Shown: positions 1 to 64,000 of the stretch, one piece after another | Numbering within the stretch: position 1 is the first letter of the stretch | How the letters are laid out: the number at the start of each line of letters is the position of its first letter | The notes under the pieces: model-generated | The model's database searches: none | What the model was told of the DNA's origin: nothing | What the model saw: only the letters and a program-made list of their open reading frames with translations | Translations under genes and position numbers: made by a program | DNA from: a virus | Lineage: Duplodnaviria > Caudoviricetes | Direction: 5' to 3' (one strand) | IMG/VR virus record: IMGVR_UViG_3300044961_000667 | DNA: 64,000 nucleotides

Positions 1-272
1 CAGTGGTGCGTCGGGGGCTTCGCGTCGGGGTCCTTCTTCTCGCCGTACACCCAGCCCGTCGCCACCTTCTCCTTCATCCACTCGGCGTGCGAGTCGGAGG
101 GCTTCGAGTCCGGATTGGCGAGGTGGTAGTTGACGCCCTTCATCACGGACACCTTCTGCCACTCAGGCGCCTCGCTCCACGGCACCTGGCTCGTGTCGCC
201 GATGGCCTGGCAGTAGGCCCGATTCACCTCGTGGCACACGGACGCGATGACCTCAACTTTCGACTTCGCCAT
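1..272 (-). CDS. RyR (ryanodine receptor repeat) domain phage protein, truncated by window edge
   Basis: Manual translation MAKSKVEVIASVCHEVNRAYCQAIGDTSQVPWSEAPEWQK...HAEWMKEKVATGWVYGEKKDPDAKPPTHH; H..W...K...GW.YG..KD is the RyR signature; AGGAG-like RBS upstream. Confidence 0.8.
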   Translation of the reverse strand, partial: MAKSKVEVIASVCHEVNRAYCQAIGDTSQVPWSEAPEWQKVSVMKGVNYHLANPDSKPSDSHAEWMKEKVATGWVYGEKKDPDAKPPTHH

Positions 273-936
273 GACCAGCCCTCCTTCGTTCCCACATGGC
301 CAAAGCGGCCAGTCGGTTCTTTTCGCGTGCCTCCGGCGAGTGTTTCTTGCCGGAAAAGTTCTTGTTGCCCATCAGACCAAGGCTGATGTTCAGGCTCCGC
401 TCGGCGCTGTGTTTCTTGCCAGTCCGCTGCGTGACCAACAACTGGATCGTCTCCGGCGAATGCTTCTTTCCGATCTGGGCCGACCGAAGCATCTCCTGAA
501 TGTGCTCTGGCCGAGACTTGCCACGATGGAGAGCGGCCAGCTTTCTCCTGGTCTCTGAAGAAAGCGTCCGCCCCTTCTGCGCCGCAGACATCTTCGCCTT
601 AGCTTCCGGCGTGTGCCTGTACCCAAGAAGCGAACCGGCCTTGGGCGCCAGATTGTACGGCGGACTCAGCACGTCGATGTGGTGCTGCTCTCGCTCAACG
701 AGCATGGCTGGATCTTCGACCCGCTCCACCACGGAGAAACGGAACGACGCCTCGCCGTACTTGTTCCAGGCCATCTGCAGTTTCTGATTGGGGTGCGTTC
801 CGCAACGGAGATGATGTCGATGACCGTACCAACGCTTGGCACCGTGGACTGCGCTCCCAACGTAGAACTTGCCGTTGACGACGTTGGAGATCCTGTACAC
901 GCAGGAAAAGCTGGCGATCTTCTCGACCTTCGACAT
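253..936 (-). CDS. GIY-YIG homing endonuclease with NUMOD3 repeats
   Basis: VYRISNVVNGKFYVGSA...RW..H motif, conserved E/N, C-terminal repeats (HTPEAKAKMSAAQKG, HSPET, HSPEAREK); start chosen at MSKVEK after AAGGAG. Confidence 0.88.
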   Translation of the reverse strand: MSKVEKIASFSCVYRISNVVNGKFYVGSAVHGAKRWYGHRHHLRCGTHPNQKLQMAWNKYGEASFRFSVVERVEDPAMLVEREQHHIDVLSPPYNLAPKAGSLLGYRHTPEAKAKMSAAQKGRTLSSETRRKLAALHRGKSRPEHIQEMLRSAQIGKKHSPETIQLLVTQRTGKKHSAERSLNISLGLMGNKNFSGKKHSPEAREKNRLAALAMWERRRAGHGEVES

Positions 937-990
937 GGGCTTCTCCTTTTCGTCCCATAGAGCCCGCATGGTCGCCGGCGTCAAGCGCTC

Positions 991-1285
991 CTATTTCTGG
1001 CCAGCCAACACCATGCGCAGCTTTCGCATAGCCTTGTCGGCGTCGTACAGCGCGGCCTCAAGCCTCTTGGCGGCCGGGTGCGGACCGAGCGCATCGATGA
1101 AGTGCTGGATGTCGATGAGAATCTCATCGAAGTGGGTCTTGTGGCTCCGCAGCTTCGCGAGGATGTCGCTGGCGGCCCCGCCGAGGGGCTCTTCGGCTTC
1201 CCCCCAGCGCCAGCTTCACGGACTCCAGGAGGGCGTTGGTGCGATCGAACGGACTACGACGAGACTCCACGCGCATCTGATTCAT
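991..1285 (-). pseudogene. Frameshifted member of the LLESVK-leader family
   Basis: MNQMRVESRRSPFDRTNALLESVKLALG then a G6 run (1200-1205); removing one G gives a 97-aa helical ORF (…LGEAEEPLGGAASDILAKL…LAGQK*). Confidence 0.55.
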
Positions 1286-1445
1286 GGCCAGCCCTCCCTC
1301 GTTTTCTCCACCGTCTTTTGAACTGCACGATGATGTAGCCGCGCTGCCTCGCCGGCAACACCGCTTTCACCTCGCGGCGCCTGCCATCGGTGTACACCAC
1401 GACGTCCCCCGGCTTCAGCTGCTTCAGCGTCTTGAGCGTGCTCAT
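1254..1445 (-). CDS. Small hypothetical protein (SH3-like beta pattern)
   Basis: LKPGDVVVYTDGRRREVKAV; start overlaps upstream stop. Confidence 0.5.
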   Translation of the reverse strand: MSTLKTLKQLKPGDVVVYTDGRRREVKAVLPARQRGYIIVQFKRRWRKRGRAGHESDARGVSS

Positions 1446-1789
1446 CGTTTTCCCCCGTCGTAGGCGACGGCGTGCCCGGCGCGGATCATCTCTTCGTTCA
1501 CCACCACGCCCGCCCCGTTGACGATGGTGGCCAACATCCGTCCGTACTTGTCGGACTCGTCCTTCTTCGTGCGGATCGTGACCGGCCCCTTCGACATCAG
1601 GTCCGCCATGTACTTGGTCGCCGCCTGCGCCCTCGCCCTTTCGGTGGCGTCCTTCGACGACATCTCCGGCGTGTTGATGCCGAGTAGTCGGAAGCGCTCC
1701 TCGACGTGGACGCTGAAGCCCAGGTCGACGCGAAGGTCGACGGTGTCCCCGTCGACGACCTTCAACAACGTCGCCCTGTACTCGTACAT
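1442..1789 (-). CDS. Thermonuclease (SNase-like) family protein
   Basis: KVVDGDTV, RLLGINTPE, DKYGRMLA, VNEEMIRAGHAVAY motifs. Confidence 0.9.
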   Translation of the reverse strand: MYEYRATLLKVVDGDTVDLRVDLGFSVHVEERFRLLGINTPEMSSKDATERARAQAATKYMADLMSKGPVTIRTKKDESDKYGRMLATIVNGAGVVVNEEMIRAGHAVAYDGGKR

Positions 1790-1802
1790 ATCGACCCCTG
1801 GT

Positions 1803-1814
1803 GCAATCGATTGC
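1803..1814. promoter_or_regulatory. GCAATCGATTGC palindrome copy 1
   Basis: Exact intergenic 12-mer, 13 nt upstream of thermonuclease start. Confidence 0.7.
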
Positions 1815-1819
1815 GCGAC

Positions 1820-2137
1820 TCAGTCCTCTTCGGACTCGTCGTCGTCAGCCTCGTCCGCCATGGATTCGATCCGCTGGCGAAGATCGTCGATGTTCCCAGT
1901 CTGGTGGCGGCCGGCAATCCACCCCTTCAGGTGCGGAATGATGTAGGCCGCCATCACGGGCTTCAATCCCGGAACGGAGCGGTACACCTCCTTGAGGGAC
2001 TCCAAAACATCCCTGATGCCCTCTTCGGCGTCATCGAGAGCGCTCAGCGCGGCATCGAAGTCAGAGCCAGGTCGAATCCCTTCGTGAAGCTCGCGCTTCA
2101 CGGACTCCAACAGCGTGTTGGTCTTCTTCAGGTTCAT
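1820..2137 (-). CDS. Hypothetical protein, LLESVK-leader family
   Basis: MNLKKTNTLLESVKRELHEG; GAGGAGG RBS. Confidence 0.75.
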   Translation of the reverse strand: MNLKKTNTLLESVKRELHEGIRPGSDFDAALSALDDAEEGIRDVLESLKEVYRSVPGLKPVMAAYIIPHLKGWIAGRHQTGNIDDLRQRIESMADEADDDESEED

Positions 2138-2152
2138 GGTTCCTCCTCTTGT

Positions 2153-2164
2153 GCAATCGATTGC
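2153..2164. promoter_or_regulatory. GCAATCGATTGC palindrome copy 2
   Basis: Exact 12-mer, 15 nt upstream of ATG 2137. Confidence 0.7.
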
Positions 2165-2171
2165 GCGTGCT

Positions 2172-2576
2172 TCAGCCGGCCTTGACAATGGCCCAGACGG
2201 CCCTGGCAACCTGGAGGCAGTCCGCCATCTCCTTCATCGCCATCTCGATGTCGCCCGCAGTCATGTTCTTCGGGTTGAATCCGTACCCGCCGATCTTCCC
2301 CGGCTCCAGGCCAACGCCAAGCTGCGCCATGCCGTGCGTGCCATGGATGTCGAACGTCTGGTCCATGCCCCATTGCTCGATGTTCTTCAGCACGCGATCG
2401 GCGCCGCCGTAACGATACTTTGCCCGCCCCGACGTCAGCGCGCGAGCGATCTTCTGGGCGAGAACGGGGTCGACCGAATCCGTAGCCTCCCCGATGTATC
2501 GCGAGGAGCGCCTGGCCGGATTCGCCAACTCCTTCTTCACCGACTCCAACAGGACATTCGTTCTCTTCAGATCCAT
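2172..2576 (-). CDS. Hypothetical protein, LLESVK-leader family
   Basis: MDLKRTNVLLESVKKELAN…IGEA. Confidence 0.75.
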   Translation of the reverse strand: MDLKRTNVLLESVKKELANPARRSSRYIGEATDSVDPVLAQKIARALTSGRAKYRYGGADRVLKNIEQWGMDQTFDIHGTHGMAQLGVGLEPGKIGGYGFNPKNMTAGDIEMAMKEMADCLQVARAVWAIVKAG

Positions 2577-2593
2577 GATTGAGTTCTCTTTCT

Positions 2594-3103
2594 TTACTTC
2601 GGGGCGGGCTTCGTCAGATCGCGATTGTTGTGCAGGTACGACGCGATTTGCTGGCTCATCGCGTACAACTGATTCGACAACCGCTTTGCGAACGCCTTGG
2701 CTTCGGGCACATCGCTGAACCGAGCCACCTGCGTGAGAGAGTGGGCCGCCTTGCCGTCGAACATCTCCACGCGGGCACGATCGAGAAAGTCATAGGTGTC
2801 CTTCGCGTCGTGGCCTGTCGCCTCGCCGAGGCTCTTGGACTTGCGCGGCCGGTTGCCGGGCGTGCTGGTCAGCTCGTCGTGAAGCTCTTCGAGCGCGCGA
2901 ATCGCGGCGTCGACCGGCGTCACGGAGATCATCGAGCCGAGCTTGCCCTTGTTGGCCCTCAGCTCCTTCACCATCTTCGCGACACGCCCCTCCCAGTTCG
3001 TGAGATCGGCGTCCAGGTCCTCCTTCACCGGGCGGCTACGCCCCGAGAGGCGGCTCTTCACGGACTCCAGGAGGGCGTTGGTCTTCTTCGGGTCCACGGG
3101 CAT
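2594..3103 (-). CDS. Hypothetical protein, LLESVK-leader family
   Basis: MPVDPKKTNALLESVKSRLSG…VKED…LGEA; GAGGAG RBS. Confidence 0.75.
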   Translation of the reverse strand: MPVDPKKTNALLESVKSRLSGRSRPVKEDLDADLTNWEGRVAKMVKELRANKGKLGSMISVTPVDAAIRALEELHDELTSTPGNRPRKSKSLGEATGHDAKDTYDFLDRARVEMFDGKAAHSLTQVARFSDVPEAKAFAKRLSNQLYAMSQQIASYLHNNRDLTKPAPK

Positions 3104-3109
3104 GTCTCC

Positions 3110-3169
3110 TCAGAAGCAGCAGCTATCACGATAGCCGCACTTGGGGCACTTGTCGTCTGTCGGCTTCAT
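3110..3169 (-). CDS. 19-aa mini-ORF duplicating the C-terminus of 3556-3753
   Basis: MKPTDDKCPKCGYRDSCCF*; ATG overlaps the endonuclease stop (ATGA). Confidence 0.5.
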   Translation of the reverse strand: MKPTDDKCPKCGYRDSCCF

Positions 3170-3552
3170 GCGACCCTCAATGCGTTGACGTTTGGACGAG
3201 GACGCTTGAGGTACGCCTCAGCCAATGGTTGGAGCCCTCGCTCCACGCCCCCAATGAACCAGTTGCAGAACGCACACAGCAGCCCTCTGACGTCACCGGT
3301 CTGATGATCGTGGTCGACATGCAGCAGCGCCCTGAAATTGCCAGGCAGTTTCTCTGGCGCCTTGCCGCAACAAGCACAGACTCCGCCCTGCTTTTCAAGC
3401 AGCGAGTCGTACACCTCGGCGGTGATGCCGTACCGCTTCTTCAGGGTGTGGGTCCGCTTGCGATCGTACGACGCCGCCATCCATCGCTCGTGACCGACTG
3501 GGTCACGAGCGATCCTGGCCTTGGTCCATCTGGCGTTCGTCGACTTAGTCAT
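3166..3552 (-). CDS. Endonuclease VII-family (His-Me) homing endonuclease
   Basis: RYGIT…QGGVCACCG…VDHDHQTGDVRGLLCAFCN. Confidence 0.9.
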   Translation of the reverse strand: MTKSTNARWTKARIARDPVGHERWMAASYDRKRTHTLKKRYGITAEVYDSLLEKQGGVCACCGKAPEKLPGNFRALLHVDHDHQTGDVRGLLCAFCNWFIGGVERGLQPLAEAYLKRPRPNVNALRVA

Positions 3553-3555
3553 GAC

Positions 3556-3753
3556 TCAGAAGCAACACGAGTCCCGATAGTGACACTTCGGGCAAATGTA
3601 GTGCGCGTGTTCGGGCTTCATCGTCGTCGAGCACTGGGGGCACGACGTCGACAAGTCGCAGCTCGCCGGCTTTTCTTCCGTCAGCACTCGCGCGTTCGAC
3701 GGCTGGCGCGAGCGCTGCGGAAGCTCCTCTGTGATCAGTCCCGGCTTTTGCAC
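3556..3753 (-). CDS. Small CPxC zinc-ribbon protein
   Basis: CPQCSTTMKPEHAHYICPKCHYRDSCCF; start uncertain. Confidence 0.6.
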   Translation of the reverse strand: MQKPGLITEELPQRSRQPSNARVLTEEKPASCDLSTSCPQCSTTMKPEHAHYICPKCHYRDSCCF

Positions 3754-3762
3754 CGGGCCAAT

Positions 3763-4080
3763 CTACGCGGCCTGGTTTTCAGATTCAAGAGCGTACTCCT
3801 TCAGAGCCAGCTCGACGGCCTCAGCCTGCTGCTCCGAGGTGTGCTGCTTGAAGTGCACCTTTCGCCGGCTGTGGGCGATGAGCTGGTACAGCCGACTGGC
3901 GTGCTGCTTCTCGGCTTTCAGCCGGGCGATCGTGCCAGGCGTGAACTTCTTGAACGTCGGGTCCCAGCTGCCGCTCTCCAGTCGCGGCTGATGCGACTCG
4001 CGGAGAATGCCCTTCAGCATCTTGATCTCCGCCTCGATGTCCTTCCGGTCCTGGTGCAGCTTCTTCAGGTTCAGCTTCAT
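3763..4080 (-). CDS. Hypothetical protein
   Basis: 105-aa ORF with AAGGAG RBS, tightly packed. Confidence 0.65.
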   Translation of the reverse strand: MKLNLKKLHQDRKDIEAEIKMLKGILRESHQPRLESGSWDPTFKKFTPGTIARLKAEKQHASRLYQLIAHSRRKVHFKQHTSEQQAEAVELALKEYALESENQAA

Positions 4081-4093
4081 GGCCTTCTCTCCT

Positions 4094-4420
4094 TCAACGA
4101 AGCAAGGAGAGCCGCCCGAGCGCCCTCCTCACGGTGGGGGTTCGGACGGTGGGCACGATGCCCAACGCCATGAGCGCGCCGTTGAAGGGCGCGTCGGGCT
4201 CTCTGATGGCTGTGTGCGGGATGCCGAGACGCTGAAGCTCGGCTTCGAGCCGAAGCAGCTCCTCCTCGTCGGAGACGGCAAGAGCAACAGCTCTGGTACT
4301 CGGGGGGACTTGCTCGCGGACGGACTCGCCGGCCGCGTGAATCGTCTGGGCAACCTGCACCCCTGGGGGCAGGTCTCGCCTCAAGACGACGTAGTGGTAC
4401 AGCGGCTCTTCGTTACAGCA
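4094..4420 (-). CDS. Peptidyl-tRNA hydrolase PTH2-like protein (no canonical start before the conserved N-terminal motif)
   Basis: PLYHYVVLRRDLPPGVQVAQTIHAAGE…ALAVSDEEEL…IREPD…LMALGIVP…LGRLSLLR. Confidence 0.75.
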   Translation of the reverse strand, partial: CCNEEPLYHYVVLRRDLPPGVQVAQTIHAAGESVREQVPPSTRAVALAVSDEEELLRLEAELQRLGIPHTAIREPDAPFNGALMALGIVPTVRTPTVRRALGRLSLLR

Positions 4421-4451
4421 CTACCTGGCTCAGCGACATGTGCTTCTCCTT

Positions 4452-4979
4452 TCAGCGCCCACGACGGGACTCGAACCCGCTTCGACGACGATGGGTTCTT
4501 TCAGCATGGCAGTTGGCACAAACAACCTCGCACTTCGCCAACTCCATTCTCACATCTTCCTCTGAACGGGCGTGGTTGACCATCCTCGACACGTCGTCTT
4601 GCTTCGTTCCCCTGACGTGATCAAACTGCATCACCCACGGCCCATACTGATGGCCACAGTCCGTACACGGCGTCGTGCTCTTGATCTCGTTGGCGATCTT
4701 GCGAAGCGTTTCACGCTTGATCGACTTGTACGCCCTGTTCTTGTCGACGTACTTCTGGTGATTGGAGCGGTAGTGCTTTCGCGAACCCTTCTGCATGCAC
4801 ACCCGACATCGCGAATGCCGCAGCGTCGGCTTCCTCTTCCAGTTGAAGTCGTCCTCTGACTTGAACCGTTCGCATCCGGAGCACCACTTCTGAACGCCCC
4901 CGGCGGGAATCGAACCCGCAACCCGTTCGCCTGTAGTCGGCGACAGCTCTGCCAGTTGAGCTACGGAAGCATCTTCCAC
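4452..4979 (-). CDS. HNH endonuclease whose reading frame runs through a tRNA-like sequence
   Basis: CSGC/CRVC, PCTDCG…FDHVRG…KCEVVCANCHAERT; the only plausible start (GTG 4979 after GGAG) precedes the tRNA at 4895-4970. Confidence 0.8.
   Translation of the reverse strand: MEDASVAQLAELSPTTGERVAGSIPAGGVQKWCSGCERFKSEDDFNWKRKPTLRHSRCRVCMQKGSRKHYRSNHQKYVDKNRAYKSIKRETLRKIANEIKSTTPCTDCGHQYGPWVMQFDHVRGTKQDDVSRMVNHARSEEDVRMELAKCEVVCANCHAERTHRRRSGFESRRGR
4456..4480 (-). pseudogene. 3' half (T arm + acceptor strand) of a split tRNA
   Basis: GCGGG TTCGAGT CCCGT CGTGGGC G; pairs 6/7 with acceptor strand at 5026-5032. Confidence 0.65.
4895..4970 (-). tRNA. tRNA-like gene with central CTA in a non-canonical anticodon loop
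   Basis: GCTTCCG/CGGGGGC acceptor, GCTC/GAGC D stem, TCGCC-GACTACA-GGCGA, GCGGG-TTCGATT-CCCGC; lacks U33 and purine 37. Confidence 0.6.
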
Positions 4980-4986
4980 ATCATCT

Positions 4987-5032
4987 CCGTCCACCTGTAG
5001 TCGGCGGTTGCTCGCCTATGAGCTACGAGGGC
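4987..5032 (-). pseudogene. 5' half of the split tRNA (same GACTACA loop)
   Basis: GCCCTCG TA GCTC ATAGGC GAGC AA CCGCC GACTACA GGTGG, no T arm follows. Confidence 0.65.
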
Positions 5033-5074
5033 CTGTTCCAACCTGAGGAGATCGTAACTCCTGCAGGAGTTTCG

Positions 5075-5305
5075 TCAAGTGACTGACTGCGCCGGCTCCT
5101 TGCAGTCGATGCAGTAGCCGCACGAGCCGCACCGGTACTTCACCCAAACGCCCTGCACCTTCGACACCCCCGCCGAGCGTCCGTCCTCCTGGCGCGTGAT
5201 GCCAGGCTTCTTGCACTGCGGGCAGATGCCTTGCTTCAGCTTCTCGTCGATCTGCTGACTCCATTCCTGGATGGCAGCGACAACGTCCTGAGGCGGCTCT
5301 TTCAC
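5075..5305 (-). CDS. Small zinc-finger protein
   Basis: CPQC…CGSCGYCIDC; AGGAG RBS. Confidence 0.6.
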   Translation of the reverse strand: MKEPPQDVVAAIQEWSQQIDEKLKQGICPQCKKPGITRQEDGRSAGVSKVQGVWVKYRCGSCGYCIDCKEPAQSVT

Positions 5306-5320
5306 TTCTCCTCCGTACCA

Positions 5321-5700
5321 TGGAGCTGCGGGGAATCGAACCCCGGTCCGAAAGCCTTCAGTCCTTCGACTCTACGTGCGTAGCCGCTGTCACCGCGGCC
5401 GAGTCCTGCTGCCCGCTGGTCTTTCCCCGCATTCGCCGAGCGGACTGGGCGGGGGCAACTCCTGGGTGGGTTTCGCCTCGCCAGCTACGCAGGAGCGCCT
5501 CGCTGGTTCGACGGAGAGCTAAGACTTTCGGTCCGCTCTCAAGCCCTGATCAGGGCAACCGCTCACGCGGCTGCGAGCATCGGGGCCGCCTCGACGTTGT
5601 CGTTGGCGGTTGTGGTTTCTCACTGGGATTTACGAGCACAGCGAGCTGCTCGGCACGCATCTCAGGTCGTCTTTGCCCCCGTCGAATCCAGTTCAGCCCC
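5321..5700 (-). ncRNA. ssrA: tmRNA, tag peptide ANDNVEAAPMLAAA
   Basis: 5' GGGGCTGAACTGGATTCGAC, 3' GGACCGGGGTTCGATTCCCCGCAGCTCCA; tag frame 5563-5607. Confidence 0.93.
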
Positions 5701-6080
5701 GTTCACTGCTTCCTTCAAGCAACGGCGATAGGCGCCCGTGCCGAACATCCGGTCGGTGCGCCCAACGCAGGGAGTTGTGGTCCCCCGCATCGCCGTCCTC
5801 ATCATCTCGCGCGTCGGTGTCGCCTGCACTTTTCGCACTGGCCCGTGCTGTCGAACACGCACAGCTCCTGATTCACACCGCATCCCACGTACTGCGCGAC
5901 CGAGTCGACGCGGAGCTGGGCTTCGTGGCCGCTCTCACGCGAGTCCGCTGCTCTCTGCGACTGCTCGTTCTGCGTCATGGGGGTGCGCCTTCTGTTCTTG
6001 GTCGAACTGACTGTCAAGATCATCAATGACACCAGTGGACAGTGTTCGTCAAGGGGAACCGGACAGCAGCGACAGTTTCT

Positions 6081-6146
6081 CGACCCGTCCAGGAGTCGAA
6101 CCCAGCACCACGCCCTTAGAAGGGGCCGGCGGATCCATCACGGGCC
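6081..6146 (-). tRNA. tRNA-Arg(TCT), truncated D arm
   Basis: GGCCCGT/ACGGGTC acceptor, CTTCTAA loop, T arm; only 66 nt. Confidence 0.55.
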
Positions 6147-6159
6147 TCAACAACAACAG

Positions 6160-6244
6160 CGGAGCGCCCGAGAGTCGAACTCGGCTGACCCGTGAAGGTC
6201 GTCGCGTTAGCAGTGCGATGCCGTCCCACGCTGGCTCACGCTCC
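6160..6244 (-). tRNA. tRNA-Ser(GCT)
   Basis: Cloverleaf, CTGCTAA loop, long variable arm. Confidence 0.85.
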
Positions 6245-6247
6245 ATG

Positions 6248-6335
6248 CGGAAAAGGCGAGAGTCGAACTCGCAGACCGCCCGAAGACGATCGTCCGCTTT
6301 CCAAGCGGGTGGGCTCACCAGTGCCCAGCTTCTCC
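6248..6335 (-). tRNA. tRNA-Ser(GGA)
   Basis: TTGGAAA loop, long variable arm. Confidence 0.85.
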
Positions 6336-6338
6336 ATG

Positions 6339-6427
6339 CGGAGCGGGTCCGAGTCGAACGGACAGCCCGCCTTTCGACGAGCAAGCGCTTTCGAGACGCT
6401 CTGACTTGCCTGTGTGCAAACCGCTCC
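6339..6427 (-). tRNA. tRNA-Ser(CGA)
   Basis: CTCGAAA loop, long variable arm. Confidence 0.85.
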
Positions 6428-6523
6428 AGAAACACCCTCAGATGACCGCCTGAGGGGCGCGGGGGCCTGTTGGCCGAGATGCCCCTAGCTGTCGCCAGTT
6501 CGTGAGCGTCTCGGGACGGCTTG

Positions 6524-6610
6524 CGGAAGACGGAGGACTCGAACCCCACACCCACTCGGGGTGCCGACCGCTTTCAAGGCGGGCCAGCGTCCATCACTGG
6601 TTCATCTTCC
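6524..6610 (-). tRNA. tRNA-Ser(TGA)
   Basis: CTTGAAA loop, long variable arm. Confidence 0.85.
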
Positions 6611-6611
6611 A

Positions 6612-6941
6612 TCACTGCGATCGCGGCTGATCGGCGTTCCAGACGGAGCGGCCCATCGCTCCCTCATCGGCCTCAGCGTTCTTCAACATCGAGTAGTAGT
6701 CCGGTCGCTCCTTCAGGTGCGCCCAGGCGATCTTCCCGATGTCGAGCAGGTCGTCAACCACGTCGGTCTCCGGGTCGACGTCATGCTCCGACTCAACCCC
6801 GAGACCGGCCGCGAACTCTCCGAGGTCGACCTGGCTCCAGTCGATCCCCAGCTGGTCGCCAACCCACTTCGCCAGCTCAGGGCTCCATGCCGGCGCCTCG
6901 CCGACCTCTTCCTTCAGCTGCCTGACGAGCTTCCTGAGCAT
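6612..6941 (-). CDS. DUF5661-like protein
   Basis: GLGVESEH…DD…KIAWAHLKERPDYYSML motif. Confidence 0.7.
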   Translation of the reverse strand: MLRKLVRQLKEEVGEAPAWSPELAKWVGDQLGIDWSQVDLGEFAAGLGVESEHDVDPETDVVDDLLDIGKIAWAHLKERPDYYSMLKNAEADEGAMGRSVWNADQPRSQ

Positions 6942-6981
6942 GCGGTGGCCTCCGGGCGCACAGTACACCCAGAGGCCACCC

Positions 6982-7524
6982 TCAGTCTTCCAGCTCGGTG
7001 TTCCAGTACGCCACCGAGGCGAGCCACTGCTTCCACGGCTCGGGCATGCCCTTCTTCCAGGTGAAGGTGAGCCGCACCGACTCGGGCAACGACTTCGGCT
7101 TCACCGGCACCTGCAGGAGCTTCATGCCTGCCTGCGCTGGCGTCCGACCGCCCTTCTTCTGGTTGCAGGGCGTGCACGACACCACGATGTTCTCCCACGT
7201 CGTGTGGCCGCCCTGCGTGCGCGGGACGACGTGGTCGTACGTGAAGTCGTGCCTGGGCACCTTCGCCGAGCAGTACTGGCACTTGCCCTTGTCTCGCGTG
7301 AAGACGTTCTCGCGACTGAACTTGATCGCCTTCTTCTTGCCGCGGATCGCCCGGAGGAACCGGATCACCGACGGCACCTTGAACTCCAACGTCATCGAGC
7401 GGACGGTCTTGTCCTCGTACTCCTCGACGACTTCCACCTTCTCCTCCCAGAGGAGGGTGATCGCCCGTTGCCAGCTCACGCGGGCAACCGGGGTGTAGCC
7501 AACATCGAGCACCAGCGTTTCCAC
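6982..7524 (-). CDS. HNH endonuclease (McrA-like bacterial family)
   Basis: LVLDVGYTP…SWQRAITLL…PSVIR…FSRENVFTRDKGKCQYC…TYDHVVPRTQGG…WENIVVSCTPCNQKKG. Confidence 0.9.
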   Translation of the reverse strand: METLVLDVGYTPVARVSWQRAITLLWEEKVEVVEEYEDKTVRSMTLEFKVPSVIRFLRAIRGKKKAIKFSRENVFTRDKGKCQYCSAKVPRHDFTYDHVVPRTQGGHTTWENIVVSCTPCNQKKGGRTPAQAGMKLLQVPVKPKSLPESVRLTFTWKKGMPEPWKQWLASVAYWNTELED

Positions 7525-7562
7525 GTTGCCCGTCCTTTCTGCGGCCTTCGCCGCGGTGAGTG

Positions 7563-7647
7563 TAGTCCCGGCCGGACTCGAACCGGCACGGCCTTTGTGG
7601 CCACTGGGGTTTGAGCCCAGCGCGTCTACCGACTCCGCCACGGGACC
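7563..7647 (-). tRNA. tRNA-Leu(CAA)
   Basis: CTGGG-CTCAAAC-CCCAG, long variable arm. Confidence 0.88.
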
Positions 7648-7652
7648 ATCTG

Positions 7653-7741
7653 TGCTCGGGGCGAGACTCGAACTCGCATGAGGCTTTCGCCCCACCGGCT
7701 TCTGAGGCCGGCGTGTCTACCGAAGGTTCCACCACCCGAGC
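7653..7741 (-). tRNA. tRNA-Leu(CAG)
   Basis: CCGGC-CTCAGAA-GCCGG. Confidence 0.88.
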
Positions 7742-7752
7742 ATGCACTTCAG

Positions 7753-7839
7753 TGGTCCGGGCGAGAGTCGAACTCGCATGATCTTTCGATCGGCAGGCTC
7801 TCAACCTGCTGTGTCTACCGGAGGTTCCACCACCGGACC
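7753..7839 (-). tRNA. tRNA-Leu(GAG)
   Basis: GCAGG-TTGAGAG-CCTGC. Confidence 0.88.
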
Positions 7840-7843
7840 AAAG

Positions 7844-7916
7844 TACCCGCTCTCGGAATCGAACCGAGCCCTCCGCCTTGTGAAAACGGCGCTCTCACCA
7901 GTTGAGCTACGCGGGC
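7844..7916 (-). tRNA. tRNA-Val(CAC)
   Basis: CCGTT-TTCACAA-GGCGG. Confidence 0.82.
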
Positions 7917-7920
7917 ATGT

Positions 7921-7990
7921 CGTGAGCCTGGGAGTCGAACCCAGCTGGGCGGATTATGAGACCGCTGCCTTCCCTCGATGGCTTGCTCAC
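7921..7990 (-). tRNA. tRNA(CAT), Met or Ile2
   Basis: GCGGT-CTCATAA-TCCGC. Confidence 0.75.
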
Positions 7991-7994
7991 GGAG

Positions 7995-8067
7995 TAGCAG
8001 GGGCTGGGATCGAACCAGCGTTCTCCAGGTTATGAGCCTGGCGAGATGACCTCTTCTCCACCCTGCA
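7995..8067 (-). tRNA. tRNA-Met(CAT), initiator-like (1:72 mismatch)
   Basis: TGCAGGG/CCCTGCT, CCAGG-CTCATAA-CCTGG. Confidence 0.8.
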
Positions 8068-8068
8068 G

Positions 8069-8142
8069 TACTCCCGGAGGGACTCGAACCCCCAGCCTCT
8101 TCGTTCGTAGCGAAGCGATCTGATCCGTTGATCTACGGGAGC
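8069..8142 (-). tRNA. tRNA-Arg(ACG)
   Basis: CTTCG-CTACGAA-CGAAG. Confidence 0.88.
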
Positions 8143-8154
8143 ATCAAACAACAG

Positions 8155-8228
8155 CGGTCTCGGCGGGACTCGAACCCGCGGCCTTTCGCTTCGGAGGCGA
8201 ACGCTCTCATCCACTGAGCTACGAGACC
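8155..8228 (-). tRNA. tRNA-Arg(CCG)
   Basis: TTCGC-CTCCGAA-GCGAA. Confidence 0.9.
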
Positions 8229-8230
8229 AG

Positions 8231-8303
8231 CGTTCCCGGAGGGACTCGAACCCCCGACTTCTCCGTTAGGACCGGAGCACTCTTCCAACTGAGCTACGGG
8301 AAC
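8231..8303 (-). tRNA. tRNA-Arg(CCT)
   Basis: CTCCG-GTCCTAA-CGGAG. Confidence 0.85.
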
Positions 8304-8309
8304 ATCCTG

Positions 8310-8380
<71 letters not shown>

Positions 8381-8779
8381 TCAACCAACCACGTACTTCT
8401 CAGCCAACTTCACACCGGACTTCTGACCGTTCTTGGCAGGCTCGACCCGAAGCTGCCCGCCAACGGCCCCAACCTCCTCGACCGGGACCAGATACACCGC
8501 ATCCAACTCTGGGCAGTGGACGCCGAAGAACTCGACCTCACCGCGGTACGACTTTCTCCCAGTCCCTCGGTGAGCCGAGTTGCTGCTGGTGTCGAAGACA
8601 ACCGCTCCATTCTTGAGCCGCCCAGTCTTGCACTGCACTCGCTGGAACCCGGCATCAGTGTCGATCACCAGGTCGTAGCGCTGGTTCTCTCCAATCGGGA
8701 GCAGCACCGTCCTCCCGGTCTTGAGCAACGCCGCCATCACCGCACCCTCTGTTCTCGTCCCCTGCGCCTTGGTGTTCAT
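8381..8779 (-). CDS. PD-(D/E)XK endonuclease (I-Ssp6803I / PDDEXK_5-like)
   Basis: G..TE…PIGENQRYDLVID…FQRVQCKTGR…YRGEVEFFGVHCPELDAVYLVP. Confidence 0.85.
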   Translation of the reverse strand: MNTKAQGTRTEGAVMAALLKTGRTVLLPIGENQRYDLVIDTDAGFQRVQCKTGRLKNGAVVFDTSSNSAHRGTGRKSYRGEVEFFGVHCPELDAVYLVPVEEVGAVGGQLRVEPAKNGQKSGVKLAEKYVVG

Positions 8780-8799
8780 GCTCCACATCTACCACACCG

Positions 8800-8841
8800 C
8801 TCGGACACCAGCCGAGTGCTCTGCCTTCGAGCTGCGGGGGC
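8800..8841 (-). pseudogene. 5' remnant of tRNA-Thr(GGT)
   Basis: GCCCCCG CA GCTC GAAGGCA GAGC A CTCGG CTGGTGT CCGAG, no T arm. Confidence 0.7.
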
Positions 8842-8845
8842 GCTG

Positions 8846-8918
8846 TGGATCTGGCCGGACTCGAACCGGCAACCTTCTGCGTGCAAAGCAGCCGCTCTCC
8901 CATTGGAGCTACAGACCC
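8846..8918 (-). tRNA. tRNA-Ala(TGC)
   Basis: TTTGCAC loop, G3-U70. Confidence 0.88.
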
Positions 8919-8923
8919 TTCAG

Positions 8924-8996
8924 TGGAACCGGCGGGACTTGAACCCGCCACCTCTCGCATGCGAAGCGAGCGCTCTCCCAGATGAGCTACGGCCCC
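8924..8996 (-). tRNA. tRNA-Ala(CGC)
   Basis: CTCGC-TTCGCAT-GCGAG. Confidence 0.88.
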
Positions 8997-9001
8997 AGGT
9001 G

Positions 9002-9072
9002 TGCGCGAGCAGGGAGTCGAACCCTGTCGTCTCCCGCGTCGGGGGAGTGCTCTACCGGTGAGCTACACGCGC
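9002..9072 (-). tRNA. tRNA-Val(GAC) with C33
   Basis: CTCCC-CCGACGC-GGGAG. Confidence 0.75.
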
Positions 9073-9161
9073 ATGGGCAGGCGGTGCTTTCGCCGAGCTG
9101 CCAGCAGTCACCACGTTCGTGACCCCGGCCCTGCTCGGTAGACTGCCACCTCTCCTGCTTG

Positions 9162-9234
9162 TGGACCCGGCGGGGATCGAACCCGCTACCTCTCGCATGC
9201 CATGCGAGCGCTCTCCCAAGTGAGCTACAGGCCC
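9162..9234 (-). tRNA. tRNA-Ala(GGC)
   Basis: CTCGC-ATGGCAT-GCGAG. Confidence 0.88.
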
Positions 9235-9326
9235 TAAGCGAGGCAGTTCGTAACGCTGCCTGCCCGGCTTTCCACCGGCGCGGGTTGATCAGACCCACGA
9301 GACTTGCCCGGAGCGACCGGGCCATG

Positions 9327-9399
9327 TGCCGTCCCTCGGAATCGAACCGAGATCCTCCGCTCTTCAGGCGGGTGCATGGACCACCACTGCCAAGACGGC
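9327..9399 (-). tRNA. tRNA-Phe(GAA)
   Basis: CCCGC-CTGAAGA-GCGGA. Confidence 0.82.
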
Positions 9400-9408
9400 G
9401 TACTTCAG

Positions 9409-9480
9409 CGGACCCGAACGGAATCGAACCGTCCTCGCCGGCGTGACAGGCCGGTCGCCTCACCAGATGCGTACGGATCC
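9409..9480 (-). tRNA. tRNA-Asp(GTC)
   Basis: CCGGC-CTGTCAC-GCCGG. Confidence 0.85.
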
Positions 9481-9485
9481 AACAG

Positions 9486-9568
9486 GGCGACTGGAGAGAA
9501 TCGAACTCTCACTGAGCTTTCGCTCGCGGGGTCACAACCCGCTGGGAACCCATTTCCCATCAGCCGCC
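9486..9568 (-). tRNA. tRNA-His(GTG) with long variable arm
   Basis: G-1:C73, GCGGG-TTGTGAC-CCCGC, GAGC-GAAA-GCTC variable hairpin. Confidence 0.8.
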
Positions 9569-9576
9569 AGAAGAAA

Positions 9577-9696
9577 TCTGCTCCACCCGAGTGAGGAAGG
9601 CATGAAACGGGTTTGAACCGTCTGGTCGATTTAGCAGATCGACTGATCACCAAGATCAGTAGTGCGTGTGAGCCATCCTCGGCCGGGTGGTGCAGA
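9577..9696 (-). ncRNA. tRNA-mimic-like structured RNA with extended closing stem
   Basis: D-like, anticodon-like and T-like hairpins closed by about 21 bp of interrupted terminal helix. Confidence 0.5.
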
Positions 9697-9697
9697 G

Positions 9698-9769
9698 TCC
9701 GCCGCAGTGGAATCGAACCACTTGCCTCTCGCTTATCAGGCGAGTGCTCTTCCAGTGAGCTACCGGCGG
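9698..9769 (-). tRNA. tRNA-Ile(GAT)
   Basis: CTCGC-CTGATAA-GCGAG. Confidence 0.82.
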
Positions 9770-9778
9770 GCACGTCAG

Positions 9779-9852
9779 TCAGGGTGGCTGGGATCGAACC
9801 AGCGACCTCCTGCATCCGAAGCAGGCGCGCTACCAGGCTGCGCTACACCCTG
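9779..9852 (-). tRNA. tRNA-Pro(CGG)
   Basis: CCTGC-TTCGGAT-GCAGG. Confidence 0.9.
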
Positions 9853-9862
9853 TTGAGTCAAG

Positions 9863-9899
9863 TCAGGTCGGCTGGGATCGAACCAGCGATCTCCTGCAT
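9863..9899 (-). pseudogene. 3' half of split tRNA-Pro
   Basis: AT GCAGG AGATC GCTGG TTCGATC CCAGC CGACCTG A. Confidence 0.8.
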
Positions 9900-10327
9900 C
9901 ACCAGACGTGGTCACTGGCCAGCAGGATGTTCTTCTTGGCCCCATTCGCGGGGGCCTCCAATCTCACATGCAGGATCGACTTCCCCTGGAACTCCTCAGG
10001 CAGGAAGGCCGTCACCACGTCCATCTCAGGCAGATACACCAGAAGCAGGTCAACCTCCCCGACCTCATACTTCTTGAACGACTTGTTGCTCGGTCCCACC
10101 CACGTCCTCAGAGCCACAGTCGCCACGCCGGACGAATGAGACGACTTGCCGCCTCCATACTTCGCTTGGGCCCGGATCAACCTAACACCATCATCCAGAA
10201 CCAGATCGTACCTGGCATCGGTTGTGGGCCGACTGACGACAAACCCCTTCTCAATCGCCCTCTGCTGCGCCTTCAGCGATGCCACTTCACCCTTCTGCCT
10301 GGTGTCCACTTCTCTTGCGTACCACAC
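9899..10327 (-). CDS. PD-(D/E)XK endonuclease (PDDEXK_5-like)
   Basis: KGEVA…VSRPTTDARYDLVLDDG…RAQAK…YEVGEVDLLLVY; paralogous to 8381-8779. Confidence 0.82.
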   Translation of the reverse strand: MWYAREVDTRQKGEVASLKAQQRAIEKGFVVSRPTTDARYDLVLDDGVRLIRAQAKYGGGKSSHSSGVATVALRTWVGPSNKSFKKYEVGEVDLLLVYLPEMDVVTAFLPEEFQGKSILHVRLEAPANGAKKNILLASDHVW

Positions 10328-10340
10328 AGGAGAACATCTG

Positions 10341-10412
10341 TCGAAGAGACTGGACTCGAACCAGCATCCTCACGGCCCCCAGCCGTGCGCTCCACCATTG
10401 AGCTACTCCTCG
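10341..10412 (-). tRNA. tRNA-Pro(GGG)
   Basis: CGAGGAG/CTCTTCG, CACGG-CTGGGGG-CCGTG. Confidence 0.82.
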
Positions 10413-10417
10413 TCACG

Positions 10418-10452
10418 CCCGAGCAGGCGCGGTACCACTCCGCTACGACCTG
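10418..10452 (-). pseudogene. 5' half of split tRNA-Pro
   Basis: CAGGTCG TA GCGG AGTGGTA CCGC G CCTGC TCGGG; pairs perfectly with 9863-9899. Confidence 0.8.
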
Positions 10453-10456
10453 AAAG

Positions 10457-10528
10457 TCTGGAAGGCGGGGATCGAACCCGCGACCTCTCGCGTCCAAGGC
10501 GAGCGCCCTACCGCTGGACTACTTCCAG
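10457..10528 (-). tRNA. tRNA-Pro(TGG)
   Basis: CTCGC-CTTGGAC-GCGAG. Confidence 0.85.
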
Positions 10529-10532
10529 TTGT

Positions 10533-10544
10533 GCAATCGATTGC
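10533..10544. promoter_or_regulatory. GCAATCGATTGC palindrome copy 3
   Basis: Exact 12-mer, 4 nt upstream of tRNA-Pro(TGG). Confidence 0.7.
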
Positions 10545-10552
10545 GTTCAAAA

Positions 10553-10712
10553 CTGTGCAGTGCGGACTGGCGGTTTGCACCCGCTGCACCGCATTGTCGG
10601 CCTGGCCTCAATAGGCCGCACGGTCCCACGCCGTCGAACGCCAGGACCTGCACCAACCACCGCCATGTTCGACCTGCCAAGCGGTGCCCGTTCATGCCGG
10701 GATGCTGCACAG
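10553..10712 (-). ncRNA. Candidate 160-nt structured RNA
   Basis: CTGTGCAG…CTGCACAG terminal helix followed by TTTT; several internal hairpins. Confidence 0.45.
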
Positions 10713-10784
10713 TACCCCGTACGAGAATCGAACTCGTTTCGCTCGCTTGAAGGGCGAGGGGCCTAACCAATGGCCGAACGGGGC
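10713..10784 (-). tRNA. tRNA-Glu(TTC) with C33
   Basis: CTCGC-CCTTCAA-GCGAG. Confidence 0.8.
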
Positions 10785-11119
10785 TTCTCTGCTCGATCAT
10801 GCGTCCTCTGCCGATGACAGTTGGCGCAGACCACTTCACATTTCTCGATCTCGGCTACGACCTTCTCAGGTCCGACACCGTGCCTCTTGAACTGCCCCAG
10901 GCTGAACTCCTTCCGACCCCTGACGTGATCAAAGTCCATCACCCATGGCGGATAGGCGACACCGCAGTCCGCGCACGGCCTGGACTTGGCTTTGTCGATG
11001 ATCGCCTTGATCGTCTCTTTGTAGGCCGCTGCCGCTCTGATGTACGAGATCTTGTTCTTCTCGTAGTGCCTGCGGCTGTACTCGGCCTGCTTCGACTTCG
11101 ACGGCTCTCTGAGCGGCAT
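10763..11119 (-). CDS. HNH endonuclease (paralog of 4452-4979)
   Basis: PCADCG…WVMDFDHVRG…KCEVVCANCHRQRT; stop lies inside tRNA-Glu. Confidence 0.85.
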   Translation of the reverse strand: MPLREPSKSKQAEYSRRHYEKNKISYIRAAAAYKETIKAIIDKAKSRPCADCGVAYPPWVMDFDHVRGRKEFSLGQFKRHGVGPEKVVAEIEKCEVVCANCHRQRTHDRAEKPRSAIG

Positions 11120-11129
11120 TCTTCGTCAT

Positions 11130-11198
11130 ACCACTTGACGAACCTTTCGTCACTCCACCTTGAAAGGGTGTCGGCCTCACCTGAAGCACCAACGGGGC
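11130..11198 (-). pseudogene. 5' remnant of tRNA-Glu(TTC)
   Basis: GCCCCGT…ACACC CTTTCAA GGTGG then a decayed T arm and no 3' acceptor strand. Confidence 0.7.
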
Positions 11199-11203
11199 TG
11201 AAG

Positions 11204-11274
11204 TACCGCGTACGGGTGTCGAACCCGTCTCACTGGGCTGAGAACCCAGGGACCTCCCGGAAGTCGAACGCGGC
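11204..11274 (-). tRNA. tRNA-Glu(CTC)
   Basis: CTGGG-TTCTCAG-CCCAG. Confidence 0.82.
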
Positions 11275-11280
11275 TTGAAG

Positions 11281-11353
11281 AGGCGGAGGCGGGAGTCGAA
11301 CCCGCTCGATGTCGGTTTTGCAGACCGATGCCTTCCCAGTTGGCTACTCCGCC
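11281..11353 (-). tRNA. tRNA-Cys(GCA)
   Basis: TCGGT-CTGCAAA-ACCGA, U73. Confidence 0.88.
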
Positions 11354-11375
11354 AGGGAAAGACGAGACTGTGCAC

Positions 11376-11732
11376 ATGAAGCGCGTGCTGTGCCTTGATG
11401 ACGACGACATGGTGGCCCGGCTCATCGCCGAGGTGGTCGAGTTCTGCGGACACGAGCCCGTTCGAGAGAGCGACCCGCTGAAGGCTTCCTCGGACCACCT
11501 CCACGACCGGAAGATCGCTGCGGTGCTCACCGACTACATGATGCCTCGCCTCGATGGCGTCGACGTTCTGGTGGTCTGGCAGGAGTCTCGACCCGAGGTG
11601 CGCCGAGTGCTGATCACCGCGGCCCCGAACGAGCCGGCGGTGAAAGAGGCCCTCCGCACCGGCGTCGCTCAGATGGTGATCGCTAAGCCTCCGACGATCG
11701 CCGACATCAAGATGGCCCTGGCCTGGCTCTGA
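11376..11732 (+). CDS. Single-domain response regulator (CheY-like receiver)
   Basis: RVLCLDDD…VLTDYMMPRLDG…VLITAA…IAKP: acidic pair, phospho-Asp, Thr, Lys all present. Confidence 0.9.
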   Translation: MKRVLCLDDDDMVARLIAEVVEFCGHEPVRESDPLKASSDHLHDRKIAAVLTDYMMPRLDGVDVLVVWQESRPEVRRVLITAAPNEPAVKEALRTGVAQMVIAKPPTIADIKMALAWL

Positions 11733-11733
11733 G

Positions 11734-12297
11734 CTACCGCTTCTTCCTCGCCAGTCGCTCCTCCAGCTGCTGAACCGACATCTGGATGGAGTCGTTGATC
11801 GACCGCATCATGTCCTGCCGGAGCTTGTACTCCAGCTCCTGCAGCTTCTTGTCGGAGGCGTCCTTCGACTCCTTCTCGCGCTGGCGGTAGTACTCACCCT
11901 GTTTCTCGATGCGCTGGTCCACCGCCTGCCGGATCTCCGAGACCGTTCCCTTCATGGCCTCGATGGCCGACAGCACCTGCTTCATCTCGGTCTGAACGTT
12001 GCCGACCGACTTGTCGATACCGGCCAGGGCGTCGCTCTGCTCGTCGAACTTGTCGTCGTGCTCGTCGAGCCGCTCTTCGGTCTTCTGCTTGTCCTTGTCC
12101 TCGCGGTCGACCGTCCGCGAGCCCAGCCACTTGACGAAGCCAACGACGGCTCCGATCAACTGGGTGACGACTGCTGCTCCGACCAGCAAGTACAGCCCGG
12201 TCAGCCCGTCACCTGCTGGCGCTGGCGGTGGGGTTGCTGCTGCGGCTCCTGCCGCCGCCGCCGCCGCCGGGCCCGCCGCCAAGATCAACAGGTTCAA
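11734..12297 (-). CDS. Membrane protein with coiled-coil tail (holin-like?)
   Basis: One hydrophobic helix LYLLVGAAVVTQLIGAVVGFVKWL followed by a long charged coiled coil. Confidence 0.6.
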   Translation of the reverse strand: MNLLILAAGPAAAAAAGAAAATPPPAPAGDGLTGLYLLVGAAVVTQLIGAVVGFVKWLGSRTVDREDKDKQKTEERLDEHDDKFDEQSDALAGIDKSVGNVQTEMKQVLSAIEAMKGTVSEIRQAVDQRIEKQGEYYRQREKESKDASDKKLQELEYKLRQDMMRSINDSIQMSVQQLEERLARKKR

Positions 12298-12300
12298 GAA

Positions 12301-12657
12301 CTACTCCTTGCTCGACAGATCGTCGTCGTCGTCGGGCTCTTCAGAGGGCACCGCCGACACCGGAGTCGCTGGCGGGAGGTTCACCTGCAGCTTGGCCGCA
12401 ATGGCGTCCACCACCTTCGACGTGTGCCGGCTTTCCATCTGCATCGACATCATCAGCTTCTCGCCTCGGAGCGTGCGCTCGTCGACATGCTTCACGGCGG
12501 TCTTCAGTGCCGCCAGGTCCTCGCCGAAGCCGGCCATTTTGGACCTCATCTCGTGCATGTCCTCTTCGAGCTTTGCCACTCGCGAGGCCAGGCTGATGGC
12601 CGTCGGCTTCCGCTTTCTTGGGGCCGTACGGAGGCCCCTCCCTCTGGTGTCACGCAA
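12301..12657 (-). CDS. Coiled-coil hypothetical protein
   Basis: Heptad pattern, basic N-terminus, acidic C-terminus. Confidence 0.6.
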   Translation of the reverse strand: MRDTRGRGLRTAPRKRKPTAISLASRVAKLEEDMHEMRSKMAGFGEDLAALKTAVKHVDERTLRGEKLMMSMQMESRHTSKVVDAIAAKLQVNLPPATPVSAVPSEEPDDDDDLSSKE

Positions 12658-12766
12658 AGTCGCTCTCCGAAGAAGCGGTCCACGGTCGTGGTTCTCTCAC
12701 GGCCTGCTGTTGGTTGACTGCTCCATCTTTCGCCCTCTTCTGGGCATCCGTCAACTGTCACTGATG

Positions 12767-12841
12767 CGTACCCTCTCGGAATCGAACCGAGCACCGTCGG
12801 CTTAACAGGCCGCTGCTATCAACCAGACCAGCTCAGGGCAC
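12767..12841 (-). tRNA. tRNA-Asn(GTT)
   Basis: CTGTTAA loop. Confidence 0.75.
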
Positions 12842-12847
12842 ATCGTA

Positions 12848-12918
12848 CTGGGGAGGAAGGGATCGAACCTTCTCCGTCGGCTTCAGAGACCGCTGCGCTA
12901 CCCTTGCGCCACTCCCCA
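12848..12918 (-). tRNA. tRNA-Gln(CTG)
   Basis: CTCTGAA loop, TGGGGAG acceptor. Confidence 0.85.
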
Positions 12919-12930
12919 ATGTCTTTCGCT

Positions 12931-12997
12931 CAGGGGCCCTGGGAATCGAACCCAGCTCGTCGGCTTCAAAGGCCGACTCACTCCCTGAGTACCCCTC
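12931..12997 (-). tRNA. tRNA-Gln(TTG), irregular
   Basis: TCGGC-CTTTGAA-GCCGA; short D region. Confidence 0.6.
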
Positions 12998-13001
12998 CAT
13001 G

Positions 13002-13073
13002 AGCGGGTGGCGAGGATCGAACTCGCGCATCCTGGGTTGGAAGCCCAGAGCCTTTCCGCTTGGCTACACCCGC
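13002..13073 (-). tRNA. tRNA-Gly(TCC)
   Basis: CTGGG-CTTCCAA-CCCAG. Confidence 0.88.
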
Positions 13074-13076
13074 ATG

Positions 13077-13147
13077 TACCGCCGCTGGGGATCGAACCCA
13101 GTCCCTCCGCTTAAAAGGCGGTTGCTCTACCCTTGAGCTACGACGGC
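13077..13147 (-). tRNA. tRNA-Lys(TTT)
   Basis: CTTTTAA loop. Confidence 0.85.
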
Positions 13148-13204
13148 GCGTGGACCTGCGCCGTCGCGTTTCATCTTCGTCTTCATCGTCGTCTCCTTGT
13201 CGAG

Positions 13205-13292
13205 TGGTGGGAAGGCTCGGAGTCGAGCCGAGCTGGGACGCAATGCCACCCGCTTTACAGGCGGGCCACGAGCCCTACGTGTCTACCTTCCC
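13205..13292 (-). tRNA. tRNA-Tyr(GTA), encoded CCA
   Basis: CCCGC-CTGTAAA-GCGGG, long variable arm. Confidence 0.82.
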
Positions 13293-13295
13293 ATG

Positions 13296-13366
13296 AGCGG
13301 CATCCGGGAATCGAACCCGGTTCAGTGGCCTGGCAGACCACGGCCCAACCAATAGACCAATGCCGC
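13296..13366 (-). tRNA. tRNA-Gly(GCC)
   Basis: GTGGT-CTGCCAG-GCCAC. Confidence 0.85.
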
Positions 13367-13448
13367 ATACGGCTTTGTCGCTGACGGCCGCGCAGATCCT
13401 CGTGCGGAATGCACGAAGGACTGAACGTCTGCCGGCGACAGAAGCCAG

Positions 13449-13519
13449 TGGGCCCTGAGGGGATCGAACCCTCTCCTGACGCTTAAGAGGCGCCTGCTCT
13501 ACCCTTGAGCTAAGGACCC
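13449..13519 (-). tRNA. tRNA-Lys(CTT)
   Basis: GGCGC-CTCTTAA-GCGTC. Confidence 0.87.
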
Positions 13520-13569
13520 AGATTCGGCCAGCCCGACTAGACGTCAGACAGGTGGCCGAACTGTCGCTG

Positions 13570-13590
13570 CTATCCAGTTTTCAGAGAACA
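13570..13590 (-). promoter_or_regulatory. boxA-like antitermination site
   Basis: TGTTCTCTGAAAACTGGATAG resembles the rRNA-operon boxA TGTTCTTTGAAAACT. Confidence 0.55.
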
Positions 13591-13599
13591 GAACTGCGA

Positions 13600-13673
13600 A
13601 GCACCAGGTCGGGCTCGAACCGACGACCTGCGGTTTACGAAACCGCTGCTGCTACCTGCTGAGCTACTGGTGC
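13600..13673 (-). tRNA. tRNA-Thr(CGT)
   Basis: GCGGT-TTCGTAA-ACCGC. Confidence 0.87.
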
Positions 13674-13677
13674 ACTG

Positions 13678-13751
13678 CACGGCGAGCAGGAGTCGAACCT
13701 GCAGCGTCGGGTTTTGGAGGCCCGTTCCCTTCCCGTTGGGGACTTCGCCGT
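13678..13751 (-). tRNA. tRNA-Trp(CCA)
   Basis: CTCCAAA loop, G73. Confidence 0.8.
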
Positions 13752-13811
13752 ATACCGTTGTTCCTTTCCTTTTGACGAAACATCCTCTCGAAGACTGACC
13801 TGCGGTGGTGC

Positions 13812-13853
13812 AGAAAAGCGAAAGGCCGGGACCCTTTTGGGGTGCCCGGCCTC
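13812..13853 (-). terminator. Intrinsic terminator-like hairpin ahead of the tRNA array
   Basis: AGGCCGGG…CCCGGCCT followed by TTCGCTTTT. Confidence 0.6.
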
Positions 13854-13879
13854 CGTGAGCGATCCAATGTGCTACTGGA

Positions 13880-14059
13880 TCAGGTTCTCATGGAGCCGGG
13901 CCGTCGGTGGTCGCTGGTACCCAGATTCTGCTCGGGCTGATAGGCGACCACGCTTTCGACGGACCAAAGGCACGAACGCAAAAACGCCGGTCGAGCGGCC
14001 ATGGCCGCCCCGGCGATTCGCTTCGTCAGCGCTTTGGTTGAGGTCGACATCGAAAGCAC
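13880..14059 (-). CDS. Small leader ORF (59 aa)
   Basis: AAGGAG RBS then GTG; lies between a promoter and a terminator. Confidence 0.45.
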   Translation of the reverse strand: MLSMSTSTKALTKRIAGAAMAARPAFLRSCLWSVESVVAYQPEQNLGTSDHRRPGSMRT

Positions 14060-14078
14060 GTGCTCCTTGATGTCCAGC

Positions 14079-14108
14079 AGAGTACCCACCTGACGAATTC
14101 GCCGTCAA
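14079..14108 (-). promoter_or_regulatory. Sigma70-like promoter
   Basis: TTGACG-N18-TACTCT. Confidence 0.55.
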
Positions 14109-14130
14109 GCACCTGACGACGATTCTTCGA

Positions 14131-15066
14131 TCAGTACCAGCCCGCGGGGTTCAACGTCGGGTTGTTCTCGAACGGGTACTGCTCACCGCCACCCTCGTCG
14201 TCATCCTGCCAACCAGGAGCGCCCTGTTCCATCTCCGGGTCGGACTCGATGCTTCGACGAACTTCCTTCTCCATGAAGTCGGCGATCACCGCCATCATCG
14301 CCTCGTCGTCTTCAGCTCCCTGCATCGCGCTCACGAGCGAGCCCTCGTCCGAGTCGGCCTCGACCAGCATCTGGCCGTGGAGCTGGAACGCCTCGACGAA
14401 GTCGATCTTCTTCAGGAAGCTCTGCCACGCATCCCTCGCGTAGTCGGCGACCTTCTCCTTGAACTTGCCGGTGCCGATGTCTCGACCGCGGTAGAAACCC
14501 TTGAGAAAGGTCCTCGCGATCGACTTCGCGATTCCTCCGGCCACGTCGGAGACCTTCTTCTTCTCCTCGGGAGACGGCTTCTTCCCGGCCGCCGCCCCCT
14601 TGAGCGCCTTGGTCGCTTCCTTGGCTGCTTCGGGATTCTTGGCGACAGCCTTGGCAGCGGCCTTCTTCGCGCGGCCCTTGCCCTTCGCGACCTTCGCCTG
14701 ACCAGGGGCTTTCTTCGGGGCCGGCGCCTCGGCATCACCCTTCGGCTTGTCGACCTTGGTGGCCGGCTGCCCCTTCGGCTTCTTCGCGGAACCACCCTTC
14801 TCGGGCACCTTCTCCCAGTCGCCCTCCTTCGTCTTGACGAAGGTGCCCGCCTTGCGCTTCCGCTTCTCACCCGGCTTGGCGACGTTGGTGCCCTGGCCCT
14901 TGCCGGCGGCAGTCTTCGCCACCGACGGCTTGCCCACCGCGGTTCCACCCTTCTTCTGCAGCTGCGAGATCGGGATGAGCACCGGAGACGTCTTCACGTC
15001 GCGCGGGTACGGGCCCTTCTCAACGAGGGAACGCATCTGCTCCACGAGTGAAGAGAGGCTGCTCAC
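14131..15066 (-). CDS. Lys/Ala/Gly-rich histone-H1-like protein with acidic tail
   Basis: AGGAG + GTG; PAKK/AAK repeats; acidic C-terminus after LVE-A. Confidence 0.7.
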   Translation of the reverse strand: MSSLSSLVEQMRSLVEKGPYPRDVKTSPVLIPISQLQKKGGTAVGKPSVAKTAAGKGQGTNVAKPGEKRKRKAGTFVKTKEGDWEKVPEKGGSAKKPKGQPATKVDKPKGDAEAPAPKKAPGQAKVAKGKGRAKKAAAKAVAKNPEAAKEATKALKGAAAGKKPSPEEKKKVSDVAGGIAKSIARTFLKGFYRGRDIGTGKFKEKVADYARDAWQSFLKKIDFVEAFQLHGQMLVEADSDEGSLVSAMQGAEDDEAMMAVIADFMEKEVRRSIESDPEMEQGAPGWQDDDEGGGEQYPFENNPTLNPAGWY

Positions 15067-15074
15067 GTCGACTC

Positions 15075-15428
15075 CTACGCGCTCTTGCGGGCGCGGAAGA
15101 TCGCGGTGCGCGCCAGCTCGTCCATCCACGATGCGTCCGCGAGCACCGACTGGATCGAATCAGTCAACTGACCCATGTACTCGTTCACGCGAGGCACGGT
15201 GATCTCCTCGGGCCGCCCCTGGTACTCGCGAGCAAGGTGCGCGGCCAGGTGATCGGCGAGCAGCTCTCGCAACATCACGCGGGCGTCTGCCTTCAGCGCC
15301 TCGTTCTCATCGTCGTGGAACGGGTCCTCGTCAGTCTCCCCGGCGTCTTCCACCCCCGCCGACAGGTGATCGAGCGTGGCCTGCATCTCGTCGAGGTCTT
15401 CGAGGATCTTCTCGGCACTGACTCCCAT
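15075..15428 (-). CDS. Acidic hypothetical protein
   Basis: 117 aa, GAGG RBS. Confidence 0.7.
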   Translation of the reverse strand: MGVSAEKILEDLDEMQATLDHLSAGVEDAGETDEDPFHDDENEALKADARVMLRELLADHLAAHLAREYQGRPEEITVPRVNEYMGQLTDSIQSVLADASWMDELARTAIFRARKSA

Positions 15429-15440
15429 CGTCCACCTCGT

Positions 15441-15452
15441 GCAATCGATTGC
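15441..15452. promoter_or_regulatory. GCAATCGATTGC palindrome copy 4
   Basis: 12 nt upstream of ATG 15428. Confidence 0.7.
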
Positions 15453-15459
15453 GTGAGCG

Positions 15460-15846
15460 CTACGGCTGCTGCGCCTTGTTCACCGCGAACACGACTACCA
15501 CGACTGTGGCCGCGCCGAGAACGAAGCCCGACACGAGGCCGATCTGCCCTTTATACTCGCTCCAGAAGGTCGGCTTCAGCACCTCGACCTGCTTCTTGTA
15601 GGCGTCCTCCTTCTTGGCCCACGCCTCCTTGTCGGCTTCGTACTCGCGCCGCAGCTTCTTCAGGTCCACCTTGTCGGCGAACGTCTGCTCGGCCAGCTGC
15701 TCCGGGAACAACAGGCCAGGGAACGGCGCCTTTTCTCCGGTCTCCAGCGGAACGATGACTCCTGCGTCGGCCAGGGGGACATCGACCGGCGGATCGGCAA
15801 AGGCCGGCAGGCAGACCAACAACGTCAGCAGGGCGATCAGTCTCAC
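15460..15846 (-). CDS. Exported protein with C-terminal membrane anchor (spanin-like?)
   Basis: Signal peptide (LIALLTLLVCLPAFA), coiled coil, C-terminal TM helix. Confidence 0.6.
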   Translation of the reverse strand: MRLIALLTLLVCLPAFADPPVDVPLADAGVIVPLETGEKAPFPGLLFPEQLAEQTFADKVDLKKLRREYEADKEAWAKKEDAYKKQVEVLKPTFWSEYKGQIGLVSGFVLGAATVVVVVFAVNKAQQP

Positions 15847-16820
15847 GGGGGCACCACGGGGAGCGTCGGGTTGCGACGGTACACTTTCGTGTTCGTCGGG
15901 TTGTCGTTGTCGTCTCGCAGATCGAACACCTGGATCGGCGTGAGTCCATCGACGTCGTACAGCGTGAGCTGGAACGACTCGATCTTCCACTTCCCGAAGG
16001 CCACCTTGCGGGCGGCGAGCGCGTGAGCCAGCGAGTCGGAGAACATCTTGCCGAACGTCCCGGCGGACGCGTGGCCAGCCGTGGGCTCGTCGTAGATCAG
16101 GTCGACGAGAGCCGGGTGGTTGGCGGCCACGTTCAACTGCGTGCCGGCCTGGCCGGCGGTGTTGTACCCGCTGATGCTCTTGTCCCAGACCGCCGTCGCG
16201 ATGGCAGCGTTGTCGATCGTGAGGTTCGACGCGTCGAACAGCGCCTGCCCTGCCTTGCCCGCGCCCAGGTGGCCGGCCAACAGCTCCTCCCAGACGTCGC
16301 CAGCGACCGTCAGAACCTCGTTGAAGACCGCCTGGCCGCTCTTGCCGTCGTTGTTGCCGGCGGTGTCGCCTCGGATGGACTCCTTGTAGAGCAACGCCTT
16401 GCCGAACACCGTCGCGGCTGCCGAGTTGTCGGTCGGGTCGCCGAGCTGATCGACGCGAAGGCCCTTCTGCCCGGCCGCGTACGCCGTGCTGTCGGACCAG
16501 ACGTCGGTCACGATCTGCGAGATCGGCTCATCGAGGAAGGCATCGCGCGGGCTAATCGCCCCCTTGATGTACCGCACCTCCTCGGTGGGGATGCTGGCTC
16601 CGCCGTCGACCATGAAGACGATGTCGGGATCGTTCTTCGTCGTCCACGTCCAGTCGAAGTAGTACTCGCCGTTGCTCTTCTCGACGATCCCACCGACCGG
16701 CGAAGCAGGCGACGTCGCACCGAAGGTGTCGGCGCGCTGGAAGAACGTGAAGATCGGCGCGAGCCCCGTGTCGGAGTTGCGGAAGTTCAGGAAGTAGCGC
16801 TTGACGACTGGGAATGGCAT
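15843..16820 (-). CDS. Virion structural/fibre-associated protein
   Basis: Four VW(D/E)…GH…G…G repeats; C-terminal domain shared with 28387-28878. Confidence 0.65.
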   Translation of the reverse strand: MPFPVVKRYFLNFRNSDTGLAPIFTFFQRADTFGATSPASPVGGIVEKSNGEYYFDWTWTTKNDPDIVFMVDGGASIPTEEVRYIKGAISPRDAFLDEPISQIVTDVWSDSTAYAAGQKGLRVDQLGDPTDNSAAATVFGKALLYKESIRGDTAGNNDGKSGQAVFNEVLTVAGDVWEELLAGHLGAGKAGQALFDASNLTIDNAAIATAVWDKSISGYNTAGQAGTQLNVAANHPALVDLIYDEPTAGHASAGTFGKMFSDSLAHALAARKVAFGKWKIESFQLTLYDVDGLTPIQVFDLRDDNDNPTNTKVYRRNPTLPVVPP

Positions 16821-16990
16821 CGGCTCCTCACTTTCCTGGCGGCGTTCCCGGCGTCATCACCTGCTGACCCTGGATGCTGGTGAACGTGCCGTTGTTCAGC
16901 GACGCACCGCCGTCTGCCTTCGGCCCTCCGACGGTTGCCGTCGAGGGCTTGGGCACGATGCTCACGATGGTGACGAAGAGGTCGGCCATG

Positions 16991-18802
16991 TCAGAACAGT
17001 CCGTTCGCGGTTACGAGCCAGATTCTCCCATCGGTCCCAAGAACACCACCAGCCACGCCCACAGCGTAGATGCGCTTGGCCGGCTCGTCGAGAACGACTC
17101 CAACCGCAACGCCATCGGTGAGCCCGACGGCAGTCCAGGTCGCGGTGTTGTCGGAGACCGAACCAGTCGACGCCCACGCCGGCTCTGCGCTTCCTGACGT
17201 ACCTCCAGCCGCGGTACGGAAGTAGTACTTCGACTTCGCGAACTGATGCGTCTCGCGAGGGCGCACCAACGCGCCCGCCGAATACACGGTGTTCCGCACC
17301 CACTCCTGGATCACCTGTCCCGAGAGCGTCCGCTGCGCAGCGATTCGCCCTTCACTGTCCAGCACGACCACGCCGGCGGTTCCAGCTGCAACCACCACGC
17401 TGCCGTTCGAGGCCACCTTCGACTGGAAGAAGCTGCCACCACCGGGCAACGTCAGCGAGTCGAACAACTGCACAGGCGCCGAGGAGCTGACGTACTTGTA
17501 GACGTTCAGTCGGTCGACCAGCGACGCATAGACGAGCGCGCCAGTCGGGTTCCCGGAGTCCACGCCCACGCTGAGCGCGTTCGCCCTGCTGGTCAACTTG
17601 GTGTTCACCAGCAGCGTCGGCGTCACGCCGTTCTCCTGGTACACCCGAAGCCTCTCGACGCCAGCCTCGGTGGACGCCACGAAGATCAGAGCCGGCGAGA
17701 GGAAGTTCGCCACTGCCACGGCCCTGACTCCAGTCACGCCCGAGAAAACGGTGCCCGTCGCTCCCGACGAGAGGTTGACGACAACGAGCTGCCCGCCCGT
17801 GCCGGAGTTGTCGGCGTACTGCGCGACGTAGCCATGCGTGCTGGAGACATCCATGGCCACCGCGTAGGACGTGCCAGGGAGATCGACGTTCAGCGAGCCG
17901 GCTGCAGGCACGAGCGAGTACTCGTTCACGTCGTCGCCGTTACCGGTCGGCCCTGCCGACGCCCCCACCGTCATCACCGTCCCAGCGACATCCACCCTCG
18001 CCACGGCGCCAACACCATCTGACGTGCCCTGCTGAACACCGTCGAGGTGGTACAGCTTCGTGTTGTCGGTCGACAGCACCAAGGCCCCGCGCAGGTTGTC
18101 GATCAACGTCGTGTTGTCGAACTTCGACGGCTCCCCCACGAAGAACGTGTTCGCCACCGACGGGTGCTTCACGATGCACTGCAACGGACGCGTTCTGCCA
18201 AGCGTCGCCGCCTCGACCAACTGCCTCGACTCTCTGCCCAGCTGAGCCACGGACGCGTGACTCTGCGTGTACGACGCGACGTCCACGAAGGTCGTCTCGT
18301 TCACCTGCCCCGTCAGCAACGGGTACCCCGACTGCCAGGTGAGGCCGCCGTCATCGCTGATGCGGCCGTACACGCCCAGGTTCTTTGCCGTGCGGTAGTA
18401 CAACATCCACTCCGGCCCCTGAGTCGTCCGGTACGACATCTTGGGCTGCGAGCCCTGGCAGAGCACCGTCGGCCCCGAGATGAGCACGCCCGTGGTCGGG
18501 TGAAACCGCGCGATGAGCAAGTTGCCGTTGGCGGAGCCGTTCACGGCAACGCCGTCGTCCCAGACCACCACGACATGGTCCGTCACCGGATCGTACAGCG
18601 CGCTCACGCCTCGGAACGGCTGCCCCAACTGCGGCGTGACCTCGGTGAAGTCGAGCCCGTTGTGCGGCTTCCAGCTCAGGCGCTTGGTCGCAAACGCGAC
18701 CGGCGTGTACCAGACGACGTACGTCACCCCCGAGCGCAGGAAGCTCGAAAGCTCCTGCGGCTGCCCCTCGATGGTGATCCCTGAGATGGCCGAGACGGTC
18801 AT
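16991..18802 (-). CDS. Tail fibre/receptor-binding protein (beta-propeller-like)
   Basis: 603 aa, beta-rich G/S/T/V composition, in fibre cluster. Confidence 0.65.
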   Translation of the reverse strand: MTVSAISGITIEGQPQELSSFLRSGVTYVVWYTPVAFATKRLSWKPHNGLDFTEVTPQLGQPFRGVSALYDPVTDHVVVVWDDGVAVNGSANGNLLIARFHPTTGVLISGPTVLCQGSQPKMSYRTTQGPEWMLYYRTAKNLGVYGRISDDGGLTWQSGYPLLTGQVNETTFVDVASYTQSHASVAQLGRESRQLVEAATLGRTRPLQCIVKHPSVANTFFVGEPSKFDNTTLIDNLRGALVLSTDNTKLYHLDGVQQGTSDGVGAVARVDVAGTVMTVGASAGPTGNGDDVNEYSLVPAAGSLNVDLPGTSYAVAMDVSSTHGYVAQYADNSGTGGQLVVVNLSSGATGTVFSGVTGVRAVAVANFLSPALIFVASTEAGVERLRVYQENGVTPTLLVNTKLTSRANALSVGVDSGNPTGALVYASLVDRLNVYKYVSSSAPVQLFDSLTLPGGGSFFQSKVASNGSVVVAAGTAGVVVLDSEGRIAAQRTLSGQVIQEWVRNTVYSAGALVRPRETHQFAKSKYYFRTAAGGTSGSAEPAWASTGSVSDNTATWTAVGLTDGVAVGVVLDEPAKRIYAVGVAGGVLGTDGRIWLVTANGLF

Positions 18803-21800
18803 CAGGCCCTCAAGCCAGTGCAGTACTTGGCCAGGCGGAAGCGTCGATCGCCGAACACGCGGTACGACACGGGGCCAGCATCCGCGGTGAACGACACCGC
18901 GGCCCCCGTGTAGTGGTTCTTCACGGTGATCGCCGTCGCGCTCGTGAAGACGCTGATCTCGTAGATCCCCTTGTTCACGCCGCTGTCGACGTAGAGCAGG
19001 CGCCCCACGTCATCAGAGCAGAACCCGGAGCCCACGAAGTTGCCGTTGCTGCCCGCCATGGACCCGTCGGCTCGGGCGTACCCGCTGCCGATGTCTTCAG
19101 GGAAGAACCGGTAGTGACCACGGCTGTCCTGGCAGATGTCGCCGCTCTGCAGCGGGTACGTGCTCATCGGTCGCGTGATGCGAGCGCTCTTCGAGCCCTC
19201 GGTCGTCGTCGACGTCGTGTCGTAGCCGGGGCGACGAATCTCCCAGGGGCGGTTGGTCACGGCCGGCTGCAGGTTCTCGCTGATCGTGATGGTCGTCAGC
19301 GCATCGTTGATCGTCGCGATCGTGTACTCGCGCAGATCGCTGTCGAACTCCAGCGTGCCACCAGTGCCGCCAGCGAACGAAACAGCGGCCCCCAACTGCG
19401 ACGAAACTGTCACCTGGGTCGAGCTGTTCACCGTCTTGATGATGTAGCCGCCGTTGTCCGCGGTGGCGCCAGTCACCTTGACCACCTTGCCGAGATCGGC
19501 GTCGGTGAAGGCGGCGGAGGCCGAGTTGAGCTGATTCGTCCCCACCGTCGTGACAGCATCACCGGCCGCACCGAGCCGACGAATCGCGAACCGATCGGGA
19601 GCCGTACCTCCGGCGTTGATGCCCTCGTGCACGGTGAAGTTCATCGGGCCAGCGTCGGTCGCCAGCGCAGGAGCACCACCCGACGGCGTCACCAACGTCA
19701 CCTGCGTCGCCGAAACACGGCTGGCGATGCGGTAGAAGTTGCCCGAGTACGTCCCCGAGGTGAACCTGACGAAGCGCCCCACGTCGGCCGTCACCCACGC
19801 CGCGCTCGCCGAGTTCAGCGCGTTCGGCGACGTCGTCGTGCCGTCGGTGTACGGCACCCGCACCTGGTGGCCGAGGAACTTGTTGCCCCCGGTGGTCAAC
19901 GTCAGCGTGTCGCCGCTGGCGCCACCGAGATCGACGTTCCCGTTGAAGCCCGCCACGCCAGACATGGCGTTGTTCGCCGCCTGCAGGAAGTCGACCCTGT
20001 TCAGCCAGCTGAAGTAGAAGTCGGCGTTCGTCTGCGCCTGATCGGTCGACGTGTAGCGGCTGCTCGCCAGCTTCGCTCCGGACGGCGAGTAGAACTCGAA
20101 GCTGCTCCACCAGAAGGCGGCGTCCTGGCCAGTGTCGCCGTTGAACCTCGGAATGCCAGTCCACTTCCACCACCTGCCCGTGCGCTGCGCGACGGACAAG
20201 TCGGTGAGGTCGAAGTACATCAACGCGTCGTTGTTGTCGTACTGGTTGCGACCGTTCAGCGTGAAGAACGTGCCGTTGTTCTTCACGTCGGGAGGCAACG
20301 CCTCGGTCGAGAACGACAGACGCTTGACCAGGCTCCAGGTCGGAACGACAGCCTGGTAGTTCTGGTTCGTGACGGTCGCGTTCGGACCCGTCCGCACCTG
20401 CGCCGACGTCGCCGACAGGAGCCGGTCCACGCAGAGACGGTGCGTCGGGGCTCCCAGGCTGGGAATGGCGATCATGTCTTCGTCCTGCACGCCATCGCGG
20501 ACTTCGTACGTGATGCCCGACGCAGAGCCGCCCCACGCCTTGGCCGTCTGATCGAGGTTGCGCACCGTGACCGTCGAGCCATCGAGCGACACCGCGATGA
20601 TGCGGTAGCTGCCGTTGTCGGCACCCGCACCAGCAGTCAGCTTCAACACCTTGCCGCGGTCGCCAGTGACGAAGGTCGACGCCGCCGCCACCAACGTGTT
20701 GCCGCCAGCCGTGATGGCACCGTCGGTGTTCGGGCCCGTCGTCACCGCGCCCAGGAAATCTCCGGACGACAGAGTCAGCGTGGTGACGTTCGCTCCCGAC
20801 GCGTTGATGTTCGCCGTTCCGCTGGTGCGAACAACGGACGAGGCGACCGGAGTGCCGCCAGAGTTCGGTGCCGAGTACAGGTTCGCCACCAGTCCGTGGA
20901 ACGTGGCCGTGAGTCCCTGGAAGCTGTACCCGCTGCCGGTGTTGCTCTTGAAGCGGATCTGAACGAACCCAACCTCGGTGTCCTTGCCGAGGTCGACCAT
21001 CACCGAGGCCCCCATCACAGAGCTGTTGGCGTCACGCCCATGCCAGTCAGTGTCGGCGCTGGGGGACGAGTACATGTCGGCTCGCCCACCGGCGTTGTTC
21101 AGGTATTTGTCCTGAATCCAGTCGCAGAGCTGGCGGCCGTTGGTCGTCTCCGCACCAGGCAGCGCCCGGTGGTGACTGAGTGCCGCATCGTACTGCGGCG
21201 AAGCCCTCGCGTACGTCTCGTAGTACACCTTGGTCTCGGTCGAGCCAGGCACGGCCAGCGGGTTCTCGACGACGAACTTCTTGTCCTCGAAGTTCTCCGA
21301 GAAGCGCGTCTTGAAGCCGAACATCTCGTAGGTGGCGCCCGACAGATCCTGCGTGTTGTCCTTCCCGAGACCGTCGGCCAACATCACGGTGATGTTCTCC
21401 GGGCCGGCGTTCGAGCCAGGGGTGCCCAGGTCCCAGACGGAGTACGTCAGGGTTCCCGCCGTCGCGCTGGCCGAGAAGGGCCTGCCGTTCATCCTGGTAA
21501 GCGTGACGCTCGCCGCGCTGATGAACGCGGTGATCTTGTAGACATCAGCGTCCGCTCCCGACTCGATGCGGAGGAGCTTGCCCACGTCACCAGACACGAA
21601 GCTGGAGCCGCCGAACGTCGACGACGCCGACGTCGTCGAGCCATCGGTAGCAGTCACCCTGCTCTGCCCACCGCGACCCAGGAACTCGTTGTTGGGCGGC
21701 GTCGCGCCACCCTGACGGTTCCAGCGCACCTTCACACCGAACATCGTGTCCTGATGCGTCGAGTGAATCGGCCGCGTGAAGAGCCCGCCGCCCTTCGTGT

Positions 21801-24800
21801 ACGAGAGCGTCCCCGCCGTCGCGCTGGCCGAGAACGGCTTGCCGTTGAGCAGCCTCAGGTCGACCGACGTCGAGCTGTTGAAGACGCCGATGCGGTAGAT
21901 GCCGATGGAAGCGCCCGACTCGATCCGCAGCAGCTTGCCCACGTCAGCAGCGGCGAAGCCCGAGCCCGTGAAGGTCGCAGACCCAGACGTCGTCGCTCCA
22001 TCCGTCGGAACGTTGTTGCCCTTGAGGGGCATGGACTCCCGCGAGTGCTCCAAGGGCACCCACTTCGCACCATCCCACTGGTAGTGCACTTCGATGGGGG
22101 CAATCAGGTACCGCGCGCCACTGCCCACCGCCGACGGATGGACGTAGAAGTACCGACCCCAGGGGTCGAAGTGGAACGCGACCGCCTCGTTGCTGTTGTT
22201 GGGGTTGATCTCTCCCTTGTACGCCCAGGACTGCGTCGCCTGAGAGAAGTACCCGACGTTGCCCACCGAGTTCGTGTTGGGCCTGAGGTACACCATCATC
22301 TTCCCGTCCGGGTGCTCGTAGAACGCTCGAACGTACCGCGTGTTGCCCGAGCTGCCGGCGTACGCGCCATCTGGCCGCGGGGCGACCTTGTCGGACACGT
22401 AGAACGTGCCCGCGTAGTTCGACTGCGCTGAACCGGAAGCGTTGGTGAAGGTCACCGACGACGAACTATTGAAAGCCGTGATCGGGAATGCCCCGTTGTT
22501 CGCCGCCGTCGACGCGCCGGTGATGACGATCCACCGCCCCACGTCGGCAGCCGTGAAAGGCGTACCCGTGGCGTTGATCGTCATGTTCGGCGTCGAGAAC
22601 GACAGACCCGTCGTGCCGTTGCCGGTGCCCGTCGTCAACGGCACTCCAGCGAAGTACGTCGTGTTGTCAGGGCCGAAGTGACGCTTGACGGCCGCCGCGG
22701 CGAAGTTGCTCCTCGGGATCTGGAAGATGCCGTTGTCGGAGCCGACCCAGACGTCATCGAACTTGCTGTTGACGTGGATCGCAGAGAACACGCCCGGCGT
22801 GCCAGGGTTGGTCGCCGGATTCGCACCGCCCTGCACAACACCGCCAGCCGGCGACAGCAGCGACGTGTTCGAGATCGAGATGAACGCGTGCGTATTGGCC
22901 ACGACGTCGTACTTGTTGATCTGCTGCTGCGTGTCGTTCGACAGCCAGTAGACGTCTCCCGTGCCCTGATCGACGCTGCACATCTGCGGCTGCCCGTACA
23001 GCAGCCCCGTGCCACCAGGAACTCGCGTGTTGATGTTCGCGCCATTCGTCATCGTCACGGTGCGCGTCAAGAACGTCCCCGGAGCGAGGGACTCCATGTA
23101 GTTGATCTTCCCGGCACCCGTCGTGTTGTTGTTGAAGAACAGGTACAGGCGATCACCGATCTCGAATGTGCCGCCACTCTGGGTGGTGAACGTCACCGCC
23201 CCACCAACGAGCGTCTGGACCTCGACCGAGGTCGCGCTATTGATCGCGCTGATCTTGTACGTGCCCGAATCCGCGCCAAGCCCCGTGAGCTTGATGACGC
23301 GCCCGATGTCGGCGGCCGTGAAGCCTCCCGACGCCGACGTCACATTGTCGGCACCATCGGTCGAAGCGTCGGCAGCAGTCCCGAGCCGAGTCCTCGTCTT
23401 GTCGATGACGCAACCCGCGAGCACCGAGGAAGGAACGCCGTCGCCGAGGCCATACTGCAACGTCGTCAAGTCCGGCTTGATGACGATGATGCCGGCGTTG
23501 CCTCCGCTCGCGTGGAACATCGCGACGTAGACCCAGTTCTTCCCAGAGCCGAAGTTACTGCCGATCTGCATCGACGTGACGACGTCGCCAGCACCCATCA
23601 CTGGGGTGGGCGTCAGCATCTGCTGAGGGGCATTGCCGAGGTAGTTCGCCACCTCGCGAATGCCCTCGCTCGTCTTGTACCGCCAGTGGAACAGCGCCGA
23701 CGTGTTCGAGATGGTGGTGCCGCTGAACCACATCCGCTGGTTGTCCCAGTCCAGAACGAGTCCGTTGCAACCGCCAGAGAAGTTCGACAACCACGGGATG
23801 GTTTCGCTCCCGTTCGCCCCGAACAAGCAGTCGGAGAGAATGAACCCGTCGTCCTGGATGGCCGAACCGAGAGCGCCATACCCGTGCGTGAACGGACGCA
23901 GCGTCATCGAGTAACTGCCCTGCTGCTCGGTCCCCACAGCAGCTTCAGTGGAGCCAGTCTTCTCCACGACGAAGCGCATGATGAAGGACTCCCGCAACGC
24001 CTTGTCACCGTAGTACGGCGCGGCCGGGTTCCGCGGATTGTACCGGCCGGCGGTGTCAACAGTACCGACACTGAGCGGGATGATGCCGACCTCGTTGAAC
24101 CAGGCTCGACGACCAGGAGCCGCAGTCATCAGCAGGCCACTCGCCGTGTCCTGTGCGTAGAATGGAGTGCCGTCCAGGTTTCGCAGCCACAGCCTGTTGG
24201 TCTGCAAGTCGTTGTTCTGAACGAAATAGTACCCGGCGTCAGCACCCGTTTCGATGCGGACAATCGAGAAGACATGCTGCGACGTCGACCCAAAATCCCA
24301 GAACTGACCATTCGTGTACGTGACGTAGCTCAACCCAGCAGTCGTGGCGACCGTGTTCCCCTGTTGATGCGCAGGGTGAAAATACACAATACCGATCTGC
24401 GTATAGTCGAGCGGCACGTCCACCTGCGAAACGAGCTGATCTCCACCACCAAATCTCGACGCGATAACTCCCGGATAGGCGCTCCCGGCACCAAGCCCAC
24501 CAACGACTCGCGGGATGTTGGCTGCAGGCACGTTCCCGACCGTCCCGGTAACCCTGAACTGCGCGTACTGCACCGTCGACATGGTCGTCGTGCTTCCGGT
24601 CGGAGAGTCAGGGTAGTTCGTCACACCTCGAACGAACGTGTCGTGACCGATGCTCTGATCATCGTCCGCCAACAGGTAGACCATCTTGAAGGGCAGAGCC
24701 AACACATGCGGGGCGGTGCCCGCGTAGTTGTTGTTCCACTGATAGATGGTGCGGTACCTCGACGCGTACAGGTACGACAAGTTCGAGCCCTGGTGCTCGA

Positions 24801-24855
24801 CGCGACCCTCATTGTCGTGGAGGGTCAGCAGACCGACGATGTCCTTGAGTCCCAT
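18802..24855 (-). CDS. Giant 2017-aa tail fibre/adhesin with eight internal repeats
   Basis: Recurrent F/W-x-x-x-D-(V/I/L/R)-G-(R/K)-x-(I/L/V)…G…G-Y-(R/K)-I motif. Confidence 0.7.
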   Translation of the reverse strand: MGLKDIVGLLTLHDNEGRVEHQGSNLSYLYASRYRTIYQWNNNYAGTAPHVLALPFKMVYLLADDDQSIGHDTFVRGVTNYPDSPTGSTTTMSTVQYAQFRVTGTVGNVPAANIPRVVGGLGAGSAYPGVIASRFGGGDQLVSQVDVPLDYTQIGIVYFHPAHQQGNTVATTAGLSYVTYTNGQFWDFGSTSQHVFSIVRIETGADAGYYFVQNNDLQTNRLWLRNLDGTPFYAQDTASGLLMTAAPGRRAWFNEVGIIPLSVGTVDTAGRYNPRNPAAPYYGDKALRESFIMRFVVEKTGSTEAAVGTEQQGSYSMTLRPFTHGYGALGSAIQDDGFILSDCLFGANGSETIPWLSNFSGGCNGLVLDWDNQRMWFSGTTISNTSALFHWRYKTSEGIREVANYLGNAPQQMLTPTPVMGAGDVVTSMQIGSNFGSGKNWVYVAMFHASGGNAGIIVIKPDLTTLQYGLGDGVPSSVLAGCVIDKTRTRLGTAADASTDGADNVTSASGGFTAADIGRVIKLTGLGADSGTYKISAINSATSVEVQTLVGGAVTFTTQSGGTFEIGDRLYLFFNNNTTGAGKINYMESLAPGTFLTRTVTMTNGANINTRVPGGTGLLYGQPQMCSVDQGTGDVYWLSNDTQQQINKYDVVANTHAFISISNTSLLSPAGGVVQGGANPATNPGTPGVFSAIHVNSKFDDVWVGSDNGIFQIPRSNFAAAAVKRHFGPDNTTYFAGVPLTTGTGNGTTGLSFSTPNMTINATGTPFTAADVGRWIVITGASTAANNGAFPITAFNSSSSVTFTNASGSAQSNYAGTFYVSDKVAPRPDGAYAGSSGNTRYVRAFYEHPDGKMMVYLRPNTNSVGNVGYFSQATQSWAYKGEINPNNSNEAVAFHFDPWGRYFYVHPSAVGSGARYLIAPIEVHYQWDGAKWVPLEHSRESMPLKGNNVPTDGATTSGSATFTGSGFAAADVGKLLRIESGASIGIYRIGVFNSSTSVDLRLLNGKPFSASATAGTLSYTKGGGLFTRPIHSTHQDTMFGVKVRWNRQGGATPPNNEFLGRGGQSRVTATDGSTTSASSTFGGSSFVSGDVGKLLRIESGADADVYKITAFISAASVTLTRMNGRPFSASATAGTLTYSVWDLGTPGSNAGPENITVMLADGLGKDNTQDLSGATYEMFGFKTRFSENFEDKKFVVENPLAVPGSTETKVYYETYARASPQYDAALSHHRALPGAETTNGRQLCDWIQDKYLNNAGGRADMYSSPSADTDWHGRDANSSVMGASVMVDLGKDTEVGFVQIRFKSNTGSGYSFQGLTATFHGLVANLYSAPNSGGTPVASSVVRTSGTANINASGANVTTLTLSSGDFLGAVTTGPNTDGAITAGGNTLVAAASTFVTGDRGKVLKLTAGAGADNGSYRIIAVSLDGSTVTVRNLDQTAKAWGGSASGITYEVRDGVQDEDMIAIPSLGAPTHRLCVDRLLSATSAQVRTGPNATVTNQNYQAVVPTWSLVKRLSFSTEALPPDVKNNGTFFTLNGRNQYDNNDALMYFDLTDLSVAQRTGRWWKWTGIPRFNGDTGQDAAFWWSSFEFYSPSGAKLASSRYTSTDQAQTNADFYFSWLNRVDFLQAANNAMSGVAGFNGNVDLGGASGDTLTLTTGGNKFLGHQVRVPYTDGTTTSPNALNSASAAWVTADVGRFVRFTSGTYSGNFYRIASRVSATQVTLVTPSGGAPALATDAGPMNFTVHEGINAGGTAPDRFAIRRLGAAGDAVTTVGTNQLNSASAAFTDADLGKVVKVTGATADNGGYIIKTVNSSTQVTVSSQLGAAVSFAGGTGGTLEFDSDLREYTIATINDALTTITISENLQPAVTNRPWEIRRPGYDTTSTTTEGSKSARITRPMSTYPLQSGDICQDSRGHYRFFPEDIGSGYARADGSMAGSNGNFVGSGFCSDDVGRLLYVDSGVNKGIYEISVFTSATAITVKNHYTGAAVSFTADAGPVSYRVFGDRRFRLAKYCTGLRA

Positions 24856-24870
24856 TTGAATTCTCGCCCT

Positions 24871-25479
24871 TCAGTAGACCGGGTTCATGCTGAGCTTGTA
24901 CACGACCTCCAACGTCTGAGTCGTGGTCTGCGTCTTGGGCGGCGTCAGGAGCGAGTACGACCAAATGTAAACTGGCCCGAAGTTCACGTCCGTCGACGTG
25001 CCAGTGAAGTAGCTCGTCCAGATGATGCCCAACGTGCGGTTGGATGCTGGCGCCCCGAACGTCGTCGAATACTGCTTGGTGTATGTACTCGGCGTGATGA
25101 CGGGCGTCAGGAGGGACGACAGGAAGGACTGGTTTCCATTCGTCGGGATTGCAGACCTGAAAATGCTCGGAGTCTCCTGGCTCGGAGCAAAGCCAAGCCT
25201 CAGGTTCTGAAGTCCGTTGTCGAACCACGCGCTTCGAGCGATGTCGGTCAGCAGGTTCTCCTGCTTCGTCTGCCACTCCACTTCGCCTGATCGAACGTCT
25301 CGGGCCGTCAGCTCGAACTCGCCCTTCACCTCGAACCCACTGGCCAACACCATCTTGCGATGGGCACTGGGGATCGGACTCCCGAGGTGACTCGGCATTC
25401 GCCCCTGCGCACGCGCCCGGAGGAACGCGTCGACTTCGGCGGGGCCCATCTCCTGCGCGATGTAGGACTTGTTGCTCAT
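24871..25479 (-). CDS. Fibre-anchor/structural protein
   Basis: ENLLTD…LGFAP…YSTTFGAP…KTQTTTQTLEVVYKL resembles fibre N-terminal modules. Confidence 0.6.
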   Translation of the reverse strand: MSNKSYIAQEMGPAEVDAFLRARAQGRMPSHLGSPIPSAHRKMVLASGFEVKGEFELTARDVRSGEVEWQTKQENLLTDIARSAWFDNGLQNLRLGFAPSQETPSIFRSAIPTNGNQSFLSSLLTPVITPSTYTKQYSTTFGAPASNRTLGIIWTSYFTGTSTDVNFGPVYIWSYSLLTPPKTQTTTQTLEVVYKLSMNPVY

Positions 25480-27260
25480 TCCGTCTGAACCACCTTTCCA
25501 GAGTCGACTGGACGATTCGTCGTTCCGTTGGTCACCGACCCGGATTGAGCGCCGCCCGAACCCAGGTTGTTCATATCCGGGTCCTGGGTCGACATCTTCA
25601 CGGGTGCTCGGTTCACGTACGAGAAGTCCTCCAACAACACCTCTCGCATGCCTCCGCCCCAACCCAGGCTGGCGCCTTCCCGGTCGAATCCATCACCATC
25701 GTTACCGAACTGCAAAATCGTCCCGCCGGGCGTGTCTCTGACGAGACCAAACCTGTCGTACAGCACCTCCGACAAGACTCCCGTCCTCATCCCGGTTCGA
25801 CTCAGCGCTTCGGCAAAGTACCCTCGCCCCGAGACCCTGGTGGCGATGGGCACGAAGAATCGGCTGTCGGAGATGGGCGTGGGCGCCGCCATCGCGACGA
25901 CGGCTCCGCCATCGTTGTAGTACGCCAGGTACCCGCCCTCCTCGGAGTCGACAGGTCCGATGACGAAACCGAAGCCGAGCGTCGGATGCTTCAGAAAGGC
26001 CAGCTGCGGGGTGTTCGGCGTCCCCTGGACCACCACCGGCTCCATCCCGCTTCCACCCCACCCAAGGTTGACGATCGTCGGCTCGGTGAGGTTCAGCTTC
26101 ACGGTGCCGAACGTCGTCTGAGTGAAGTCGCTGATCAGCGGCTCGCGCTGTCCACCACCCGACCCAAGCCTCGCTCCGTCGACGTTGTCGACAGACTTGA
26201 TGATGGTGCCCGTGTCCGCGGTGTACGGCATGTTGATCGTCGCCGGGTCGTCGGTCGAGTTCGCCGTCAGCTTGTAGATGCGGTTGCCGGAAACGAAGAA
26301 CACGTAGAGCGTGTCGGTGGCAGCGTCGTAGAGCAGCTCCGGCTGGCCCGTGAGAGACGAGTTGCCGCCACCGACCGTCGTGAGTCGCGTCTCGGAGCCA
26401 AACTGCCCAAATGGCGACTCCTTCACCGCGTACAAGTCCTTGTCGCGCTCGAACACCCACCACCGCACGCCGGCACCCATCTCGGACGTCGAGACCGCCA
26501 AGACGGTGTTCGACGCACTGAGCTTCGTCGTCGTGCTTCGGAGCGCAGCGCGGAAGTACGCGTCGATGAGGTACGCGTGGTAGGGCCTCGCCACGTCGTG
26601 GACCGAGATCTCGTCCAGGAGGCCATCCCAGAACGCCGAGTTCGCTTCCTTCTGGGACCGCCCCACAGAGAACACGGCCGATGCGTTGGCCGCCGGCCCC
26701 GGAACAGGGAATGCCGTCGGGCTGCCATTCAACGTGATGACAGCAGGCGCCTTCTGCACGTTGTCGACGAAGATCTCGACATCGAAGCCTCCGCCATTCA
26801 CCACCCGCCGAACCTGTACGAAGTACGTCTGCCCGGTTCGGATGGTGCCGGCGGCAGTCTGAACGACAACCTCTCCTCCGGCCGCCGTGTGGCGGTACTG
26901 CAGCGCACCGCTCAGCGTCACGTTCAGCGCGTAGAGCGAGTTGTCGCCCGTCGTCGGACCACCACACGAGACGATGCACCTCAGCTGCGAGCCGGCGCCG
27001 TTGTACGTGTTCAACCGCACCCAGCCCATGAGCGTCAGCGAGCCCGTCAACCGCAGAAGCGCTGACGTCACGCTGGCAAACGACGTCGACCCATCGAAAC
27101 GCCTGGCATTGCCGACTCGCCCCGGCAGCGCCCCGTTCGAGTTGGTGACAGCCAGGTTGAGACCGTTGGCGGTCGAGTCGACAGCGGGATCGGTCTCCAG
27201 AGCTTCATCGAAGCCCCAGTACCCAACGACATTCGAGTCGAGCGTGAGCCTCTGGCCCAT
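25476..27260 (-). CDS. LamG/concanavalin-A-like domain virion protein
   Basis: VVGYWGFDE…ARRFDGS…LTLMGWVR…FWDGLLDEISV. Confidence 0.8.
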   Translation of the reverse strand: MGQRLTLDSNVVGYWGFDEALETDPAVDSTANGLNLAVTNSNGALPGRVGNARRFDGSTSFASVTSALLRLTGSLTLMGWVRLNTYNGAGSQLRCIVSCGGPTTGDNSLYALNVTLSGALQYRHTAAGGEVVVQTAAGTIRTGQTYFVQVRRVVNGGGFDVEIFVDNVQKAPAVITLNGSPTAFPVPGPAANASAVFSVGRSQKEANSAFWDGLLDEISVHDVARPYHAYLIDAYFRAALRSTTTKLSASNTVLAVSTSEMGAGVRWWVFERDKDLYAVKESPFGQFGSETRLTTVGGGNSSLTGQPELLYDAATDTLYVFFVSGNRIYKLTANSTDDPATINMPYTADTGTIIKSVDNVDGARLGSGGGQREPLISDFTQTTFGTVKLNLTEPTIVNLGWGGSGMEPVVVQGTPNTPQLAFLKHPTLGFGFVIGPVDSEEGGYLAYYNDGGAVVAMAAPTPISDSRFFVPIATRVSGRGYFAEALSRTGMRTGVLSEVLYDRFGLVRDTPGGTILQFGNDGDGFDREGASLGWGGGMREVLLEDFSYVNRAPVKMSTQDPDMNNLGSGGAQSGSVTNGTTNRPVDSGKVVQTE

Positions 27261-27740
27261 TTACGCCCCCGCGAGGAGGTACGGACCATTCGTGTCGAGG
27301 AAGTTCGGCTCGAACTGGGGGTTCAGGTGGTCCTGGTGGAACACCGTCTTCTCGCGCTTCTGAATGCGCAGCTCGACCCGGTACTTCTTCTGCCACCCCG
27401 CCGCTCCAGCGCCACCCACCACGCAGAAGGACAGATGCTGCTCAGCTGGAACCCAGAAGCAGTTCGGGACGAACTCTTTGCCAGGAGAGAGCTGGAACGG
27501 CATGCAGGCTTCAGGGTTGGCCGGCGCGACCGCCATGGCGTTCGGGTCGGTGCCAATCTCCAGTCCCACCGAGGCAACCTCAGCATCGGCCTCCTTCGTC
27601 AGCCGCAGGAAGGTGCCTCCACCGCAGTTCAGAATCAGGTCGTCAGCCGAGATGGTGCGTTCGACGGACATCCCCGACGCGATGAGCATGCTCCGCAGAT
27701 CGGAGAAGAACAGGGCGACGCTCTGGTAGCTCGACTGCAT
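27261..27740 (-). CDS. Hypothetical protein
   Basis: 159 aa, GGAGG RBS, abuts next gene. Confidence 0.65.
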   Translation of the reverse strand: MQSSYQSVALFFSDLRSMLIASGMSVERTISADDLILNCGGGTFLRLTKEADAEVASVGLEIGTDPNAMAVAPANPEACMPFQLSPGKEFVPNCFWVPAEQHLSFCVVGGAGAAGWQKKYRVELRIQKREKTVFHQDHLNPQFEPNFLDTNGPYLLAGA

Positions 27741-27787
27741 CGGGTTCCTCCGCCAAGGGCTGTTTACCCCAGGAGTCTCAGGCCAAC

Positions 27788-27814
27788 AAGAAAAGCCCCA
27801 GAGGCTCCGGGGCT
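27788..27814 (-). terminator. Intrinsic terminator
   Basis: AGCCCC-GGAGCCTCT-GGGGCT TTTCTT. Confidence 0.65.
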
Positions 27815-27837
27815 GTCGACCAGTCTACACCAGAAGC

Positions 27838-28224
27838 TCAGACAGAGATGGTGACAGTCGGCTCGACGGAGAAGTGACTGCGCTCGACGATGACGTGCAC
27901 GTCGGCCCCCATCATCATCTTGATGTCGTAGACGTAGTCCTGCGGGAAGAGGTTCTGGGTGTCTCCGGGGTCGATCCTCACCTCGAACTTGCCGGGAGTC
28001 GTCGCGTCGCCGTTCTGGGTGATCACGATGCCGAGACCGCCCGTCTTCTTGAAGAAGACCTGATCGACATCCGCATCCGCCTCGACACGCTTCACCCGCA
28101 TCGTGATGGTCGCGTTCTGAATGCTGATGCCGATGTCGACCTCGATCTCCACGACCAGGCTCGTGCCCTGGTACACGGACAGGTCGAACGTCTGAGGCAT
28201 GGCTGGCGGTCTTTTGGTCGGCAT
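27838..28224 (-). CDS. BppU-N-like Ig-fold structural protein
   Basis: FDLSVYQG…G.F.V.I.P.DT..L…YVYDIKM. Confidence 0.65.
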   Translation of the reverse strand: MPTKRPPAMPQTFDLSVYQGTSLVVEIEVDIGISIQNATITMRVKRVEADADVDQVFFKKTGGLGIVITQNGDATTPGKFEVRIDPGDTQNLFPQDYVYDIKMMMGADVHVIVERSHFSVEPTVTISV

Positions 28225-28237
28225 CTCAGCCCTCTCC

Positions 28238-28390
28238 TCAGCGCTTCAGCTTCACCTTCAACTGCACCTTCATCGTCACCTTCACCCGCTTCGGTCCGCG
28301 CTTGATGCGAACCTTCACCTTCTGCGGCTCGAAACGCACAACCCTGGTCCCACCAGATGCACCCAAGCCCTTGGTGATCAGCAGACTCAC
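28238..28390 (-). CDS. 50-aa cationic alternating K/V peptide (not in ORF track)
   Basis: VSLLITKGLGASGGTRVVRFEPQKVKVRIKRGPKRVKVTMKVQLKVKLKR*; GTG overlaps upstream TGA. Confidence 0.6.
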   Translation of the reverse strand: MSLLITKGLGASGGTRVVRFEPQKVKVRIKRGPKRVKVTMKVQLKVKLKR

Positions 28391-28878
28391 GGCGCCTGCG
28401 TCCTCTCGAACACCTCTTCGACGTTCGGAGCCCCGTTACGGTCGAACAGGTTGAACTTCAACAGCGGAGTCACCTGATCGTCGTCGTACATGATCATCTG
28501 CAGCGTGTTCTTGTCGAGCTTCCAGCGGTTCGTCTCGATCTTCCGAAGCAGCGACACGTCGGACACGAGCGAGTTCAAGGTCGGCTGGACGACAAGATCT
28601 TCGCCCATCATCCCAACAACCCCGTTGCCGTCGGTGAGCTTGTACTCGACGACGTACGCACCCGCGGGAAGCGTCGGCCCCGACCACACGTAACGCCAGA
28701 CGTTGGTCACCCCCACCTGGACCAACGACGTGCTCGGCAAGTCCACCGTCTCGGTCACGCCCGCAAGGTGGTAGACGCGGACCAGTCCGCTCACCACGTC
28801 GAGCTTGGCGGCACCACCAAGGCCGAGCGCCACCGCTTCGAGCACCACTTGAGCTGGGTTCGTCGAGACGATGAGCAC
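28387..28878 (-). CDS. Virion structural protein
   Basis: Ig-like N-terminus; C-terminal RWKL…MYDDD..TPL..FNL.D domain shared with 15843-16820. Confidence 0.65.
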   Translation of the reverse strand: MLIVSTNPAQVVLEAVALGLGGAAKLDVVSGLVRVYHLAGVTETVDLPSTSLVQVGVTNVWRYVWSGPTLPAGAYVVEYKLTDGNGVVGMMGEDLVVQPTLNSLVSDVSLLRKIETNRWKLDKNTLQMIMYDDDQVTPLLKFNLFDRNGAPNVEEVFERTQAP

Positions 28879-28960
28879 GCGAGGCAGCCCTCCGTCCCCA
28901 CTCTACGCCCATCAGGCCGAACGCCCAAGCGACTCGGACCCAATGGGCGCAGCTGGTCGC

Positions 28961-29332
28961 TTAGCCGGCGACGCCGATCTCGCCTTCGCCCTGGATCGAC
29001 AGCGACGTGGCCGCGGACGCGCCACCGACCAGGAACTGCGTCGAGTCGATGCGCATCATGCCGTACCAGTCGTACGCGCTGTTGGCGGCAACCGAGAGCG
29101 CCTGACCAACGACTTCGGTGCCAGCGGCGTTCGCGCCGCTCGCACCGAGCCACAACGAGAACGTCACGGCGCCCGCCGTCTTGTTCACGATGCGGATGTG
29201 CCGGAGGATGATGTACATCGGCGACGATCCACCGTTCACGCCGCCAGTGGCCGTCGGCGGGTTGAGGATGTTGGTCGTCAGCGTGTTGCTCATCGCGACC
29301 GGGCCGAAGTTGAAGATCTTGTTGGCTGCCAT
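28961..29332 (-). CDS. Small beta-sandwich structural protein
   Basis: IILRHIRIVNKTAGAVTFSLWL…SVAANS. Confidence 0.65.
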   Translation of the reverse strand: MAANKIFNFGPVAMSNTLTTNILNPPTATGGVNGGSSPMYIILRHIRIVNKTAGAVTFSLWLGASGANAAGTEVVGQALSVAANSAYDWYGMMRIDSTQFLVGGASAATSLSIQGEGEIGVAG

Positions 29333-29370
29333 GGTTCAAAGCTCCTGCGTGTTCGAGATGGACTTGGAAC

Positions 29371-29643
29371 TTACCCTGCGATGTCGCTCAGGGTGAGAAT
29401 GTCTCGCGCGTTGTGCACCGCGGGAGCGCCCAACGAGTCGAGCCGCGCCAGGATGGCCGCGTTGATCTTCGCCTTCTGCTGCGTCTCGGAGTCGGTGTTC
29501 GCCACCACCACTTCGATCGACTCCTGGGCCGTTCCTTGCGCCAGCCCCCAGTAGTCGACCAGCAGCACGATCACGCTCTGGTTCGTCGGGTCAGCCGGGT
29601 TGGGGAAACGGTCGGTGATCTCGTTCACGTACGCAGTCGCCAT
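29371..29643 (-). CDS. Hypothetical protein
   Basis: GAGG RBS before MATAYV. Confidence 0.6.
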   Translation of the reverse strand: MATAYVNEITDRFPNPADPTNQSVIVLLVDYWGLAQGTAQESIEVVVANTDSETQQKAKINAAILARLDSLGAPAVHNARDILTLSDIAG

Positions 29644-29650
29644 GGCTTCC

Positions 29651-29881
29651 TCAGTCAAACAGATCGGACGGTACAACTCCATCGACAGGACGCTCGATCC
29701 ACCCCGTCATCGAGCCGTCGTCAAGCAGCCAATGCGTCGCCGACAGCTGTTGCACACCCTCGGCGAAGAACACCGACATGAGCGGCTCTGGCCCGCCACG
29801 AATCACGACCGCAGGGAACGGGCCCTGCTTGTCATCCCACATCATGAACCACACCATCTGTCCAACCGTCGTCGTCGGCAT
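29651..29881 (-). CDS. Hypothetical protein
   Basis: 76 aa, coupled to upstream gene. Confidence 0.55.
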   Translation of the reverse strand: MPTTTVGQMVWFMMWDDKQGPFPAVVIRGGPEPLMSVFFAEGVQQLSATHWLLDDGSMTGWIERPVDGVVPSDLFD

Positions 29882-32337
29882 CAGTAGTCCGTCTCAATAT
29901 AGAGCCCGAAGAGCGTGTACCCCACAACCGACGACGTACCACCAACCGAGGTGTACCCGTAGAAGTTGAGCGCCGTGGTGTTGCTCGGAATGTCCGTGTT
30001 GACCGAACCCGTAGCCACGGCCCCCGACGTGAGGTTCGTCACCTCGTAGTTGATGGTCGTCGTGTTGGGCGAGCAGAACATCGCCAGCTCGTACACCGCG
30101 GCGCGGTCCGTAGTGGGCACCGCGAACGAATCACCCAGGTCAACCTTGGACGCCGTGCCGGTGCCGTCGTTGTACATAAACTGGATGTTCGTATCGGCCG
30201 CATCCCACCCCATGCCCAGAATGTTCGTCAACGACGACGGCTGCACATCCGTAGGCGCCGCCGTGGAAGCACGGAATCCAGTGAATGCACGATGCGTCGC
30301 AGTCGCCACTCCCGTCGCAGCGCCCCACCGACACACATAATGGAAGCCACCAAGGCCCGCCGCGTTACCCGTCCACCACTGCTGTGCAGCGCCTCGAAAG
30401 CCAGCGACAGCAGTCGTTGCCGCAGTCGTGACGAGGTAGTCGATTCGGCGCATCGACTGATACAGATCGGTCGACGCCCAGTTGGCAGCCGTAGCCGTGC
30501 CGGTGGCCGTCACCGCAGCACCAAAGGCCGAAACCGTCGTGCTATTGCCATTCGGCCGCACGATGGCGATCGCGTTCCGTCCGAAGTGCGGCTGAAGGGA
30601 CGTGCCAAGTCCCGACGGACCCAACTGCGCCGTCATCATCCGGCCGCCGAACTTCCTCGCGAAGACGGTCAGCTTGTCAGTGGCCGGCGTAGTCGGAGAG
30701 GCATCAAGCGACAGCACAGGCGAGCCGCTGGCGGCCACTTCCATCTTCGATGCGCCAGCGAGTGCGCCAGCGTTGTTGTACTGCACCTGGCCCGTCGAGC
30801 CACCAGCGCTTGCCGTGCCGGCTGCTCCAGCAGGACCAGGCGGGCCCATCTCGCCGTCCAACCCGTCCTCGGCGACGAGGAAAATGGCCGGACCAACCGG
30901 ACCAGTCGCTCCCGTCGGACCAGTAGCTCCAGGCGCCCCCGGAGGGCCAGGCTCACCGTCGATGCCGTCTTCGGCAGTCAGGTAGACGGCGGGCCCGACT
31001 GGACCCTGGGCGCCCGTTCCTGCTGGCCCCGTCGGCCCCTGTGGCCCTTGCGGCCCCTGCGGCAACACCCCGAGGTCGATGTACGACGCCGGGTCGTCGA
31101 ACAGCATGTGTGAGCCGGCCGGCGGTCCAGAGCCGATCGCAACATCGGCCACAAAAGCCAACGACGTCACCCCCACCACGATGGTGCCCTGCGTGTTGAG
31201 CCGCCACCGCGTGTGCGCGTTCGATGTGCCTGCGCTCACCGCAACCAGAATCTCCGGAACCACCGACTCCGAAGTCCAGTCGGCCGCGTAGCTCCAAGCC
31301 CCACTGGCGACTACGTAGATGCCGTTGGCAGAGCCCGTCGTCTGATTCTTCAACAACACTCGGTCGCCGGCCGCCAGCGCCACACCATCGATGGTGAGCA
31401 ATCCCGACAACGTACCAACGTTGACGGTCGACGCGGCACGCACGGGGCGAACCATGCCAGTCTGCGCCGACGCAGAACCAGGCAGCGAGTTGAACGCCTG
31501 GGCCGCGGTGGTGAACGGGTTCGTCGCAACGTACGAATACCCCTTCGTCGCCATGACATCGTCGAGGTCGCCCTTCGACGTCACTGGGGCCGTGATGTCG
31601 ACGTACGGCCCCTGGGCAAACGAATCGAGCACCAACGAGCCAGGGACCAGCAACGACAACGCCCCCAGCGACGGGTCCGCCTGCCTGTAGCGGAAAGTCG
31701 GAGTCGCCCCGTTGACAGGCACACTGGGGCCAGCCTCCACTGTCCACGTTCCAGCACCACCAGGATTTGTGAGGTTTCGCCCGTTGCCAGAGCCGTCACT
31801 CAGCATCGAGCCCAGCGACTGCAACGAATAGTACGACCAGAGATTCGTCGTACTAACCGGATCGAGCTGCGTACGCTCCACATCCAGTTCTTCGAGCGTC
31901 AGAGCCCGAGACCACGTCTTGATGCCGGCGGCGTGTCCATCGTTGCCGATGTAGCCGATGCCGAAGAGCGTGCTCGTGAAGTTGGCAACGTTGGTGCCGG
32001 CATTCACCTGCGTAAGGCCAGCCGTCCCATCCTGCATCCAGGCAACAAAGTCCGACGTCCCGTTTCTCACGTACGCAACGAACCACCACGAAGCCGTGGA
32101 GAACGTCGGCGTACTCAGATCGACGATGGCAGCACCACCACTGAAGATGACGGGGTTCAACACCTCCAACCCGAGAGACACCGCCGTCCCGGGGCTGTCC
32201 AGCAACCAGAACTGCGAGTAGTTGTTGTACGTCACCCAGTAGTACCAGCCAGCAATCGTGTAGCTCGCGTTGGCCGGCACAGGCGAGGCGCTCGTGATGC
32301 CATCCGCATTGCTGTTGAAGCGAATCGAGTTGGTCAC
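29881..32337 (-). CDS. Mosaic tail fibre: LamG domain, fibre module, collagen repeats, C-terminal beta domain
   Basis: YTIAGWYY…IKTWSRALT; GDRVLLKNQT…NGIYV; GPQGPQGPTGPAG, GEPGPPGAPG. Confidence 0.75.
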   Translation of the reverse strand: MTNSIRFNSNADGITSASPVPANASYTIAGWYYWVTYNNYSQFWLLDSPGTAVSLGLEVLNPVIFSGGAAIVDLSTPTFSTASWWFVAYVRNGTSDFVAWMQDGTAGLTQVNAGTNVANFTSTLFGIGYIGNDGHAAGIKTWSRALTLEELDVERTQLDPVSTTNLWSYYSLQSLGSMLSDGSGNGRNLTNPGGAGTWTVEAGPSVPVNGATPTFRYRQADPSLGALSLLVPGSLVLDSFAQGPYVDITAPVTSKGDLDDVMATKGYSYVATNPFTTAAQAFNSLPGSASAQTGMVRPVRAASTVNVGTLSGLLTIDGVALAAGDRVLLKNQTTGSANGIYVVASGAWSYAADWTSESVVPEILVAVSAGTSNAHTRWRLNTQGTIVVGVTSLAFVADVAIGSGPPAGSHMLFDDPASYIDLGVLPQGPQGPQGPTGPAGTGAQGPVGPAVYLTAEDGIDGEPGPPGAPGATGPTGATGPVGPAIFLVAEDGLDGEMGPPGPAGAAGTASAGGSTGQVQYNNAGALAGASKMEVAASGSPVLSLDASPTTPATDKLTVFARKFGGRMMTAQLGPSGLGTSLQPHFGRNAIAIVRPNGNSTTVSAFGAAVTATGTATAANWASTDLYQSMRRIDYLVTTAATTAVAGFRGAAQQWWTGNAAGLGGFHYVCRWGAATGVATATHRAFTGFRASTAAPTDVQPSSLTNILGMGWDAADTNIQFMYNDGTGTASKVDLGDSFAVPTTDRAAVYELAMFCSPNTTTINYEVTNLTSGAVATGSVNTDIPSNTTALNFYGYTSVGGTSSVVGYTLFGLYIETDY

Positions 32338-32819
32338 GCCACTGCCTCCAACGTCGCCACGATGTTGGACGGCGACGTGTCAATCGCCGCCGCCTTGGTG
32401 ATCTGAATGTCCAGCAGATCACCAGCCGCGAACGCAACCGTATTGCTCAAGTCGCTTCCGTCGTTCGCCGTCGAAGCCATCGTCACCACCAGCGCCGTCG
32501 CGACACTGTTCTTACGCACGGTGTAGACGACGTTGTTGCCATTCCCAGCGCCAGTATTCTGCCTCACCCGAAGACTACGCAACGTGCAGGCACTCGGAAC
32601 GCGAAACTGGATGGCCGTGGTCGGCGCAGTCTCGTTCTCGAACGATGGCCACAGGAAGCGAGTCGTCGTCGTCGTTGCGATGCTCGCAGCTCCGAACAAA
32701 AAGAGTGCGATGGGGTTAAGCTGGGGCTCCCACCTGGCCGTGGAGGCGTTCCAGGTGAGAACCTGCTTGTCGCTCGCGCTGTCCTGCGCGATCTGCTTCG
32801 GAGCGAGCTTCCCAGCCAT
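32334..32819 (-). CDS. Fibre-associated protein
   Basis: QVLTWNASTARWEP linker plus beta-sandwich. Confidence 0.65.
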   Translation of the reverse strand: MAGKLAPKQIAQDSASDKQVLTWNASTARWEPQLNPIALFLFGAASIATTTTTRFLWPSFENETAPTTAIQFRVPSACTLRSLRVRQNTGAGNGNNVVYTVRKNSVATALVVTMASTANDGSDLSNTVAFAAGDLLDIQITKAAAIDTSPSNIVATLEAVA

Positions 32820-32828
32820 CGCCCCTCC

Positions 32829-34340
32829 TTAGAAGGACTCGTACAGGAAGTCGATCCGATCGGTCGCCGCCAACTGGAAGCCAGCGACGGAACCATTCCA
32901 GCGCAACGTGTCTCCGGCGACGATGGCCGACATCGCACGCGCCGTCGTTCCTCCATCTCCAGAAAAATAGCAGTCCACCGACACCTTCGTGCCGTCGCCG
33001 ACGAGGTAGTGAACACCGTTCACGCGCACTCCAACGTACCCGCCGAGGGCGTTCGCGCTGGCCACGGTGGTGGCGGTCGCCTGATCGCCATCCGACGTCG
33101 TGACGCTCGCGGTGAGGGACTTGTTCGCCGTCACCTGCCGCGGAACGCGGTGGACGTGGTCCGACCGAACGAACGTCGTCGCAGCGCCAGCAGCGTTCGC
33201 ACTGCCGACATCAACGGGCGCCGCCACTGACACCGCGTGCTGATGATCGGACCGAGCGAGCGAAGTGGCCGTCCCTTCGGCAGCCGTATTCCCAGCGGCC
33301 ACCGCACCAGCCGCCGGAGCCGCCGTCGAAACGTCGTGCTTGTGGTCCGCTCGGGCCACAGTGGTAGCAGCACCCGCCGAGGCCGCTGACTTGGTGACAT
33401 CCGCCGGAGCCGCGGGCGCAGGAAGCGCATGCGTGTGATCCGAACGAGCGAGCGACGTCGCAGAGCCAGCAGCCGACGCATCGCCGACTGCGATCGTACC
33501 AGCAGCAGCCGTCGTGACTGAGTGCTTGTGATCGCCGCGAGGAATCGTCTCCGCGGTGCCCGCCGAAGCTGCAGCCGCGTCGATGGCAGTGAGGCCGCCT
33601 GCCAGCGTGTAGTTGATGCTGATGTCGTTCGGGTTCGCCGACAGACCGGCGGAGCCCGCTGCGATCACCACGTCGATGGTGCTGCCAGTCTTCGTCAGAC
33701 CGTTGCCAGCAGTGACCGTACCGCCGCCGGAGAACTGCGCAAACGTCAACGCCGTCGTGTTGAGAGTGATCGGATTGTCGGTCGACAACACCCATCCCGA
33801 ATCACCGTTGGTCGCGCCCTCCTCAATGAACACAAAGAGACCTGCCGTCACCTTCGCCGAAGTGTCAGCGTCAGTGGTGCGCGTCAGCGTGAAGGGAGCG
33901 CCAGCGTTACCAACCTGCGAGACGAAGTAGAGGCCGTTGTTGGCACCAGTCGCCTCGTCCTTGACCAGGATGCGGTCGTTCAGCGCGAGCGTGATGCCGT
34001 CCTGGGCCGCCAGCGCACCGTTCGCCGTGGCCGTGAGAACGTTGCCAGAACGAGTATTCGAGGGCAGCGGCCCAGTGGTGGCAACACGCATCGACTGCTT
34101 GACGTCGAGCCCCTGCGCAATCGCATCGACGTAGTTCTTCGTCGCCGCATCGGACGGGTTCGACGGGTCGACGAGGCCGGTGATCTTGAAGTTGTTGACG
34201 TTCCAATCCGCGGTGAGCGGGTTGGTGCCAGCCGCCACGAGAACGCTGGAGTCGACCTTGGCCGACGTGACCGCGTTGGGAGCGATCTTCGCCGTCGAGA
34301 TGGTGTTGTCGGCAAGCTGCTTACCCTGAATCTGCGCCAT
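32829..34340 (-). CDS. Tail fibre protein with (L/A)ARSDHxH repeats
   Basis: DAATKNYVD, DVKQSMRVAT, five R.DH.H metal-binding fibre repeats. Confidence 0.75.
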   Translation of the reverse strand: MAQIQGKQLADNTISTAKIAPNAVTSAKVDSSVLVAAGTNPLTADWNVNNFKITGLVDPSNPSDAATKNYVDAIAQGLDVKQSMRVATTGPLPSNTRSGNVLTATANGALAAQDGITLALNDRILVKDEATGANNGLYFVSQVGNAGAPFTLTRTTDADTSAKVTAGLFVFIEEGATNGDSGWVLSTDNPITLNTTALTFAQFSGGGTVTAGNGLTKTGSTIDVVIAAGSAGLSANPNDISINYTLAGGLTAIDAAAASAGTAETIPRGDHKHSVTTAAAGTIAVGDASAAGSATSLARSDHTHALPAPAAPADVTKSAASAGAATTVARADHKHDVSTAAPAAGAVAAGNTAAEGTATSLARSDHQHAVSVAAPVDVGSANAAGAATTFVRSDHVHRVPRQVTANKSLTASVTTSDGDQATATTVASANALGGYVGVRVNGVHYLVGDGTKVSVDCYFSGDGGTTARAMSAIVAGDTLRWNGSVAGFQLAATDRIDFLYESF

Positions 34341-34352
34341 TGCTGCAACCTC

Positions 34353-34880
34353 CTAGAGAGCTTCGTACTCGAAGTCGATTCTGTCGCTGCCATCCAACTG
34401 GAAGCCAGCCACCGAGCCGTTCCAGTACAGGAAGTCACCGGCAACAATCGTCCCGGTGGCTCTCGCGGTCACACCGCCGTCACCACTGAAATAGCACGGA
34501 ACCCCAGACTTGGTCCCATTCCCGACTTGGTACTCGACGCCATTCACTGAAACCGAAACCCACGACTTCAGAGGCGGAGTGCCAAGCATCGCAGTGACGC
34601 ACGCCAAGCTGTTGTCTGCACCGGTCGCCAACGCCGGCATCCACTTGTTCAACGGCGTCGGCCCAGAGGCGATCAGCGCCGGAACCTTTCCCGCCGCGAA
34701 GTCTTGGTTCCACGAGCCAGGGTTCGAGCCGAAGATGACCTGCTTGAGCTGACTCAGCACGCCGTCCTGCATCTGGTCCTGATCGGCAGCCGTCGTCTCG
34801 ACCACAGCAATGGCGCCGGGGCTCAGCTGATCATTCAGCGAGTCTCCCTTCCGCACCTGGCTGAGTCGGACCTTCGTCAT
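34353..34880 (-). CDS. Fibre-associated protein sharing its C-terminal domain with 32829-34340
   Basis: VNGV.Y.VG.GTK…CYFSGDGG.TAR…WNGSVAGFQL…DRIDF.YE. Confidence 0.7.
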   Translation of the reverse strand: MTKVRLSQVRKGDSLNDQLSPGAIAVVETTAADQDQMQDGVLSQLKQVIFGSNPGSWNQDFAAGKVPALIASGPTPLNKWMPALATGADNSLACVTAMLGTPPLKSWVSVSVNGVEYQVGNGTKSGVPCYFSGDGGVTARATGTIVAGDFLYWNGSVAGFQLDGSDRIDFEYEAL

Positions 34881-35143
34881 CAGCTCACCCTCACGTAGTC
34901 GATGAGCAGGACATCTCCCGAGAGCGGCGGCACGAGGAGGGTGATCGACTGAAGTCCGACGTTCTCAATGTAGTCGGCGCTCGGTCCCTCTTCCTGGCGA
35001 ACGCCGTTCCGAAAGAGCTTCGTTGAGCCCGTCTTGAACTGGAAGAACGTCGTGAACGTCACGTTCACACCGTTGACGAGGCCGCCGGGGACCTCGTTGT
35101 GCACCGGCTCCTGAAGGAGACCAAAGCGAACCTCTACAGCCAT
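34880..35143 (-). CDS. Small structural protein
   Basis: NEVPGGLVNGVNVTFT…LFRNGVRQ…GDVLLIDY. Confidence 0.65.
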   Translation of the reverse strand: MAVEVRFGLLQEPVHNEVPGGLVNGVNVTFTTFFQFKTGSTKLFRNGVRQEEGPSADYIENVGLQSITLLVPPLSGDVLLIDYVRVS

Positions 35144-35149
35144 GGCGGC

Positions 35150-35452
35150 TCACCCCTTCAGTTCACGGTTGAGCAGCTCGGCGAGTCGCTTCCGGCGCTC
35201 GGCACCGTTCTCGATCTTCTTCACCTCTTCGAGTTGAGCCTTCTTCTCGACGGACTCCGTCTGCGCCTTCGCCTTCTCCAACATGGCCTGCGTGTCCGCG
35301 TCTCGGATGGCGTCCTTCGCCTTCTCGATCGCGAGATCGACACCGCGTCCACGCGGCCCGAGCACCAGCTTCAGGATGAAGCCGAGCAGGACGATGGCAA
35401 TCAAAGCCACCATCCACCACCACTTCTTCAGCGTGGCGAGCCAGGCTTCCAT
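35150..35452 (-). CDS. N-terminal TM + coiled-coil protein (i-spanin-like?)
   Basis: WWWMVALIAIVLLGFILKLVL then charged helix. Confidence 0.6.
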   Translation of the reverse strand: MEAWLATLKKWWWMVALIAIVLLGFILKLVLGPRGRGVDLAIEKAKDAIRDADTQAMLEKAKAQTESVEKKAQLEEVKKIENGAERRKRLAELLNRELKG

Positions 35453-35456
35453 CGGA

Positions 35457-35819
35457 TCACCAGGCCCAGACCCTGACGGTGGCCGCGCCACCGTTCTGCT
35501 TGAAGTAGATCTCCTTCTCGCGCATGCCCACGAAGGAGAGCAGCCCGTCGGTCGACTTGATCGTGCCGTGCACCGTCGTCCCGTCGAAGCTGTAGTCGGC
35601 GTTGCCCGAGTCAGCGCGCATCATCACGCCCTGGCTCTTCGTCAGCTTCGTCCCCTGGACCGTCCCGTCGAACGGATCCGTCTCGGCAGGGTTGATCGTC
35701 GGGTCGACGAACGGAACGTACGAGTTCGCGTCGGTCTTGCTGAAGGCCACGGGCGTCGTCAAGGTCTTGAAGACCCGGAGCGACTTGTGGCCCTGGCTCT
35801 GCGGGGTGGCAACGGTCAT
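35457..35819 (-). CDS. Hypothetical structural protein
   Basis: 120 aa, GGAG RBS. Confidence 0.65.
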   Translation of the reverse strand: MTVATPQSQGHKSLRVFKTLTTPVAFSKTDANSYVPFVDPTINPAETDPFDGTVQGTKLTKSQGVMMRADSGNADYSFDGTTVHGTIKSTDGLLSFVGMREKEIYFKQNGGAATVRVWAW

Positions 35820-35836
35820 TCTCTATCTCCGGCTCA

Positions 35837-36025
35837 TCAGCTGTTTCGCTGAACGTACTCTCCAAACGCCTTCGCGACGACCTCAGAGACCGAAATCTTC
35901 TTCGACTGAGCGTGCTTTTCCAACACCTCGAACGCCTTCTGGGGCACCAGAACTACCACGAAGCCGTCCTGCCGAGCCAGACTGTCGAGGGACACCGGAG
36001 CTGGCACTTCAGTCGCCTTGGCCAT
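35837..36025 (-). CDS. Ribbon-helix-helix (CopG/Arc-like) DNA-binding protein
   Basis: FVVVLVPQKAFEVLEKHAQSKKISVSEVVAKAFGEYV. Confidence 0.6.
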   Translation of the reverse strand: MAKATEVPAPVSLDSLARQDGFVVVLVPQKAFEVLEKHAQSKKISVSEVVAKAFGEYVQRNS

Positions 36026-36028
36026 CGA

Positions 36029-36706
36029 TCACCTGCTCAGTTTCTTGGCTCCATAGGTGCTGGCAGTGGTCGCCAGCCCAGCCCGACCCACGAACTTGAC
36101 GCGACCGCCGACCTGCACGGTCTCCATGAACGAAAGCCCCAGCTCGACCAGCCGAGGCGTCCCGTCAGGGAACCACATGCGGTAACCCACGTCGCACTTC
36201 GTCATCACGCACTCCATCGACGGCAGCTTTCCTGGACCCAGGATCGTGTTCGGCAAGTAGAGCAACAGCTTGCTGGGCGGATTCACCCGAATCTCGTTGT
36301 CCGAGTAGCCGGGGTACAGGTGCTGCCGGAACCACGCCACGGCCGCGTTGAGATCGACGTTCCGCGTCAGGTGGTCCTCGCGGTACTGCACGTCCGACGG
36401 AGCAGCATTCACTCCGCCCTGCGACGGATCTGCCTGGTGGTCTCGACTGAAGACCGCGGTGAAGCTCAGCTCGCGAGCACCACCAGCAATCCACTGCAGC
36501 AGCGGATGCGAGCCGCCAGGGATCTGCTTCTGGTTGTACTCAACGCCCTTCGTGTCATCGATCGTCTCAGGCCAGTACTGGAACTCGCGCCCATCCCCGG
36601 CCACGACGTTGTCGGTGAGGTCCATCGGGTACAAGACAGCCTTGGCGGTCTTCCCCGTGAAGAACGATCCGGGAGTGATGCCTGCCAGGCTGCCGAGTCC
36701 CGCCAC
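36029..36706 (-). CDS. CIS tube-initiator-like baseplate protein
   Basis: FQYWPETI…IPGGSHPLLQWIAGGARELSFTAVF…PP…C.MTKCDV.Y..W..DG.PR. Confidence 0.75.
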   Translation of the reverse strand: MAGLGSLAGITPGSFFTGKTAKAVLYPMDLTDNVVAGDGREFQYWPETIDDTKGVEYNQKQIPGGSHPLLQWIAGGARELSFTAVFSRDHQADPSQGGVNAAPSDVQYREDHLTRNVDLNAAVAWFRQHLYPGYSDNEIRVNPPSKLLLYLPNTILGPGKLPSMECVMTKCDVGYRMWFPDGTPRLVELGLSFMETVQVGGRVKFVGRAGLATTASTYGAKKLSR

Positions 36707-36720
36707 TGCTCACCTCTCGT

Positions 36721-36732
36721 GCAATCGATTGC
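36721..36732. promoter_or_regulatory. GCAATCGATTGC palindrome copy 5
   Basis: 14 nt upstream of start 36706. Confidence 0.7.
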
Positions 36733-36919
36733 GCCCTACCGCCAGCCCTGAAGCAACTCGTCGAGATCGACCCATTCGCTGGACTGCTCGGGTCGCCTCT
36801 CAGAGCCTACCTCTTGCCAGAAGGACTTGGTGAGGCGCTCGCGACGAGAGTCGCCCTTCTGAGTGTCTCCGCGAGGGGCCGCCCAGCCTCCCCAGGGGAT
36901 GCTGGAGCCTTCCGCCTGC

Positions 36920-37159
36920 TCAGTTGGGGTGCGAGGCCGCCCAGGCATCGAGAACCTCCTGCGTCCACACGACGCCGGCCACGGCGATGACACGAGCCGC
37001 CTGTCCGTCCAGCGACGAGCCAGGAATCAGCGTATCGACCGCGGTGGATCGAGCGACCTCGTTGCCGTCCTTCATCACCGCCGTGACGGTGAAGACCCGG
37101 ATCACGCCTTCGATCATGACTTCGATCTTCTCGACAAAAACCTGCTCGGTGAGCGCCAT
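36920..37159 (-). CDS. Small fibre-associated protein
   Basis: MALTEQVFVEKIEV…EVARS…RVIAVAGVVWTQEV, typical of ORFs following fibre genes. Confidence 0.7.
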   Translation of the reverse strand: MALTEQVFVEKIEVMIEGVIRVFTVTAVMKDGNEVARSTAVDTLIPGSSLDGQAARVIAVAGVVWTQEVLDAWAASHPN

Positions 37160-37174
37160 TCTTCCTCCAGAAAA

Positions 37175-39088
37175 TCAGAAACTGCCGAGCGCGATCCGCT
37201 CGACGATGTAGTGCCACCGCACCGCGATCATGTCCATCGTGCCCGTGTTCACACGGACATCGAAGTAGAACTGAGGGCTGCCTCCGGTGCGGTAGTAGAA
37301 CACGTCCTCGAAGGAGATCCGGTAGTTCTCGCCCACCACGAAGGACGAGCCGTACGGGTCCAGGTTGTGCGTCTGCAGCGTGTGGTACGACACGGTGCCG
37401 CCCTGCAACGTGATGGTCAGGAACTGCGGAGTCCCCGTGATCGCGTTCACCTGGAAGTTGAGGAACCCGCGAGCACGGTACAGCCCGTAGTTCGTGGCCG
37501 GCGTGACGGACAGGTACCACGTGTTCGTGGCCATCCCGACCCGGAAGATCGTGCCGAACGCTGGAGCGTAGGTCGCGATGGTGTTCGTCGTGAAGCGAAC
37601 ACCAGAAGTGCCGATGCCGGAAAGCGACGAGGTTCCCTCGAACGCCGCCGAGTGGATGCCGACCTGGCCCAGCGCAGTGCCGAGATCGTTCAGCGCCCCC
37701 TGCACGTTGGTCGAAACGATCGGCGCGGTGGCAACGTTCGAGATGGCCGATGCGGCATGCGCGCCGGACCCGTTGTTCAGGTGGTTGTTGTGGTGCGTCA
37801 GCAGCTGACCAATTTGGTCCCTCACTGAAGATGCCGTCAACGCATCAGGAGCGCCCGCGGCTGCCTGGGCTCCGATCTTGCCAGCTCCGTCGCCAGTCGC
37901 CCCCGCTGCGTTCGCCGCAAGTTGCGAGACGATCGTGTCGAGACCCGATTCGATCGTCCCAGCAGGGACAACCGCAGTGTCGAACCACGCGCCCGAGCCG
38001 CCGTACGAGGCCCCGGTCGCGCTGTGGGTGTGCATGTTGTCGGCGTTCGCCGATGGCCCACCGAACACCACCGACTGCGCCAGGGCATCCTGGGCACGAG
38101 TCGAGAACTCGACGTCATCGACGTACAGCACGCCGGCGCAGTTGCCGAACGAGACGTCGAGCCTGGCGTGAGCACACCCGACGGGCGCGGTGACATGGGC
38201 CTTCCGCTCGACGTACGTCGTGCCACCACCGGTGAACGCGACATCGATGTCGATGGTCGACCCGACGATCACGAAGCTCTTGTCGAAGAACGTGACTCGC
38301 AGCTGAGCACCAGTGCCGCCAGAGATCGGACTCGCACCCGTGCTGCGCATCCACGCACCGACGCGGTACTCCTGGCCAGGCACCGCGGGCATGACCGTGC
38401 TGTTGGCCTGCAGCGTCACCGCGCCGGCAGCCGACAGCTTCATCGACTTCGTGCCAGTTCTCGCGTTGTCCGTCGACGCCGTCAGAACGAGCCCGCCGCC
38501 CGTGCTGACCCACCCGGCCACGGCACCGGCGTTGTCGTCCGACTCGAAACCCGAGTTGAACACCAGGTTGTTCCGCGGCTTCGCCAACGTCTGAATCGCA
38601 TCGCCTGCCGCGTTTCGATGCGCGGAGCTGATGTTGATCGCCGGGATTGGCCCGGCAGCCGGGACCAGAACCCTGGCCAGCACGATCAAGTCCGGGTTCG
38701 ACACCAGCTCGGCGTCATCGACGACTCGGAACTGCGCCGCAGTAGCCGCGCCGATCGTGTACTGCGCGTCGAGGCACACGTTCACGTAGGCCGGCAGGCC
38801 AGGCACCGTGGCGAGATTGATCGAGAAGTCGTTCTCCGTGACGAACGTGAGCGCGTACTTCCCGCCGGTGTTCTCGTTCACCACCGCCACGCTGGCGCTG
38901 AGCGTCGGGTCCCGAACGATGTCGATCCACAGCCCCAGCGCCGCGCCAGGGACCACGGTGAACCCCGCGTACACGCCCTTGGGGTTCGTGACGTACGCCT
39001 TCTTGTTGAGCGCACCCGAGGTGTAGGGCTCCTGCCAGCGCACCTTCACCTGGTCGTTGCTGATCGTCTGGCTGATGTGAACCGTCAT
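37175..39088 (-). CDS. Baseplate-attached tail fibre with CBM4/9-like domain
   Basis: NLVFNSGFE…GW…ARTG.KSM…PGQEYRVGAWMR…LYVDDVEF. Confidence 0.75.
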   Translation of the reverse strand: MTVHISQTISNDQVKVRWQEPYTSGALNKKAYVTNPKGVYAGFTVVPGAALGLWIDIVRDPTLSASVAVVNENTGGKYALTFVTENDFSINLATVPGLPAYVNVCLDAQYTIGAATAAQFRVVDDAELVSNPDLIVLARVLVPAAGPIPAINISSAHRNAAGDAIQTLAKPRNNLVFNSGFESDDNAGAVAGWVSTGGGLVLTASTDNARTGTKSMKLSAAGAVTLQANSTVMPAVPGQEYRVGAWMRSTGASPISGGTGAQLRVTFFDKSFVIVGSTIDIDVAFTGGGTTYVERKAHVTAPVGCAHARLDVSFGNCAGVLYVDDVEFSTRAQDALAQSVVFGGPSANADNMHTHSATGASYGGSGAWFDTAVVPAGTIESGLDTIVSQLAANAAGATGDGAGKIGAQAAAGAPDALTASSVRDQIGQLLTHHNNHLNNGSGAHAASAISNVATAPIVSTNVQGALNDLGTALGQVGIHSAAFEGTSSLSGIGTSGVRFTTNTIATYAPAFGTIFRVGMATNTWYLSVTPATNYGLYRARGFLNFQVNAITGTPQFLTITLQGGTVSYHTLQTHNLDPYGSSFVVGENYRISFEDVFYYRTGGSPQFYFDVRVNTGTMDMIAVRWHYIVERIALGSF

Positions 39089-39110
39089 CGAACCCTCCGC
39101 CGGCGGCGGC

Positions 39111-39779
39111 TTAGAACTGGTACTTCAGAACGTTGCTCAGCGTCTTGGCTGGCGTCTTGATCTCTTCCGGGAACGTCCCGTAGCACAGCATGACGTTGTT
39201 GTTGTCGAACACGGCGATCTCGAAGAACTCGGGCGGGTTCGCCAACTGATCAGCGTTCGCCTCGGTGAAGTCGACCAGGGTGTTGATGATCGTTCTCGCA
39301 GTCCCCACGCCCTCGAACAGAACGTCGGCGCCCGTGAAGGTCTTCTTGAAGACCAGGAACGGCTCGTCGGCCTTCGACGCTGCCTCAGGACCAGGACTCG
39401 TGACGCCGGCGAACGGCGCCGACAGCGTCAGCGTCAGGTTGTCGGTGACTCCCAGCACTTGGTACCACAGGCCATCGACCGGGCCGTCTGGGCGAATCCA
39501 CTTGCCCGTGGCCAACTCCGACGTGAACAGCGTTCCGCTGCCAGTCACCGTCGCGCTGCCGTTGGTGAACGTCAGAGTTCCCGTCAGCGACACGCCCTGC
39601 GCTTCCAGTCGCGTGCGGGACGGGAGCGGCGTCTTCGGCGTCTTCACCCCGCCAGAGACGATGTACCCGCCCTCGCCGATCAGGAAGTAGCTCGCCACCG
39701 AGGTGATCAGTCCCGCGGTCGCCTTGGCGAACTGATCGCGCCCCACGTTGGTCGGCACAGCGGAAATGACGTTGGCCAT
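39111..39779 (-). CDS. Tail-collar/fibre anchor protein
   Basis: TNVGR…F.IGEGG…EIAVFD…MLCYGTFP…KT. Confidence 0.7.
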   Translation of the reverse strand: MANVISAVPTNVGRDQFAKATAGLITSVASYFLIGEGGYIVSGGVKTPKTPLPSRTRLEAQGVSLTGTLTFTNGSATVTGSGTLFTSELATGKWIRPDGPVDGLWYQVLGVTDNLTLTLSAPFAGVTSPGPEAASKADEPFLVFKKTFTGADVLFEGVGTARTIINTLVDFTEANADQLANPPEFFEIAVFDNNNVMLCYGTFPEEIKTPAKTLSNVLKYQF

Positions 39780-39833
39780 CTAAGTCTCCGTGGATGCGTG
39801 CGTGAGAGTACCACTCACAACCAGCAGCTACCA

Positions 39834-41456
39834 CTAAGGAAGCTCGGTCGCCTCTCCCGTGACTGCGAGCGGCCCATCCGTCGGCAGATCGTCAGCGGCC
39901 TCAAAGTCGAAGTAGTGGCCGCCGTTGATGAACGACGCGAGGGTGGCGGTGTTCTCGATGGTGACCGACAGGTTCAACGTCACCAACAGGTTGACGCGGA
40001 AGGCCAGACGCACCAGTTCGACGTGAATCGGCTTCACCTCGCCGTACCGCTCGATGATGCGATCGACGGTGGTGCTCGTTTCCTGCGTGATCGTCCGCGG
40101 GGTGATCGCCACGAAGAGCTTCGACGTCTTGCAGAAGTCGCAGTTCTCGACCAGGTGGCACGGAGGCTCAAGAACTGCCGCTCCCGCGACTGGCGACGTT
40201 CCGTTCACGAACGGATTCCACCCGAACACACCGGGGGTCACCGTCGTTTCGAGCTGGAACCTGTCTTCACCGCACACGAGGATCCACCCCGTGAGGATGA
40301 TGTCGGTGTTGCCAGTCAGCGTCACCGTGGACGACGTGAAGCCCGAAACAGTCGTCGGGTACGTCACCAGCAACAGCTCGTCGCCACAGTAGATGTCCGT
40401 CGGTTCGACGTCTGAAGGCACTTCGTCGTAGCTCAGAAAGCGCGGGGCCACCGAAGTCAGCCACACACCAGAGCCAACGCTCGGGTACTCGAACAGCTCC
40501 CCGTGAGTCGCGAGGTACGACGGGTCGTACTTGGTCACGTCGACATGCCACAACGGCAGCACCGTCGTGTCGTACCCGTAGATCTTGCCGATGACGTCGT
40601 AGCCCTTGATCGTCCCCTTCAACGGGATGAACTGGGTCACATTGGCGATGGCTGACCGCGAGACCGCCTCATCGTCTCGATCGTCGATGCTGATGCCGAA
40701 GTCCGAGCCAAGCCCGACCGCCATGGTCGTGTCTCGAATCTGGATCCAGCTCAGCTGCTCGATCTGGGTCGAGTCGAGGATGATGTAGTCGGCTCGGACC
40801 GGCGTTTGGCCCTCGATGACTCGCAGGGAAACAACGATCCGGGTGTCGAGGGTGGTGAAGGATGCCGGCTCAGGCAGTTCGCTCGCGAGCGGGGCGGTGA
40901 AGCGGCTGACGTAGGTGACGACACCTCGATCGACAACAACCAGCCCAGCACCATCGTCGGTCGTCACCGTTGGACCAATCCACGCATCGGCCATCGTCAA
41001 AGACGTGTCCGACACGATGGTCGCCACTCGACTCCGCGGGCTGGCAACATCGGGGGAAATCGCCAGTCCTTGAATCAGCTCCTGGGTGAAGGCCGTCCCG
41101 ACCCCCGTGACGACGTTCGAGCCGTTCGTGAACGTCATCTGCCCGCTCAACTTCCGACTCACCGTCAGGATCTGGTCGTCGACCTTGGCCTGCCCGAAGG
41201 TCGACGGGATGAACCCGAACGGGACAACCAGCGGATCGCGCAGGTCAAGGAAGTCGTCGTTCTTGGTGCGAACGCCCTCGACCACCTCGCGACACACCTC
41301 CAGGAACGTCTGCAGCGGCCTGGCCGCCTGCTCGTTGTCTCTGGAGATGTGCACCTCGGGCACGACATCGGTGAGCACCCTCTTCGCCCACTCGACGTGG
41401 CCAAAGGGGAAGTGTCCGAAGAAGCCGTGGCCGAAGCCGGTGTTGTTCCCAGGCAC
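39834..41456 (-). CDS. Baseplate wedge protein (P2 gpI-like)
   Basis: PLQTFL…IPLKGTIKGY…VKPIHV; follows gpJ-like gene. Confidence 0.7.
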   Translation of the reverse strand: MPGNNTGFGHGFFGHFPFGHVEWAKRVLTDVVPEVHISRDNEQAARPLQTFLEVCREVVEGVRTKNDDFLDLRDPLVVPFGFIPSTFGQAKVDDQILTVSRKLSGQMTFTNGSNVVTGVGTAFTQELIQGLAISPDVASPRSRVATIVSDTSLTMADAWIGPTVTTDDGAGLVVVDRGVVTYVSRFTAPLASELPEPASFTTLDTRIVVSLRVIEGQTPVRADYIILDSTQIEQLSWIQIRDTTMAVGLGSDFGISIDDRDDEAVSRSAIANVTQFIPLKGTIKGYDVIGKIYGYDTTVLPLWHVDVTKYDPSYLATHGELFEYPSVGSGVWLTSVAPRFLSYDEVPSDVEPTDIYCGDELLLVTYPTTVSGFTSSTVTLTGNTDIILTGWILVCGEDRFQLETTVTPGVFGWNPFVNGTSPVAGAAVLEPPCHLVENCDFCKTSKLFVAITPRTITQETSTTVDRIIERYGEVKPIHVELVRLAFRVNLLVTLNLSVTIENTATLASFINGGHYFDFEAADDLPTDGPLAVTGEATELP

Positions 41457-41464
41457 TGCTCACC

Positions 41465-42004
41465 TCACACGATGATGGTGCTGTGTCCGAGACCCATGGT
41501 GGGCAAGAGCGAGCCGCCGCCGGTGACTGCCACGCGACCACCAGACTCGATCAACGTGAAACTGTCGCCATCGAAGAGCACCATGCCGTTGCGGAAGTAC
41601 AGCCGGTCATCCACGCGCTGACAGATCACCAACGCCGTGTCCTTCACGGACAACGGGAGCGGAGGAGTCACCGCGGTCGCCGGAACGGTCGTGTTCACCT
41701 CGATGCCTCGCGGCAGAACCACCGTCATCGCCTGCCCATCGAGCAGAGTGAGCGTTCCCGGCGAGACGAACCACGCAAAGGCGTTCTGCAGCGAGAACAA
41801 GCGGATCGCGTTGCTCCACGACATGATGCCCGACGCCTTGTTGAAGGTCATCGTGCCGCCGCCCTGCAGAAGCAGGTTGCGGTCCTCTCGCGCCGCGTAG
41901 TGCTTCGCGTCGATGTCGGCCATCAACGTCTTCCACTGATCCCACCAGTCGGTGTCGTTCTCCGACGGGTACGGGATCTTGGTGCGGTCAGTCTCAAGAG
42001 GCAT
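41465..42004 (-). CDS. Baseplate-associated hypothetical protein
   Basis: 179 aa, RBS, between wedge genes. Confidence 0.65.
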   Translation of the reverse strand: MPLETDRTKIPYPSENDTDWWDQWKTLMADIDAKHYAAREDRNLLLQGGGTMTFNKASGIMSWSNAIRLFSLQNAFAWFVSPGTLTLLDGQAMTVVLPRGIEVNTTVPATAVTPPLPLSVKDTALVICQRVDDRLYFRNGMVLFDGDSFTLIESGGRVAVTGGGSLLPTMGLGHSTIIV

Positions 42005-42013
42005 CGTTCACTC

Positions 42014-44254
42014 CTACAGCGCGCTCACCGCGAGCACGCCCTTCGTGATGATCTGTTCCGGCGCGATCACCACGTCGCCATCCGACGTGATGAGCCCTGG
42101 CAAGACGACGCCCAGGTAGTTGCGAGTCAGGTCGAACTTGATGTTCAAGTACCTCAACCCAGGAATCCCACCAAGCGCATCACCGATCGTCGCGTCGTAC
42201 ATCTCCGCGATGCGCAGCGCCTGGCCGAACTCCTTGTCCTTCAAGACGGTCTCCAACGCAGCCGTCACGTTGGAAACAACCTCCTGTTTCACGAAGCCGT
42301 CGAGCACGGACACCTTCACGGTGGTGTCGACCAGCACCAGCGTCGGGCTGCCGTCCAGCACCTCGACGGTGACGGTCGCCTCCTTGCGCTCGTCCAGGAA
42401 GGTCTGCAGCGACGTGATGAGCGCCAGACTCGGACCCTGCAGGAATCCGTTGACGTCTCTCGTCAGGATCGGAACCTGAATCAGGTTCACCTTGCACATC
42501 TCCGACAACATCCCGTCGACGTGGGCGTACAGGGCGTCGGAAATGGCAGTCAACGACGTGGTCGGGTCGACCACGGCCGCCAGCGCAGCATCGGCCGCCG
42601 TCTTCTGCGCATTCGCGTCCGCGGTCACCACGGCAGCATCAGCGACGACGACTGCGTTCACCGGAGAAATCGCCGCTGCCGACACGATGATGCTGTCGTT
42701 GGCCGTGTCGATGTCGTTGGCGAGACTGTTGATGCCGCTCGCATCGGTGCCGTTGAGCGCGTTCGCCTCTGAAGCGATGACGCTCTGCGCGGTCGCGATC
42801 AGCGCGTTGCTGTTGTTGATGACGAGCTTCTGCGCCGAGATGATCGCGAGCTGCGCCTGGATGGTCGCGTTGTTCACCTGGAGCGTCGGGTTCGCCTGGA
42901 TGGTCGTAACCGCAGTCGCGATCGCAGCCGCCGCCGCGTCACTGAGTCCCGACTCCGTCGTGGTGGTGAACGTCTTCGAGACGATGACGTCGCGGTGGTT
43001 GCTGATCGACGTGACGAACGCCTTGATGGCCGCGACGTCGGTCGCGATGTCACCAGTCTGCGCAGTGACAGCCGCAGCGTGGCCGTTGACGATGCCGGCG
43101 TTGGCAGTGATCGCCGTCGCCTTCGCAATTTCCTCGTCGGCCTTCGTCTTGATGATCCCGGTCTGCGTGGTGACCGCAGGAACCGAACCGACCGCCACGG
43201 TCGCAGCCTGAGCCAGGAGCACATTCAGCAGCGTGTCCTGCTGGGCAGAACGCACCACAACCGCCTTCGCCTTCGCCACCTTGCCAGCGAGCGGATCCGC
43301 GAACGTGTTGGGCAGCGCGTAGTAGTCGCTCTCCACCACCGCGACGTCACGCGCCTTGAACGTGATGGGCGCGAAGATGCGAGCGTGATCGAGCGTCTCC
43401 GGATCATCTCCGCCAGAGGCGTTCTTCGCGTTGGTCACACCCAACGCGATGCGCTGGAAACTGACGACCAGCGGCGCGACGACGTCGTTGATCGACCCGC
43501 TGGTCGCCTGCCCAGCCTTGCCCGAGGTGATGACGTACACCACGCGGACTTCGGCGCCCCGGGCCGGGATGTTGCCGGCGACACCGTCACCGAAGCGAAC
43601 CGACGGGGGCTCGTCGCTGTAGCCGATCTCGTACTGGTTCGTCTGATCGAACGTGATGAAGTCGCTCTCGGTCCACTCCACGCCAGCGACGTAGGTCGTC
43701 ACCGCCGCCGAAGCGACGTACTTCCCGCTCGGAACCTGCGCCAACCCGAACACCTGGTTGGGCGTGCCGTTCGAGGTGAAGATCTCGACCTTCGTCTGCC
43801 CTTCACGGACCGACACGGTCTTCACCGTCTGCCCAGCGGAATACGTCACCGCCTGCGTGCTCTCGAAGATCAGTCCGTTCGGACCCTTGAACTGGAAGCC
43901 CTTGGGGATCACCACGTCGAACAGGTACGGACCAGAGGTCAACGTCACCGTGAGGTCGACCGACGAGGCAATCGCCCCGTCCATCTTGTACCCCAGCTGC
44001 CTCGTCAGCTTGGAGACTGCCTTCCGAAGGATCGAGGTCGCGAGGTACGTGTCGGTGGCCTGGCGGTCCGTGTAGAAGCTGAGCCCGTCCACCACGTAGG
44101 CGAACAAGTCGATCAGCATCCCTCCGACGCCCGACGTGTAGAAGTCGTTGAAGTCGGCGGCGAACTTCTCCTTCGCTCGCTGAACAAGCTCGTCGTACGC
44201 GGACGGGAAGTCCTTGCCGGCGTACCGCACTCTGACGATGTCCCCGGTGGCCAT
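42014..44254 (-). CDS. Baseplate wedge subunit (gpJ/T4 gp6-like) with long helical insertion
   Basis: Y.GKDF…GMLIDLFAY…FGDG..G.IP…Y..TSG..G…GGDDPET…RDVAV…DY. Confidence 0.85.
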   Translation of the reverse strand: MATGDIVRVRYAGKDFPSAYDELVQRAKEKFAADFNDFYTSGVGGMLIDLFAYVVDGLSFYTDRQATDTYLATSILRKAVSKLTRQLGYKMDGAIASSVDLTVTLTSGPYLFDVVIPKGFQFKGPNGLIFESTQAVTYSAGQTVKTVSVREGQTKVEIFTSNGTPNQVFGLAQVPSGKYVASAAVTTYVAGVEWTESDFITFDQTNQYEIGYSDEPPSVRFGDGVAGNIPARGAEVRVVYVITSGKAGQATSGSINDVVAPLVVSFQRIALGVTNAKNASGGDDPETLDHARIFAPITFKARDVAVVESDYYALPNTFADPLAGKVAKAKAVVVRSAQQDTLLNVLLAQAATVAVGSVPAVTTQTGIIKTKADEEIAKATAITANAGIVNGHAAAVTAQTGDIATDVAAIKAFVTSISNHRDVIVSKTFTTTTESGLSDAAAAAIATAVTTIQANPTLQVNNATIQAQLAIISAQKLVINNSNALIATAQSVIASEANALNGTDASGINSLANDIDTANDSIIVSAAAISPVNAVVVADAAVVTADANAQKTAADAALAAVVDPTTSLTAISDALYAHVDGMLSEMCKVNLIQVPILTRDVNGFLQGPSLALITSLQTFLDERKEATVTVEVLDGSPTLVLVDTTVKVSVLDGFVKQEVVSNVTAALETVLKDKEFGQALRIAEMYDATIGDALGGIPGLRYLNIKFDLTRNYLGVVLPGLITSDGDVVIAPEQIITKGVLAVSAL

Positions 44255-44258
44255 TTCT

Positions 44259-44627
44259 CTACCTCGGGATCAGCACTTCCAGCGGATCCCGCTGAAGTCC
44301 GTTGATGGCGTAGACGATGGTGGTCAACACCCCCTCGTCTTCCTTGTCTTCTACGACCAGGTCAAGAAGCGTCACCCTCGGCTCGTTCTCCGAGATCGCC
44401 TTCAGCACGGTCCGGGCGATGAGCGCGTTGAGGGCCGGCCCCTTGTTCTCGAACACGAGCGTCTGCGCATCGCATCCGGCCGACGGGCGCATCACTCGCT
44501 CGAAGCGCCCGGTCAGAACGATCTGTTCGAGCGACTCGCGGACGAGCTGCTCGTCGACGGCGGTCTCTGGATAGCCACCGCCCCCCTTCCTGAACGGGAA
44601 CGAGATGCCGACGAATCGAGCCGGCAT
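44259..44627 (-). CDS. Baseplate gp25/GPW-like protein
   Basis: GISFPF…VRESLEQIVLT…ERVMRP..GC…ENEPRV. Confidence 0.88.
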   Translation of the reverse strand: MPARFVGISFPFRKGGGGYPETAVDEQLVRESLEQIVLTGRFERVMRPSAGCDAQTLVFENKGPALNALIARTVLKAISENEPRVTLLDLVVEDKEDEGVLTTIVYAINGLQRDPLEVLIPR

Positions 44628-45005
44628 TTAGCCTCCAGCCAACACGCGAATGGGCACCGCAGCCGTGCCAGGGTTGGACACGTACAACTGATTGACCTGC
44701 CCCCCGATGATCGACACGCCGGAGAGCACCATCTGTGGCGCGGTCGGGCTGTTGATCCGAACGACCAGCGACGGGGCGCCGCACTTGATGAGCGCCTTCT
44801 TCACCGTCACGTTCGAGGCTGCGAGGTCGATCAGGTAGTCGACTGCTGCCGCCGAGATGTCGACCGTGATGTCGAACTTCTCGGTGATCGTGGTGCTCTC
44901 GTCGAACACCTCCTTGGCCTCGTCGACCTCCCCCACCGATTCGTAGATGGCGAACTTCCCGAGGCCGCTGTTCTTGTCCCCGGTGAACTTGATCGACTTG
45001 GCCAT
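44628..45005 (-). CDS. Hypothetical protein
   Basis: 125 aa in baseplate cluster. Confidence 0.65.
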   Translation of the reverse strand: MAKSIKFTGDKNSGLGKFAIYESVGEVDEAKEVFDESTTITEKFDITVDISAAAVDYLIDLAASNVTVKKALIKCGAPSLVVRINSPTAPQMVLSGVSIIGGQVNQLYVSNPGTAAVPIRVLAGG

Positions 45006-45020
45006 CGCACCCGTCCTTGC

Positions 45021-45032
45021 GCAATCGATTGC
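45021..45032. promoter_or_regulatory. GCAATCGATTGC palindrome copy 6
   Basis: 15 nt upstream of ATG 45005; extended GCGCAATCGATTGCGC. Confidence 0.7.
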
Positions 45033-45092
45033 GCTGCCCCGGAATCAGGGCTGCGACGGCAAGCTACCACGGCAACCTCAGCTCTTCATCCG

Positions 45093-45581
45093 TCACTGCA
45101 CTGGCTGCGGCAGCGGCCCGAACTGAACGAGGACTGTGCGGGTGCAGGCGTCGAGCGCAGTGGCCTGTGAATCGGCAAACCCGTCGTCGGAGTCGGTCTT
45201 CAAGTAGATCGCCGTGAGTGCCGCGATCAACGCCGCCACCCCCACCGGAGGAGTCGCCACTCCCGGCAACACGAATGGTGGGTTCGGAACAGCTCCAGGC
45301 GTGAATGGCGTGCCTCCCCAATAGGCCAGCAGCCCACTCCCCCACGCTGCGGCCACCACGGCCGGCACGCCAATCGGAATGCTGAGTACGCCCTGGAGCA
45401 CACCCTGGAGTGCCTGCTTGCGGCCAGCGGCGATAATGACGCCTCCGTTCGGCGTGATCGCTTGCGAAGCATACGCGTCGTAGATCGACGCCCACTTGCT
45501 CGCCAGCTCCGCCCTGTCCTTCGGCTTGTTCCGGCCGAGCTGGGCGAACTGGAGCTGCATCGCTGCCTTGATCAGCGGCAC
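45093..45581 (-). CDS. Hypothetical protein following spike gene
   Basis: 162 aa, GAGGAGG RBS. Confidence 0.65.
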   Translation of the reverse strand: MPLIKAAMQLQFAQLGRNKPKDRAELASKWASIYDAYASQAITPNGGVIIAAGRKQALQGVLQGVLSIPIGVPAVVAAAWGSGLLAYWGGTPFTPGAVPNPPFVLPGVATPPVGVAALIAALTAIYLKTDSDDGFADSQATALDACTRTVLVQFGPLPQPVQ

Positions 45582-45591
45582 GGACTCCTCC

Positions 45592-46422
45592 TCACTTCAA
45601 CTTCACCTTCTGAGAGAGCGTGGTGGCGAGTGTGGCCGCCTGGGTCGGTGGGCCGGTGGGGCCCACTGCCGACGGGTGCGTGTGCTGCTCCAGCCACGAC
45701 TTGAGATCGTCTCCGCGTACCGCAGCGTTATCCGCGCCGTCCGCGATCGTGACGTTCCCCGCCTTGATGTTGCAGTTGGCTGCCTTGTCGATCACCACGT
45801 CCTTGCTGGTGCTGATCTTCACGCCGTTCGAGTCCATCACGACGATGTTGTCGTTGGCGTCCTTGACCTCGATCTTCTTGTTCTCGTCGTCGAACGCGAG
45901 CTTGTTCCCAGCCGGCGTCTCAACCTCGACGCTCTTGTTCTTGAGGAACGTGAGCTTCGCTCCATCCTTGTGCTTGAGCAGGATCTCCAGCTTGTCCTCG
46001 GTGTCAGTGAACAGCAGCTGGTGGCCGCCAGGAGTCACGATGCCCCGAACCGTGGGCGGCTTCTTGTCTTCGTGCTTCATCTCCTCCGGAAGGTCGTCCT
46101 TCTTCCACCATCCGCCGAGGTAGAACGGATGCTTCGTGTTCCCCTCCTCGAAGCCGACGATGACGTAGTCGTCCTTGTCGGGCGGGAAGAACAGCCCTCT
46201 GTTGGTCCCGCCCATCAACGAAACCGGATACGCCCAGTCGAGCACACCAGTCTTGCTCACCGCGGGACAGATCACTCGAACGCGCCCTTGGTTCTCCGGG
46301 TCGATCGAAGTGACAACCTGCGCTCGGTACAGGCTGTAGTAACGATTGAACACGAACACCAAGCCGAACCTGGAGACCAGGTCGCGCAGCCTCGTGATCG
46401 GGTCCTCAAGGAAGGCCATCAC
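45592..46422 (-). CDS. Baseplate spike (gpV/gp5 OB-fold)
   Basis: YRAQV…DPENQGRVRV…WA.P…FFPP…V.VGFEEG…YLGG; C-terminal HTH metal site. Confidence 0.88.
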   Translation of the reverse strand: MMAFLEDPITRLRDLVSRFGLVFVFNRYYSLYRAQVVTSIDPENQGRVRVICPAVSKTGVLDWAYPVSLMGGTNRGLFFPPDKDDYVIVGFEEGNTKHPFYLGGWWKKDDLPEEMKHEDKKPPTVRGIVTPGGHQLLFTDTEDKLEILLKHKDGAKLTFLKNKSVEVETPAGNKLAFDDENKKIEVKDANDNIVVMDSNGVKISTSKDVVIDKAANCNIKAGNVTIADGADNAAVRGDDLKSWLEQHTHPSAVGPTGPPTQAATLATTLSQKVKLK

Positions 46423-47792
46423 GCGCCTCCTGGCGTCACGTCGACGGTCTTCGAGTCACCCGACAGATTCGATGCCTCAGCGTTCACCGAAGGCCCGCTC
46501 GTCTCGGGGATGTCAGCAACGCTTGGCGTGCCAGAACGCTGCAGCTCGAAGCTCGACTCGTACCCACCTCGCCCGAGGACGTGCGTCACCTTCATCACCT
46601 GGTACTGGCCGTCGAACCGAGTCACGCCGGTCTTCACCTGCACCTGCTCCCCCGGCAGCACGAAGGGAATGCCAGGGGTCGAACACTCGGCCTTGATGTT
46701 CATCAGCCCCGCATCGGTGACTTCCTTCTGCAGCGAACTGGAAGCACTGACTTCTCTCGCGCTGACGAAGGTCTTCTTCCCGTCCTCGGTATCGGGGTTG
46801 AACGTCCGATCGGCAGGAGCCGTAGGCCCCTGTGCACCAGCGTCCACCGGAATCGACGGGTTCTGCTTGCTGCCGATCGTCGTCGACCCTTCCACGGTTC
46901 CCGCAAAGTCAGTCGCCTCGCCGGAGTTCGGATCGATGTCCGTCGCACTCACTCCACGGCCGACGCCAGGCAACCACAGCGAGGTAGTCTGCACGTTGAA
47001 CGTGTACATCGGGTACACGCCATCGCCGAGCTGTCCCTTTACGTCGCTGAACGAAGTCTTCTGCGAGCCCGGCAGGTACACGAAAGTCCGCGACGGCTTT
47101 TGCTTCGCGAGCACATCCGCCGGCACCACACGCAGCACATCGCCCTCAGTCCACATATAGCAGCCGGCGTTCTGTGCCAGACTCATAATAAACTGCCAGT
47201 CATTGAAACCCGACTGCACAATCGTCGGGTGCTTCTCATTCAGCGCATCGTTCGCGACGATCGTGCTCGCACCGTCGACGATCGTCTTCAGCGAGTGCTT
47301 CTGAGCGATCTCCTCGATGACCTCTTTCGGCGACACAGACGCTGGACCGTCTTCCGCGTTCTCGCGCTTCTCATCGGGGTACACCTTGTCAGCCGAGGTT
47401 CGCCCCATCACGAACCCGAAGCCGTTGCCATTCAACGTGACGGTGACGTCGTCGCCAAACTGCACCGAAGGCTGCATCATCGTCACGTACGTCCAAGGGA
47501 CGAGAGGCGTCCCGACGTAGCCGAACCTCACGGCCAGCGTGGCGCCCTTGTCGACCAGATCCGACTCCAGTAGCTCGACCGCTTCCCTGAAGGGCGGGTT
47601 CAGGGTCATCGTGACGATGGTGTTCATGCCCAGCCCCACCTCGATCGTCACCTCAACCAAGTACGGCAGGTACCCACCTCCAGAGTCGGTCGTGTACGTC
47701 TGCCCGGTCCCGTTCTTCGGGAACAGCTCGACGATGCGTCCGCCGGCGTGGATCTGAGCAAGGATGACGAAGCCACTGAAGTCGATCGCCAT
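46419..47792 (-). CDS. Baseplate hub protein (gpD/gp27-like)
   Basis: VRFGY…Q….DWQFI..LA…G.P.V.PG…RFDGQY.V.KV.H…GY.S.F. Confidence 0.82.
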   Translation of the reverse strand: MAIDFSGFVILAQIHAGGRIVELFPKNGTGQTYTTDSGGGYLPYLVEVTIEVGLGMNTIVTMTLNPPFREAVELLESDLVDKGATLAVRFGYVGTPLVPWTYVTMMQPSVQFGDDVTVTLNGNGFGFVMGRTSADKVYPDEKRENAEDGPASVSPKEVIEEIAQKHSLKTIVDGASTIVANDALNEKHPTIVQSGFNDWQFIMSLAQNAGCYMWTEGDVLRVVPADVLAKQKPSRTFVYLPGSQKTSFSDVKGQLGDGVYPMYTFNVQTTSLWLPGVGRGVSATDIDPNSGEATDFAGTVEGSTTIGSKQNPSIPVDAGAQGPTAPADRTFNPDTEDGKKTFVSAREVSASSSLQKEVTDAGLMNIKAECSTPGIPFVLPGEQVQVKTGVTRFDGQYQVMKVTHVLGRGGYESSFELQRSGTPSVADIPETSGPSVNAEASNLSGDSKTVDVTPGGA

Positions 47793-47798
47793 GCGCCC

Positions 47799-48104
47799 TT
47801 ACCTCTGGAAGAGGACGCCGAACACGAAGCGACCAGACGGAATCCGAATCTCCATGCCTCGCTGAAGCTCGACGTCGGGCAGTCGAATCTCGTTCGCGAC
47901 CGCGATGATCCACCCCAAGTACGGGGTCGCGTAGAATCGCTGTGAGATCGTGTCGAGGCGATCCCGCTCCTGCACGATGTACATCAAGTCGTCTTCCTGG
48001 ACCGGAATGCTCACCGGCTCCTGTAGCTCCCAGAACTCGACGTTGCTCACGTTGCGGAGCGTCGCGAAGCCCATTCTCGACGTCTTCAGGATGTTGACGG
48101 CCAT
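47799..48104 (-). CDS. LysM-domain baseplate protein (gpX/gp53-like)
   Basis: YIVQERDRLDTISQRFY…WIIAVANEI…GMEIRIP. Confidence 0.85.
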   Translation of the reverse strand: MAVNILKTSRMGFATLRNVSNVEFWELQEPVSIPVQEDDLMYIVQERDRLDTISQRFYATPYLGWIIAVANEIRLPDVELQRGMEIRIPSGRFVFGVLFQR

Positions 48105-48107
48105 GGC

Positions 48108-50225
48108 TTACGTCCCCAGTGCCGAAGCAGCTTTCGCCTGCTTCGCCTTGAAGGCCCGATCGAACTCCTTCATGTCGACCTGGATCACCACGGGCCGGTC
48201 GGCCAACTTCGAGATGGTGCTCACCGCCGCCGAGTCCAGCGTCGTGCTGGTCGGCTGGACCGACATCTGCGGCTTGGGCTGAGGAGGCAACAGGCCGGGC
48301 GTCGAATTCTGCTGCGAGAACGACTGCGTCGGCGCCTGCTGAGGAGGAAGCGGCTTCACGACGCCCGGCGCACCACCCTGAGGCACCCCCTGAGGCTTCG
48401 TCAGCGGGTTGTGCGTCATGTCGTAGTACCAGTCCGACATCTTCCCGCCGATGTCGACCGCCTGCTTGGCGCCCTTCTGCATCGCGCCGATCATCCCGCC
48501 GCTGGCCACGTTGACGATCTTGCCGAGAATCGTGTCCTGATCGACGAGCGCCTTCAGCGCCGCCCAGATCAGCCCTCCGATGCCCTTCGCGAGCCCAACG
48601 AAGAGCGGCGTCCAGTCCACCTTCCCCAGGAGGTCTCCAACCTTCTCCACGCCAGCGGCGAGGACGGCATCGAACTTCTGCCCGTTCTCCTTGCTCGTGA
48701 GGAACTTCCAGAAGTCCTGCGCCAACCCCACCAGTCCGTCCCACAGGTACTGCCAGGGGAACGACTCCTTGATGATGCCCCAGATCTCCTTGAACGCCGC
48801 GCCCACCGAGTCGACCAGGTTCCCGAACGCGGCCTTCACTGCCTCCGCCTTGGGCTTCATGTCCCCAGGGAAGACGACGTTGATCAGCTCGGCAAGGCGC
48901 TCAACCGGCCCGCCCTTCTTCGCCAACGGCGTGATGACGTTGTTCAGGAACTTCATGCCGACGTTCACCAGCGGCCGGAACGCGACCTCCAGCTTCAGCA
49001 GCATCGCTCCCAGGCGCATCTTCATCGCCTGCATCCCGCGCTCGATGCGCTCCGCGTACGCGGCTTTCTTCGCCTCGGCCTCCTGCTGCTTCATCAGGCC
49101 AGCGGACTTCGCGAGCGCCTTCGGGAGATCCTTCCCGAAGACACCCTGCACCTTGCCCCAGCCCTTGTAGATGAGCTGGGTCGTCTTCGGCCCGAACGAC
49201 TTCTCGATGAAGGTGCGCAGTCGCGCCTGTTCACCCTGCGAGAGCTTCGACGCTTTCCCGACGACGTTGGACATCTGGGAGATGAACTGCACCGGGTCCT
49301 GGGCACCCTCCTTGACCGACTTCATGCCCTTGCCGACGTCGCGGAAGAGAACCGACAGATCTTCCGTGAGCCCGCCCAGGCCATCGCCAAGCCCTGCGAA
49401 CGCCTGCGACATCTCCTTCGAGTTGGAGGCCATCAGCTCGAAGAACTCCGTCGCCTGCCCAGCAGCTTCCTCCGCCGGCAGCCCGAGCCCCTTCGTGAAG
49501 GCCGCGCCCAGCTGCAGCACCGACAGCGAGGTCTTCTTCATCTGGTCGGGGGTCAGCTTCAGGAACGACAACTTGTCCTGCACGTTCAGCATGATCTTCG
49601 GCAGGTTCTCGATGCCGATGGGGATGTTGCCGAACGCCTTCTGCGTGGCCAGGGCCTGATCCATCAGCCCCTCCATCGCCTTGTCAGTGAGCCCGATGCT
49701 CGTCTTCGCCGTCTCGAAACTGCCGACCTGCTGAGGCGACATGCCGAACGTCTTCATCACGGAGACGGTCTTGCCGAGCTTCTTCATCGCCTCGTCGAAG
49801 CCGATGCCGGTGGACAGCAGCTCCTTCAGAACCTCGCGCGACTCGTCGAACTCCGCACCGGTGCCAGTGCTGGCCTTGATGATCTCCGAGTTGGCACGCC
49901 TCATCTGGTCGGCAGTCAGCCCAGCCTGGGCGCCCAGGAGGGCGCTCTTCTTGTTGAAGTCGAGCAGCAACCCTCGACCTTCGCGAGCCATGTCGACCAA
50001 CCCGCTGACGATGCTGGCGATGCCGCCGGCGATCATGGTGAGCCCGCCCGTGGTGAGGCCGGCAACCATTCCTCCCAGCGCCAGGCCCGCCGATGCGGCT
50101 CCCTTGGCCAGCCCACCGACCTGAGTCGTGACGGCGCCGACGGCCTTGCCCAGCTTCTTCACGACGGCGGTCATGGAGTCTTTGGCGGTGTAGACAACGC
50201 CAAAGCCGACGTCTTTCTGGCTCAT
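48108..50225 (-). CDS. Tape measure protein (705 aa)
   Basis: Helical A/G/K-rich protein directly after the chaperone genes. Confidence 0.85.
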   Translation of the reverse strand: MSQKDVGFGVVYTAKDSMTAVVKKLGKAVGAVTTQVGGLAKGAASAGLALGGMVAGLTTGGLTMIAGGIASIVSGLVDMAREGRGLLLDFNKKSALLGAQAGLTADQMRRANSEIIKASTGTGAEFDESREVLKELLSTGIGFDEAMKKLGKTVSVMKTFGMSPQQVGSFETAKTSIGLTDKAMEGLMDQALATQKAFGNIPIGIENLPKIMLNVQDKLSFLKLTPDQMKKTSLSVLQLGAAFTKGLGLPAEEAAGQATEFFELMASNSKEMSQAFAGLGDGLGGLTEDLSVLFRDVGKGMKSVKEGAQDPVQFISQMSNVVGKASKLSQGEQARLRTFIEKSFGPKTTQLIYKGWGKVQGVFGKDLPKALAKSAGLMKQQEAEAKKAAYAERIERGMQAMKMRLGAMLLKLEVAFRPLVNVGMKFLNNVITPLAKKGGPVERLAELINVVFPGDMKPKAEAVKAAFGNLVDSVGAAFKEIWGIIKESFPWQYLWDGLVGLAQDFWKFLTSKENGQKFDAVLAAGVEKVGDLLGKVDWTPLFVGLAKGIGGLIWAALKALVDQDTILGKIVNVASGGMIGAMQKGAKQAVDIGGKMSDWYYDMTHNPLTKPQGVPQGGAPGVVKPLPPQQAPTQSFSQQNSTPGLLPPQPKPQMSVQPTSTTLDSAAVSTISKLADRPVVIQVDMKEFDRAFKAKQAKAASALGT

Positions 50226-50245
50226 CAGCTCACCTCGTCAGCGTT

Positions 50246-50410
50246 CTATCGCCTCGACCGCTCTTCTTCGAGGTCCATCTTACGCTGCAAGAGGCGCTTC
50301 CGTCGCATGACGGGGATGGCCATGGTCTCCGCCGGCGTCCATCCCCACATTTCGGCGAAGTAGAAGACCTCTGCTTCTAGGGCTTCGACGTCGCCGACGG
50401 GAAGAAAAAA
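50246..50410 (-). CDS. -1 frame extension of tail assembly chaperone (GT product)
   Basis: T TTT TTC slippery heptamer at 50404-50410; -1 frame continues FLPVGDVEALEAEVFYFAEMWGWTPAETMAIPVMRRKRLL. Confidence 0.7.
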   Translation of the reverse strand, partial: FFLPVGDVEALEAEVFYFAEMWGWTPAETMAIPVMRRKRLLQRKMDLEEERSRR

Positions 50411-51129
50411 CTCGGCTCCGACGGGCTCACCTCGATCTCGAACTCGTGCTGGCACGAGACGCACGTCGCCTCGACATCGGTCTCGAACTCCGCCTCAGTC
50501 CCACGCCACTGATCGCGGATGAAGTTGCGCTCCGAGGACGGCAGCGCACGCAGCTCGTCGTGGCCCGGCTTCTTGCCGTCGATCTTGGACACCCGCAGCT
50601 CCATCGCGAGCGTGGCGACCTCGGTCTTCATCTTGGCCGACTTCTCGGCGGCCTCCTTCTGCTCGACGCCCGTCATCACCTTCATCTCGACGAGGCGGCC
50701 ACGAGGAGTCTTCACCTCGTACACCCGACGTCCAGGATCCTTGGCCGGGTGACGCTCCAAGGTGTCGAGGTCGATCTGCTTCCACTGCTTCTGCTTGCAG
50801 TTCGGGCACTCCACCTGGAACCGGTAGAGCGAGCCACACGACACCTTGCGAATCTCCACGAGCAGCTGCGAACGATCGGCGACCGGCAGAGACAGCACCA
50901 TCGTCGAGATGACGCCCTTGTCCTTCACGCCGTCGAAGTCGATCACGCAGTTGCTCATGATCTCCTGCAACTTGTCGAACAGCGTCTTTCCCGACGAGGT
51001 GATGATGTCCTCCTCGACGCCGGTCATCTCAGAAATGGTCACCTTCCTCAGGAGCGTGCCGTCGTCCTTCCGGTAGCCCGACAGCAGCTCGAAAGAGGCG
51101 ACGCTCGACTTGGCTTCTTCGGAGATCAT
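50377..51129 (-). CDS. Tail assembly chaperone with CxxC motifs
   Basis: EMTGVEED…DR..LLVEIR…CPNC…CVSC; position between tube and TMP. Confidence 0.75.
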   Translation of the reverse strand: MISEEAKSSVASFELLSGYRKDDGTLLRKVTISEMTGVEEDIITSSGKTLFDKLQEIMSNCVIDFDGVKDKGVISTMVLSLPVADRSQLLVEIRKVSCGSLYRFQVECPNCKQKQWKQIDLDTLERHPAKDPGRRVYEVKTPRGRLVEMKVMTGVEQKEAAEKSAKMKTEVATLAMELRVSKIDGKKPGHDELRALPSSERNFIRDQWRGTEAEFETDVEATCVSCQHEFEIEVSPSEPSFFFPSATSKP

Positions 51130-51151
51130 TCGCTGGTCCTCGCTTGCGTGC

Positions 51152-51163
51152 GCAATCGATTGC
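51152..51163. promoter_or_regulatory. GCAATCGATTGC palindrome copy 7
   Basis: 22 nt upstream of ATG 51129. Confidence 0.7.
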
Positions 51164-51209
51164 GCTCACACCCGAAGCCCTAGCTTCCTTGACCGTCTGT
51201 GTCCAGACG

Positions 51210-53000
51210 CTACTTGGAGGCGTCGAGAACGCTCTTGACGAAGTGAGTCGCCTCCGCGGTCTCCTGCCGGCGCTTCTTCATCCAGTCGTCGAACGACATC
51301 TCGGGGCCAAGCTGGTCGTCCTTCCCGGCCCACTTGGTCCACAGGTAGTCGAAGTCGGGATCGACGTCTTCCTTGAACGCGTACGGCGAAGGACCGCCCA
51401 GCTCGAACTCCGCCTTCTCGGGGTTCGACATCACCGTGACGAAGTCGGTCACCCAGGAGAGTCCTGGCTCGATGGTGGGCGGCTGCACCTCAGCCTCGTT
51501 GACGTACCCCACACAGATGTGCGGCACGAAGTCGAACGGGCTGCTGTACTCGATTCCCGCCGCAGCGATCGCCCGAACGATGTCGGTACGAAGGGCCGAC
51601 AGGCCCACCGCCGACGGAACCACGTACACCGGCACGCGACCATCGCTGTTCTTGGTGGCGGCGAACTTCCCAGAGCCCGTCAGCGTGAACTCCAACGGGG
51701 GATGCGTGGCCACCACCTCGGCCACCGCCTTCTTGATGCGCTCGAACGCGTCAGGCGGGTGCTTCGACTTGTTGCCGTAGTACGCCAACGTGATGTGTGG
51801 GCCAACACCGTTGTCTCGCGGTTCCCCACGCGCGTACTGCGACATGATCTTCGCGCCCGTCTCAGGCGGAAGCATGATCGCCACCCACAGGCTGCCCTCG
51901 TGGTCCTCCGTCGTGAACCTGGCGTACGGCTGAAGCGGGTGATCCTTCACCGGCTTCACGTCGGGCATCGGTCGACGCAGCATCGGCGGATACTGCTCTT
52001 CATCGCCACCACGCGGACTCCGAGCGTCACCCGGAAGCGTCGTGATGAGCGTCGAGTCGGGCATCGGGTCTTCGACCTTCACTCCGCCCATCGCCTGCTC
52101 GAACTTCCGCGCGAAGAACTTCTCGGCGTCATCGGCCGACACGAGGAACGACGGCAAGCCCACCGCCTCGGTCACGTCCGCTGGGTGCACCGGCACCGGC
52201 GCCGCAGGCGCATTCGGGCCAACCCATCCACAGTCAGGGCACGTCCAGGCATCTCTCCCGTCGTCGTACTCGATCTGAGACTCGCAGGCCGCGCTCTCCT
52301 GATGCCTGCGCATCGCAGCCGACTCCGCATCGACGCTCTCAGCCATCGGCTTCGGGTACAGGCGAAGGCGCTGGAGTGAGTGCGGACCGTCGTCGCCCAT
52401 GTCGACGTCAACCAGCTTCGACCCAGAGCTGGCGGCCAACTCGGCGTGCATTCGATCGGCGGGCGGCGTGCGACTGTGCTTGCTGACGATCTTCCCCGTC
52501 TTGCGGTCTACGGACCCCTCTCCCGACGCCAGGATCATCCCGTGCTTCAACAGCCAGTTCACGGTCTTCGCCACCAGCTTGCGGCCCATCCCCTTCTCAC
52601 CAGAAACGTTGGCGAGGTCGCTGATGAAGGCCAAACGCTTGCCTTCGACTTCGATGTCTCCGGTCGACAACCCCATCTCGGCCATCACCTGGCCGTCGGG
52701 GCTGATCAGCATGGCGAACAGATCGTAGCTGCTGTGGTTCTTGTCGACATCCAACTCCCAGCCATCACCAACCGACTCGCGCTGAGGCAGCTTCCCTTTG
52801 GCCAGCTGGCGGTTGAACTTCTTGAACTGCTTCTCCTTGGACTTCTTGTCGTCCCAGTTGCCCCACGGCTTGATGCTTCCGCCGCCAGCACCAGGGGCAA
52901 CGCCACCAAGCGGAACGGCGACGGTACCGACGTTCGCGGCAGTGGTCTGCTCGTTGCGAACGACCGCCTCCAGCTCTCGAATCAGTTCGTCGATCTTCAT
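51210..53000 (-). CDS. Multidomain protein with 2H phosphoesterase, GNAT-like and Zn-ribbon segments
   Basis: PHITLAY…FVPHICVGY (two H-x-T/C motifs); GEKGMGRKLV; CPDC. Confidence 0.75.
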   Translation of the reverse strand: MKIDELIRELEAVVRNEQTTAANVGTVAVPLGGVAPGAGGGSIKPWGNWDDKKSKEKQFKKFNRQLAKGKLPQRESVGDGWELDVDKNHSSYDLFAMLISPDGQVMAEMGLSTGDIEVEGKRLAFISDLANVSGEKGMGRKLVAKTVNWLLKHGMILASGEGSVDRKTGKIVSKHSRTPPADRMHAELAASSGSKLVDVDMGDDGPHSLQRLRLYPKPMAESVDAESAAMRRHQESAACESQIEYDDGRDAWTCPDCGWVGPNAPAAPVPVHPADVTEAVGLPSFLVSADDAEKFFARKFEQAMGGVKVEDPMPDSTLITTLPGDARSPRGGDEEQYPPMLRRPMPDVKPVKDHPLQPYARFTTEDHEGSLWVAIMLPPETGAKIMSQYARGEPRDNGVGPHITLAYYGNKSKHPPDAFERIKKAVAEVVATHPPLEFTLTGSGKFAATKNSDGRVPVYVVPSAVGLSALRTDIVRAIAAAGIEYSSPFDFVPHICVGYVNEAEVQPPTIEPGLSWVTDFVTVMSNPEKAEFELGGPSPYAFKEDVDPDFDYLWTKWAGKDDQLGPEMSFDDWMKKRRQETAEATHFVKSVLDASK

Positions 53001-53001
53001 C

Positions 53002-53574
53002 TCACGCTCCGATGGCGTACTCTTCCCAGTACTCGGGCTTGATCTCCAGCTCCTGCAACGAAATCGCGCTGGACGACGCATCGAAGTCGCTTCCCACCTT
53101 GTACCTCGTCGGCACGCACCCGTGGAGCACCCAGGCTTTCCCTGGGATCCGAGTGTACTGCGTCCCGAGGGCCACGCTGCCCACCGGGTTCATCGACGTG
53201 AAGTGCACCAGCAGCAAGTTCTTCCGAACTGAGCTGCCGGCGCCGGCGGCCAACAGAGCCGGCAACGCCCCGGAGTTCTGCTTGGTGAGCGCCGCCTTGT
53301 CTCCGCTCAGCGCAGCGACGATCCATCGCCAGAAGTCGCTGTCGAAGAACTGAACGCCGCGGGTCAGCGTGATCGAGTTCACTGCCGCCCTGGTGACGAC
53401 AGTCCTCGGGAAGTGCCACGTCCCCTCTCGGATGTCGTGGGTCTCGACGGTGATCTCAGGCGCAGTGATGGCGCTGAACCCGAACACGGGCAGCAGCACT
53501 GGCGTCGGGAACGAGATGTCCGTGAGCCAGAACTGGTACGCCTGCATGTAGTCCAGCACCCGCGAGTTCGCCAT
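53002..53574 (-). CDS. Tail tube protein (gp19 family), second copy
   Basis: GFSAITAPEITVE…REG…ITLTRGV…FWRW…P..YK..DFDA.SS…E..I. Confidence 0.85.
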   Translation of the reverse strand: MANSRVLDYMQAYQFWLTDISFPTPVLLPVFGFSAITAPEITVETHDIREGTWHFPRTVVTRAAVNSITLTRGVQFFDSDFWRWIVAALSGDKAALTKQNSGALPALLAAGAGSSVRKNLLLVHFTSMNPVGSVALGTQYTRIPGKAWVLHGCVPTRYKVGSDFDASSSAISLQELEIKPEYWEEYAIGA

Positions 53575-53585
53575 TCTCTGACCTC

Positions 53586-53620
53586 AAAACGAAGGGCCGG
53601 CCGATTGCTCGACCGGCCCC
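53586..53620 (-). terminator. Intrinsic terminator-like hairpin
   Basis: GGCCGGTCG-AGCAA-TCGGCCGGCC CTTCGTTTT. Confidence 0.55.
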
Positions 53621-53660
53621 CGGCTCCCGCGTACGGGTTGGCCGTCTTGGAGTAGACCTA

Positions 53661-54185
53661 CTAGGCGTTCGCTTCGACCTTCTCGCCACCCACGACCTCG
53701 ATGTCGAAGGACTCGTAGTCGAGGGTCATCTCGGTGATGGAGATGTCCGACGACGTCGCGTCGAGGTCGCTGCTCACCTTGTTCGACGTGGGGAACGCGT
53801 TCCACAGCGTGATCTTGCGAGCCGGCTGCTGCGCGTTGTCGCGGTGGAAGTGGTTGATCGTCACGTCGGCCCGGTACTCGCCGCCCTTGATGACCAGGTA
53901 GATCCACTTCGCCAGCGCCGTCTCAGCGCGGGCCACGCCACGCGACAGGGTGATCGGCTCGAACGTCGGCACGCCCGGCTGCTTCTTCGTGTACGTCCAG
54001 ATGCCCTCGCGGTACGTCGCCGACTCGACGGTGACGTTGGGCATGCCGCACGCGTTGAAGCCGCCCTGCGGGAAGCGATCGCCTCGGGGGGCCGAAGTGC
54101 CCAGGAAGGTCCCGCCGCCGGCCTTCACGTCGGTCACCTGGAAGCGGAAGTTGTGGAGGAAGTCGCTGTTCTCTGCGCGTGCCAT
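53661..54185 (-). CDS. Tail tube protein (gp19 family)
   Basis: NFRFQV…GF..C…YREG…KQPG..TF..ITLSRGV…LWNAFP…DLDATSSD…TL.YE. Confidence 0.9.
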   Translation of the reverse strand: MARAENSDFLHNFRFQVTDVKAGGGTFLGTSAPRGDRFPQGGFNACGMPNVTVESATYREGIWTYTKKQPGVPTFEPITLSRGVARAETALAKWIYLVIKGGEYRADVTINHFHRDNAQQPARKITLWNAFPTSNKVSSDLDATSSDISITEMTLDYESFDIEVVGGEKVEANA

Positions 54186-54200
54186 CGTGTTCTCCCGTAC

Positions 54201-54764
54201 TCAGAACGAGCCGTAGCCCGTGACCGTGTCCTTCTTGTAGAGGGAATCGCCCGCCGTCTGAGCGATCCCCTTCCCGGCGATCGGATTCGCATCGCGCAGC
54301 TGGTGCATCAGGTCGATCGCCATCATCTTCTTGTCGGCGATCGACTTCTGGAAGTCGGCCGCCACCGCCGGATGCAGCCCGAGGTTCTCGGCGTGCAACA
54401 GCACGTCGTCGAGGAACATCACCATCCCTGCGGAGTACGGCTTGTTCGCGCGCCCCACCGAGCCGAACGACGTCAGGTCCTGCAGGAAGACGCCGGCGTC
54501 CCAGATCTTCTGGGCGACATCGGCGAGCGCCCCGGCACGCATCAGCGAGCCCAGCACCCAGCGCTGCCACTGCGAATCGGTCAGCGACGCGTGGCCGACG
54601 GCTCGAAGGCAGATCTTCCCGTCCTTCATGTCCCGCTCGCCCTTGAACATGAAGCCGGCAGGGTCGAGCGAGCCGACCCACCCGCCCTGAACGACCCCGA
54701 CCAGCTCCTCGAAGAGGTCGCTGGCTCTGGCCATCACATCTCGGCTTTCGTTCTTCGTGCTCAT
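54201..54764 (-). CDS. Hypothetical protein between sheath and tube
   Basis: 187 aa, GAGG RBS. Confidence 0.7.
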   Translation of the reverse strand: MSTKNESRDVMARASDLFEELVGVVQGGWVGSLDPAGFMFKGERDMKDGKICLRAVGHASLTDSQWQRWVLGSLMRAGALADVAQKIWDAGVFLQDLTSFGSVGRANKPYSAGMVMFLDDVLLHAENLGLHPAVAADFQKSIADKKMMAIDLMHQLRDANPIAGKGIAQTAGDSLYKKDTVTGYGSF

Positions 54765-54793
54765 CGTTGCCTCAGGGCCTCACCGAGCCAGGC

Positions 54794-56854
54794 TTACCCG
54801 CCGGTGTTGGTCTTCTGCTGGAACCTGAACCGGACGAACTCGGCCGGCTTGTTGGGCGCGACGCCGACGTCGACCACCACCTGGCCAGCGTCGATGACTT
54901 CCTGCGGGTTGTTCTTCTCGTCGACCTGCACGAAGAAGGCGTCCGCGGGCTTCGTGCCGGCGAAGTACCCGTTGCCGAAGAGCACCAGCAGGAACGACGT
55001 CATCTGCAGGTTGATCTTGGTCCAGAGGTCCGGGCCGTTGTTCTCGAACACGATCCAGTGCGTCGAGTTGAACGTGCTCTTCTCCAGGAACATCAACAGC
55101 CGGCGGGCGTTGATGTAGCGGTACAGCGGGTCGAGCGCGAGCGTGCGCACGCCCCAGACCGCGACGCCCGTCTGCGCCGAGCTGATCAGCGGGTTGATGC
55201 GGTTCGGGTACACCGTGTCCCGCTCGCCCTTGTCGAGCACCCGCTCCAGGCCCACCTGGAAGTTCAGCTTGCCGTCGTCGATGCCGCCAGGCGACTTGCC
55301 GACGTTCTTGTTCGTGTCGGTGCGCGCGTAGACGCCAGCGACGTGGCCCAGCGGCGGGATGTTCAGCGGCCGGTTGGTGAGCGGGTCGGTGACCGTGATC
55401 CACGGGTAGTACAGCGCCGCGTAGCTCGTGTTCGGCACGAACTGGAACCGGATGTAGTCGACGGCCTCCTGCGGCTTCAGGCCGGAGGGCGTCGTCAGGA
55501 TGACGAACTTGTCCTTCCGCGACTCGGCGTAGCTGATCTGGTCGCCCGCCACCGTGACGTTGCCAGCGAAGTCGGGGATGCACAGCTGCATGATCTCATC
55601 GGGCCGGTCGAACGCGTAGATGCCGCGACGATCAGCCTCCAGACTGGGCGACGAGACCTCGTTGCGAGTCACGCCGGCGACGCCATCAGAGCCCGCGGAG
55701 AAGGTGAACGTCACCGACGCCGACGGAGCCTTGAAGTAGTTCGCCGTGACGGCGGCGGCGGCAGGCGTGGCCGCACCGAGCAGCTTCACGTTGTACGCGC
55801 CGGTCGTGTAGTCGATCGTGTTGACGCCGGTCGGATCCACGCCCGAGCCGGTGAACTTGCCCTGGCCGTTGTCGGTCGCGATCACCACCGACTGGCAGAG
55901 GATGTTCACCGTCTTCTTGAAGACGGGGACGTTGGCCAGGGTTCCGGTGAACGTCTGCGCCAGGCCCGTACCCGTGCCCACTGCGACGCCAGTGAACGGC
56001 GTCCCGTTCAGCACCGTCGGCACCGCGTTCTGGCCAGGCGTCTTCACGACGATCAGGTCGGAGCCCGAGTTCACGACGGACGGCATGTACTCGGTGTCGT
56101 TCGCGTCGGTGAACGACATGCCGGTGAAGGTCTCGACGAGCTGGTACACCGCGTCGGCGTCCTTCTTGAACACCAGCAGGTCGTGCTTGGTGTACTTGCC
56201 CAGCGCGTAGTCGACGTAGTCCTCGTTGTTGCGGACCATCACCTGCAGATCGTTGCCCCACACGCCCTTCGAGCTGGCGTCGAGGTCCCAGATCTGCTGC
56301 TGGTACGAGATGCGCACCGGAGTCGCGATCGCCGGGGCAACAGAGAAGGTCACCGACACCGCGCCCGTCGCGTAGTTGATCGTGCCGGCGGAGATGCCAG
56401 CGCCCGTGATGAGCCCGGCGCCGTCGTCCGTCCCAGTCACACTGCCCGCGGTGACGGTCACACTGCTGGTGCGCACCGGCAACCCCGTAGCAGTGTGAGT
56501 GAATACGGTCGCCACGCCATCGCCAACAGAGGGCGTCATCGAGACGTTGGTGAACGGGTTGACGATGAACCCGTGGGCCAGCGCCGCATCAGACGCCACG
56601 ACTCGCGTCATGAAGCCACGCGAGCCGCCGTTGGCGAAGAAGGCCGCCACGTTCAACGGAACGAAACTGTCCGGCGTGAAGTCGCCGAAGATGGCCTTGA
56701 AACCACCGAACGAGGTGATCAGCGTGGCGAGGTCCGTCGGACCTTCCTTGCTGTAGCCGATGATGCCGATCGACGAGGTCGACACGCCCTGGATGACGCG
56801 TGGGCCAGCCGCAACCTCTTCGATGAAAATGCCTGGGCTCAGAAATTCGGGCAT
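54794..56854 (-). CDS. Tail sheath protein
   Basis: FLSPGIFIEE…AFFANGG…YAALYYPW…PPLGHVAG.YARTD…GVAVWGVRTL…YINARRL…KPAEFV. Confidence 0.95.
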   Translation of the reverse strand: MPEFLSPGIFIEEVAAGPRVIQGVSTSSIGIIGYSKEGPTDLATLITSFGGFKAIFGDFTPDSFVPLNVAAFFANGGSRGFMTRVVASDAALAHGFIVNPFTNVSMTPSVGDGVATVFTHTATGLPVRTSSVTVTAGSVTGTDDGAGLITGAGISAGTINYATGAVSVTFSVAPAIATPVRISYQQQIWDLDASSKGVWGNDLQVMVRNNEDYVDYALGKYTKHDLLVFKKDADAVYQLVETFTGMSFTDANDTEYMPSVVNSGSDLIVVKTPGQNAVPTVLNGTPFTGVAVGTGTGLAQTFTGTLANVPVFKKTVNILCQSVVIATDNGQGKFTGSGVDPTGVNTIDYTTGAYNVKLLGAATPAAAAVTANYFKAPSASVTFTFSAGSDGVAGVTRNEVSSPSLEADRRGIYAFDRPDEIMQLCIPDFAGNVTVAGDQISYAESRKDKFVILTTPSGLKPQEAVDYIRFQFVPNTSYAALYYPWITVTDPLTNRPLNIPPLGHVAGVYARTDTNKNVGKSPGGIDDGKLNFQVGLERVLDKGERDTVYPNRINPLISSAQTGVAVWGVRTLALDPLYRYINARRLLMFLEKSTFNSTHWIVFENNGPDLWTKINLQMTSFLLVLFGNGYFAGTKPADAFFVQVDEKNNPQEVIDAGQVVVDVGVAPNKPAEFVRFRFQQKTNTGG

Positions 56855-56879
56855 GACGTTGCGTCTCCTCGGTTCCGTC

Positions 56880-57194
56880 TCAGCGGCGCTTTCTCACGTG
56901 CCGCGCCCCCACAGGGGCCTCATCAGAAGTCTTCTTTTCGTCGGTCAGTGGCTCTGGCGAGCCACTCTCTACCACCTTCGCCGGGACTTGGGCCACAACC
57001 TGCCCCAGGGGGACTTCCGGAGCAACCTCGTCGAGGCGCTTCACCTTCCCGATGGAGATCATCCTCTGTAGCTCGGGCGACCCGTCGAGGTCGTCGCCGA
57101 CGACGAACGCCGAGAAGCCTCGCGGACAGCAGCTCTTCTGGTTGTCCAGTTCGATGGGCAGCGGACCAGGAGTGCAGTTGTAGTAGCGACCCAT
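56880..57194 (-). CDS. Hypothetical protein preceding sheath
   Basis: 104 aa, GGAG RBS. Confidence 0.6.
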   Translation of the reverse strand: MGRYYNCTPGPLPIELDNQKSCCPRGFSAFVVGDDLDGSPELQRMISIGKVKRLDEVAPEVPLGQVVAQVPAKVVESGSPEPLTDEKKTSDEAPVGARHVRKRR

Positions 57195-57205
57195 TCTTCA
57201 CTCCG

Positions 57206-57922
57206 TCAGTTGGTTTTCAAGCCAACGTGCACAATCACTTCCGTAGCCGCAGTATCGGTGCGCGGGTCCGACAAATCCAGCTCTCCTTCGACTCTGATGG
57301 AGACGGTGAAGCCTACCACTCGCTCCCCGACCCTCGCCAGTTCGTCGATGACGGTGAAGCCCTCCTGGAAGGCTTCGTAGGTCCGCTTCTCTTTCAGAGA
57401 GTCGACGACGTACACGCTCGACGCTGGGTGCTGGTACACGCGCATCACGTGCTCCAGCAGCAGCAGCGCGTCGCCACGCGTCTTCGCGAGCACGTGCAGA
57501 TCGTACGGGATGTCGTACGGGTACGCCCAGTCCTTCGACTCGTACTTCGTGAAGCCCTGGACCCCCGTCTTCGTGTCCGTCACCGGCTGAGCGCTCGCCG
57601 ACGGCAACCGGTACTCCTTCGTCTTGGGGTGGTAGCGCAGCGGCGCTGGAACATGGTCTCCGCGGCGCACCACGATCTGCGGCACCTCGGGCGTCTCGTA
57701 GACATCCTCGGGAGCACTGAAGGTGATCAGAACGGCGTTGCCAGGACCCGTTCCCGGAAAGTTCATCGACTTCGTGAAGCGCGACAGCGGCAGAAAGTAG
57801 TTCGGCTGTTGCTTCACGCCATCGCGCAACGTTCTCGACAACTGAACTCCACCGAGCGTCTCAATGACGCCCTGGTCGAAGTTCCTCATGAAGACCGAGC
57901 CGGTCCTGAAGGAATCGCTCAT
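57206..57922 (-). CDS. Tail terminator/sheath stabiliser (gp15-like)
   Basis: P.PYDIPY.L…; position before sheath. Confidence 0.65.
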   Translation of the reverse strand: MSDSFRTGSVFMRNFDQGVIETLGGVQLSRTLRDGVKQQPNYFLPLSRFTKSMNFPGTGPGNAVLITFSAPEDVYETPEVPQIVVRRGDHVPAPLRYHPKTKEYRLPSASAQPVTDTKTGVQGFTKYESKDWAYPYDIPYDLHVLAKTRGDALLLLEHVMRVYQHPASSVYVVDSLKEKRTYEAFQEGFTVIDELARVGERVVGFTVSIRVEGELDLSDPRTDTAATEVIVHVGLKTN

Positions 57923-58344
57923 CGCCCATGGGACCTGGCAGCAGCCTCTCGGTCGGCCAGCTCCTGCGCCGCCCTGAGCACGGCCGGCTTGAAGTCCGTC
58001 GTCTTGGCCGCCGCGGTCCACGCGCCAAGATCTTCGTCGCTGGCCCTCGCGCTCGGGAACGGAGGCATGCGCCCTTCTGCGGCGTACCGCTTGGCCATCG
58101 AGACGATCAGCCCGACAGCGAGGTCGGGCTTGAACGCGTAGCGGACTGCCAGGCTGTTCACGCAGTCGCCGAGGAAGTCGTCGAAGCCTCGCTCCGACTC
58201 CGACGGGTTGAACGCAGTCATGGGCGCCGACGCCGTCCGCTCACCAGCGCCGCCAAATGGCGTCCCAGTGGTCACGACCGCACCGCCCTCACCGAGCACC
58301 TTCTTCATCGACTCAACGAGTGGCCTGAGCCTCGACAGCGACAT
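57919..58344 (-). CDS. Hypothetical protein with LVESMK leader
   Basis: MSLSRLRPLVESMKKVLGEG; GGAGG RBS. Confidence 0.7.
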   Translation of the reverse strand: MSLSRLRPLVESMKKVLGEGGAVVTTGTPFGGAGERTASAPMTAFNPSESERGFDDFLGDCVNSLAVRYAFKPDLAVGLIVSMAKRYAAEGRMPPFPSARASDEDLGAWTAAAKTTDFKPAVLRAAQELADREAAARSHGR

Positions 58345-58377
58345 CGTGTCCTCCGTTCAGTCGACTATACCCGGAAC

Positions 58378-59235
58378 TCAGATCCGGATCTTCTTCACGA
58401 AGGGCACGAACGCCAGCGTGTTCGTGAAGCTCACCTGCGGCAGCTTCTTTTTCCGGCCCGCGGACTTCCACCCGAAGTTCGGGTCCCACAGCCACTTCCC
58501 CCAGTACCCCTTCGTCCACTCCCTTTCAACTTGCTGCCGCATCGCTCGATGCGACGGCCGCCAATGCGGGATCGAACGCTGCCCTCCAACACCGAACTCC
58601 ACTCGCAGAGCAAACGTCGACAGGTCGGTGAGTCCCTTGACTGGCTTCCGAAGCTCGCTGGGCATCCGAACGCCGGCGGCCAACAACGCCTTCGCGATGT
58701 CGGGCCTCTGGTCCTGTCGCTGTGAGCGAACTCGCGAGACCTCGGCAACCGTCGACGGCATGAAGACGACGTTCGCCTCCTTCGGCCCTGGCGACAGCGG
58801 CAACGTGTCGACCGTCCACGGGTTGTACTGCATCAGCACATCAAGCCAGGCGGGCCTCTGGTCTGGGCTCTGCCTGGGCTTCGAGTAGATCATCACCAGC
58901 GAACGATCGTTGTCGCGACGAGTTGCACGCCGACGGCGACCCAGCGACTGCACCGCGAAGACGTTCCGAGGGCTGCCAGGCGGGGTGCTCGTCACCTGCA
59001 CCACTCGCAGCGACCGCTTGTACTCCGCGAAGAACGCCGACGTCGGGAGCCGTCGCTTCATCAGCGAGAGGTGCATCTCGGCCATCCGGCGGGACACATC
59101 CTCCATCACCGCCTGCTGCCGCTTGACGACTTCCTTCGCCGACGGCCCGATGGGGAGCACCTTCTCCAGGTCGCTTGCGGCCCTGGGGATCGGTCTGTTC
59201 CCCGTCGCACGGACGCTGAAGGGCGACTCCGCCAC
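58378..59235 (-). CDS. Basic virion morphogenesis protein (neck/tail completion?)
   Basis: …EFGVGG…PHWRP…; in head-tail joining region. Confidence 0.6.
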   Translation of the reverse strand: MAESPFSVRATGNRPIPRAASDLEKVLPIGPSAKEVVKRQQAVMEDVSRRMAEMHLSLMKRRLPTSAFFAEYKRSLRVVQVTSTPPGSPRNVFAVQSLGRRRRATRRDNDRSLVMIYSKPRQSPDQRPAWLDVLMQYNPWTVDTLPLSPGPKEANVVFMPSTVAEVSRVRSQRQDQRPDIAKALLAAGVRMPSELRKPVKGLTDLSTFALRVEFGVGGQRSIPHWRPSHRAMRQQVEREWTKGYWGKWLWDPNFGWKSAGRKKKLPQVSFTNTLAFVPFVKKIRI

Positions 59236-59239
59236 CGGA

Positions 59240-59836
59240 TTACGAGATCCGGCTCACGAGGGTCGCGGGCCACTCCATCACGCGACCCTTGAGCTTGTGC
59301 CCTTCGCTCTCGATGCGAACCTTCAGCTTGCCGTCGACCGCCGACTCCGCCTGCACGCTCGCGCGGAGCATGGACTCCGACGTCGTCTGCGTGGCCGGCA
59401 CCGTCACCGCGACCGCCTCGCCCACCTTCCAGGGGATGTACCCCATGGTCGCGCCGGTCATCTTGGCCGCGCCGGGGACGTTGCCGACCGGCTCGTCCTC
59501 AGCAGCCCGAACGTCCGCGGAGCGACGCTCGCCGATGATCGAGCTGATCTCGCGCATCGACGACTCGAAGGCGTTCTCCTCATTCTTGTCGTCATCCTTC
59601 TTGTCGTCCTCGACGTCCTCGGCCTTCATCGCCTGGACGGCGGGCGGGTTGATGGTGCCCTGCTGCTCATCGCCAGCTGCGGTCCCAACGAGCGCGACGT
59701 CACCCGTCTTCAGCGGAATCTCGCCGATGCCGGCGTCCTCGCTGTAGCGATCGTCCTCGCTGCGGCGCTCGCTGAGAATGGAGGTCACCTCCTCCATCGT
59801 CGCCTTCGCTCGATCTTCGATCTTGGTCTGGTTCAT
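59240..59836 (-). CDS. Acidic protein with duplicated leader-like segment
   Basis: TMEEVTSILSERR and SMREISSIIGERR repeat. Confidence 0.65.
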   Translation of the reverse strand: MNQTKIEDRAKATMEEVTSILSERRSEDDRYSEDAGIGEIPLKTGDVALVGTAAGDEQQGTINPPAVQAMKAEDVEDDKKDDDKNEENAFESSMREISSIIGERRSADVRAAEDEPVGNVPGAAKMTGATMGYIPWKVGEAVAVTVPATQTTSESMLRASVQAESAVDGKLKVRIESEGHKLKGRVMEWPATLVSRIS

Positions 59837-60195
59837 GTCGTCCTCGTCTGGAACCCGGCCTCGACCGGGGGTGCTTCTTTGCCCTTCGGAGCCATTTCCA
59901 ACAGCGGCCTGCAGCCCTTGCACAACCCCAACACCCGCCCTCCGAACGACTTCGGCTTCAGCTTGTACATCGCTTCGCTGCCACATGCGAAGCAGCTGAC
60001 CTCGAACATCGCCTCCGTCAGCGGTCCCTTGTACTCCTTGAAGGTGCTGCCACCCATCGGCCCCCTGCACGCCTCGGTGCCGGTGCACCGCTGGAGCCCT
60101 TGATCCCGCCCCTCGTGCATTCGCACGCACATCGAGCAAACGAATCCTACCCCATCGGCACGAAGCAGCCCAATCGAGAACTCATTCAAGGGCAT
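59833..60195 (-). CDS. Cys-rich zinc-binding protein
   Basis: CSMC, C..…C, CFAC, CKGC. Confidence 0.65.
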   Translation of the reverse strand: MPLNEFSIGLLRADGVGFVCSMCVRMHEGRDQGLQRCTGTEACRGPMGGSTFKEYKGPLTEAMFEVSCFACGSEAMYKLKPKSFGGRVLGLCKGCRPLLEMAPKGKEAPPVEAGFQTRTT

Positions 60196-60878
60196 CAGGA
60201 GGCTTCCATCTGCTGCCAGATCTCTTCGGGAGCCACTTCAGAGTCCTCTCGGTCACCGTGTAGGTCGCCATCCATCTCCCAGGCAACCACGAAGAAGCGC
60301 TCTCCACGCGCCGAAATCGCCTCCCACACCTCCAGCACCTTGGGCTCTCCGACGTCTCGCTGTACACCATGCCGGAACATCAACTGGGCCAGCTGGTCGT
60401 CAGGCTCATCGAGAAGCACCGCAGCCAACTCAGCAACATCTGCTCTCGACAACAGCGACTCCGTGGTGAACGACATGCCCCACGTGCCCTCGAACAGCGA
60501 CGAAAGCGAAACGAGTCCAGCGCTCTCCCGGAAGCTGATCGGAGGTGCCGCGCTGGTGCGCGCGGCGGGCTGCACCTGTCGAATGGATTCAGGCGGGAGT
60601 CCCGAGCCGGAGGCCGCCGTCGGACCATCCAGCGGATTGCCGGAATGATCGTCTGGCTGGGCCTCTCGGCTCGGCTCCTCGGCCGACTCCGCATCACCGG
60701 AGTCGGTGCCCCCTCTCCCCTCTTCTGAACCAGGCTGGCTCTGGCCGTCTTCCTGGCCTGCCTCCCTGGAGAATCTCTGCCACAGGTCGGCCATCGACCA
60801 CGGCTTGGCGTCCATCACGCGGAGCGAGCCGCCCGAGGCGTCGAACTCGTAGAGCTTCTGAAGATCGAGCAGCGTCAC
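60195..60878 (-). CDS. Hypothetical protein
   Basis: 227 aa, both ends overlap neighbours. Confidence 0.6.
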   Translation of the reverse strand: MTLLDLQKLYEFDASGGSLRVMDAKPWSMADLWQRFSREAGQEDGQSQPGSEEGRGGTDSGDAESAEEPSREAQPDDHSGNPLDGPTAASGSGLPPESIRQVQPAARTSAAPPISFRESAGLVSLSSLFEGTWGMSFTTESLLSRADVAELAAVLLDEPDDQLAQLMFRHGVQRDVGEPKVLEVWEAISARGERFFVVAWEMDGDLHGDREDSEVAPEEIWQQMEAS

Positions 60879-61405
60879 AGCGTGTCCTCCGCGACCGGCA
60901 GAACACCAGCAGTCTTGCGCTCAGGCAAGAAGCGCTCGCGACGCTTCGCGTTCATCACGAACTGGATGGGCACAGCCCCATCGGGCTCGTACTGGTGCTC
61001 TCCGCCACCATCTCGCTGAAATGCGCGCGAGACATCGGTGGGTACGTGGGTGTCGTCTTTCACGTCTTCGAGATCGTACTGCCCGCCCCAGAACTGCAGG
61101 ACATCGCCTTCCTTCGGAATCGGCGCTCCGCGGTCTTCGAGATGTGCCCGGCTGAACCACACCTGCGTCGTCTGGATGCGCTCGCTGCCACGCTCCGAGA
61201 CGTCAATCTCTCGGTCCGGCTGCCGCACGTAGAACATGATGTCGAAGCTCTCGTACACGAACGCCTTGGGCTCGTCGTACAGCGCGTCGCTCTGCTGCGA
61301 AACGTCGAGCGAATACAGCACGCCGTCGGTGCCGGACAGCTCGATGAGATCAGCGTTGAAGCTGTCCCAGAGCGCAGTGTCGGAGCTGTCGGTCAGTCGT
61401 CCCAT
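60875..61405 (-). CDS. Head closure/neck protein (gp14-like)
   Basis: D.LYDE…P.EGDVL.FW…Y; follows gp13-like gene. Confidence 0.65.
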   Translation of the reverse strand: MGRLTDSSDTALWDSFNADLIELSGTDGVLYSLDVSQQSDALYDEPKAFVYESFDIMFYVRQPDREIDVSERGSERIQTTQVWFSRAHLEDRGAPIPKEGDVLQFWGGQYDLEDVKDDTHVPTDVSRAFQRDGGGEHQYEPDGAVPIQFVMNAKRRERFLPERKTAGVLPVAEDTL

Positions 61406-61408
61406 GGT

Positions 61409-61420
61409 GCAATCGATTGC
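61409..61420. promoter_or_regulatory. GCAATCGATTGC palindrome copy 8
   Basis: Fills the gap between genes, 3 nt upstream of ATG 61405. Confidence 0.7.
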
Positions 61421-61423
61421 GCC

Positions 61424-61816
61424 TTACTTCGAGAAAGCAGCCAGCTCAGTGGCCGCCTTTGAAACGCCTCCGTGCGTGAGATCCGAGAACTCTCCGTCCG
61501 AGATCCGGTTCGCCAGGTCGGCCACGATCGAGTAGTGCTTCATGCGCTTCAGCATCGCCTGCATCTTGTCGAAGTCGATGCTGCCAACGTACTTGCGCTT
61601 CTGCCAGATCCCGTACTCCAGGTTCGCGACATGGGCGAGAACGTCGACAGCGTGCTGAATGTCCGACGCGTGCTTGCCGTAGATCGACGCCAGCTCACCG
61701 AAGAACTCCAGCGCAACAGGGTCGAGGTCTCCGGCCTCCGAGAGCAGGTCCTCCGACAGCGCCCTGGCCACATCGGCGCCAAGCTCTGCCTTCACCGACT
61801 CGATCAGCGTCTTCAC
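61424..61816 (-). CDS. Hypothetical protein, LIESVK leader
   Basis: VKTLIESVKAELG…LSED LLSEA. Confidence 0.7.
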   Translation of the reverse strand: MKTLIESVKAELGADVARALSEDLLSEAGDLDPVALEFFGELASIYGKHASDIQHAVDVLAHVANLEYGIWQKRKYVGSIDFDKMQAMLKRMKHYSIVADLANRISDGEFSDLTHGGVSKAATELAAFSK

Positions 61817-62148
61817 CTGGCCGCCTTCGCGAGCTTCTCGTACTCGCGCTGCTTCTTCGGGTTGTCCTTCTCCATCGCGTGCTTCATGTTTGCCCGCGAG
61901 CCCTTGCCGGTCGACTTCACGGCCTCTCCTCGCCCGCCGGACTTCAGGTAGCCCGAACGGCGAAGATGCGCATGGCAGATGTTCCGCGAGCCACGCGCCT
62001 TGGCCCGATCGCTTCCCGACAGCTTCTTGGAGACCGCCACCATGCAGTGGCGAACCTGGGCGCCGGTCTTGTCGGGCTTCTCCGCTCCGGAGTCGCCAGT
62101 CGTGTCCTCGAACAGTTGGTCGAGGCTGATGTACGCGCTCTCGCTCAT
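61813..62148 (-). CDS. Basic hypothetical protein
   Basis: 111 aa, coupled on both sides. Confidence 0.65.
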   Translation of the reverse strand: MSESAYISLDQLFEDTTGDSGAEKPDKTGAQVRHCMVAVSKKLSGSDRAKARGSRNICHAHLRRSGYLKSGGRGEAVKSTGKGSRANMKHAMEKDNPKKQREYEKLAKAAR

Positions 62149-62540
62149 CCGGAATGCCTCTCAAGATACTCGGCTGCAAGGCGAAGCACATCAGGTCGCT
62201 CCTTGAACTTCGCCAAGCCGTTGTTGCAGAAGTCGCAGAGCAACGAACGGAGCTTCCCAGTCTTGTGATCGTGGTCTACCGAGAAGAACTTCTTGTTCGC
62301 CCCTGGGTCGCCTGACCCACAAATCGCGCAGACGCCTCCCTGTGCCGCGAGCATCGTCTCGTACTGCTGGTGAGTGATGCCGTACCGACGCCGCAGGTTC
62401 CAGTTGCGGAAGTACATCGGATCTTCAGCCTGCCGCTTGGCAGACTTCGCACGAACCTTGGCAGCGTTTCGCGCGTAGTACGCCCTCTCGGCCACCCTCG
62501 CCCGCTCTCGCTTTTCGCTTTGAAGGATCGCAGTTCGCAT
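62145..62540 (-). CDS. Endonuclease VII-family homing endonuclease
   Basis: RRYGIT…QGGVCAICG…VDHDHKTGKLRSLLCDFCNNGL…AAEYL. Confidence 0.9.
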   Translation of the reverse strand: MRTAILQSEKRERARVAERAYYARNAAKVRAKSAKRQAEDPMYFRNWNLRRRYGITHQQYETMLAAQGGVCAICGSGDPGANKKFFSVDHDHKTGKLRSLLCDFCNNGLAKFKERPDVLRLAAEYLERHSG

Positions 62541-62542
62541 CT

Positions 62543-63265
62543 CTACCCCGTGATGATCCCCATGGGGAAGCCGAGTCCGACGATCTCCTCCTGCAACGCC
62601 TCCAGCTCTTCCTTCGCCTCCTGCTTCAGCGTCTCGCCGTCGAGCTTCTTGTCTCCGCCGGCCAGCGGATAGCTGTCGAACTTCGAGCGCAGGTACCCGA
62701 GCCGCATCTTGGCCCTGGCGAAGGTGTACCTGCGAATCAGCTCCTCGTCCCGCGGGTCCAGGGAGGAGATGTCGACCGTCGCCGACTTGTACGAGATGAG
62801 CGCCGAGTACGAGCCCTTCTGAACCGGGAAGATCCTCAGCTTGTGGCTGTCGCGATCGAACTCGTAGTCGACGTCCGACGACATCACGCGCTTCACCATG
62901 TCGACGTAGCTGATGGTCTGCGCGAACGTCGAGTACACGCCACCTGCCTGCGGAACTCGGAACAGGTCGTAAGGGATCGACTCGTCGAGGAAGTTGAACG
63001 AGGTGAACAGCACTCGCAGGTCGACCGCAGAAACGCCCGGCGCGATGCTCAGGACATCGTTCACATCGTTCGGCAGCGTGTACTCGCTCTGGCCGGCGAT
63101 GACCGCGAGGGTCATCTCCTTGTTGGTGCCCTTCCAGTTCGCGAACCATCGCTTCGCGTCAGCGATCGAATCGTCAAGCTGATCCTCGGTCAGCTCCACG
63201 CGCTGCGTGGGGAAACCGAGCGTCCTCTTGACCCATCCCTTCAGTTCGGTCTCGTTGACGGCCAT
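62543..63265 (-). CDS. Neck protein (T4 gp13-like)
   Basis: KRTLG.P…VELTEDQLDD.I.DA…RRYT.A..K..LG..RSKF…GG…LDG..L..EA..E…L. Confidence 0.85.
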   Translation of the reverse strand: MAVNETELKGWVKRTLGFPTQRVELTEDQLDDSIADAKRWFANWKGTNKEMTLAVIAGQSEYTLPNDVNDVLSIAPGVSAVDLRVLFTSFNFLDESIPYDLFRVPQAGGVYSTFAQTISYVDMVKRVMSSDVDYEFDRDSHKLRIFPVQKGSYSALISYKSATVDISSLDPRDEELIRRYTFARAKMRLGYLRSKFDSYPLAGGDKKLDGETLKQEAKEELEALQEEIVGLGFPMGIITG

Positions 63266-63306
63266 GGTCGTTCAGCTCCCAGACTACGCTTCCTGAAGCT
63301 GAGCGA

Positions 63307-63678
63307 CTACCGCTTGGACTTGCCCTTCGACGCGCCAGCCGACGTGCCGGCGATGCTCTCCGAGGTCGTCCCCTTGCTCACCGGGGGAGCGGGCGGCGCG
63401 GGCGGCGGAGTCGGCGCGGCCGGCTTCGTCTCGACGGGCGGAGCCGCCGACGTGTCGCCCTCGGCGATGATCTTCACGTTCGAGCCGGACTGGGAGTCGG
63501 TCAGCAGCTGCGGGGCTGCCTTCACCGGTTCCTGGACCGTCTTCACTTCGATCAGCCCGAGCAGCGGGGCGTTCTTGGCCCACTGATCGCCTTCGATGAT
63601 CTCGTTGTCCCGGAGCACTCGCCCTGACGGCAGCATCACCGTTCCGAAGCTCGGGTTCTTCATCCACTTGCGCGCCAT
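63307..63678 (-). CDS. Hypothetical protein with Pro/Ala-rich tail
   Basis: 123 aa directly after MCP; AAGGAG RBS. Confidence 0.65.
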   Translation of the reverse strand: MARKWMKNPSFGTVMLPSGRVLRDNEIIEGDQWAKNAPLLGLIEVKTVQEPVKAAPQLLTDSQSGSNVKIIAEGDTSAAPPVETKPAAPTPPPAPPAPPVSKGTTSESIAGTSAGASKGKSKR

Positions 63679-63728
63679 GACTGCTCCTTTGCGGTTACCG
63701 GCCAGACCATCTACTCCAGAAACACAAC

Positions 63729-63764
63729 GGGGAGGAGGAGAGGCGAAAGCCTTCCCTCCTCCCC
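63729..63764 (-). terminator. Hairpin after major capsid gene
   Basis: GGGGAGGAGGGAAGGC-TTTC-GCCTCTCCTCCTCCCC followed by a T-rich run. Confidence 0.6.
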
Positions 63765-63788
63765 GCTCTGAAAGACTTCGGCGATGGC

Positions 63789-64000
63789 TTACAGGTTGAC
63801 GACGTTCACCTGGCCGTAGAACTCGCTGCGCAGCACCTTCTTGGCGTAGCGGGTGCGCATGCCCTTCCGGAACGAGAAGTCGCCCGGATCGAGGAACGTC
63901 GGGGTGACCTGCAGGGGCACGAACGGCGCCCAGGCGTAGCCGGCGTCGAGGAACGACGGCATCTTCAGGCCCACGAGGATCTTGCCCTTGTAGGTCGGGT
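63789..64000 (-). CDS. Major capsid protein (T4 gp23 family), C-terminal fragment
   Basis: DAGYAWAPFVPLQVTPTFLDPGDFSFRKGMRTRYAKKVLRSEFYG. Confidence 0.9.
   Translation of the reverse strand, partial: PTYKGKILVGLKMPSFLDAGYAWAPFVPLQVTPTFLDPGDFSFRKGMRTRYAKKVLRSEFYGQVNVVNL

Follow-up and report, generated by a model that had tools for sequence, protein, structure and literature searches.

A conserved N-terminal leader on unrelated small proteins of an uncultured phage: a candidate capsid-targeting propeptide

Why would several small phage proteins with dissimilar bodies begin with nearly the same twenty or so residues? The question is raised by positions 991-3103 of a 64,000-nucleotide stretch of DNA (the window) from a virus of the class Caudoviricetes (IMG/VR record IMGVR_UViG_3300044961_000667). 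A sequence-only reading of this locus had described four ORFs with a TNxLLESVK leader and unrelated bodies and had likened the leader to the capsid-targeting sequence (CTS) of phage T4. The four leaders and the dissimilar bodies are there, with no significant pairwise similarity between the bodies in the window, but the reading frame of one of the four genes, gene A, is broken. In T4, the CTS of the internal proteins IPI, IPII and IPIII and of Alt is removed by the prohead protease gp21 (Mullaney & Black 1996, reviewed in PMC9026906, PMC3012670), which cleaves after L/I-X-E (PMC9026906) and makes its first cut at a Glu-Ala bond in gp22; the 10-residue CTS of IPIII is enough for head loading, and the bodies behind the conserved CTS are diverse (PMC9026906, PMC3012670, PMC5694885). 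On balance, we favour the view that the leader described here is a lineage-specific, portable N-terminal capsid-targeting propeptide. If so, it would be a further instance of a strategy already familiar from T4.

The leader and the genes that carry it

Three intact genes, all on the minus strand, carry the leader. Gene D (2594-3103; 169 aa) starts with MPVDPKKTNALLESVK, in which KTNALLESVK occupies 3056-3085, and has candidate cut sites at VKE (residues 26-28) and at SLGE/AT, immediately before a conserved C-terminal domain (GHDAKD...). The leader of gene C (2172-2576; 134 aa), MDLKRTNVLLESVK at 2535-2576, contains the core RTNVLLESVK (2535-2564), and the next hydrophobic-x-Glu (h-x-E) is YIGE at residues 27-30. 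Gene B (1820-2137; 105 aa) encodes an acidic protein (pI 4.6) with the leader module MNLKKTNTLLESVKRELHEGIRP at 2069-2137 and the core KTNTLLESVK at 2096-2125. The fourth copy, RTNALLESVK at 1214-1243, belongs to the frame-broken gene A (991-1285, minus strand). Contrary to the earlier supposition, the four are not strictly adjacent: between A and B lie a 63-codon ORF (1254-1445) and a gene of the staphylococcal-nuclease family (SNase; 1442-1789; Pfam SNase 4.4e-13, phrog_452), both on the minus strand, the latter sitting within the cluster without a leader. Also on the minus strand, a free-standing Endonuclease VII-type endonuclease (3166-3552) lies upstream of gene D, a position at which it is missing in the related contig L006, and a GIY-YIG/NUMOD3 homing endonuclease (253-984) lies downstream of gene A. 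The palindrome GCAATCGATTGC stands immediately 5' of gene B (2153-2164) and again between gene B and the SNase gene (1803-1814), and occurs eight times in the window, where 0.13 occurrences would be expected. A scan of 800-3700 detected no promoter, and neither Rfam nor promoter and terminator searches gave anything on the coding strand of the cluster.

In gene A, the upstream frame (1124-1285, minus strand; MNQMRVESRRSPFDRTNALLESVKLALGG...) ends at a stop after 53 codons, while the genuine cargo body, P0005 (70 aa; 991-1203, minus strand), is in a different frame behind a run of six G (1200-1205, minus strand), the point at which the frame breaks. The LGE site formerly assigned to this gene arises only if one base is skipped. 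Comparison with near-identical strains also reveals one additional A in the window, at about 1316; in related strains, the 63-codon ORF is fused in frame to an A-type leader gene, giving a protein of 237 aa, A'. Both indels recur in contigs of a second run (X3), which show no gaps at 1200-1205. Because this second run gives the identical sequence, both runs being from a single sample, sequencing error is an unlikely cause of the broken gene, and the indels at 1200-1205 and about 1316 are probably real. The body of gene A is homologous to the body of B', the allele of gene B in contig L007 (BLASTP, 34% identity over 64 aa, E 8e-11).

The intact genes B, C and D share the strict start M-x-L-K-[KR]-T-N-x-L-L-E-S-V-K, and the leader as a whole follows the consensus M-[ND]-L-K-[KR]-T-N-x-L-L-E-S-V-K-x-x-L-x-E-[AG], about 20-23 residues, often with a proline a few residues on. 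An amphipathic helix, hhE(S/A)hK, makes up its first part, and an L-x-E-(A/G) site three residues beyond makes up its second. This site lies three residues past the lysine in 7 of the 10 strict leaders, the other three having an h-x-E within about 15 residues; LLE is found inside every strict leader, and a proline follows the site within a few residues in six leaders (B, B', A, C', G and the relaxed leader at L006 13103). Judged by sequence pattern, the tag thus ends in the protease motif L/I-x-E. Tripeptides of the h-x-E type are common, so they prove little when taken alone, which counts against the propeptide reading.

A six-frame search of the window with [KR]TN.LLESVK returned four matches only, those of genes A, B, C and D. 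The broader class [LIVM][LIVM]E[SAQ][LIVM][KR], a pattern picked after the sequences had been seen, occurs within the first 25 residues of 7 of the 78 window proteins (0.04 expected from shuffles) and once in protein interiors (0.18 expected). A position-specific scoring matrix (PSSM) seeded on the strict family only served as the non-circular test: across the window, L006 and the head-gene contig L003, four of the top five non-family hits were N-termini (p = 4.5e-4). The enrichment and the PSSM test together rule out a chance origin. Pairwise comparison of the leader codons in nine distinct DNA versions gives 68 synonymous versus 41 nonsynonymous differences, the latter mostly conservative. 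The leader is therefore conserved as a peptide and is specific to N-termini. Its profile matched this phage lineage only, among 1.84 billion representative proteins. Read by eye, it is amphipathic and charged (KKTNxLLESVKxEL), without the hydrophobic stretch of a Sec or Tat signal peptide.

A relaxed leader, hhE(S/A)hK-xx-L-x-E-(A/G), is found at the N-terminus of two further genes of the window and at positions 12433, 13103 and 13356 of L006, the last having come from a scan of merged contigs; the four N-termini in the top five of the PSSM test belong to this group. The window genes, both on the minus strand, are a 130-aa gene of the neck region (61424-61816; MKTLIESVKAELGA), whose GTG start overlaps the upstream stop codon and which is the top non-family PSSM hit at 19.7 bits, and a 141-aa gene upstream of the sheath gene (57919-58344; MSLSRLRPLVESMKKVLGEGG; 14.5 bits). 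Related leaders had been proposed across the whole genome. The TLIESVK and PLVESMK of these two genes bore this out, whereas SLVEQMR (15066), KLVRQLKE (6941) and ELIRELE (53000) fell outside the top 25 PSSM hits and are not above chance. The first of the three belongs to a basic, Lys/Ala/Pro-rich protein of 311 aa with an acidic tail (14131-15066, minus strand), whose start, MSSLSSLVEQMRSLVEKG, resembles the leader weakly.

Searches with the cargo found no Pfam or PHROGs family for any body. A nucleotide search with region 900-3200 matched no GenBank phage, and back-translated leader DNA patterns matched nothing in IMG/VR; the matches listed for a more degenerate leader DNA pattern in metagenome contigs (at least 120) were all in unrelated contexts or wrong frames, and a word-based protein search with gene B matched B itself alone. 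An AlphaFold2 model of C made without an alignment reached a pLDDT of 40, too low to be of use, and the ESM Atlas model of D gave generic helical-bundle look-alikes, with structural matches that mostly align from about residue 26.

Exchange of cargo behind the leader

Near-isogenic strains, about 99% identical to the window in the flanks, carry exchanged bodies, with junctions just 3' of the leader. Contig joints at 1220 and 2090 fall just 3' of the leader codons, and B' has only residues 1-23 in common with gene B. We considered and rejected diverged tandem paralogs as the origin of the family: the bodies are unrelated, and between the window and L006/L007 the DNA is identical as far as LLES and unrelated beyond. 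The gene C cassette shows precise presence or absence: it is wholly missing from related strains, and in runs X5 and X7 positions 2139-2594 are replaced by 11 nt. Further strict leaders in the near-identical strains are those of B' in L007, of A' in L006, of a short D, C', E and F in L130, and of G and H in L136. With relatives counted, the strict leader precedes nine unrelated bodies and the relaxed leader five more. The bodies behind the strict leader show no pairwise similarity apart from that of the A and B' bodies and two likenesses judged by eye, that of C with C' (a visual alignment of P0012 with P0002) and that of D with the short D of L130. C' (P0012), a homolog of C, has the same leader, and one cargo family, comprising the bodies of A and B', is found in two different slots. 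The idea of a portable leader on diverse cargo thus held up, on the nine bodies, the 3' junctions, the family in two slots and the excess of synonymous over nonsynonymous differences.

The leader is not always at the very start of its protein. It lies at residue 68 of the 237-aa A', at residue 93 of an L130 ORF and at about residue 29 in H, and at least 20 residues precede it in the short D of L130; the count of N-terminal tags has to be read with its internal position in A', F and H in mind. Across 86 kb of the non-structural genome of a related strain (178 called genes), the strict leader is confined to D, B, A', G and H and the relaxed one to three further genes. Gene D has homologs in P0006, P0007 and P0008, and its C-terminal half is mosaic (dS 0.61 versus 0.05 in the N-terminal half). 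P0008 (L008), a distant homolog, has another N-terminus, whose NVV[SR]RF recurs at the N-terminus of another L008 protein; this is the pattern expected of address tags that each fit the core of their own phage.

Head genes and rival readings

What could such a leader be for? A contig that is 99.4% identical to window positions 62422-64000 (L003) encodes a T4-type portal (Portal_T4, 2.1e-77), a Gp23 capsid protein (2.2e-69) and a gp21-type protease (Peptidase_S77, 6.8e-15) that is joined to a coiled coil and has its protease domain at 6020-7585 of that contig; the protease gene lies just beyond the window. The same phage therefore has a gp21-family protease and a T4-type head (gp20 portal, gp23) together with a short conserved N-terminal tag on proteins with unrelated mature parts. 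These genes, and the fit of L-x-E-(A/G) to the gp21 motif, give the T4 analogy a genuine enzymatic footing. The capsid protein aligns to T4 gp23 structures, and both LLE and LTE precede its mature core.

From these data we propose that the helix of the leader docks each protein onto the scaffold or core of a T4-type prohead during shell assembly. The prohead protease, of the Peptidase_S77 family, would then cut after the Glu of L-x-E, possibly after LLE too, and so free the unrelated small cargo proteins within the head for delivery along with the DNA. Being repeated, the leader DNA would double as a homology handle, behind which cargo bodies could be swapped between slots and strains. A bolder version of this scheme, which we put forward tentatively and regard as rather unlikely in full, makes the tag independent of position: it could open the protein, follow a pre-domain or recur in tandem within ORFs for several cargoes, which the head protease would split in the manner of a small polyprotein, docking would mimic the coiled-coil heptads of the scaffold, and the repeated DNA would drive the exchange of a strain-specific injected arsenal between loci as distant as the tRNA/nuclease region and the replication module.

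The most serious competitor, to which we give a minority chance, is that the conserved helix is a retained functional part of the mature proteins, a docking or oligomerisation helix for one host or phage partner that acts independently of the capsid. The internal or tandem leaders of some alleles fit this reading, as does genomic position: strict-leader genes sit outside the head module, among nucleases, homing endonucleases and early-type and replication genes, and by PSSM the strict leader is on none of the head-module proteins of L003 (a 310-aa and a 445-aa protein, the capsid protein and the protease N-terminus). Internal leaders, genomic position and the untagged head-module proteins all speak against a propeptide. 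However, a retained helix leaves unexplained why conservation stops at L-x-E-(A/G), a site of the kind that the protease family of this very phage cleaves (PMC9026906), and why relaxed leaders occupy the N-termini of two genes in the neck/tail morphogenesis block. Those same two genes (61424-61816 and 57919-58344), lying between neck and sheath, could instead hint that the leader addresses a non-capsid site, such as tail or neck assembly or another compartment, or acts as a degradation or regulatory tag. The present data fit head and tail loading alike, but the leaders, read by eye, are without the hydrophobic core required of a secretion or membrane signal, and head loading in phages with this protease family is the only known precedent for short conserved N-terminal tags plus h-x-E on diverse phage proteins (PMC9026906, PMC5694885). 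We consider this the least probable of the readings.

Only slightly better placed, and improbable in our view, is the possibility that the repeat is selected chiefly as a DNA recombination handle for cassette shuffling, maybe tied to the flanking homing endonucleases, with the peptide incidental. The exchange junctions just 3' of the leader codons, the EndoVII and GIY-YIG endonucleases on either side of the cluster and the 27 identical nucleotides shared by the leaders of genes A and D would all suit it. Yet the peptide is constant over nine DNA versions in which synonymous changes predominate, the motif is frame-specific and start-proximal, and L-x-E-(A/G) is kept as amino acids under differing codons. 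Recombination at the leader is also predicted by the propeptide model, as a by-product.

Meaning and comparison with known systems

If the leader is a capsid-loading signal, it marks the set of proteins that an uncultured phage injects ahead of gene expression, and the tagged cargo proteins, all of them orphans, would be candidates for anti-defence or host-takeover functions. The internal-protein strategy of T4 would then reach into a high-GC lineage very far removed from T4, whose tag differs from that of T4 and is longer, and the strains would offer a natural, strain-resolved view of how cargo cassettes change places while the address label stays constant. Tags of this kind could also be practical handles for putting foreign proteins into phage heads, a use for which the T4 CTS has already served (PMC9026906).

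Of the known systems, the T4 CTS shares several features with the leader. In both, a short conserved N-terminal tag precedes unrelated small proteins and is followed by hydrophobic-x-Glu, and the phage species described here likewise has a gp21-family Peptidase_S77, a T4-type portal and a Gp23 capsid protein. The head cluster does not include the cargo genes, which sit beside a tRNA array in a plastic part of the genome that also carries homing endonucleases, and close relatives differ in their cargo set. However, the leader is about twice as long as the T4 tag and apparently bipartite (helix plus L-x-E-(A/G)), and, whereas the T4 CTS stands at the very start of its protein, the leader sometimes follows at least 14 residues or is internal or tandem in longer ORFs. 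None of the leader proteins matched a T4-related family in Pfam or PHROG, and the leader profile matched its own lineage only. Unlike the T-even phages, this phage is high in GC, rich in tRNAs and found in hot-spring mat and wastewater samples, the locus being present in wastewater metatranscriptomes as well (runs X14 and X19).

The phiKZ-like giant phages offer a second parallel. Their gp21-related protease (gp175 in phiKZ, gp245 in SPN3US) cuts after the Glu of a three-residue motif, their propeptides can be long and have several sites, and paralogous head proteins with diverged bodies can have identical N-termini, as in the 15 identical residues of SPN3US gp53 and gp54 (PMC5694885). Inner-body or virion RNA polymerase genes were not seen here. 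The phiKZ-like motifs are S/A-x-E or A-x-E, in propeptides often longer than 100 residues, whereas the leader described here, at about 20 residues, carries L-x-E, as in T4.

Leader genes and their surroundings

Six-frame translation of the window yields exactly four matches to [KR]TN.LLESVK, all on a single strand and all near ORF starts. They open the minus-strand genes D (2594-3103; 169 aa; starts MPVDPKKTNALLESVK), C (2172-2576; 134 aa; starts MDLKRTNVLLESVK), B (1820-2137; 105 aa; starts MNLKKTNTLLESVK) and A (from 1285; starts MNQMRVESRRSPFDRTNALLESVK). The sequence-only reading took the four leaders to head unrelated bodies, and this holds: pairwise comparison of the bodies behind the leader gave nothing significant, and searches of A-D against Pfam and PHROG returned no family match.

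The window has a G+C content of 62-66%, carries almost all genes on the minus strand and, according to run metadata, derives from the metagenome of a hot spring or microbial mat; wastewater and bioreactor samples contain close relatives. Positions 16,000-64,000 encode a contractile-tail virion module, among whose products are an SU10-type adaptor, the sheath and tube, a tape measure, baseplate proteins and fibres, while 4,900-13,800 (array 4894-13751) holds 38 tRNA genes and a tmRNA (5321-5700), broken up by free-standing endonuclease genes of HNH, PD-(D/E)XK and other types. A tRNA with a CUA anticodon at 4894-4971 is called Pyl by ARAGORN. The leader cluster lies just downstream of this region, in the minus-strand order EndoVII (3166-3552), D, C, B, SNase (1442-1789), a 63-codon ORF with A, and a GIY-YIG endonuclease (253-984).

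The window contains eight copies, against 0.13 expected, of a perfect palindrome, GCAATCGATTGC (12-mers at 1803, 2153, 10533, 15441, 36721, 45021, 51152 and 61409; also at ~12071-12091 of the related contig L136); many copies have the longer form CGCGCAATCGATTGC[AG]C. It stands ahead of B, the SNase gene and several virion genes and, in a relative, behind leader gene G. In each of the seven copies with context examined, a stop codon precedes the element and the next start codon follows after 3-22 nt, too near for a classical promoter; the element could act as an operator or processing site, or form a small hairpin.

Strict and relaxed leaders

In 7 of the 78 window proteins, residues 1-25 include a match to the class [LIVM][LIVM]E[SAQ][LIVM][KR] (0.04 in shuffles), compared with one occurrence across protein interiors (0.18 expected). 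Because this expression was picked post hoc, with the sequences already seen, we derived a PSSM of nine columns from the strict family alone and scanned the 122 other proteins of the window and of contigs L003, L006, L007 and L129. The four highest-scoring hits were without exception N-termini (positions 4, 4, 4 and 9), which puts four N-termini in the top five (p = 4.5e-4): genes 61424-61816 (MKTLIESVKAELGA) and 57919-58344 (MSLSRLRPLVESMKKVLGEGG) and two in L006 (MKKLVEALKKELGEA and MRQLVEALKKELREA). A 13-column PSSM including "K-TN" recovered the strict family alone, the following match being inside the shuffle range. These two outcomes separate a strict family from a relaxed class that has statistical support. 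Another small family, M[RK][QK][LI]VEALKKE[LV][RG]E, sits on three adjoining genes (L006 12433, 13103 and 13356) and is missing from the remaining ~170 genes of an 86-kb stretch.

The proposal of genome-wide leaders thus survives for 61424-61816 and 57919-58344, while those claimed at 15066, 6941 and 53000 fell outside the PSSM top 25. The DUF5661 protein at 6612-6941 (Pfam 3.9e-15; starts MLRKLVRQLKEEVGEAP) resembles the leader by eye, with VGE-A, and is outside the significant hits. Nor does the nine-column scan give statistical support to the resemblance (SLVEQMRSLVEKG) of a 311-aa protein at 14131-15066, whose centre is basic (57 K+R), histone-H1-like and rich in Lys/Ala/Pro/Gly, whose tail is acidic, and which could be a DNA-condensing internal protein. 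Directly upstream lies a gene for a very acidic 117-aa protein (15075-15428), with a palindrome copy upstream of the pair. The 596-aa protein at 51210-53000 (starts MKIDELIRELEAV) carries a 2H phosphoesterase / LigT-like domain at residues 391-509 (Pfam 5e-14); its gene sits between those for the tail tube and tail chaperone, an unusual place for what looks like an RNA- or cyclic-nucleotide-processing enzyme.

Aligned on LLESVK, 7 of 10 strict leaders run on as x-x-L-x-E-(A/G): RELHEG in B, RELQEA in B' (the B-slot gene of L007), LALGEA in frame-corrected A, KHLVEG in a short D, RHLGEA and GRLTEG in E and F of contig L130, and SELKEA in G. In the others, an h-x-E (h, hydrophobic) follows slightly further on (C', KVE-A; A', ISE-S; C, YIGE-A; D, PVKE-D). 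Relaxed leaders share the layout (KELGEA, KELREA, KVLGEG). Six leaders, namely B, B', A, C', G and the relaxed L006 13103, have a proline a few residues on, and similarity between alleles stops at that region.

Cargo exchange among related strains

Close D homologs were found on Logan and JGI contigs. In their flanks, L006/L129 (a contig of 123.7 kb) and L007 match the window at 98-99.9% identity; the cargo differs. C is missing in these relatives, 11 nt standing in for 2139-2594 in sequencing runs X5 and X7. In L007, B' keeps the first 23 residues of B and continues into an unrelated body homologous to that of window A, so that one cargo family occupies two slots. The A slot of L006 and L007 holds an unrelated 160-residue body, its DNA being identical to the window through ...CTCCTGGAGTCC (LLES) and unrelated directly after. 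Contig joints fall at 1220 and 2090, just 3' of the leader codons. Between near-identical strains, dS in D reaches 0.61 for the C-terminal half (2594-2860 versus L006 7250-7521), as against 0.05 for the N-terminal half and ~0.014 for flanking genes, with dN/dS ~0.2; this far greater divergence of the C-terminal half indicates internal exchange, with a recombination breakpoint near the SLGE|ATGHD boundary.

Gene A itself is interrupted: its leader frame ends at a stop at 1124, and its body (991-1203) lies in a different frame beyond a G6 run at 1200-1205, so the LGE attributed to this leader is obtainable only by skipping one base. Judged by its homology to the B' body (34% identity, E 8e-11), the A body is genuine coding sequence. 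Relative to near-identical strains, an extra A at ~1316 splits off an N-terminal piece of 43 residues; in those strains this piece and the leader gene form one reading frame. Both indels recur in the contigs of another run on this sample (X3, zero gaps), and the extra A is missing from X5 and X7; gene A is probably a true pseudogene in this population.

A profile from seven strict leaders, searched against 1.84 billion representative proteins, matched only B, D, B', C, a C homolog with the same leader (C') and one low-complexity ORF, which by this search makes the leader restricted to this lineage within that library. The 1.2-kb contig bearing C' (L130) adds three variants: C' itself, a single ORF with two in-frame leaders (MSLKAANVALESIKRHLGEA... 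and ...MDLKKTNAMLESIKGRLTEG...), and a short D whose leader runs via HLVE-GS straight into the conserved GHDAKD... domain, preceded in window D by SLGE-AT. Along the 86 kb walked of the 123.7-kb contig (178 called genes), five genes only carry strict leaders: D, B, A' (internal, residue 68), G (L136 11664-12068, MNLKRINSLLESVKSELKEATGP; near RNase H, ligase and clamp genes) and H (L136 10001-10582; a degenerate N-terminal copy plus GTNELLETVKRSLVET at ~residue 29). The strict and relaxed leader bodies of this stretch show no mutual resemblance and no Pfam or PHROG family. In the replication region of a related strain, a 379-aa protein (L134 13006-14145) with a precomputed AcrVA2-like Pfam match (PF26125) adjoins an RNase_T exonuclease gene and is a possible anti-CRISPR-type gene of this phage lineage.

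A candidate capsid-targeting propeptide

In T4, gp21 cleaves after L/I-X-E, first observed at a Glu-Ala bond of gp22, and the first 10 residues of IPIII are enough for head loading (PMC9026906). The internal proteins of T-even phages are diverse, the CTS being their sole conserved part (PMC3012670), and propeptides, 10-20 residues long in T4, are longer and multi-site in giant phages with gp21-like proteases (PMC5694885). The IMG/VR contig L003, 99.4% identical to the last 1.6 kb of the window, reaches upstream into the head module. It encodes the C-terminal end of the terminase, Portal_T4 (2e-77), a pair of unassigned products (310 aa, and an acidic one of 445 aa), a protein of 521 aa in which an N-terminal Peptidase_S77 domain (7e-15; phrog_207, 4e-45) is combined with a long coiled coil, and a Gp23 capsid protein (2e-69). 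The latter aligns to T4 gp23 and mature gp23* structures; upstream of the mature core in that alignment it carries ILLE-N and SLTE-D. Of the best 15 non-family PSSM hits, 4 fall in the coiled-coil part of the protease/scaffold protein, a weak fit to a propeptide; the leader could mimic scaffold heptads, a compositional effect being equally possible.

The best-supported reading, to which we give a chance slightly above even, agrees in general form with the one proposed from sequence alone. It takes the leader as a lineage-specific capsid-targeting propeptide on diverse cargo, whose helix would dock and whose L-x-E would be the removal site. Against it stand the internal or tandem leaders of some alleles, the location of strict-leader genes outside the head module, whose scanned proteins contain no strict leader, and the commonness of h-x-E as a tripeptide. 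Alternatively, the leader might be a functional helix retained in the mature proteins, or might target them to some other destination. A distant D homolog (L008 208-678) has a different N-terminus, sharing NVV[SR]RF at residues 7-13 with an unrelated 313-aa protein (L008 2277-3218). This motif may be that lineage's own N-terminal tag, a pattern expected of tags fitted to each phage's own core and weakly suggestive of a propeptide.

The leader might also be a DNA-level recombination signal, and the repeated DNA evidently does work as a recombination substrate. However, the nine leader codons occur in nine distinct DNA versions, and pairwise comparison of the eight conserved codons gives 68 synonymous versus 41 nonsynonymous changes, the latter being V/I, L/M/A and T/A, which indicates that selection acts on the peptide.

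The principle of a CTS-type leader is already known from T4. Here, a different phage lineage carries a different, bipartite leader of ~20 residues, with internal and tandem copies, and the exchange of cargo cassettes just 3' of the leader can be seen directly, between strains ~99% identical.

Follow-up and report, generated by a model that had tools for sequence, protein, structure and literature searches.

Homing endonucleases are thought to persist in genes mainly by way of self-splicing introns or inteins, or by residing between genes. In T4-type phages, split genes are the described outcome of an endonuclease landing in a gene (PMC2988022). For fungal mitochondrial genes, mORF gene hybrids have been described, the first in atp6 of Allomyces macrogynus (Paquin, Laforest and Lang 1994, PNAS 91:11807, as cited in PMC3630166) and others in atp6, atp9, cox2 and nad3 of Glomus sp. 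(PMC3630166). In these fungal hybrids the native C-terminus matches that of an element-free relative and the inserted C-terminus is 64-81% identical in DNA and 94-100% identical in protein (PMC3630166); endonuclease-driven mobility of the Allomyces element was shown biochemically, according to the account given in PMC3630166. On the enzyme side, the DHHRN family was proposed from F-CphI, in which the motif residues are essential by mutagenesis, and its pattern comprises CX2-4C, DHDH, a conserved Arg, and CX2C followed by Asn (PMC6083498). Here we describe a phage locus that we read, with high confidence, as a free-standing homing-type endonuclease cassette inserted in the 3' end of a zinc-ribbon gene, which the cassette restores with its own copy of the gene end.

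The window, by which we mean the whole stretch of 64,000 nucleotides that was analysed, is a G+C-rich part of a large phage genome and holds 38 tRNA genes and a tmRNA gene. Proteins found in the window are also encoded on a contig of ~200 kb, and the source is a roughly 200-kb myxophage-like phage; among deposited phages the only DNA match was to Myxococcus phage Mx1, with 69% identity across the peptidyl-tRNA-hydrolase gene. The locus consists of four packed reading frames, all on the minus strand, with neighbours that overlap stop to start or sit 3-6 nt apart. The zinc-ribbon gene (65 aa, 3556-3753), defined by the ORF list and the family alignment, is followed by an Endo VII-motif endonuclease gene of the DHHRN type (128 aa, 3166-3552), assigned by Pfam PF02945 and PHROGs, the ATG of which lies 3 nt beyond the zinc-ribbon stop. 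The endonuclease stop overlaps, as ATGA, the ATG of a mini-ORF of 19 codons plus stop (3110-3169), which ends 6 nt ahead of the start of a downstream gene for a 169-aa protein without a family match (2594-3103). Scanning 2400-4500 for promoters and terminators revealed no promoter-like or terminator-like site.

The initial annotation had pointed to 3110-3753 as an endonuclease gene flanked by a duplicated C-terminus, and both these coordinates and the shared end of the upstream gene and the mini-ORF were borne out by the ORF list and a repeat search. The 65-codon gene ends in MKPEHAHYICPKCHYRDSCCF, and the product of the mini-ORF is MKPTDDKCPKCGYRDSCCF. When the shared 12-residue end was written as a degenerate DNA pattern, the 64-kb window gave exactly two matches, compared with none in 100 shuffles. 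In the repeat search the duplication appeared as a 48-nt direct repeat (3109-3156 and 3555-3602) with 73% identity and a spacing of 446 nt, the longest identical run between both repeats being 10 bases. Across the last 13 codons, the two copies differ at 12 of 39 nt, seven of them at third positions (69% DNA identity), and in only two residues; the 11 residues kept include all four Cys there. When 12 substitutions were introduced at random, not one of 200,000 trials preserved the protein as well.

Parts of 2400-4400 are present in public sequencing runs, four of which were aligned on 2000-5000. In run X5, a wastewater metagenome, a 123,753-nt contig covers 2750-3150 and then directly 3597-4483, so that exactly 446 nt are skipped; contig positions 116789 and 116790 adjoin at the joint with no letters between, and depth over 3212-3514 is zero. 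The X5 phage is otherwise 95-99% identical to the window over the aligning parts. Run X17 contains both forms: the cassette together with its two junctions lies on a contig of 558 nt (16 differences), and the empty joint on one of 112 nt. Two further runs were set aside: X6 has no depth over the cassette, its contigs ending at 3153 and beginning at 3597, and was not counted as a bridge, and X3 leaves 3458-3635 uncovered and was not counted as evidence for the empty allele. A 31-mer assembler cannot have jumped between the repeats or collapsed them, because no stretch of identity between them exceeds 10 bases. The empty allele as described here is known from Logan contigs aligned to the window.

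When 3597-3753 is joined to 3110-3150, as in X5, the product is an in-frame gene of 198 nt, again with 65 codons, whose terminal residues are MKPEHAHYKCPKCGYRDSCCF. A single difference, Lys for Gln at position two, separates this end from that of the closest relatives (L010 and L017-L019). In its last 13 codons the X5 allele is at least about 95% like the downstream copy, a lower bound in which six of the 18 differences in 2750-3150 are not itemised. The inserted cassette accordingly comprises 446 nt (3151-3596, minus strand), delimited by X5, which joins 3150 to 3597, and by the same joint in the short X17 contig; its ends are ambiguous by 3 nt, with ACA present at both junctions. Insertion took place within the repeat, where the Tyr codon (52) meets the Lys codon (53), and each copy is therefore a chimera. 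In the full-length gene, native codons 1-52 (3597-3753, minus strand), continuous with the endonuclease-free X5 contig, are followed by the element-borne, re-spelled codons 53-65 plus stop (3556-3596, minus strand). In the mini-ORF, the last 13 codons and stop (3110-3150, minus strand) are the displaced native end: they are continuous with the endonuclease-free contig, specify the same residues as in L010, L017, L018 and L019, and keep their native junction to the next gene, whose start and ribosome-binding stretch follow the native stop. Only the first six codons of the mini-ORF belong to the element. The initial annotation had implied that the mini-ORF carries a likely recoded copy of the target; a re-spelled copy does exist, but the X5 joint places it in the last 13 codons of the full-length gene and not in the mini-ORF tail.

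The cassette also contains, at its 3' end, a decayed copy of the left flank of the target (3151-3169, 19 nt, minus strand), which supplies the ATG and first six codons of the mini-ORF. Its 8-nt ATGAAGCC recurs in the native left flank at an identical frame and position, after which a 6-nt gap and divergence follow, and the invariant PEHxH is absent. This segment may derive from an old full duplication or may be the start of a neighbouring gene of the donor.

The family to which the interrupted gene belongs was traced with a degenerate DNA pattern, which located the gene at 18 loci: four viral contigs, 11 metagenome contigs (which re-include the three largest of the viral ones) and three contigs from Kofleriaceae MAGs. 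All 18 have a single copy of the gene end, and at an E-value threshold of 1e-3 none of these gene loci matched Endo VII. In an alignment of 13 distinct members, seven Cys, the PEHxH stretch and the terminal run from Tyr to Phe are invariant. Among 1.8 billion representatives, a profile search identified 179 clusters, all of small proteins with the motif at the very C-terminus. An Atlas search gave generic small zinc-finger clusters only, and the Pfam and NCBIfam matches were weak zinc-finger ones. A word-index search with the 65-aa protein gave no match, and a back-translated search of viral contigs for it yielded none that was confirmed. We also considered the tail of a split class II ribonucleotide reductase, suggested by weak NCBIfam matches (E 0.01-0.09) to the C-terminal end of the models, and rejected it since the profile search gave stand-alone small proteins only. 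In phage relatives the gene is found near a PTH2 gene, beside tRNA-like stretches, and in the MAG relatives it is found among cellular genes. The closest relatives occur in MAGs of Kofleriaceae (Myxococcota), at L017 502-993, L018 4951-5172 and L019 about 939-1340, where the L018 gene has cellular neighbours, among them those for an efflux pump, a transporter and a histidine kinase. These bacteria and their likely phages have the small-protein family in common.

Comparison within this family also bears on the origin of the carried end. In DNA it has five differences to L007 and six to each of L003/L011 and L008/L013, as against 12 to the native copy, and all of these are H-type alleles from other phage lineages, with His where the native end has Gly; the native end is nearest to L010/L017, with five differences. 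The 42 nt available for this comparison point weakly, though consistently, to another lineage as the source of the carried end.

From these sequence comparisons the empty allele is taken as ancestral and the cassette as the insertion, because the joint on 3 nt recreates the family consensus and because the distant relatives are all single-copy. The proposal in the initial annotation that the endonuclease came in by insertion, and that the duplication goes with it, is supported, as relatives without the endonuclease are single-copy and a near-identical phage lacks exactly the 446 nt. The annotation had suggested looking for endonuclease-free alleles in relatives, and such alleles were found; relatives with both copies and no endonuclease, which it had named as the result that would contradict it, were looked for as well and were not found. 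The opposite polarity, in which the endonuclease-free form arose by secondary deletion through repeat recombination from an ancestor with the cassette or with a plain tandem duplication, draws on the direct repeats that flank the nuclease gene, on the capacity of such repeats to mediate deletion and on the small number of strains sampled. Recombination of this kind, however, would be expected in the longest common runs (10 nt at the stop and 8 nt at the ATG) and would leave a pure upstream- or downstream-type end, whereas the joint seen in X5 falls on a match of 3 nt and reproduces the end common to L010 and L017-L019. As 18 of 18 more distant relatives are moreover single-copy and without the nuclease, we consider secondary deletion very unlikely.

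The alignments to these runs showed further differences around the cassette. Divergence from X5 is strongly asymmetric on its two sides, with 18 differences in 401 nt over 2750-3150 (about 4.5%) and only four over 3597-4483 (about 0.5%). Inside the 169-codon gene, X5, X6 and X17 have a 76-nt patch (2673-2750) of equal length whose divergence prevents alignment. The same three runs join 2139 to 2594 with 11 other letters between and are without the 134-codon gene at 2172-2576, a second presence/absence difference beside that of the cassette. This gene is part of a tandem set (~1124-1285, 1820-2209, 2172-2576 and 2594-3103), the products of which all begin with a shared (K/R)TNxLLESVK. On the other side, 4483 and 4609 are separated in X5 by 5,126 other letters, at an HNH gene (4452-4994) and an odd tRNA-like gene (4894-4971), and at this site the window phage and the X5 phage carry different insertions.

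We then examined the endonuclease itself. It matches the Pfam family Endonuclease_7 (PF02945) with an E-value of 2.4e-19 and 69.5 bits (cut-off 23.6), residues 35-115 aligning to positions 2-80 of the 82-position profile, and PHROG 2914 (endonuclease VII) at 6.8e-27. Residues C59/C62, D80 H81 D82 H83, R89, C93/C96 and N97 form a complete DHHRN motif, and C59/C62, D80, H81, H83, R89, C93/C96 and N97 are invariant in an alignment of 12 homologous sequences. The motif is located in the C-terminal half of the protein, like that of the endonuclease clade in PMC6083498 and unlike that of the resolvase clade described there. The C-terminus is equal in length to those of the homologues, and the junction therefore did not truncate the enzyme. 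A variant with 91% identity and the same last four residues (P0016) is encoded on a 968-nt contig from another sample, and a further protein, P0018, on a 36-kb contig. Relatives in viral contigs reach at most 60% identity over short segments (52% at the top-ranked locus), and no donor genome was found among them; a sequence search of the PDB with the endonuclease gave no match.

Two familiar carriers of homing endonucleases were considered and rejected for this gene. An Rfam scan of 2400-4500 with E-values up to 1 returned four chance-level matches and no intron family, and an intron-borne ORF is discounted because no intron RNA was found there and because the ORF comes after a stop codon and a complete C-terminus. 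An intein is discounted because the nuclease is out of frame with the host protein, its ATG lying 3 nt beyond the stop of the host gene, and because no Hint domain was matched.

A second Endo VII-motif gene is found in the window at about 62145-62540 (minus strand), directly after a 240-codon structural-looking gene; its product is 44% identical and has the same DHDH and CxxCN blocks, and it may be another free-standing endonuclease or the resolvase of the phage. Other endonuclease genes lie in and around the tRNA array, all on the minus strand: 253-984 is GIY-YIG-like by sequence motif, 4452-4994 encodes an HNH enzyme according to PHROG, and 6982-7695 encodes an HNH enzyme according to a tblastn match to an annotated HNH gene of Mx1. 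The region of the tRNA array is unusually rich in such genes.

The membership of the enzyme in PF02945, a family that includes the resolvase T4 endonuclease VII (PMC6083498), raises the possibility that it is a housekeeping junction resolvase and not mobile at all, with the duplication as a by-product of an unrelated rearrangement, since Endo VII-family proteins can also resolve Holliday junctions. Such a function is difficult to reconcile with a phage that is 95-99% identical over the aligning parts and does without the gene, with the C-terminal position of the motif, as in the endonuclease clade, and with the placement of the gene inside a coding sequence for whose displaced piece it brings a replacement. 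The cassette endonuclease also need not be the only resolvase candidate, because the window contains the second family member. Overall, we judge the resolvase explanation to be highly improbable. Least probable of all is that the mini-ORF is a working small peptide, a zinc-ribbon paralogue and not a remnant, for although it is open, in frame, coupled on both sides, provided with an ATG start and intact in its last 13 residues, it is without the first Cys-x2-Cys pair and the PEHxH that are invariant in the 13 aligned members, a separate ORF of this kind is present in no relative, and its codons simply form the gene end in the empty allele.

The reading we favour is thus that of an endonuclease cassette that landed in the zinc-ribbon gene and completed it. 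Because the carried codons 53-65 and stop are in phase with codons 1-52, the interrupted gene still yields a full-length protein. In order to rationalise how such a cassette might spread, we looked to homing endonucleases (PMC2988022) and the Allomyces element (PMC3630166), by analogy with which the enzyme would cut the empty allele at or near the Tyr/Lys codons. In a mixed infection, the broken ends would then pair with the outer halves of both repeats in the occupied genome, and everything between would be copied in. Both junctions are at the same target point, which fits repair from an unresected break there. Neither junction of the occupied allele would be expected to rebuild the site, such that the carrier would be immune: compared with the target, the left junction differs at six of the first 17 positions on its right and the right junction at nine of 16 positions on its left. 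We regard this cleavage-and-immunity part of the reading as evenly balanced. The divergence of the repeats should also hinder loss of the cassette through recombination between them.

The tight packing of the four frames suggests how expression might be coordinated. Through the stop/start chain, nuclease expression may depend on translation of the host gene, and the mini-ORF may serve to carry ribosomes to the native stop, so that the coupling of the next gene would be kept. In the 5' coding part of the endonuclease, just before an internal ATG (codon 25), the repeat search identified a perfect 13-bp hairpin with a 5-nt loop (3483-3513), and the predicted RNA fold of 3450-3600 has an energy of -59.8 kcal/mol (z -2.5). 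This hairpin could act as a throttle on translation of the nuclease or could be a protein-binding palindrome.

Both halves of the target are carried, the right one re-spelled under protein constraint and the left one decayed, the gene is completed, the site would be destroyed at both junctions, loss would be resisted and coupling would be kept. Such a combination might speak for an adapted design and not for one accidental illegitimate repair, an idea that we put forward tentatively and hold to be somewhat less probable than its converse. Unrelated viral contigs also contain Endo VII-motif genes flanked by duplicated gene starts (L024 2295-2810 and L023 2884-3410). In L024, a 17-codon upstream stub resembles the start of the 230-codon downstream gene, and in L023 the first ~25 residues of the nuclease copy the start of the next gene, which is itself ahead of a large-terminase-like gene. 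At a further locus (L031 2732-3790), two paralogous small genes stand on either side of an Endo VII-motif gene. If the adapted design is true, then taken with L023 and L024, replacing what is broken would join introns and inteins as a third general means by which phage endonucleases reside in essential genes.

The free-standing phage endonuclease described here has a different solution to persistence within a gene, a spare re-spelled end of the gene that it interrupts, which has so far been documented for fungal mitochondrial genes. With both alleles present in public metagenomes and the insertion point defined to 3 nt, the locus provides a predicted target for an uncharacterised Endo VII-type enzyme, and it offers a naturally occurring case of nuclease-linked synonymous recoding. 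For annotation it carries two cautions: a short 'orphan' ORF behind a phage endonuclease gene can be the displaced end of a gene, and the gene next to the endonuclease can finish in foreign codons. A full-text literature search for this design in phages returned fungal papers only, which is no proof that no phage report exists, and the word stem 'duplicat' is absent from the review PMC2988022.

The kind of system is known, and what is new is the phage host, the Endo VII (DHHRN) nuclease family and the tiny scale. In its catalytic motif, the C-terminal position of that motif and its nature as a small free-standing phage protein, the endonuclease is like F-CphI of cyanophage S-PM2 (PMC6083498), a likeness that is drawn by motif. 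As with mobE in nrdA of Aeh1 and mobA in the T4 topoisomerase gene 39/60 (PMC2988022), a free-standing endonuclease occupies a conserved coding sequence without loss of function of the host gene; unlike in those cases, where two gene pieces are left that reassemble as polypeptides (PMC2988022), here the carried end completes the gene and the original end is discarded. The closest likeness in arrangement is to the fungal mORFs, with a gene core, a foreign C-terminus in phase, an endonuclease ORF and the native C-terminus downstream. As in the fungal cases, a close relative has the uninterrupted gene without exactly the element (X5, with X17 holding both forms), the native end matches that of the element-free relative, and the inserted end is much more diverged in DNA, with its protein sequence kept. 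Unlike the fungal mORFs, the element resides in a phage, uses an Endo VII/DHHRN nuclease and replaces only 13 codons, and its cassette additionally includes the decayed copy of the left flank and is embedded in a chain of four reading frames.

Follow-up and report, generated by a model that had tools for sequence, protein, structure and literature searches.

We report a tRNA gene of a large phage that is interrupted by a 507-nt cassette containing a second, complete tRNA and an HNH endonuclease gene. We consider it probable that this cassette is a free-standing homing-endonuclease element that brings with it a replacement for the tRNA gene it breaks. The element has the marks of intronless homing (an HNH-family nuclease, presence/absence polymorphism, no intron or intein housing, an ORF under selection) and also those of a replacement cassette: a copy of the target gene is carried, and it is this carried copy that has diverged, whereas the native parts are identical to the intact allele.

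The cassette was found in a 64-kb stretch of viral DNA, hereafter the window. It is part of a phage genome with a GC content of about 63%. All long ORFs of the window lie on the minus strand, and these ORFs include a tail sheath and a tape-measure-like protein. Contigs encoding the same proteins reach up to 200 kb and the source is a roughly 200-kb, high-GC, myovirus-like phage, one of whose proteins has a LigT/2H phosphoesterase domain. At 4.9-13.8 kb the window contains 39 tRNA genes in an array, together with a tmRNA gene. Near-identical DNA was recovered from 13 studies, with runs labelled hot-spring or mat, soil, bioreactor and wastewater. Other searches for relatives returned little: megablast of 3000-9000 against 50,697 phage records gave no match, the use of the neighbouring zinc-ribbon protein as bait in IMG/VR gave no real relative, and a scan of IMG/VR gave only chance matches with a 14-base anticodon-arm pattern and nothing with an anticodon-arm-plus-T-loop pattern. 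The single match to the latter pattern among JGI metagenome contigs (L122) was also a chance match and is not a tRNA. The features discussed below are collected in Table 1.

Table 1. Features of the interrupted tRNA locus and the blocks that distinguish the window from the empty contig L135.
Feature	Position	Strand	Description	State in L135
Sigma-70-like promoter	5051..5078	minus	TTGACG, 16 nt, TACGAT; about 20 nt upstream of the outer tRNA	
Stranded 5' part of outer tRNA	5032-4991	minus	Acceptor GCCCTCG, D arm, anticodon arm CCGCC/GACUACA/GGUGG	
Inserted HNH cassette	4484..4990	minus	507 nt; GAG in its place in the empty allele	Outer gene intact
Spacer	4971..4990	minus	20 nt; Shine-Dalgarno-like GGAG 4988-4985, putative HNH start GTG 4979-4977	
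Inner complete tRNA	4895..4970	minus	Loop GACUACA; presumed replacement copy	
HNH endonuclease ORF	4452..4979	minus	175 codons from GTG 4979; open frame 4452-4994	
Stranded 3' part of outer tRNA	4483-4456	minus	Rest of variable region, T arm, acceptor CGTGGGC, discriminator G	
tRNA-Pro(GGG) block	10417-9901		PD-(D/E)XK gene and a tRNA-Pro(GGG), both lodged in the anticodon loop of a second tRNA-Pro(GGG)	Exact join, intact tRNA-Pro(GGG)
tRNA-Thr block	8813-8381		PDDEXK_5 gene with a recoded tRNA-Thr 5' part; the former 5' end (28 nt) is left stranded	Intact tRNA-Thr beside tRNA-Ala
Endonuclease VII block	3554-3157		Endonuclease VII gene	Absent

The outer tRNA is interrupted between the anticodon stem and the T arm. 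A sequence-only reading of this DNA had described two tRNA halves pairing at six of seven acceptor-stem positions, with a complete tRNA of the same GACTACA loop and an HNH gene between them. The pairing holds, the seventh position being a U5-U68 mismatch, and both the inner tRNA and the HNH gene are where they were said to be; the borders given for the halves (4987-5032 and 4456-4480) have been replaced by those in Table 1. The only promoter-like site in 4000-5400, where 0.2 would be expected, is the one immediately upstream of the outer gene. It is the same in all relatives apart from one spacer base in L130, and this outer-gene promoter would now also drive the inner tRNA and the HNH gene.

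To find the uninterrupted form of the locus, contigs with the empty or the filled site were retrieved through a neighbouring protein, and public run contigs were also aligned to 3700-5800. This led to the identification of four assemblies with an empty site (L128/L135, 123.7 kb; L130/L137; L131/L138; L133) and at least five with a filled one, among which L126, L129/L136 and L132 are identical to the window at the filled site. In the empty assemblies position 4991 is joined to position 4483 through GAG; in the 123,753-bp wastewater contig, for example, only these three other bases separate the two positions. The same empty joint is present in contigs of runs X14 and X11, the latter of which also contains a filled contig; in the one bioreactor sample with both forms the empty joint has a depth of 5.6 and the filled contig one of 6.5. 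The join seen in these other samples places the insert at 4990-4484, replacing GAG. The intact outer gene restored in this way is 73 nt long. Its fold is a cloverleaf of -30.4 kcal/mol in which the 7-nt loop reads GACUACA, and its score with the Rfam tRNA model is 35.8 bits, which is above the family threshold. ARAGORN called it as Cys(ACA), a call that we rejected: it has a mismatched anticodon stem and a poor D arm, and the inner copy cannot fold in this manner. We kept the GACUACA loop because the normal fold is common to both copies and is accompanied by a compensatory change at pair 27-43.

In L128, L130, L131 and L133, bases 1-42 of the intact gene are the same as the 5' part of the outer tRNA, and the 3' part is identical from the T arm (GCGGG onwards) in the intact gene and in both known variants of the cassette. 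The homing interpretation would be in difficulty if relatives lacking the HNH gene kept the halves apart; the opposite is seen, the halves being joined in every HNH-less relative. From 11867 to 4991 the identity between L135 and the window is 99.7-100%, if the cassettes that L135 lacks are set aside. The presence or absence of the cassette reflects a recent gain or loss inside one phage population. The junction is not that of a clean cut-and-paste event: the GAG is lost in the filled allele, and the second cassette variant (L001) differs beside the T arm.

The inner tRNA was recognized by ARAGORN (anticodon CTA) and by the Rfam tRNA model (41.4 bits), and its minimum-free-energy fold is a cloverleaf at -34.2 kcal/mol. 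Aligned to the outer tRNA it matches in 56 of 76 columns (74% identity), and neither of the two is more than 70% identical to any other tRNA of the array. A 13-nt block across the anticodon arm is identical in the two copies, pair 27-43 shows a compensatory change from C-G to U-A, and in the variable region beside the insertion point every base differs. These similarities indicate that the outer and inner tRNAs are paralogues. Exactly two occurrences of the 12-nt anticodon-arm word GCCGACTACAGG were found in the 64 kb, one in the outer and one in the inner tRNA, where 0.2 would be expected, and the empty contig L135 has the outer copy only within 16.8 kb; each genome thus holds one intact copy. 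Both copies have A33 and C37 in the loop and two bases before the anticodon stem, where a canonical elongator or suppressor tRNA has U33, a purine at position 37 and one base between the D and anticodon stems. The GACUACA-loop tRNA has no encoded CCA. We considered whether recoding of TAG might explain a CUA anticodon and found no sign of it: 15 of 89 long minus-strand frames have TAG as their stop codon, and frames interrupted by TAG are not in excess. Contigs from one RNA-seq library cover 4042-4966 and the tmRNA, and none covers 4978-5261; this pattern fits a processed 5' end at the inner tRNA, although contigs alone prove neither expression nor processing.

The assignment of the ORF downstream of the inner tRNA to the HNH endonucleases is based on its match to phrog_2255, annotated 'HNH endonuclease' (E 9e-27), with matches to three other HNH PHROGs. 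Nucleases of this type have a beta-beta-alpha-metal fold, in which a His and an Asn are catalytic and a further His binds the metal. A search of Pfam with the ORF gave no match and a sequence search of the PDB gave nothing meaningful. In an alignment of 32 sequences C76, D78, D91, K97, C125, N127, C128 and H129 are invariant and H92 is nearly so; residues 125-129 form a C-x-N-C-H motif, and two CxxC pairs are conserved. The structure model has a pLDDT of 95.8 and its best structural matches are HNH nucleases, although these matches are weak (4H9D, Z 5.1, Foldseek E 0.3), followed by T4 endonuclease VII, Cap5 and Cas9 HNH domains. At its beginning the ORF overlaps the inner tRNA, which makes up codons 4-29. 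At its other end it runs into the 3' part of the outer tRNA, with the last ten or so codons and the stop codon in that part and immediately beyond it. The cassette therefore has no stop codon of its own and the HNH ORF ends in target DNA.

It had been proposed from the sequence that the HNH frame runs unbroken through the whole inner tRNA and that tRNA processing would consequently destroy the HNH mRNA. The ORF is indeed open across 4970-4895. The open frame alone is weak evidence, since only one of the three frames of the inner tRNA contains a stop codon, and as two of the three are open we dropped it as evidence by itself. What shows that translation crosses the inner tRNA is the comparison of the two cassette variants. 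In the 32 codons from the tRNA to Met33 (the zinc-finger stretch) there are eight synonymous changes and one conservative non-synonymous change, while the four codons from GTG 4994 to GTG 4979 have one synonymous and three radical changes. Between the inner tRNA and the first CxxC there is no in-frame ATG, GTG or TTG. Given this 8:1 ratio of changes after the tRNA and the lack of a start codon there, we place the HNH start at GTG 4979, which precedes the inner tRNA by nine bases. In both variants a purine-rich GGAG/GAGG core is found 5 nt before this codon despite the divergence of the spacer, and the gene caller run on L132 also chose it, giving a protein of 175 aa. HNH homologues begin 3-8 residues ahead of the first CxxC. 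With a start at this position, an RNase P cut at the 5' end of the tRNA would leave the main part of the message without its ribosome-binding site and start codon, so that processing and HNH translation would be mutually exclusive on any one transcript. The proposed conflict between the tRNA and the mRNA is in this way supported by inference from the position of the start.

The second variant of the cassette (represented by L001 and by a 568-nt contig of run X11) occupies the site of the window variant, with 140 nt of upstream flank and 80 nt of downstream flank identical between the two. Inside these identical flanks the cassettes have diverged considerably. Six of the first 12 spacer bases differ, and in the HNH body 35.4% of synonymous sites differ (pS 0.354) against 2.9% of non-synonymous sites (pN 0.029; ratio about 0.08). 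The inner tRNA differs at only two of 76 positions, both in the variable loop, although 35-50% of the neutral sites near it have changed. These figures show that the HNH gene is under purifying selection and kept functional, and that the inner tRNA is under strong constraint at the nucleotide level. Divergent cassettes in identical flanks also mean that the cassette is much older than the flanks in which it is now found. The filled allele itself occurs on two flank haplotypes, L132 agreeing with the empty contigs at three downstream SNPs and L129 having the other states. A 1-nt indel immediately ahead of the T arm puts the tail of the L001 HNH ORF in a different frame, and yet the T arm and acceptor strand are base-for-base identical; as the tail frames differ between the variants, the conservation of the 3' part is not due to protein coding. 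In all, the intact HNH-less alleles, the polymorphism, the two old variants and the selection support the original proposal of a homing cassette that breaks a tRNA gene and supplies a replacement.

Comparison of the window with L135 showed that the HNH cassette is one of four blocks lacking from that contig (Table 1), and the tRNA-Pro(GGG) and tRNA-Thr blocks follow the same logic as the HNH cassette. The gene for a paralogue of the HNH protein, 48% identical, has an old fragment of tRNA-Glu(UUC) on one side and an intact tRNA-Glu(UUC) on the other. The four homologues of the HNH family that we sampled in other phages (L139, L140, L142 and L143) are all encoded in tRNA arrays, where the HNH gene lies between, abuts or overlaps whole tRNA genes. 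None of the four is nested, and we therefore do not regard the nested layout as a general trait of the family. The usual target of this HNH family may be a tRNA border and the nested insertion a one-off illegitimate event.

This bears on the rival explanation that survives best, which we nevertheless regard as unlikely, namely that the cassette is a passenger that landed once by an illegitimate event and has since been spread or lost only by ordinary homologous recombination among co-infecting phages, the HNH protein acting elsewhere, for example at tRNA borders or in packaging. The position of the other family members between tRNA genes and not inside them agrees with this, as does the loss of three bases at the junction. 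A single passive landing is less easily reconciled with two variants that show 35% synonymous divergence and yet occupy exactly the same site in identical flanks, with the strong purifying selection on the HNH gene, or with the recurrence of the nested design in two more tRNA genes of the array, where the nucleases are unrelated. The mosaic pattern could still owe something to recombination among co-infecting phages, as opposed to nuclease-driven homing.

We also considered that the outer tRNA might still be made, either by excision of the insert or by joining of the halves, through a ribozyme or through RNase P/Z and an RNA ligase. The halves have not decayed relative to the intact allele and the LigT/2H phosphoesterase domain protein of the phage would suit such a route, but the undecayed halves are accounted for by recency, all of the flanks being identical. 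No group I or group II intron family was found in 3000-15000 with Rfam at E up to 1, and the insert is taken up by the tRNA and the ORF. Pairing between the insert ends is no better than in shuffled sequences: the best duplex has -12.6 kcal/mol in the window and -14.0 kcal/mol in L001, and in each case 16-18% of shuffles were as good. A rejoined product would moreover lack the variable-loop GAG, which is missing from the filled allele, and L001 changes the bases beside the T arm. We consider this explanation very improbable. Finally, the presence/absence data by themselves have no direction, but that the nested form is ancestral and the intact gene arose by deletion of the insert is hardly credible, as deletion must have recreated a perfect cloverleaf with a normal variable loop, three times in the genome of L135, and loss by recombination with an empty allele, which is possible, presupposes that allele.

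The replacement-cassette interpretation can be put together as follows. The ancestral state would be the 73-nt tRNA-like gene with its non-canonical, CUA-centred loop GACUACA and its own promoter. The 507-nt cassette, composed of the spacer, a diverged tRNA paralogue and the HNH gene, would have entered between the anticodon stem and the T arm. As the cassette has no promoter, the outer promoter would transcribe the stranded 5' part as a leader, and RNase P and 3' processing would release the inner tRNA, such that the phage stays supplied with the GACUACA-loop RNA. The HNH protein would be made solely from transcripts in which the inner tRNA is uncut, because its putative start lies upstream of that tRNA, and expression of the nuclease would accordingly be low. 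In a co-infection the nuclease would cut the intact allele near the junction of variable loop and T arm, and the break would be repaired from the cassette-bearing genome by means of the perfectly matching flanks. The filled allele would be immune, its site being destroyed by the insertion, and the inner copy would be spared since none of its bases in the variable region next to the cut site agrees with the outer gene. Three points of this scheme are inferred: that the HNH protein cuts specifically at the intact allele, that the inner copy resists it and that the inner tRNA can do the work of the outer one.

Selfish nuclease genes that reside in essential genes are thought to survive mainly by means of self-splicing introns or inteins. 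For RNA genes the phage cassette would exemplify, in nature and with good documentation, a third way of surviving, which is to break the gene and bring a spare. For this case public data supply the empty site, two old variants, both forms in one sample and selection on both cargo genes. That the cassette needs to bring its own copy of the GACUACA-loop RNA indicates that this RNA is presumably of importance to the phage. Since the stranded halves spell out the target, such loci offer a simple means of discovering pairs of nuclease and target site in uncultured phages. They also suggest how phages swap tRNA alleles, and point to a possible coupling of tRNA processing to nuclease expression. We put forward tentatively, as a possibility of roughly even standing at best, that tRNA arrays are generally turned over by self-compensating homing cassettes in which each of several unrelated nucleases (HNH, PD-(D/E)XK) is accompanied by all or part of the tRNA gene that it breaks, in a form resistant to cleavage, and that the HNH message is here also gated by RNase P, which removes its start codon. 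If this is true, nuclease-driven invasion, beyond codon demand alone, shapes the tRNA alleles of phages and leaves isoacceptor clusters and stranded fragments behind in their arrays, and gating by RNase P is a built-in limit on nuclease dose that has not been described for other homing endonucleases.

A search of the literature found no published description of this nested, replacement-tRNA homing design, and we therefore compared it to systems that share some of its parts. Homing endonucleases are known from group I introns of bacterial and phage tRNA genes, where the insert is in the anticodon loop and self-splicing, by a ribozyme core (P3-P9), restores the tRNA. These introns resemble the cassette in being nuclease-driven elements that occupy a tRNA gene, in the case of the HNH cassette presumably also without loss of tRNA function. 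They differ in that no ribozyme was found here with Rfam, the insert is in the variable region and function would be provided by a second copy. Prophages, ICEs and islands that use tRNA genes as integration sites come with their own copy of the 3' end they displace. Like the cassette, they bring sequence that keeps the target tRNA whole and leave a stranded fragment, but they use integrases and att sites and duplicate the 3' end only, whereas the cassette consists of a 0.5-kb nuclease gene and a whole tRNA with no integrase. Split tRNAs of the Nanoarchaeum type have complementary sequences, after the 5' half and before the 3' half, that bring the halves together, and at this locus no such pairing beyond that of shuffles was found. 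The 'fractured genes' have split inteins and a free-standing endonuclease between the gene halves (PMC2677866); a homing endonuclease gene lies between the pieces of a split gene in both cases, but there the product is rejoined by protein trans-splicing and here nothing rejoins the tRNA halves.

The nearest published precedents are SegB of T4 and the mobile ORFs (mORFs) of fungal mitochondria. SegB, found in T4/T6, belongs to the tRNA gene cluster and is a free-standing homing endonuclease of the GIY-YIG family (PMC2330249 as cited in PMC13096335). Its cleavage motif, RAWTSGAAC, was found at sites that include tRNA genes, and it drives preferential inheritance of the region (PMC13096335). Like the HNH protein, SegB is encoded by a free-standing nuclease gene in a phage tRNA array, and it cuts within tRNA genes; by our own reading, the other strand of its motif resembles the T-loop GTTCGA, and the HNH insertion point is also beside the T arm. 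SegB differs from the cassette in lying between genes, in co-converting flanking markers, in having a GIY-YIG and not an HNH nuclease, and in having no nested replacement tRNA. The mitochondrial mORFs carry a foreign C-terminal copy of the gene they invade, as in atp6 of Allomyces macrogynus and in atp6, atp9, cox2 and nad3 of Glomus (PMC3630166). As in the phage, an endonuclease ORF is accompanied by a diverged copy of the displaced part, the native part is left stranded and does not differ from its counterpart in cassette-free relatives, and the ORF can continue in phase into native sequence (PMC3630166). The targets of the mORFs differ, being protein-coding genes of an organelle of which only the 3' portion is replaced, whereas here the target is a phage RNA gene, the copy is whole and both 5' and 3' remnants are left. 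The phage cassette combines the ideas of SegB and of the mORFs for an RNA gene, with a whole copy nested in its target.

A second nested cassette, with a tRNA-Pro(GGG) and a PD-(D/E)XK-type gene, is inserted in the anticodon loop of an outer tRNA-Pro(GGG) in the window. In the near-identical phage contig L135 the two halves of this outer gene are joined exactly (TCGGG|ATGCAGG) to form an intact tRNA-Pro(GGG). At tRNA-Thr, the intact copy beside the PDDEXK_5 gene has its first 28 bases recoded, and L135 carries a single tRNA-Thr directly following tRNA-Ala(UGC). A paralogue of the cassette HNH, which has no N-terminal zinc finger, has on one side an older tRNA-Glu(UUC) reduced to a 5' fragment that ends in the T loop, and on the other an intact diverged tRNA-Glu(UUC); the same layout is found in L135, an HNH-poor relative. 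Presence/absence variation also affects a further nuclease gene, that for endonuclease VII: L129 and L132, which have the filled site, carry it, but the empty-site contigs L128/L135, L130 and L131 lack it. L135 also has about 100 extra bases compared with the window (L135:1866-1967; window position about 9484), between tRNA-His and tRNA-Asp.

Coordinates of the features (window unless a contig is named)
Feature	Position	Strand	Remarks
Endonuclease VII gene	3157-3554	-	
PTH2-like gene, lack of a canonical start	4384-4440	-	
tRNA missed by ARAGORN	7753-7839	-	Rfam tRNA model, 44.4 bits
PDDEXK_5 gene	8309-8845	-	range of the whole arrangement; gene between stranded tRNA-Thr(GGU) 5' end and intact tRNA-Thr
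Stranded 5' end of tRNA-Thr(GGU)	8841-8814	-	28 nt
Second nested cassette	9863-10452	-	host gene another tRNA-Pro(GGG)
tRNA-Pro(GGG) of this cassette	10412-10340	-	
HNH paralogue	10712-11200	-	48% identical to cassette HNH
Protein with 2'-5' RNA ligase/LigT 2H-phosphoesterase domain	51210-53081	-	623 aa; E 5e-14
tRNA-like genes near PTH2 gene	L124:6960-7036; L125:4969-5046		

In one RNA-seq library, contigs extend over 3700-4966 and over the tmRNA, but none lies on 4978-5261, a stretch containing the spacer, the outer tRNA 5' part, the promoter and the zinc-ribbon gene; this gap would be consistent with a 5' end produced by processing at the inner tRNA. The tRNA missed by ARAGORN adjoins two tRNA-Leu genes, and its length suggests class II. 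Besides the LigT-domain protein, the phage has genes for a tmRNA and for a PTH2-like hydrolase.

The PTH2-like gene of the window has no canonical start ahead of its conserved LYHYVV motif. In L001, which carries a cassette variant at the main site, a T5orf172/MUG113-like gene (L001:760-1200) is inserted exactly at this point, between GAGCCGCTG and the LYHYVV codons. In the distant relatives L124 and L125, whose PTH2 is about 50% identical, the gene has an ATG or GTG ahead of the motif. Their tRNA-like genes, called Asn(AUU) and Ile(AAU) by ARAGORN, have 9-nt anticodon loops (ACUAUUCAG and ACUAAUGAC) that share ACUA with the GACUACA loop of the window.
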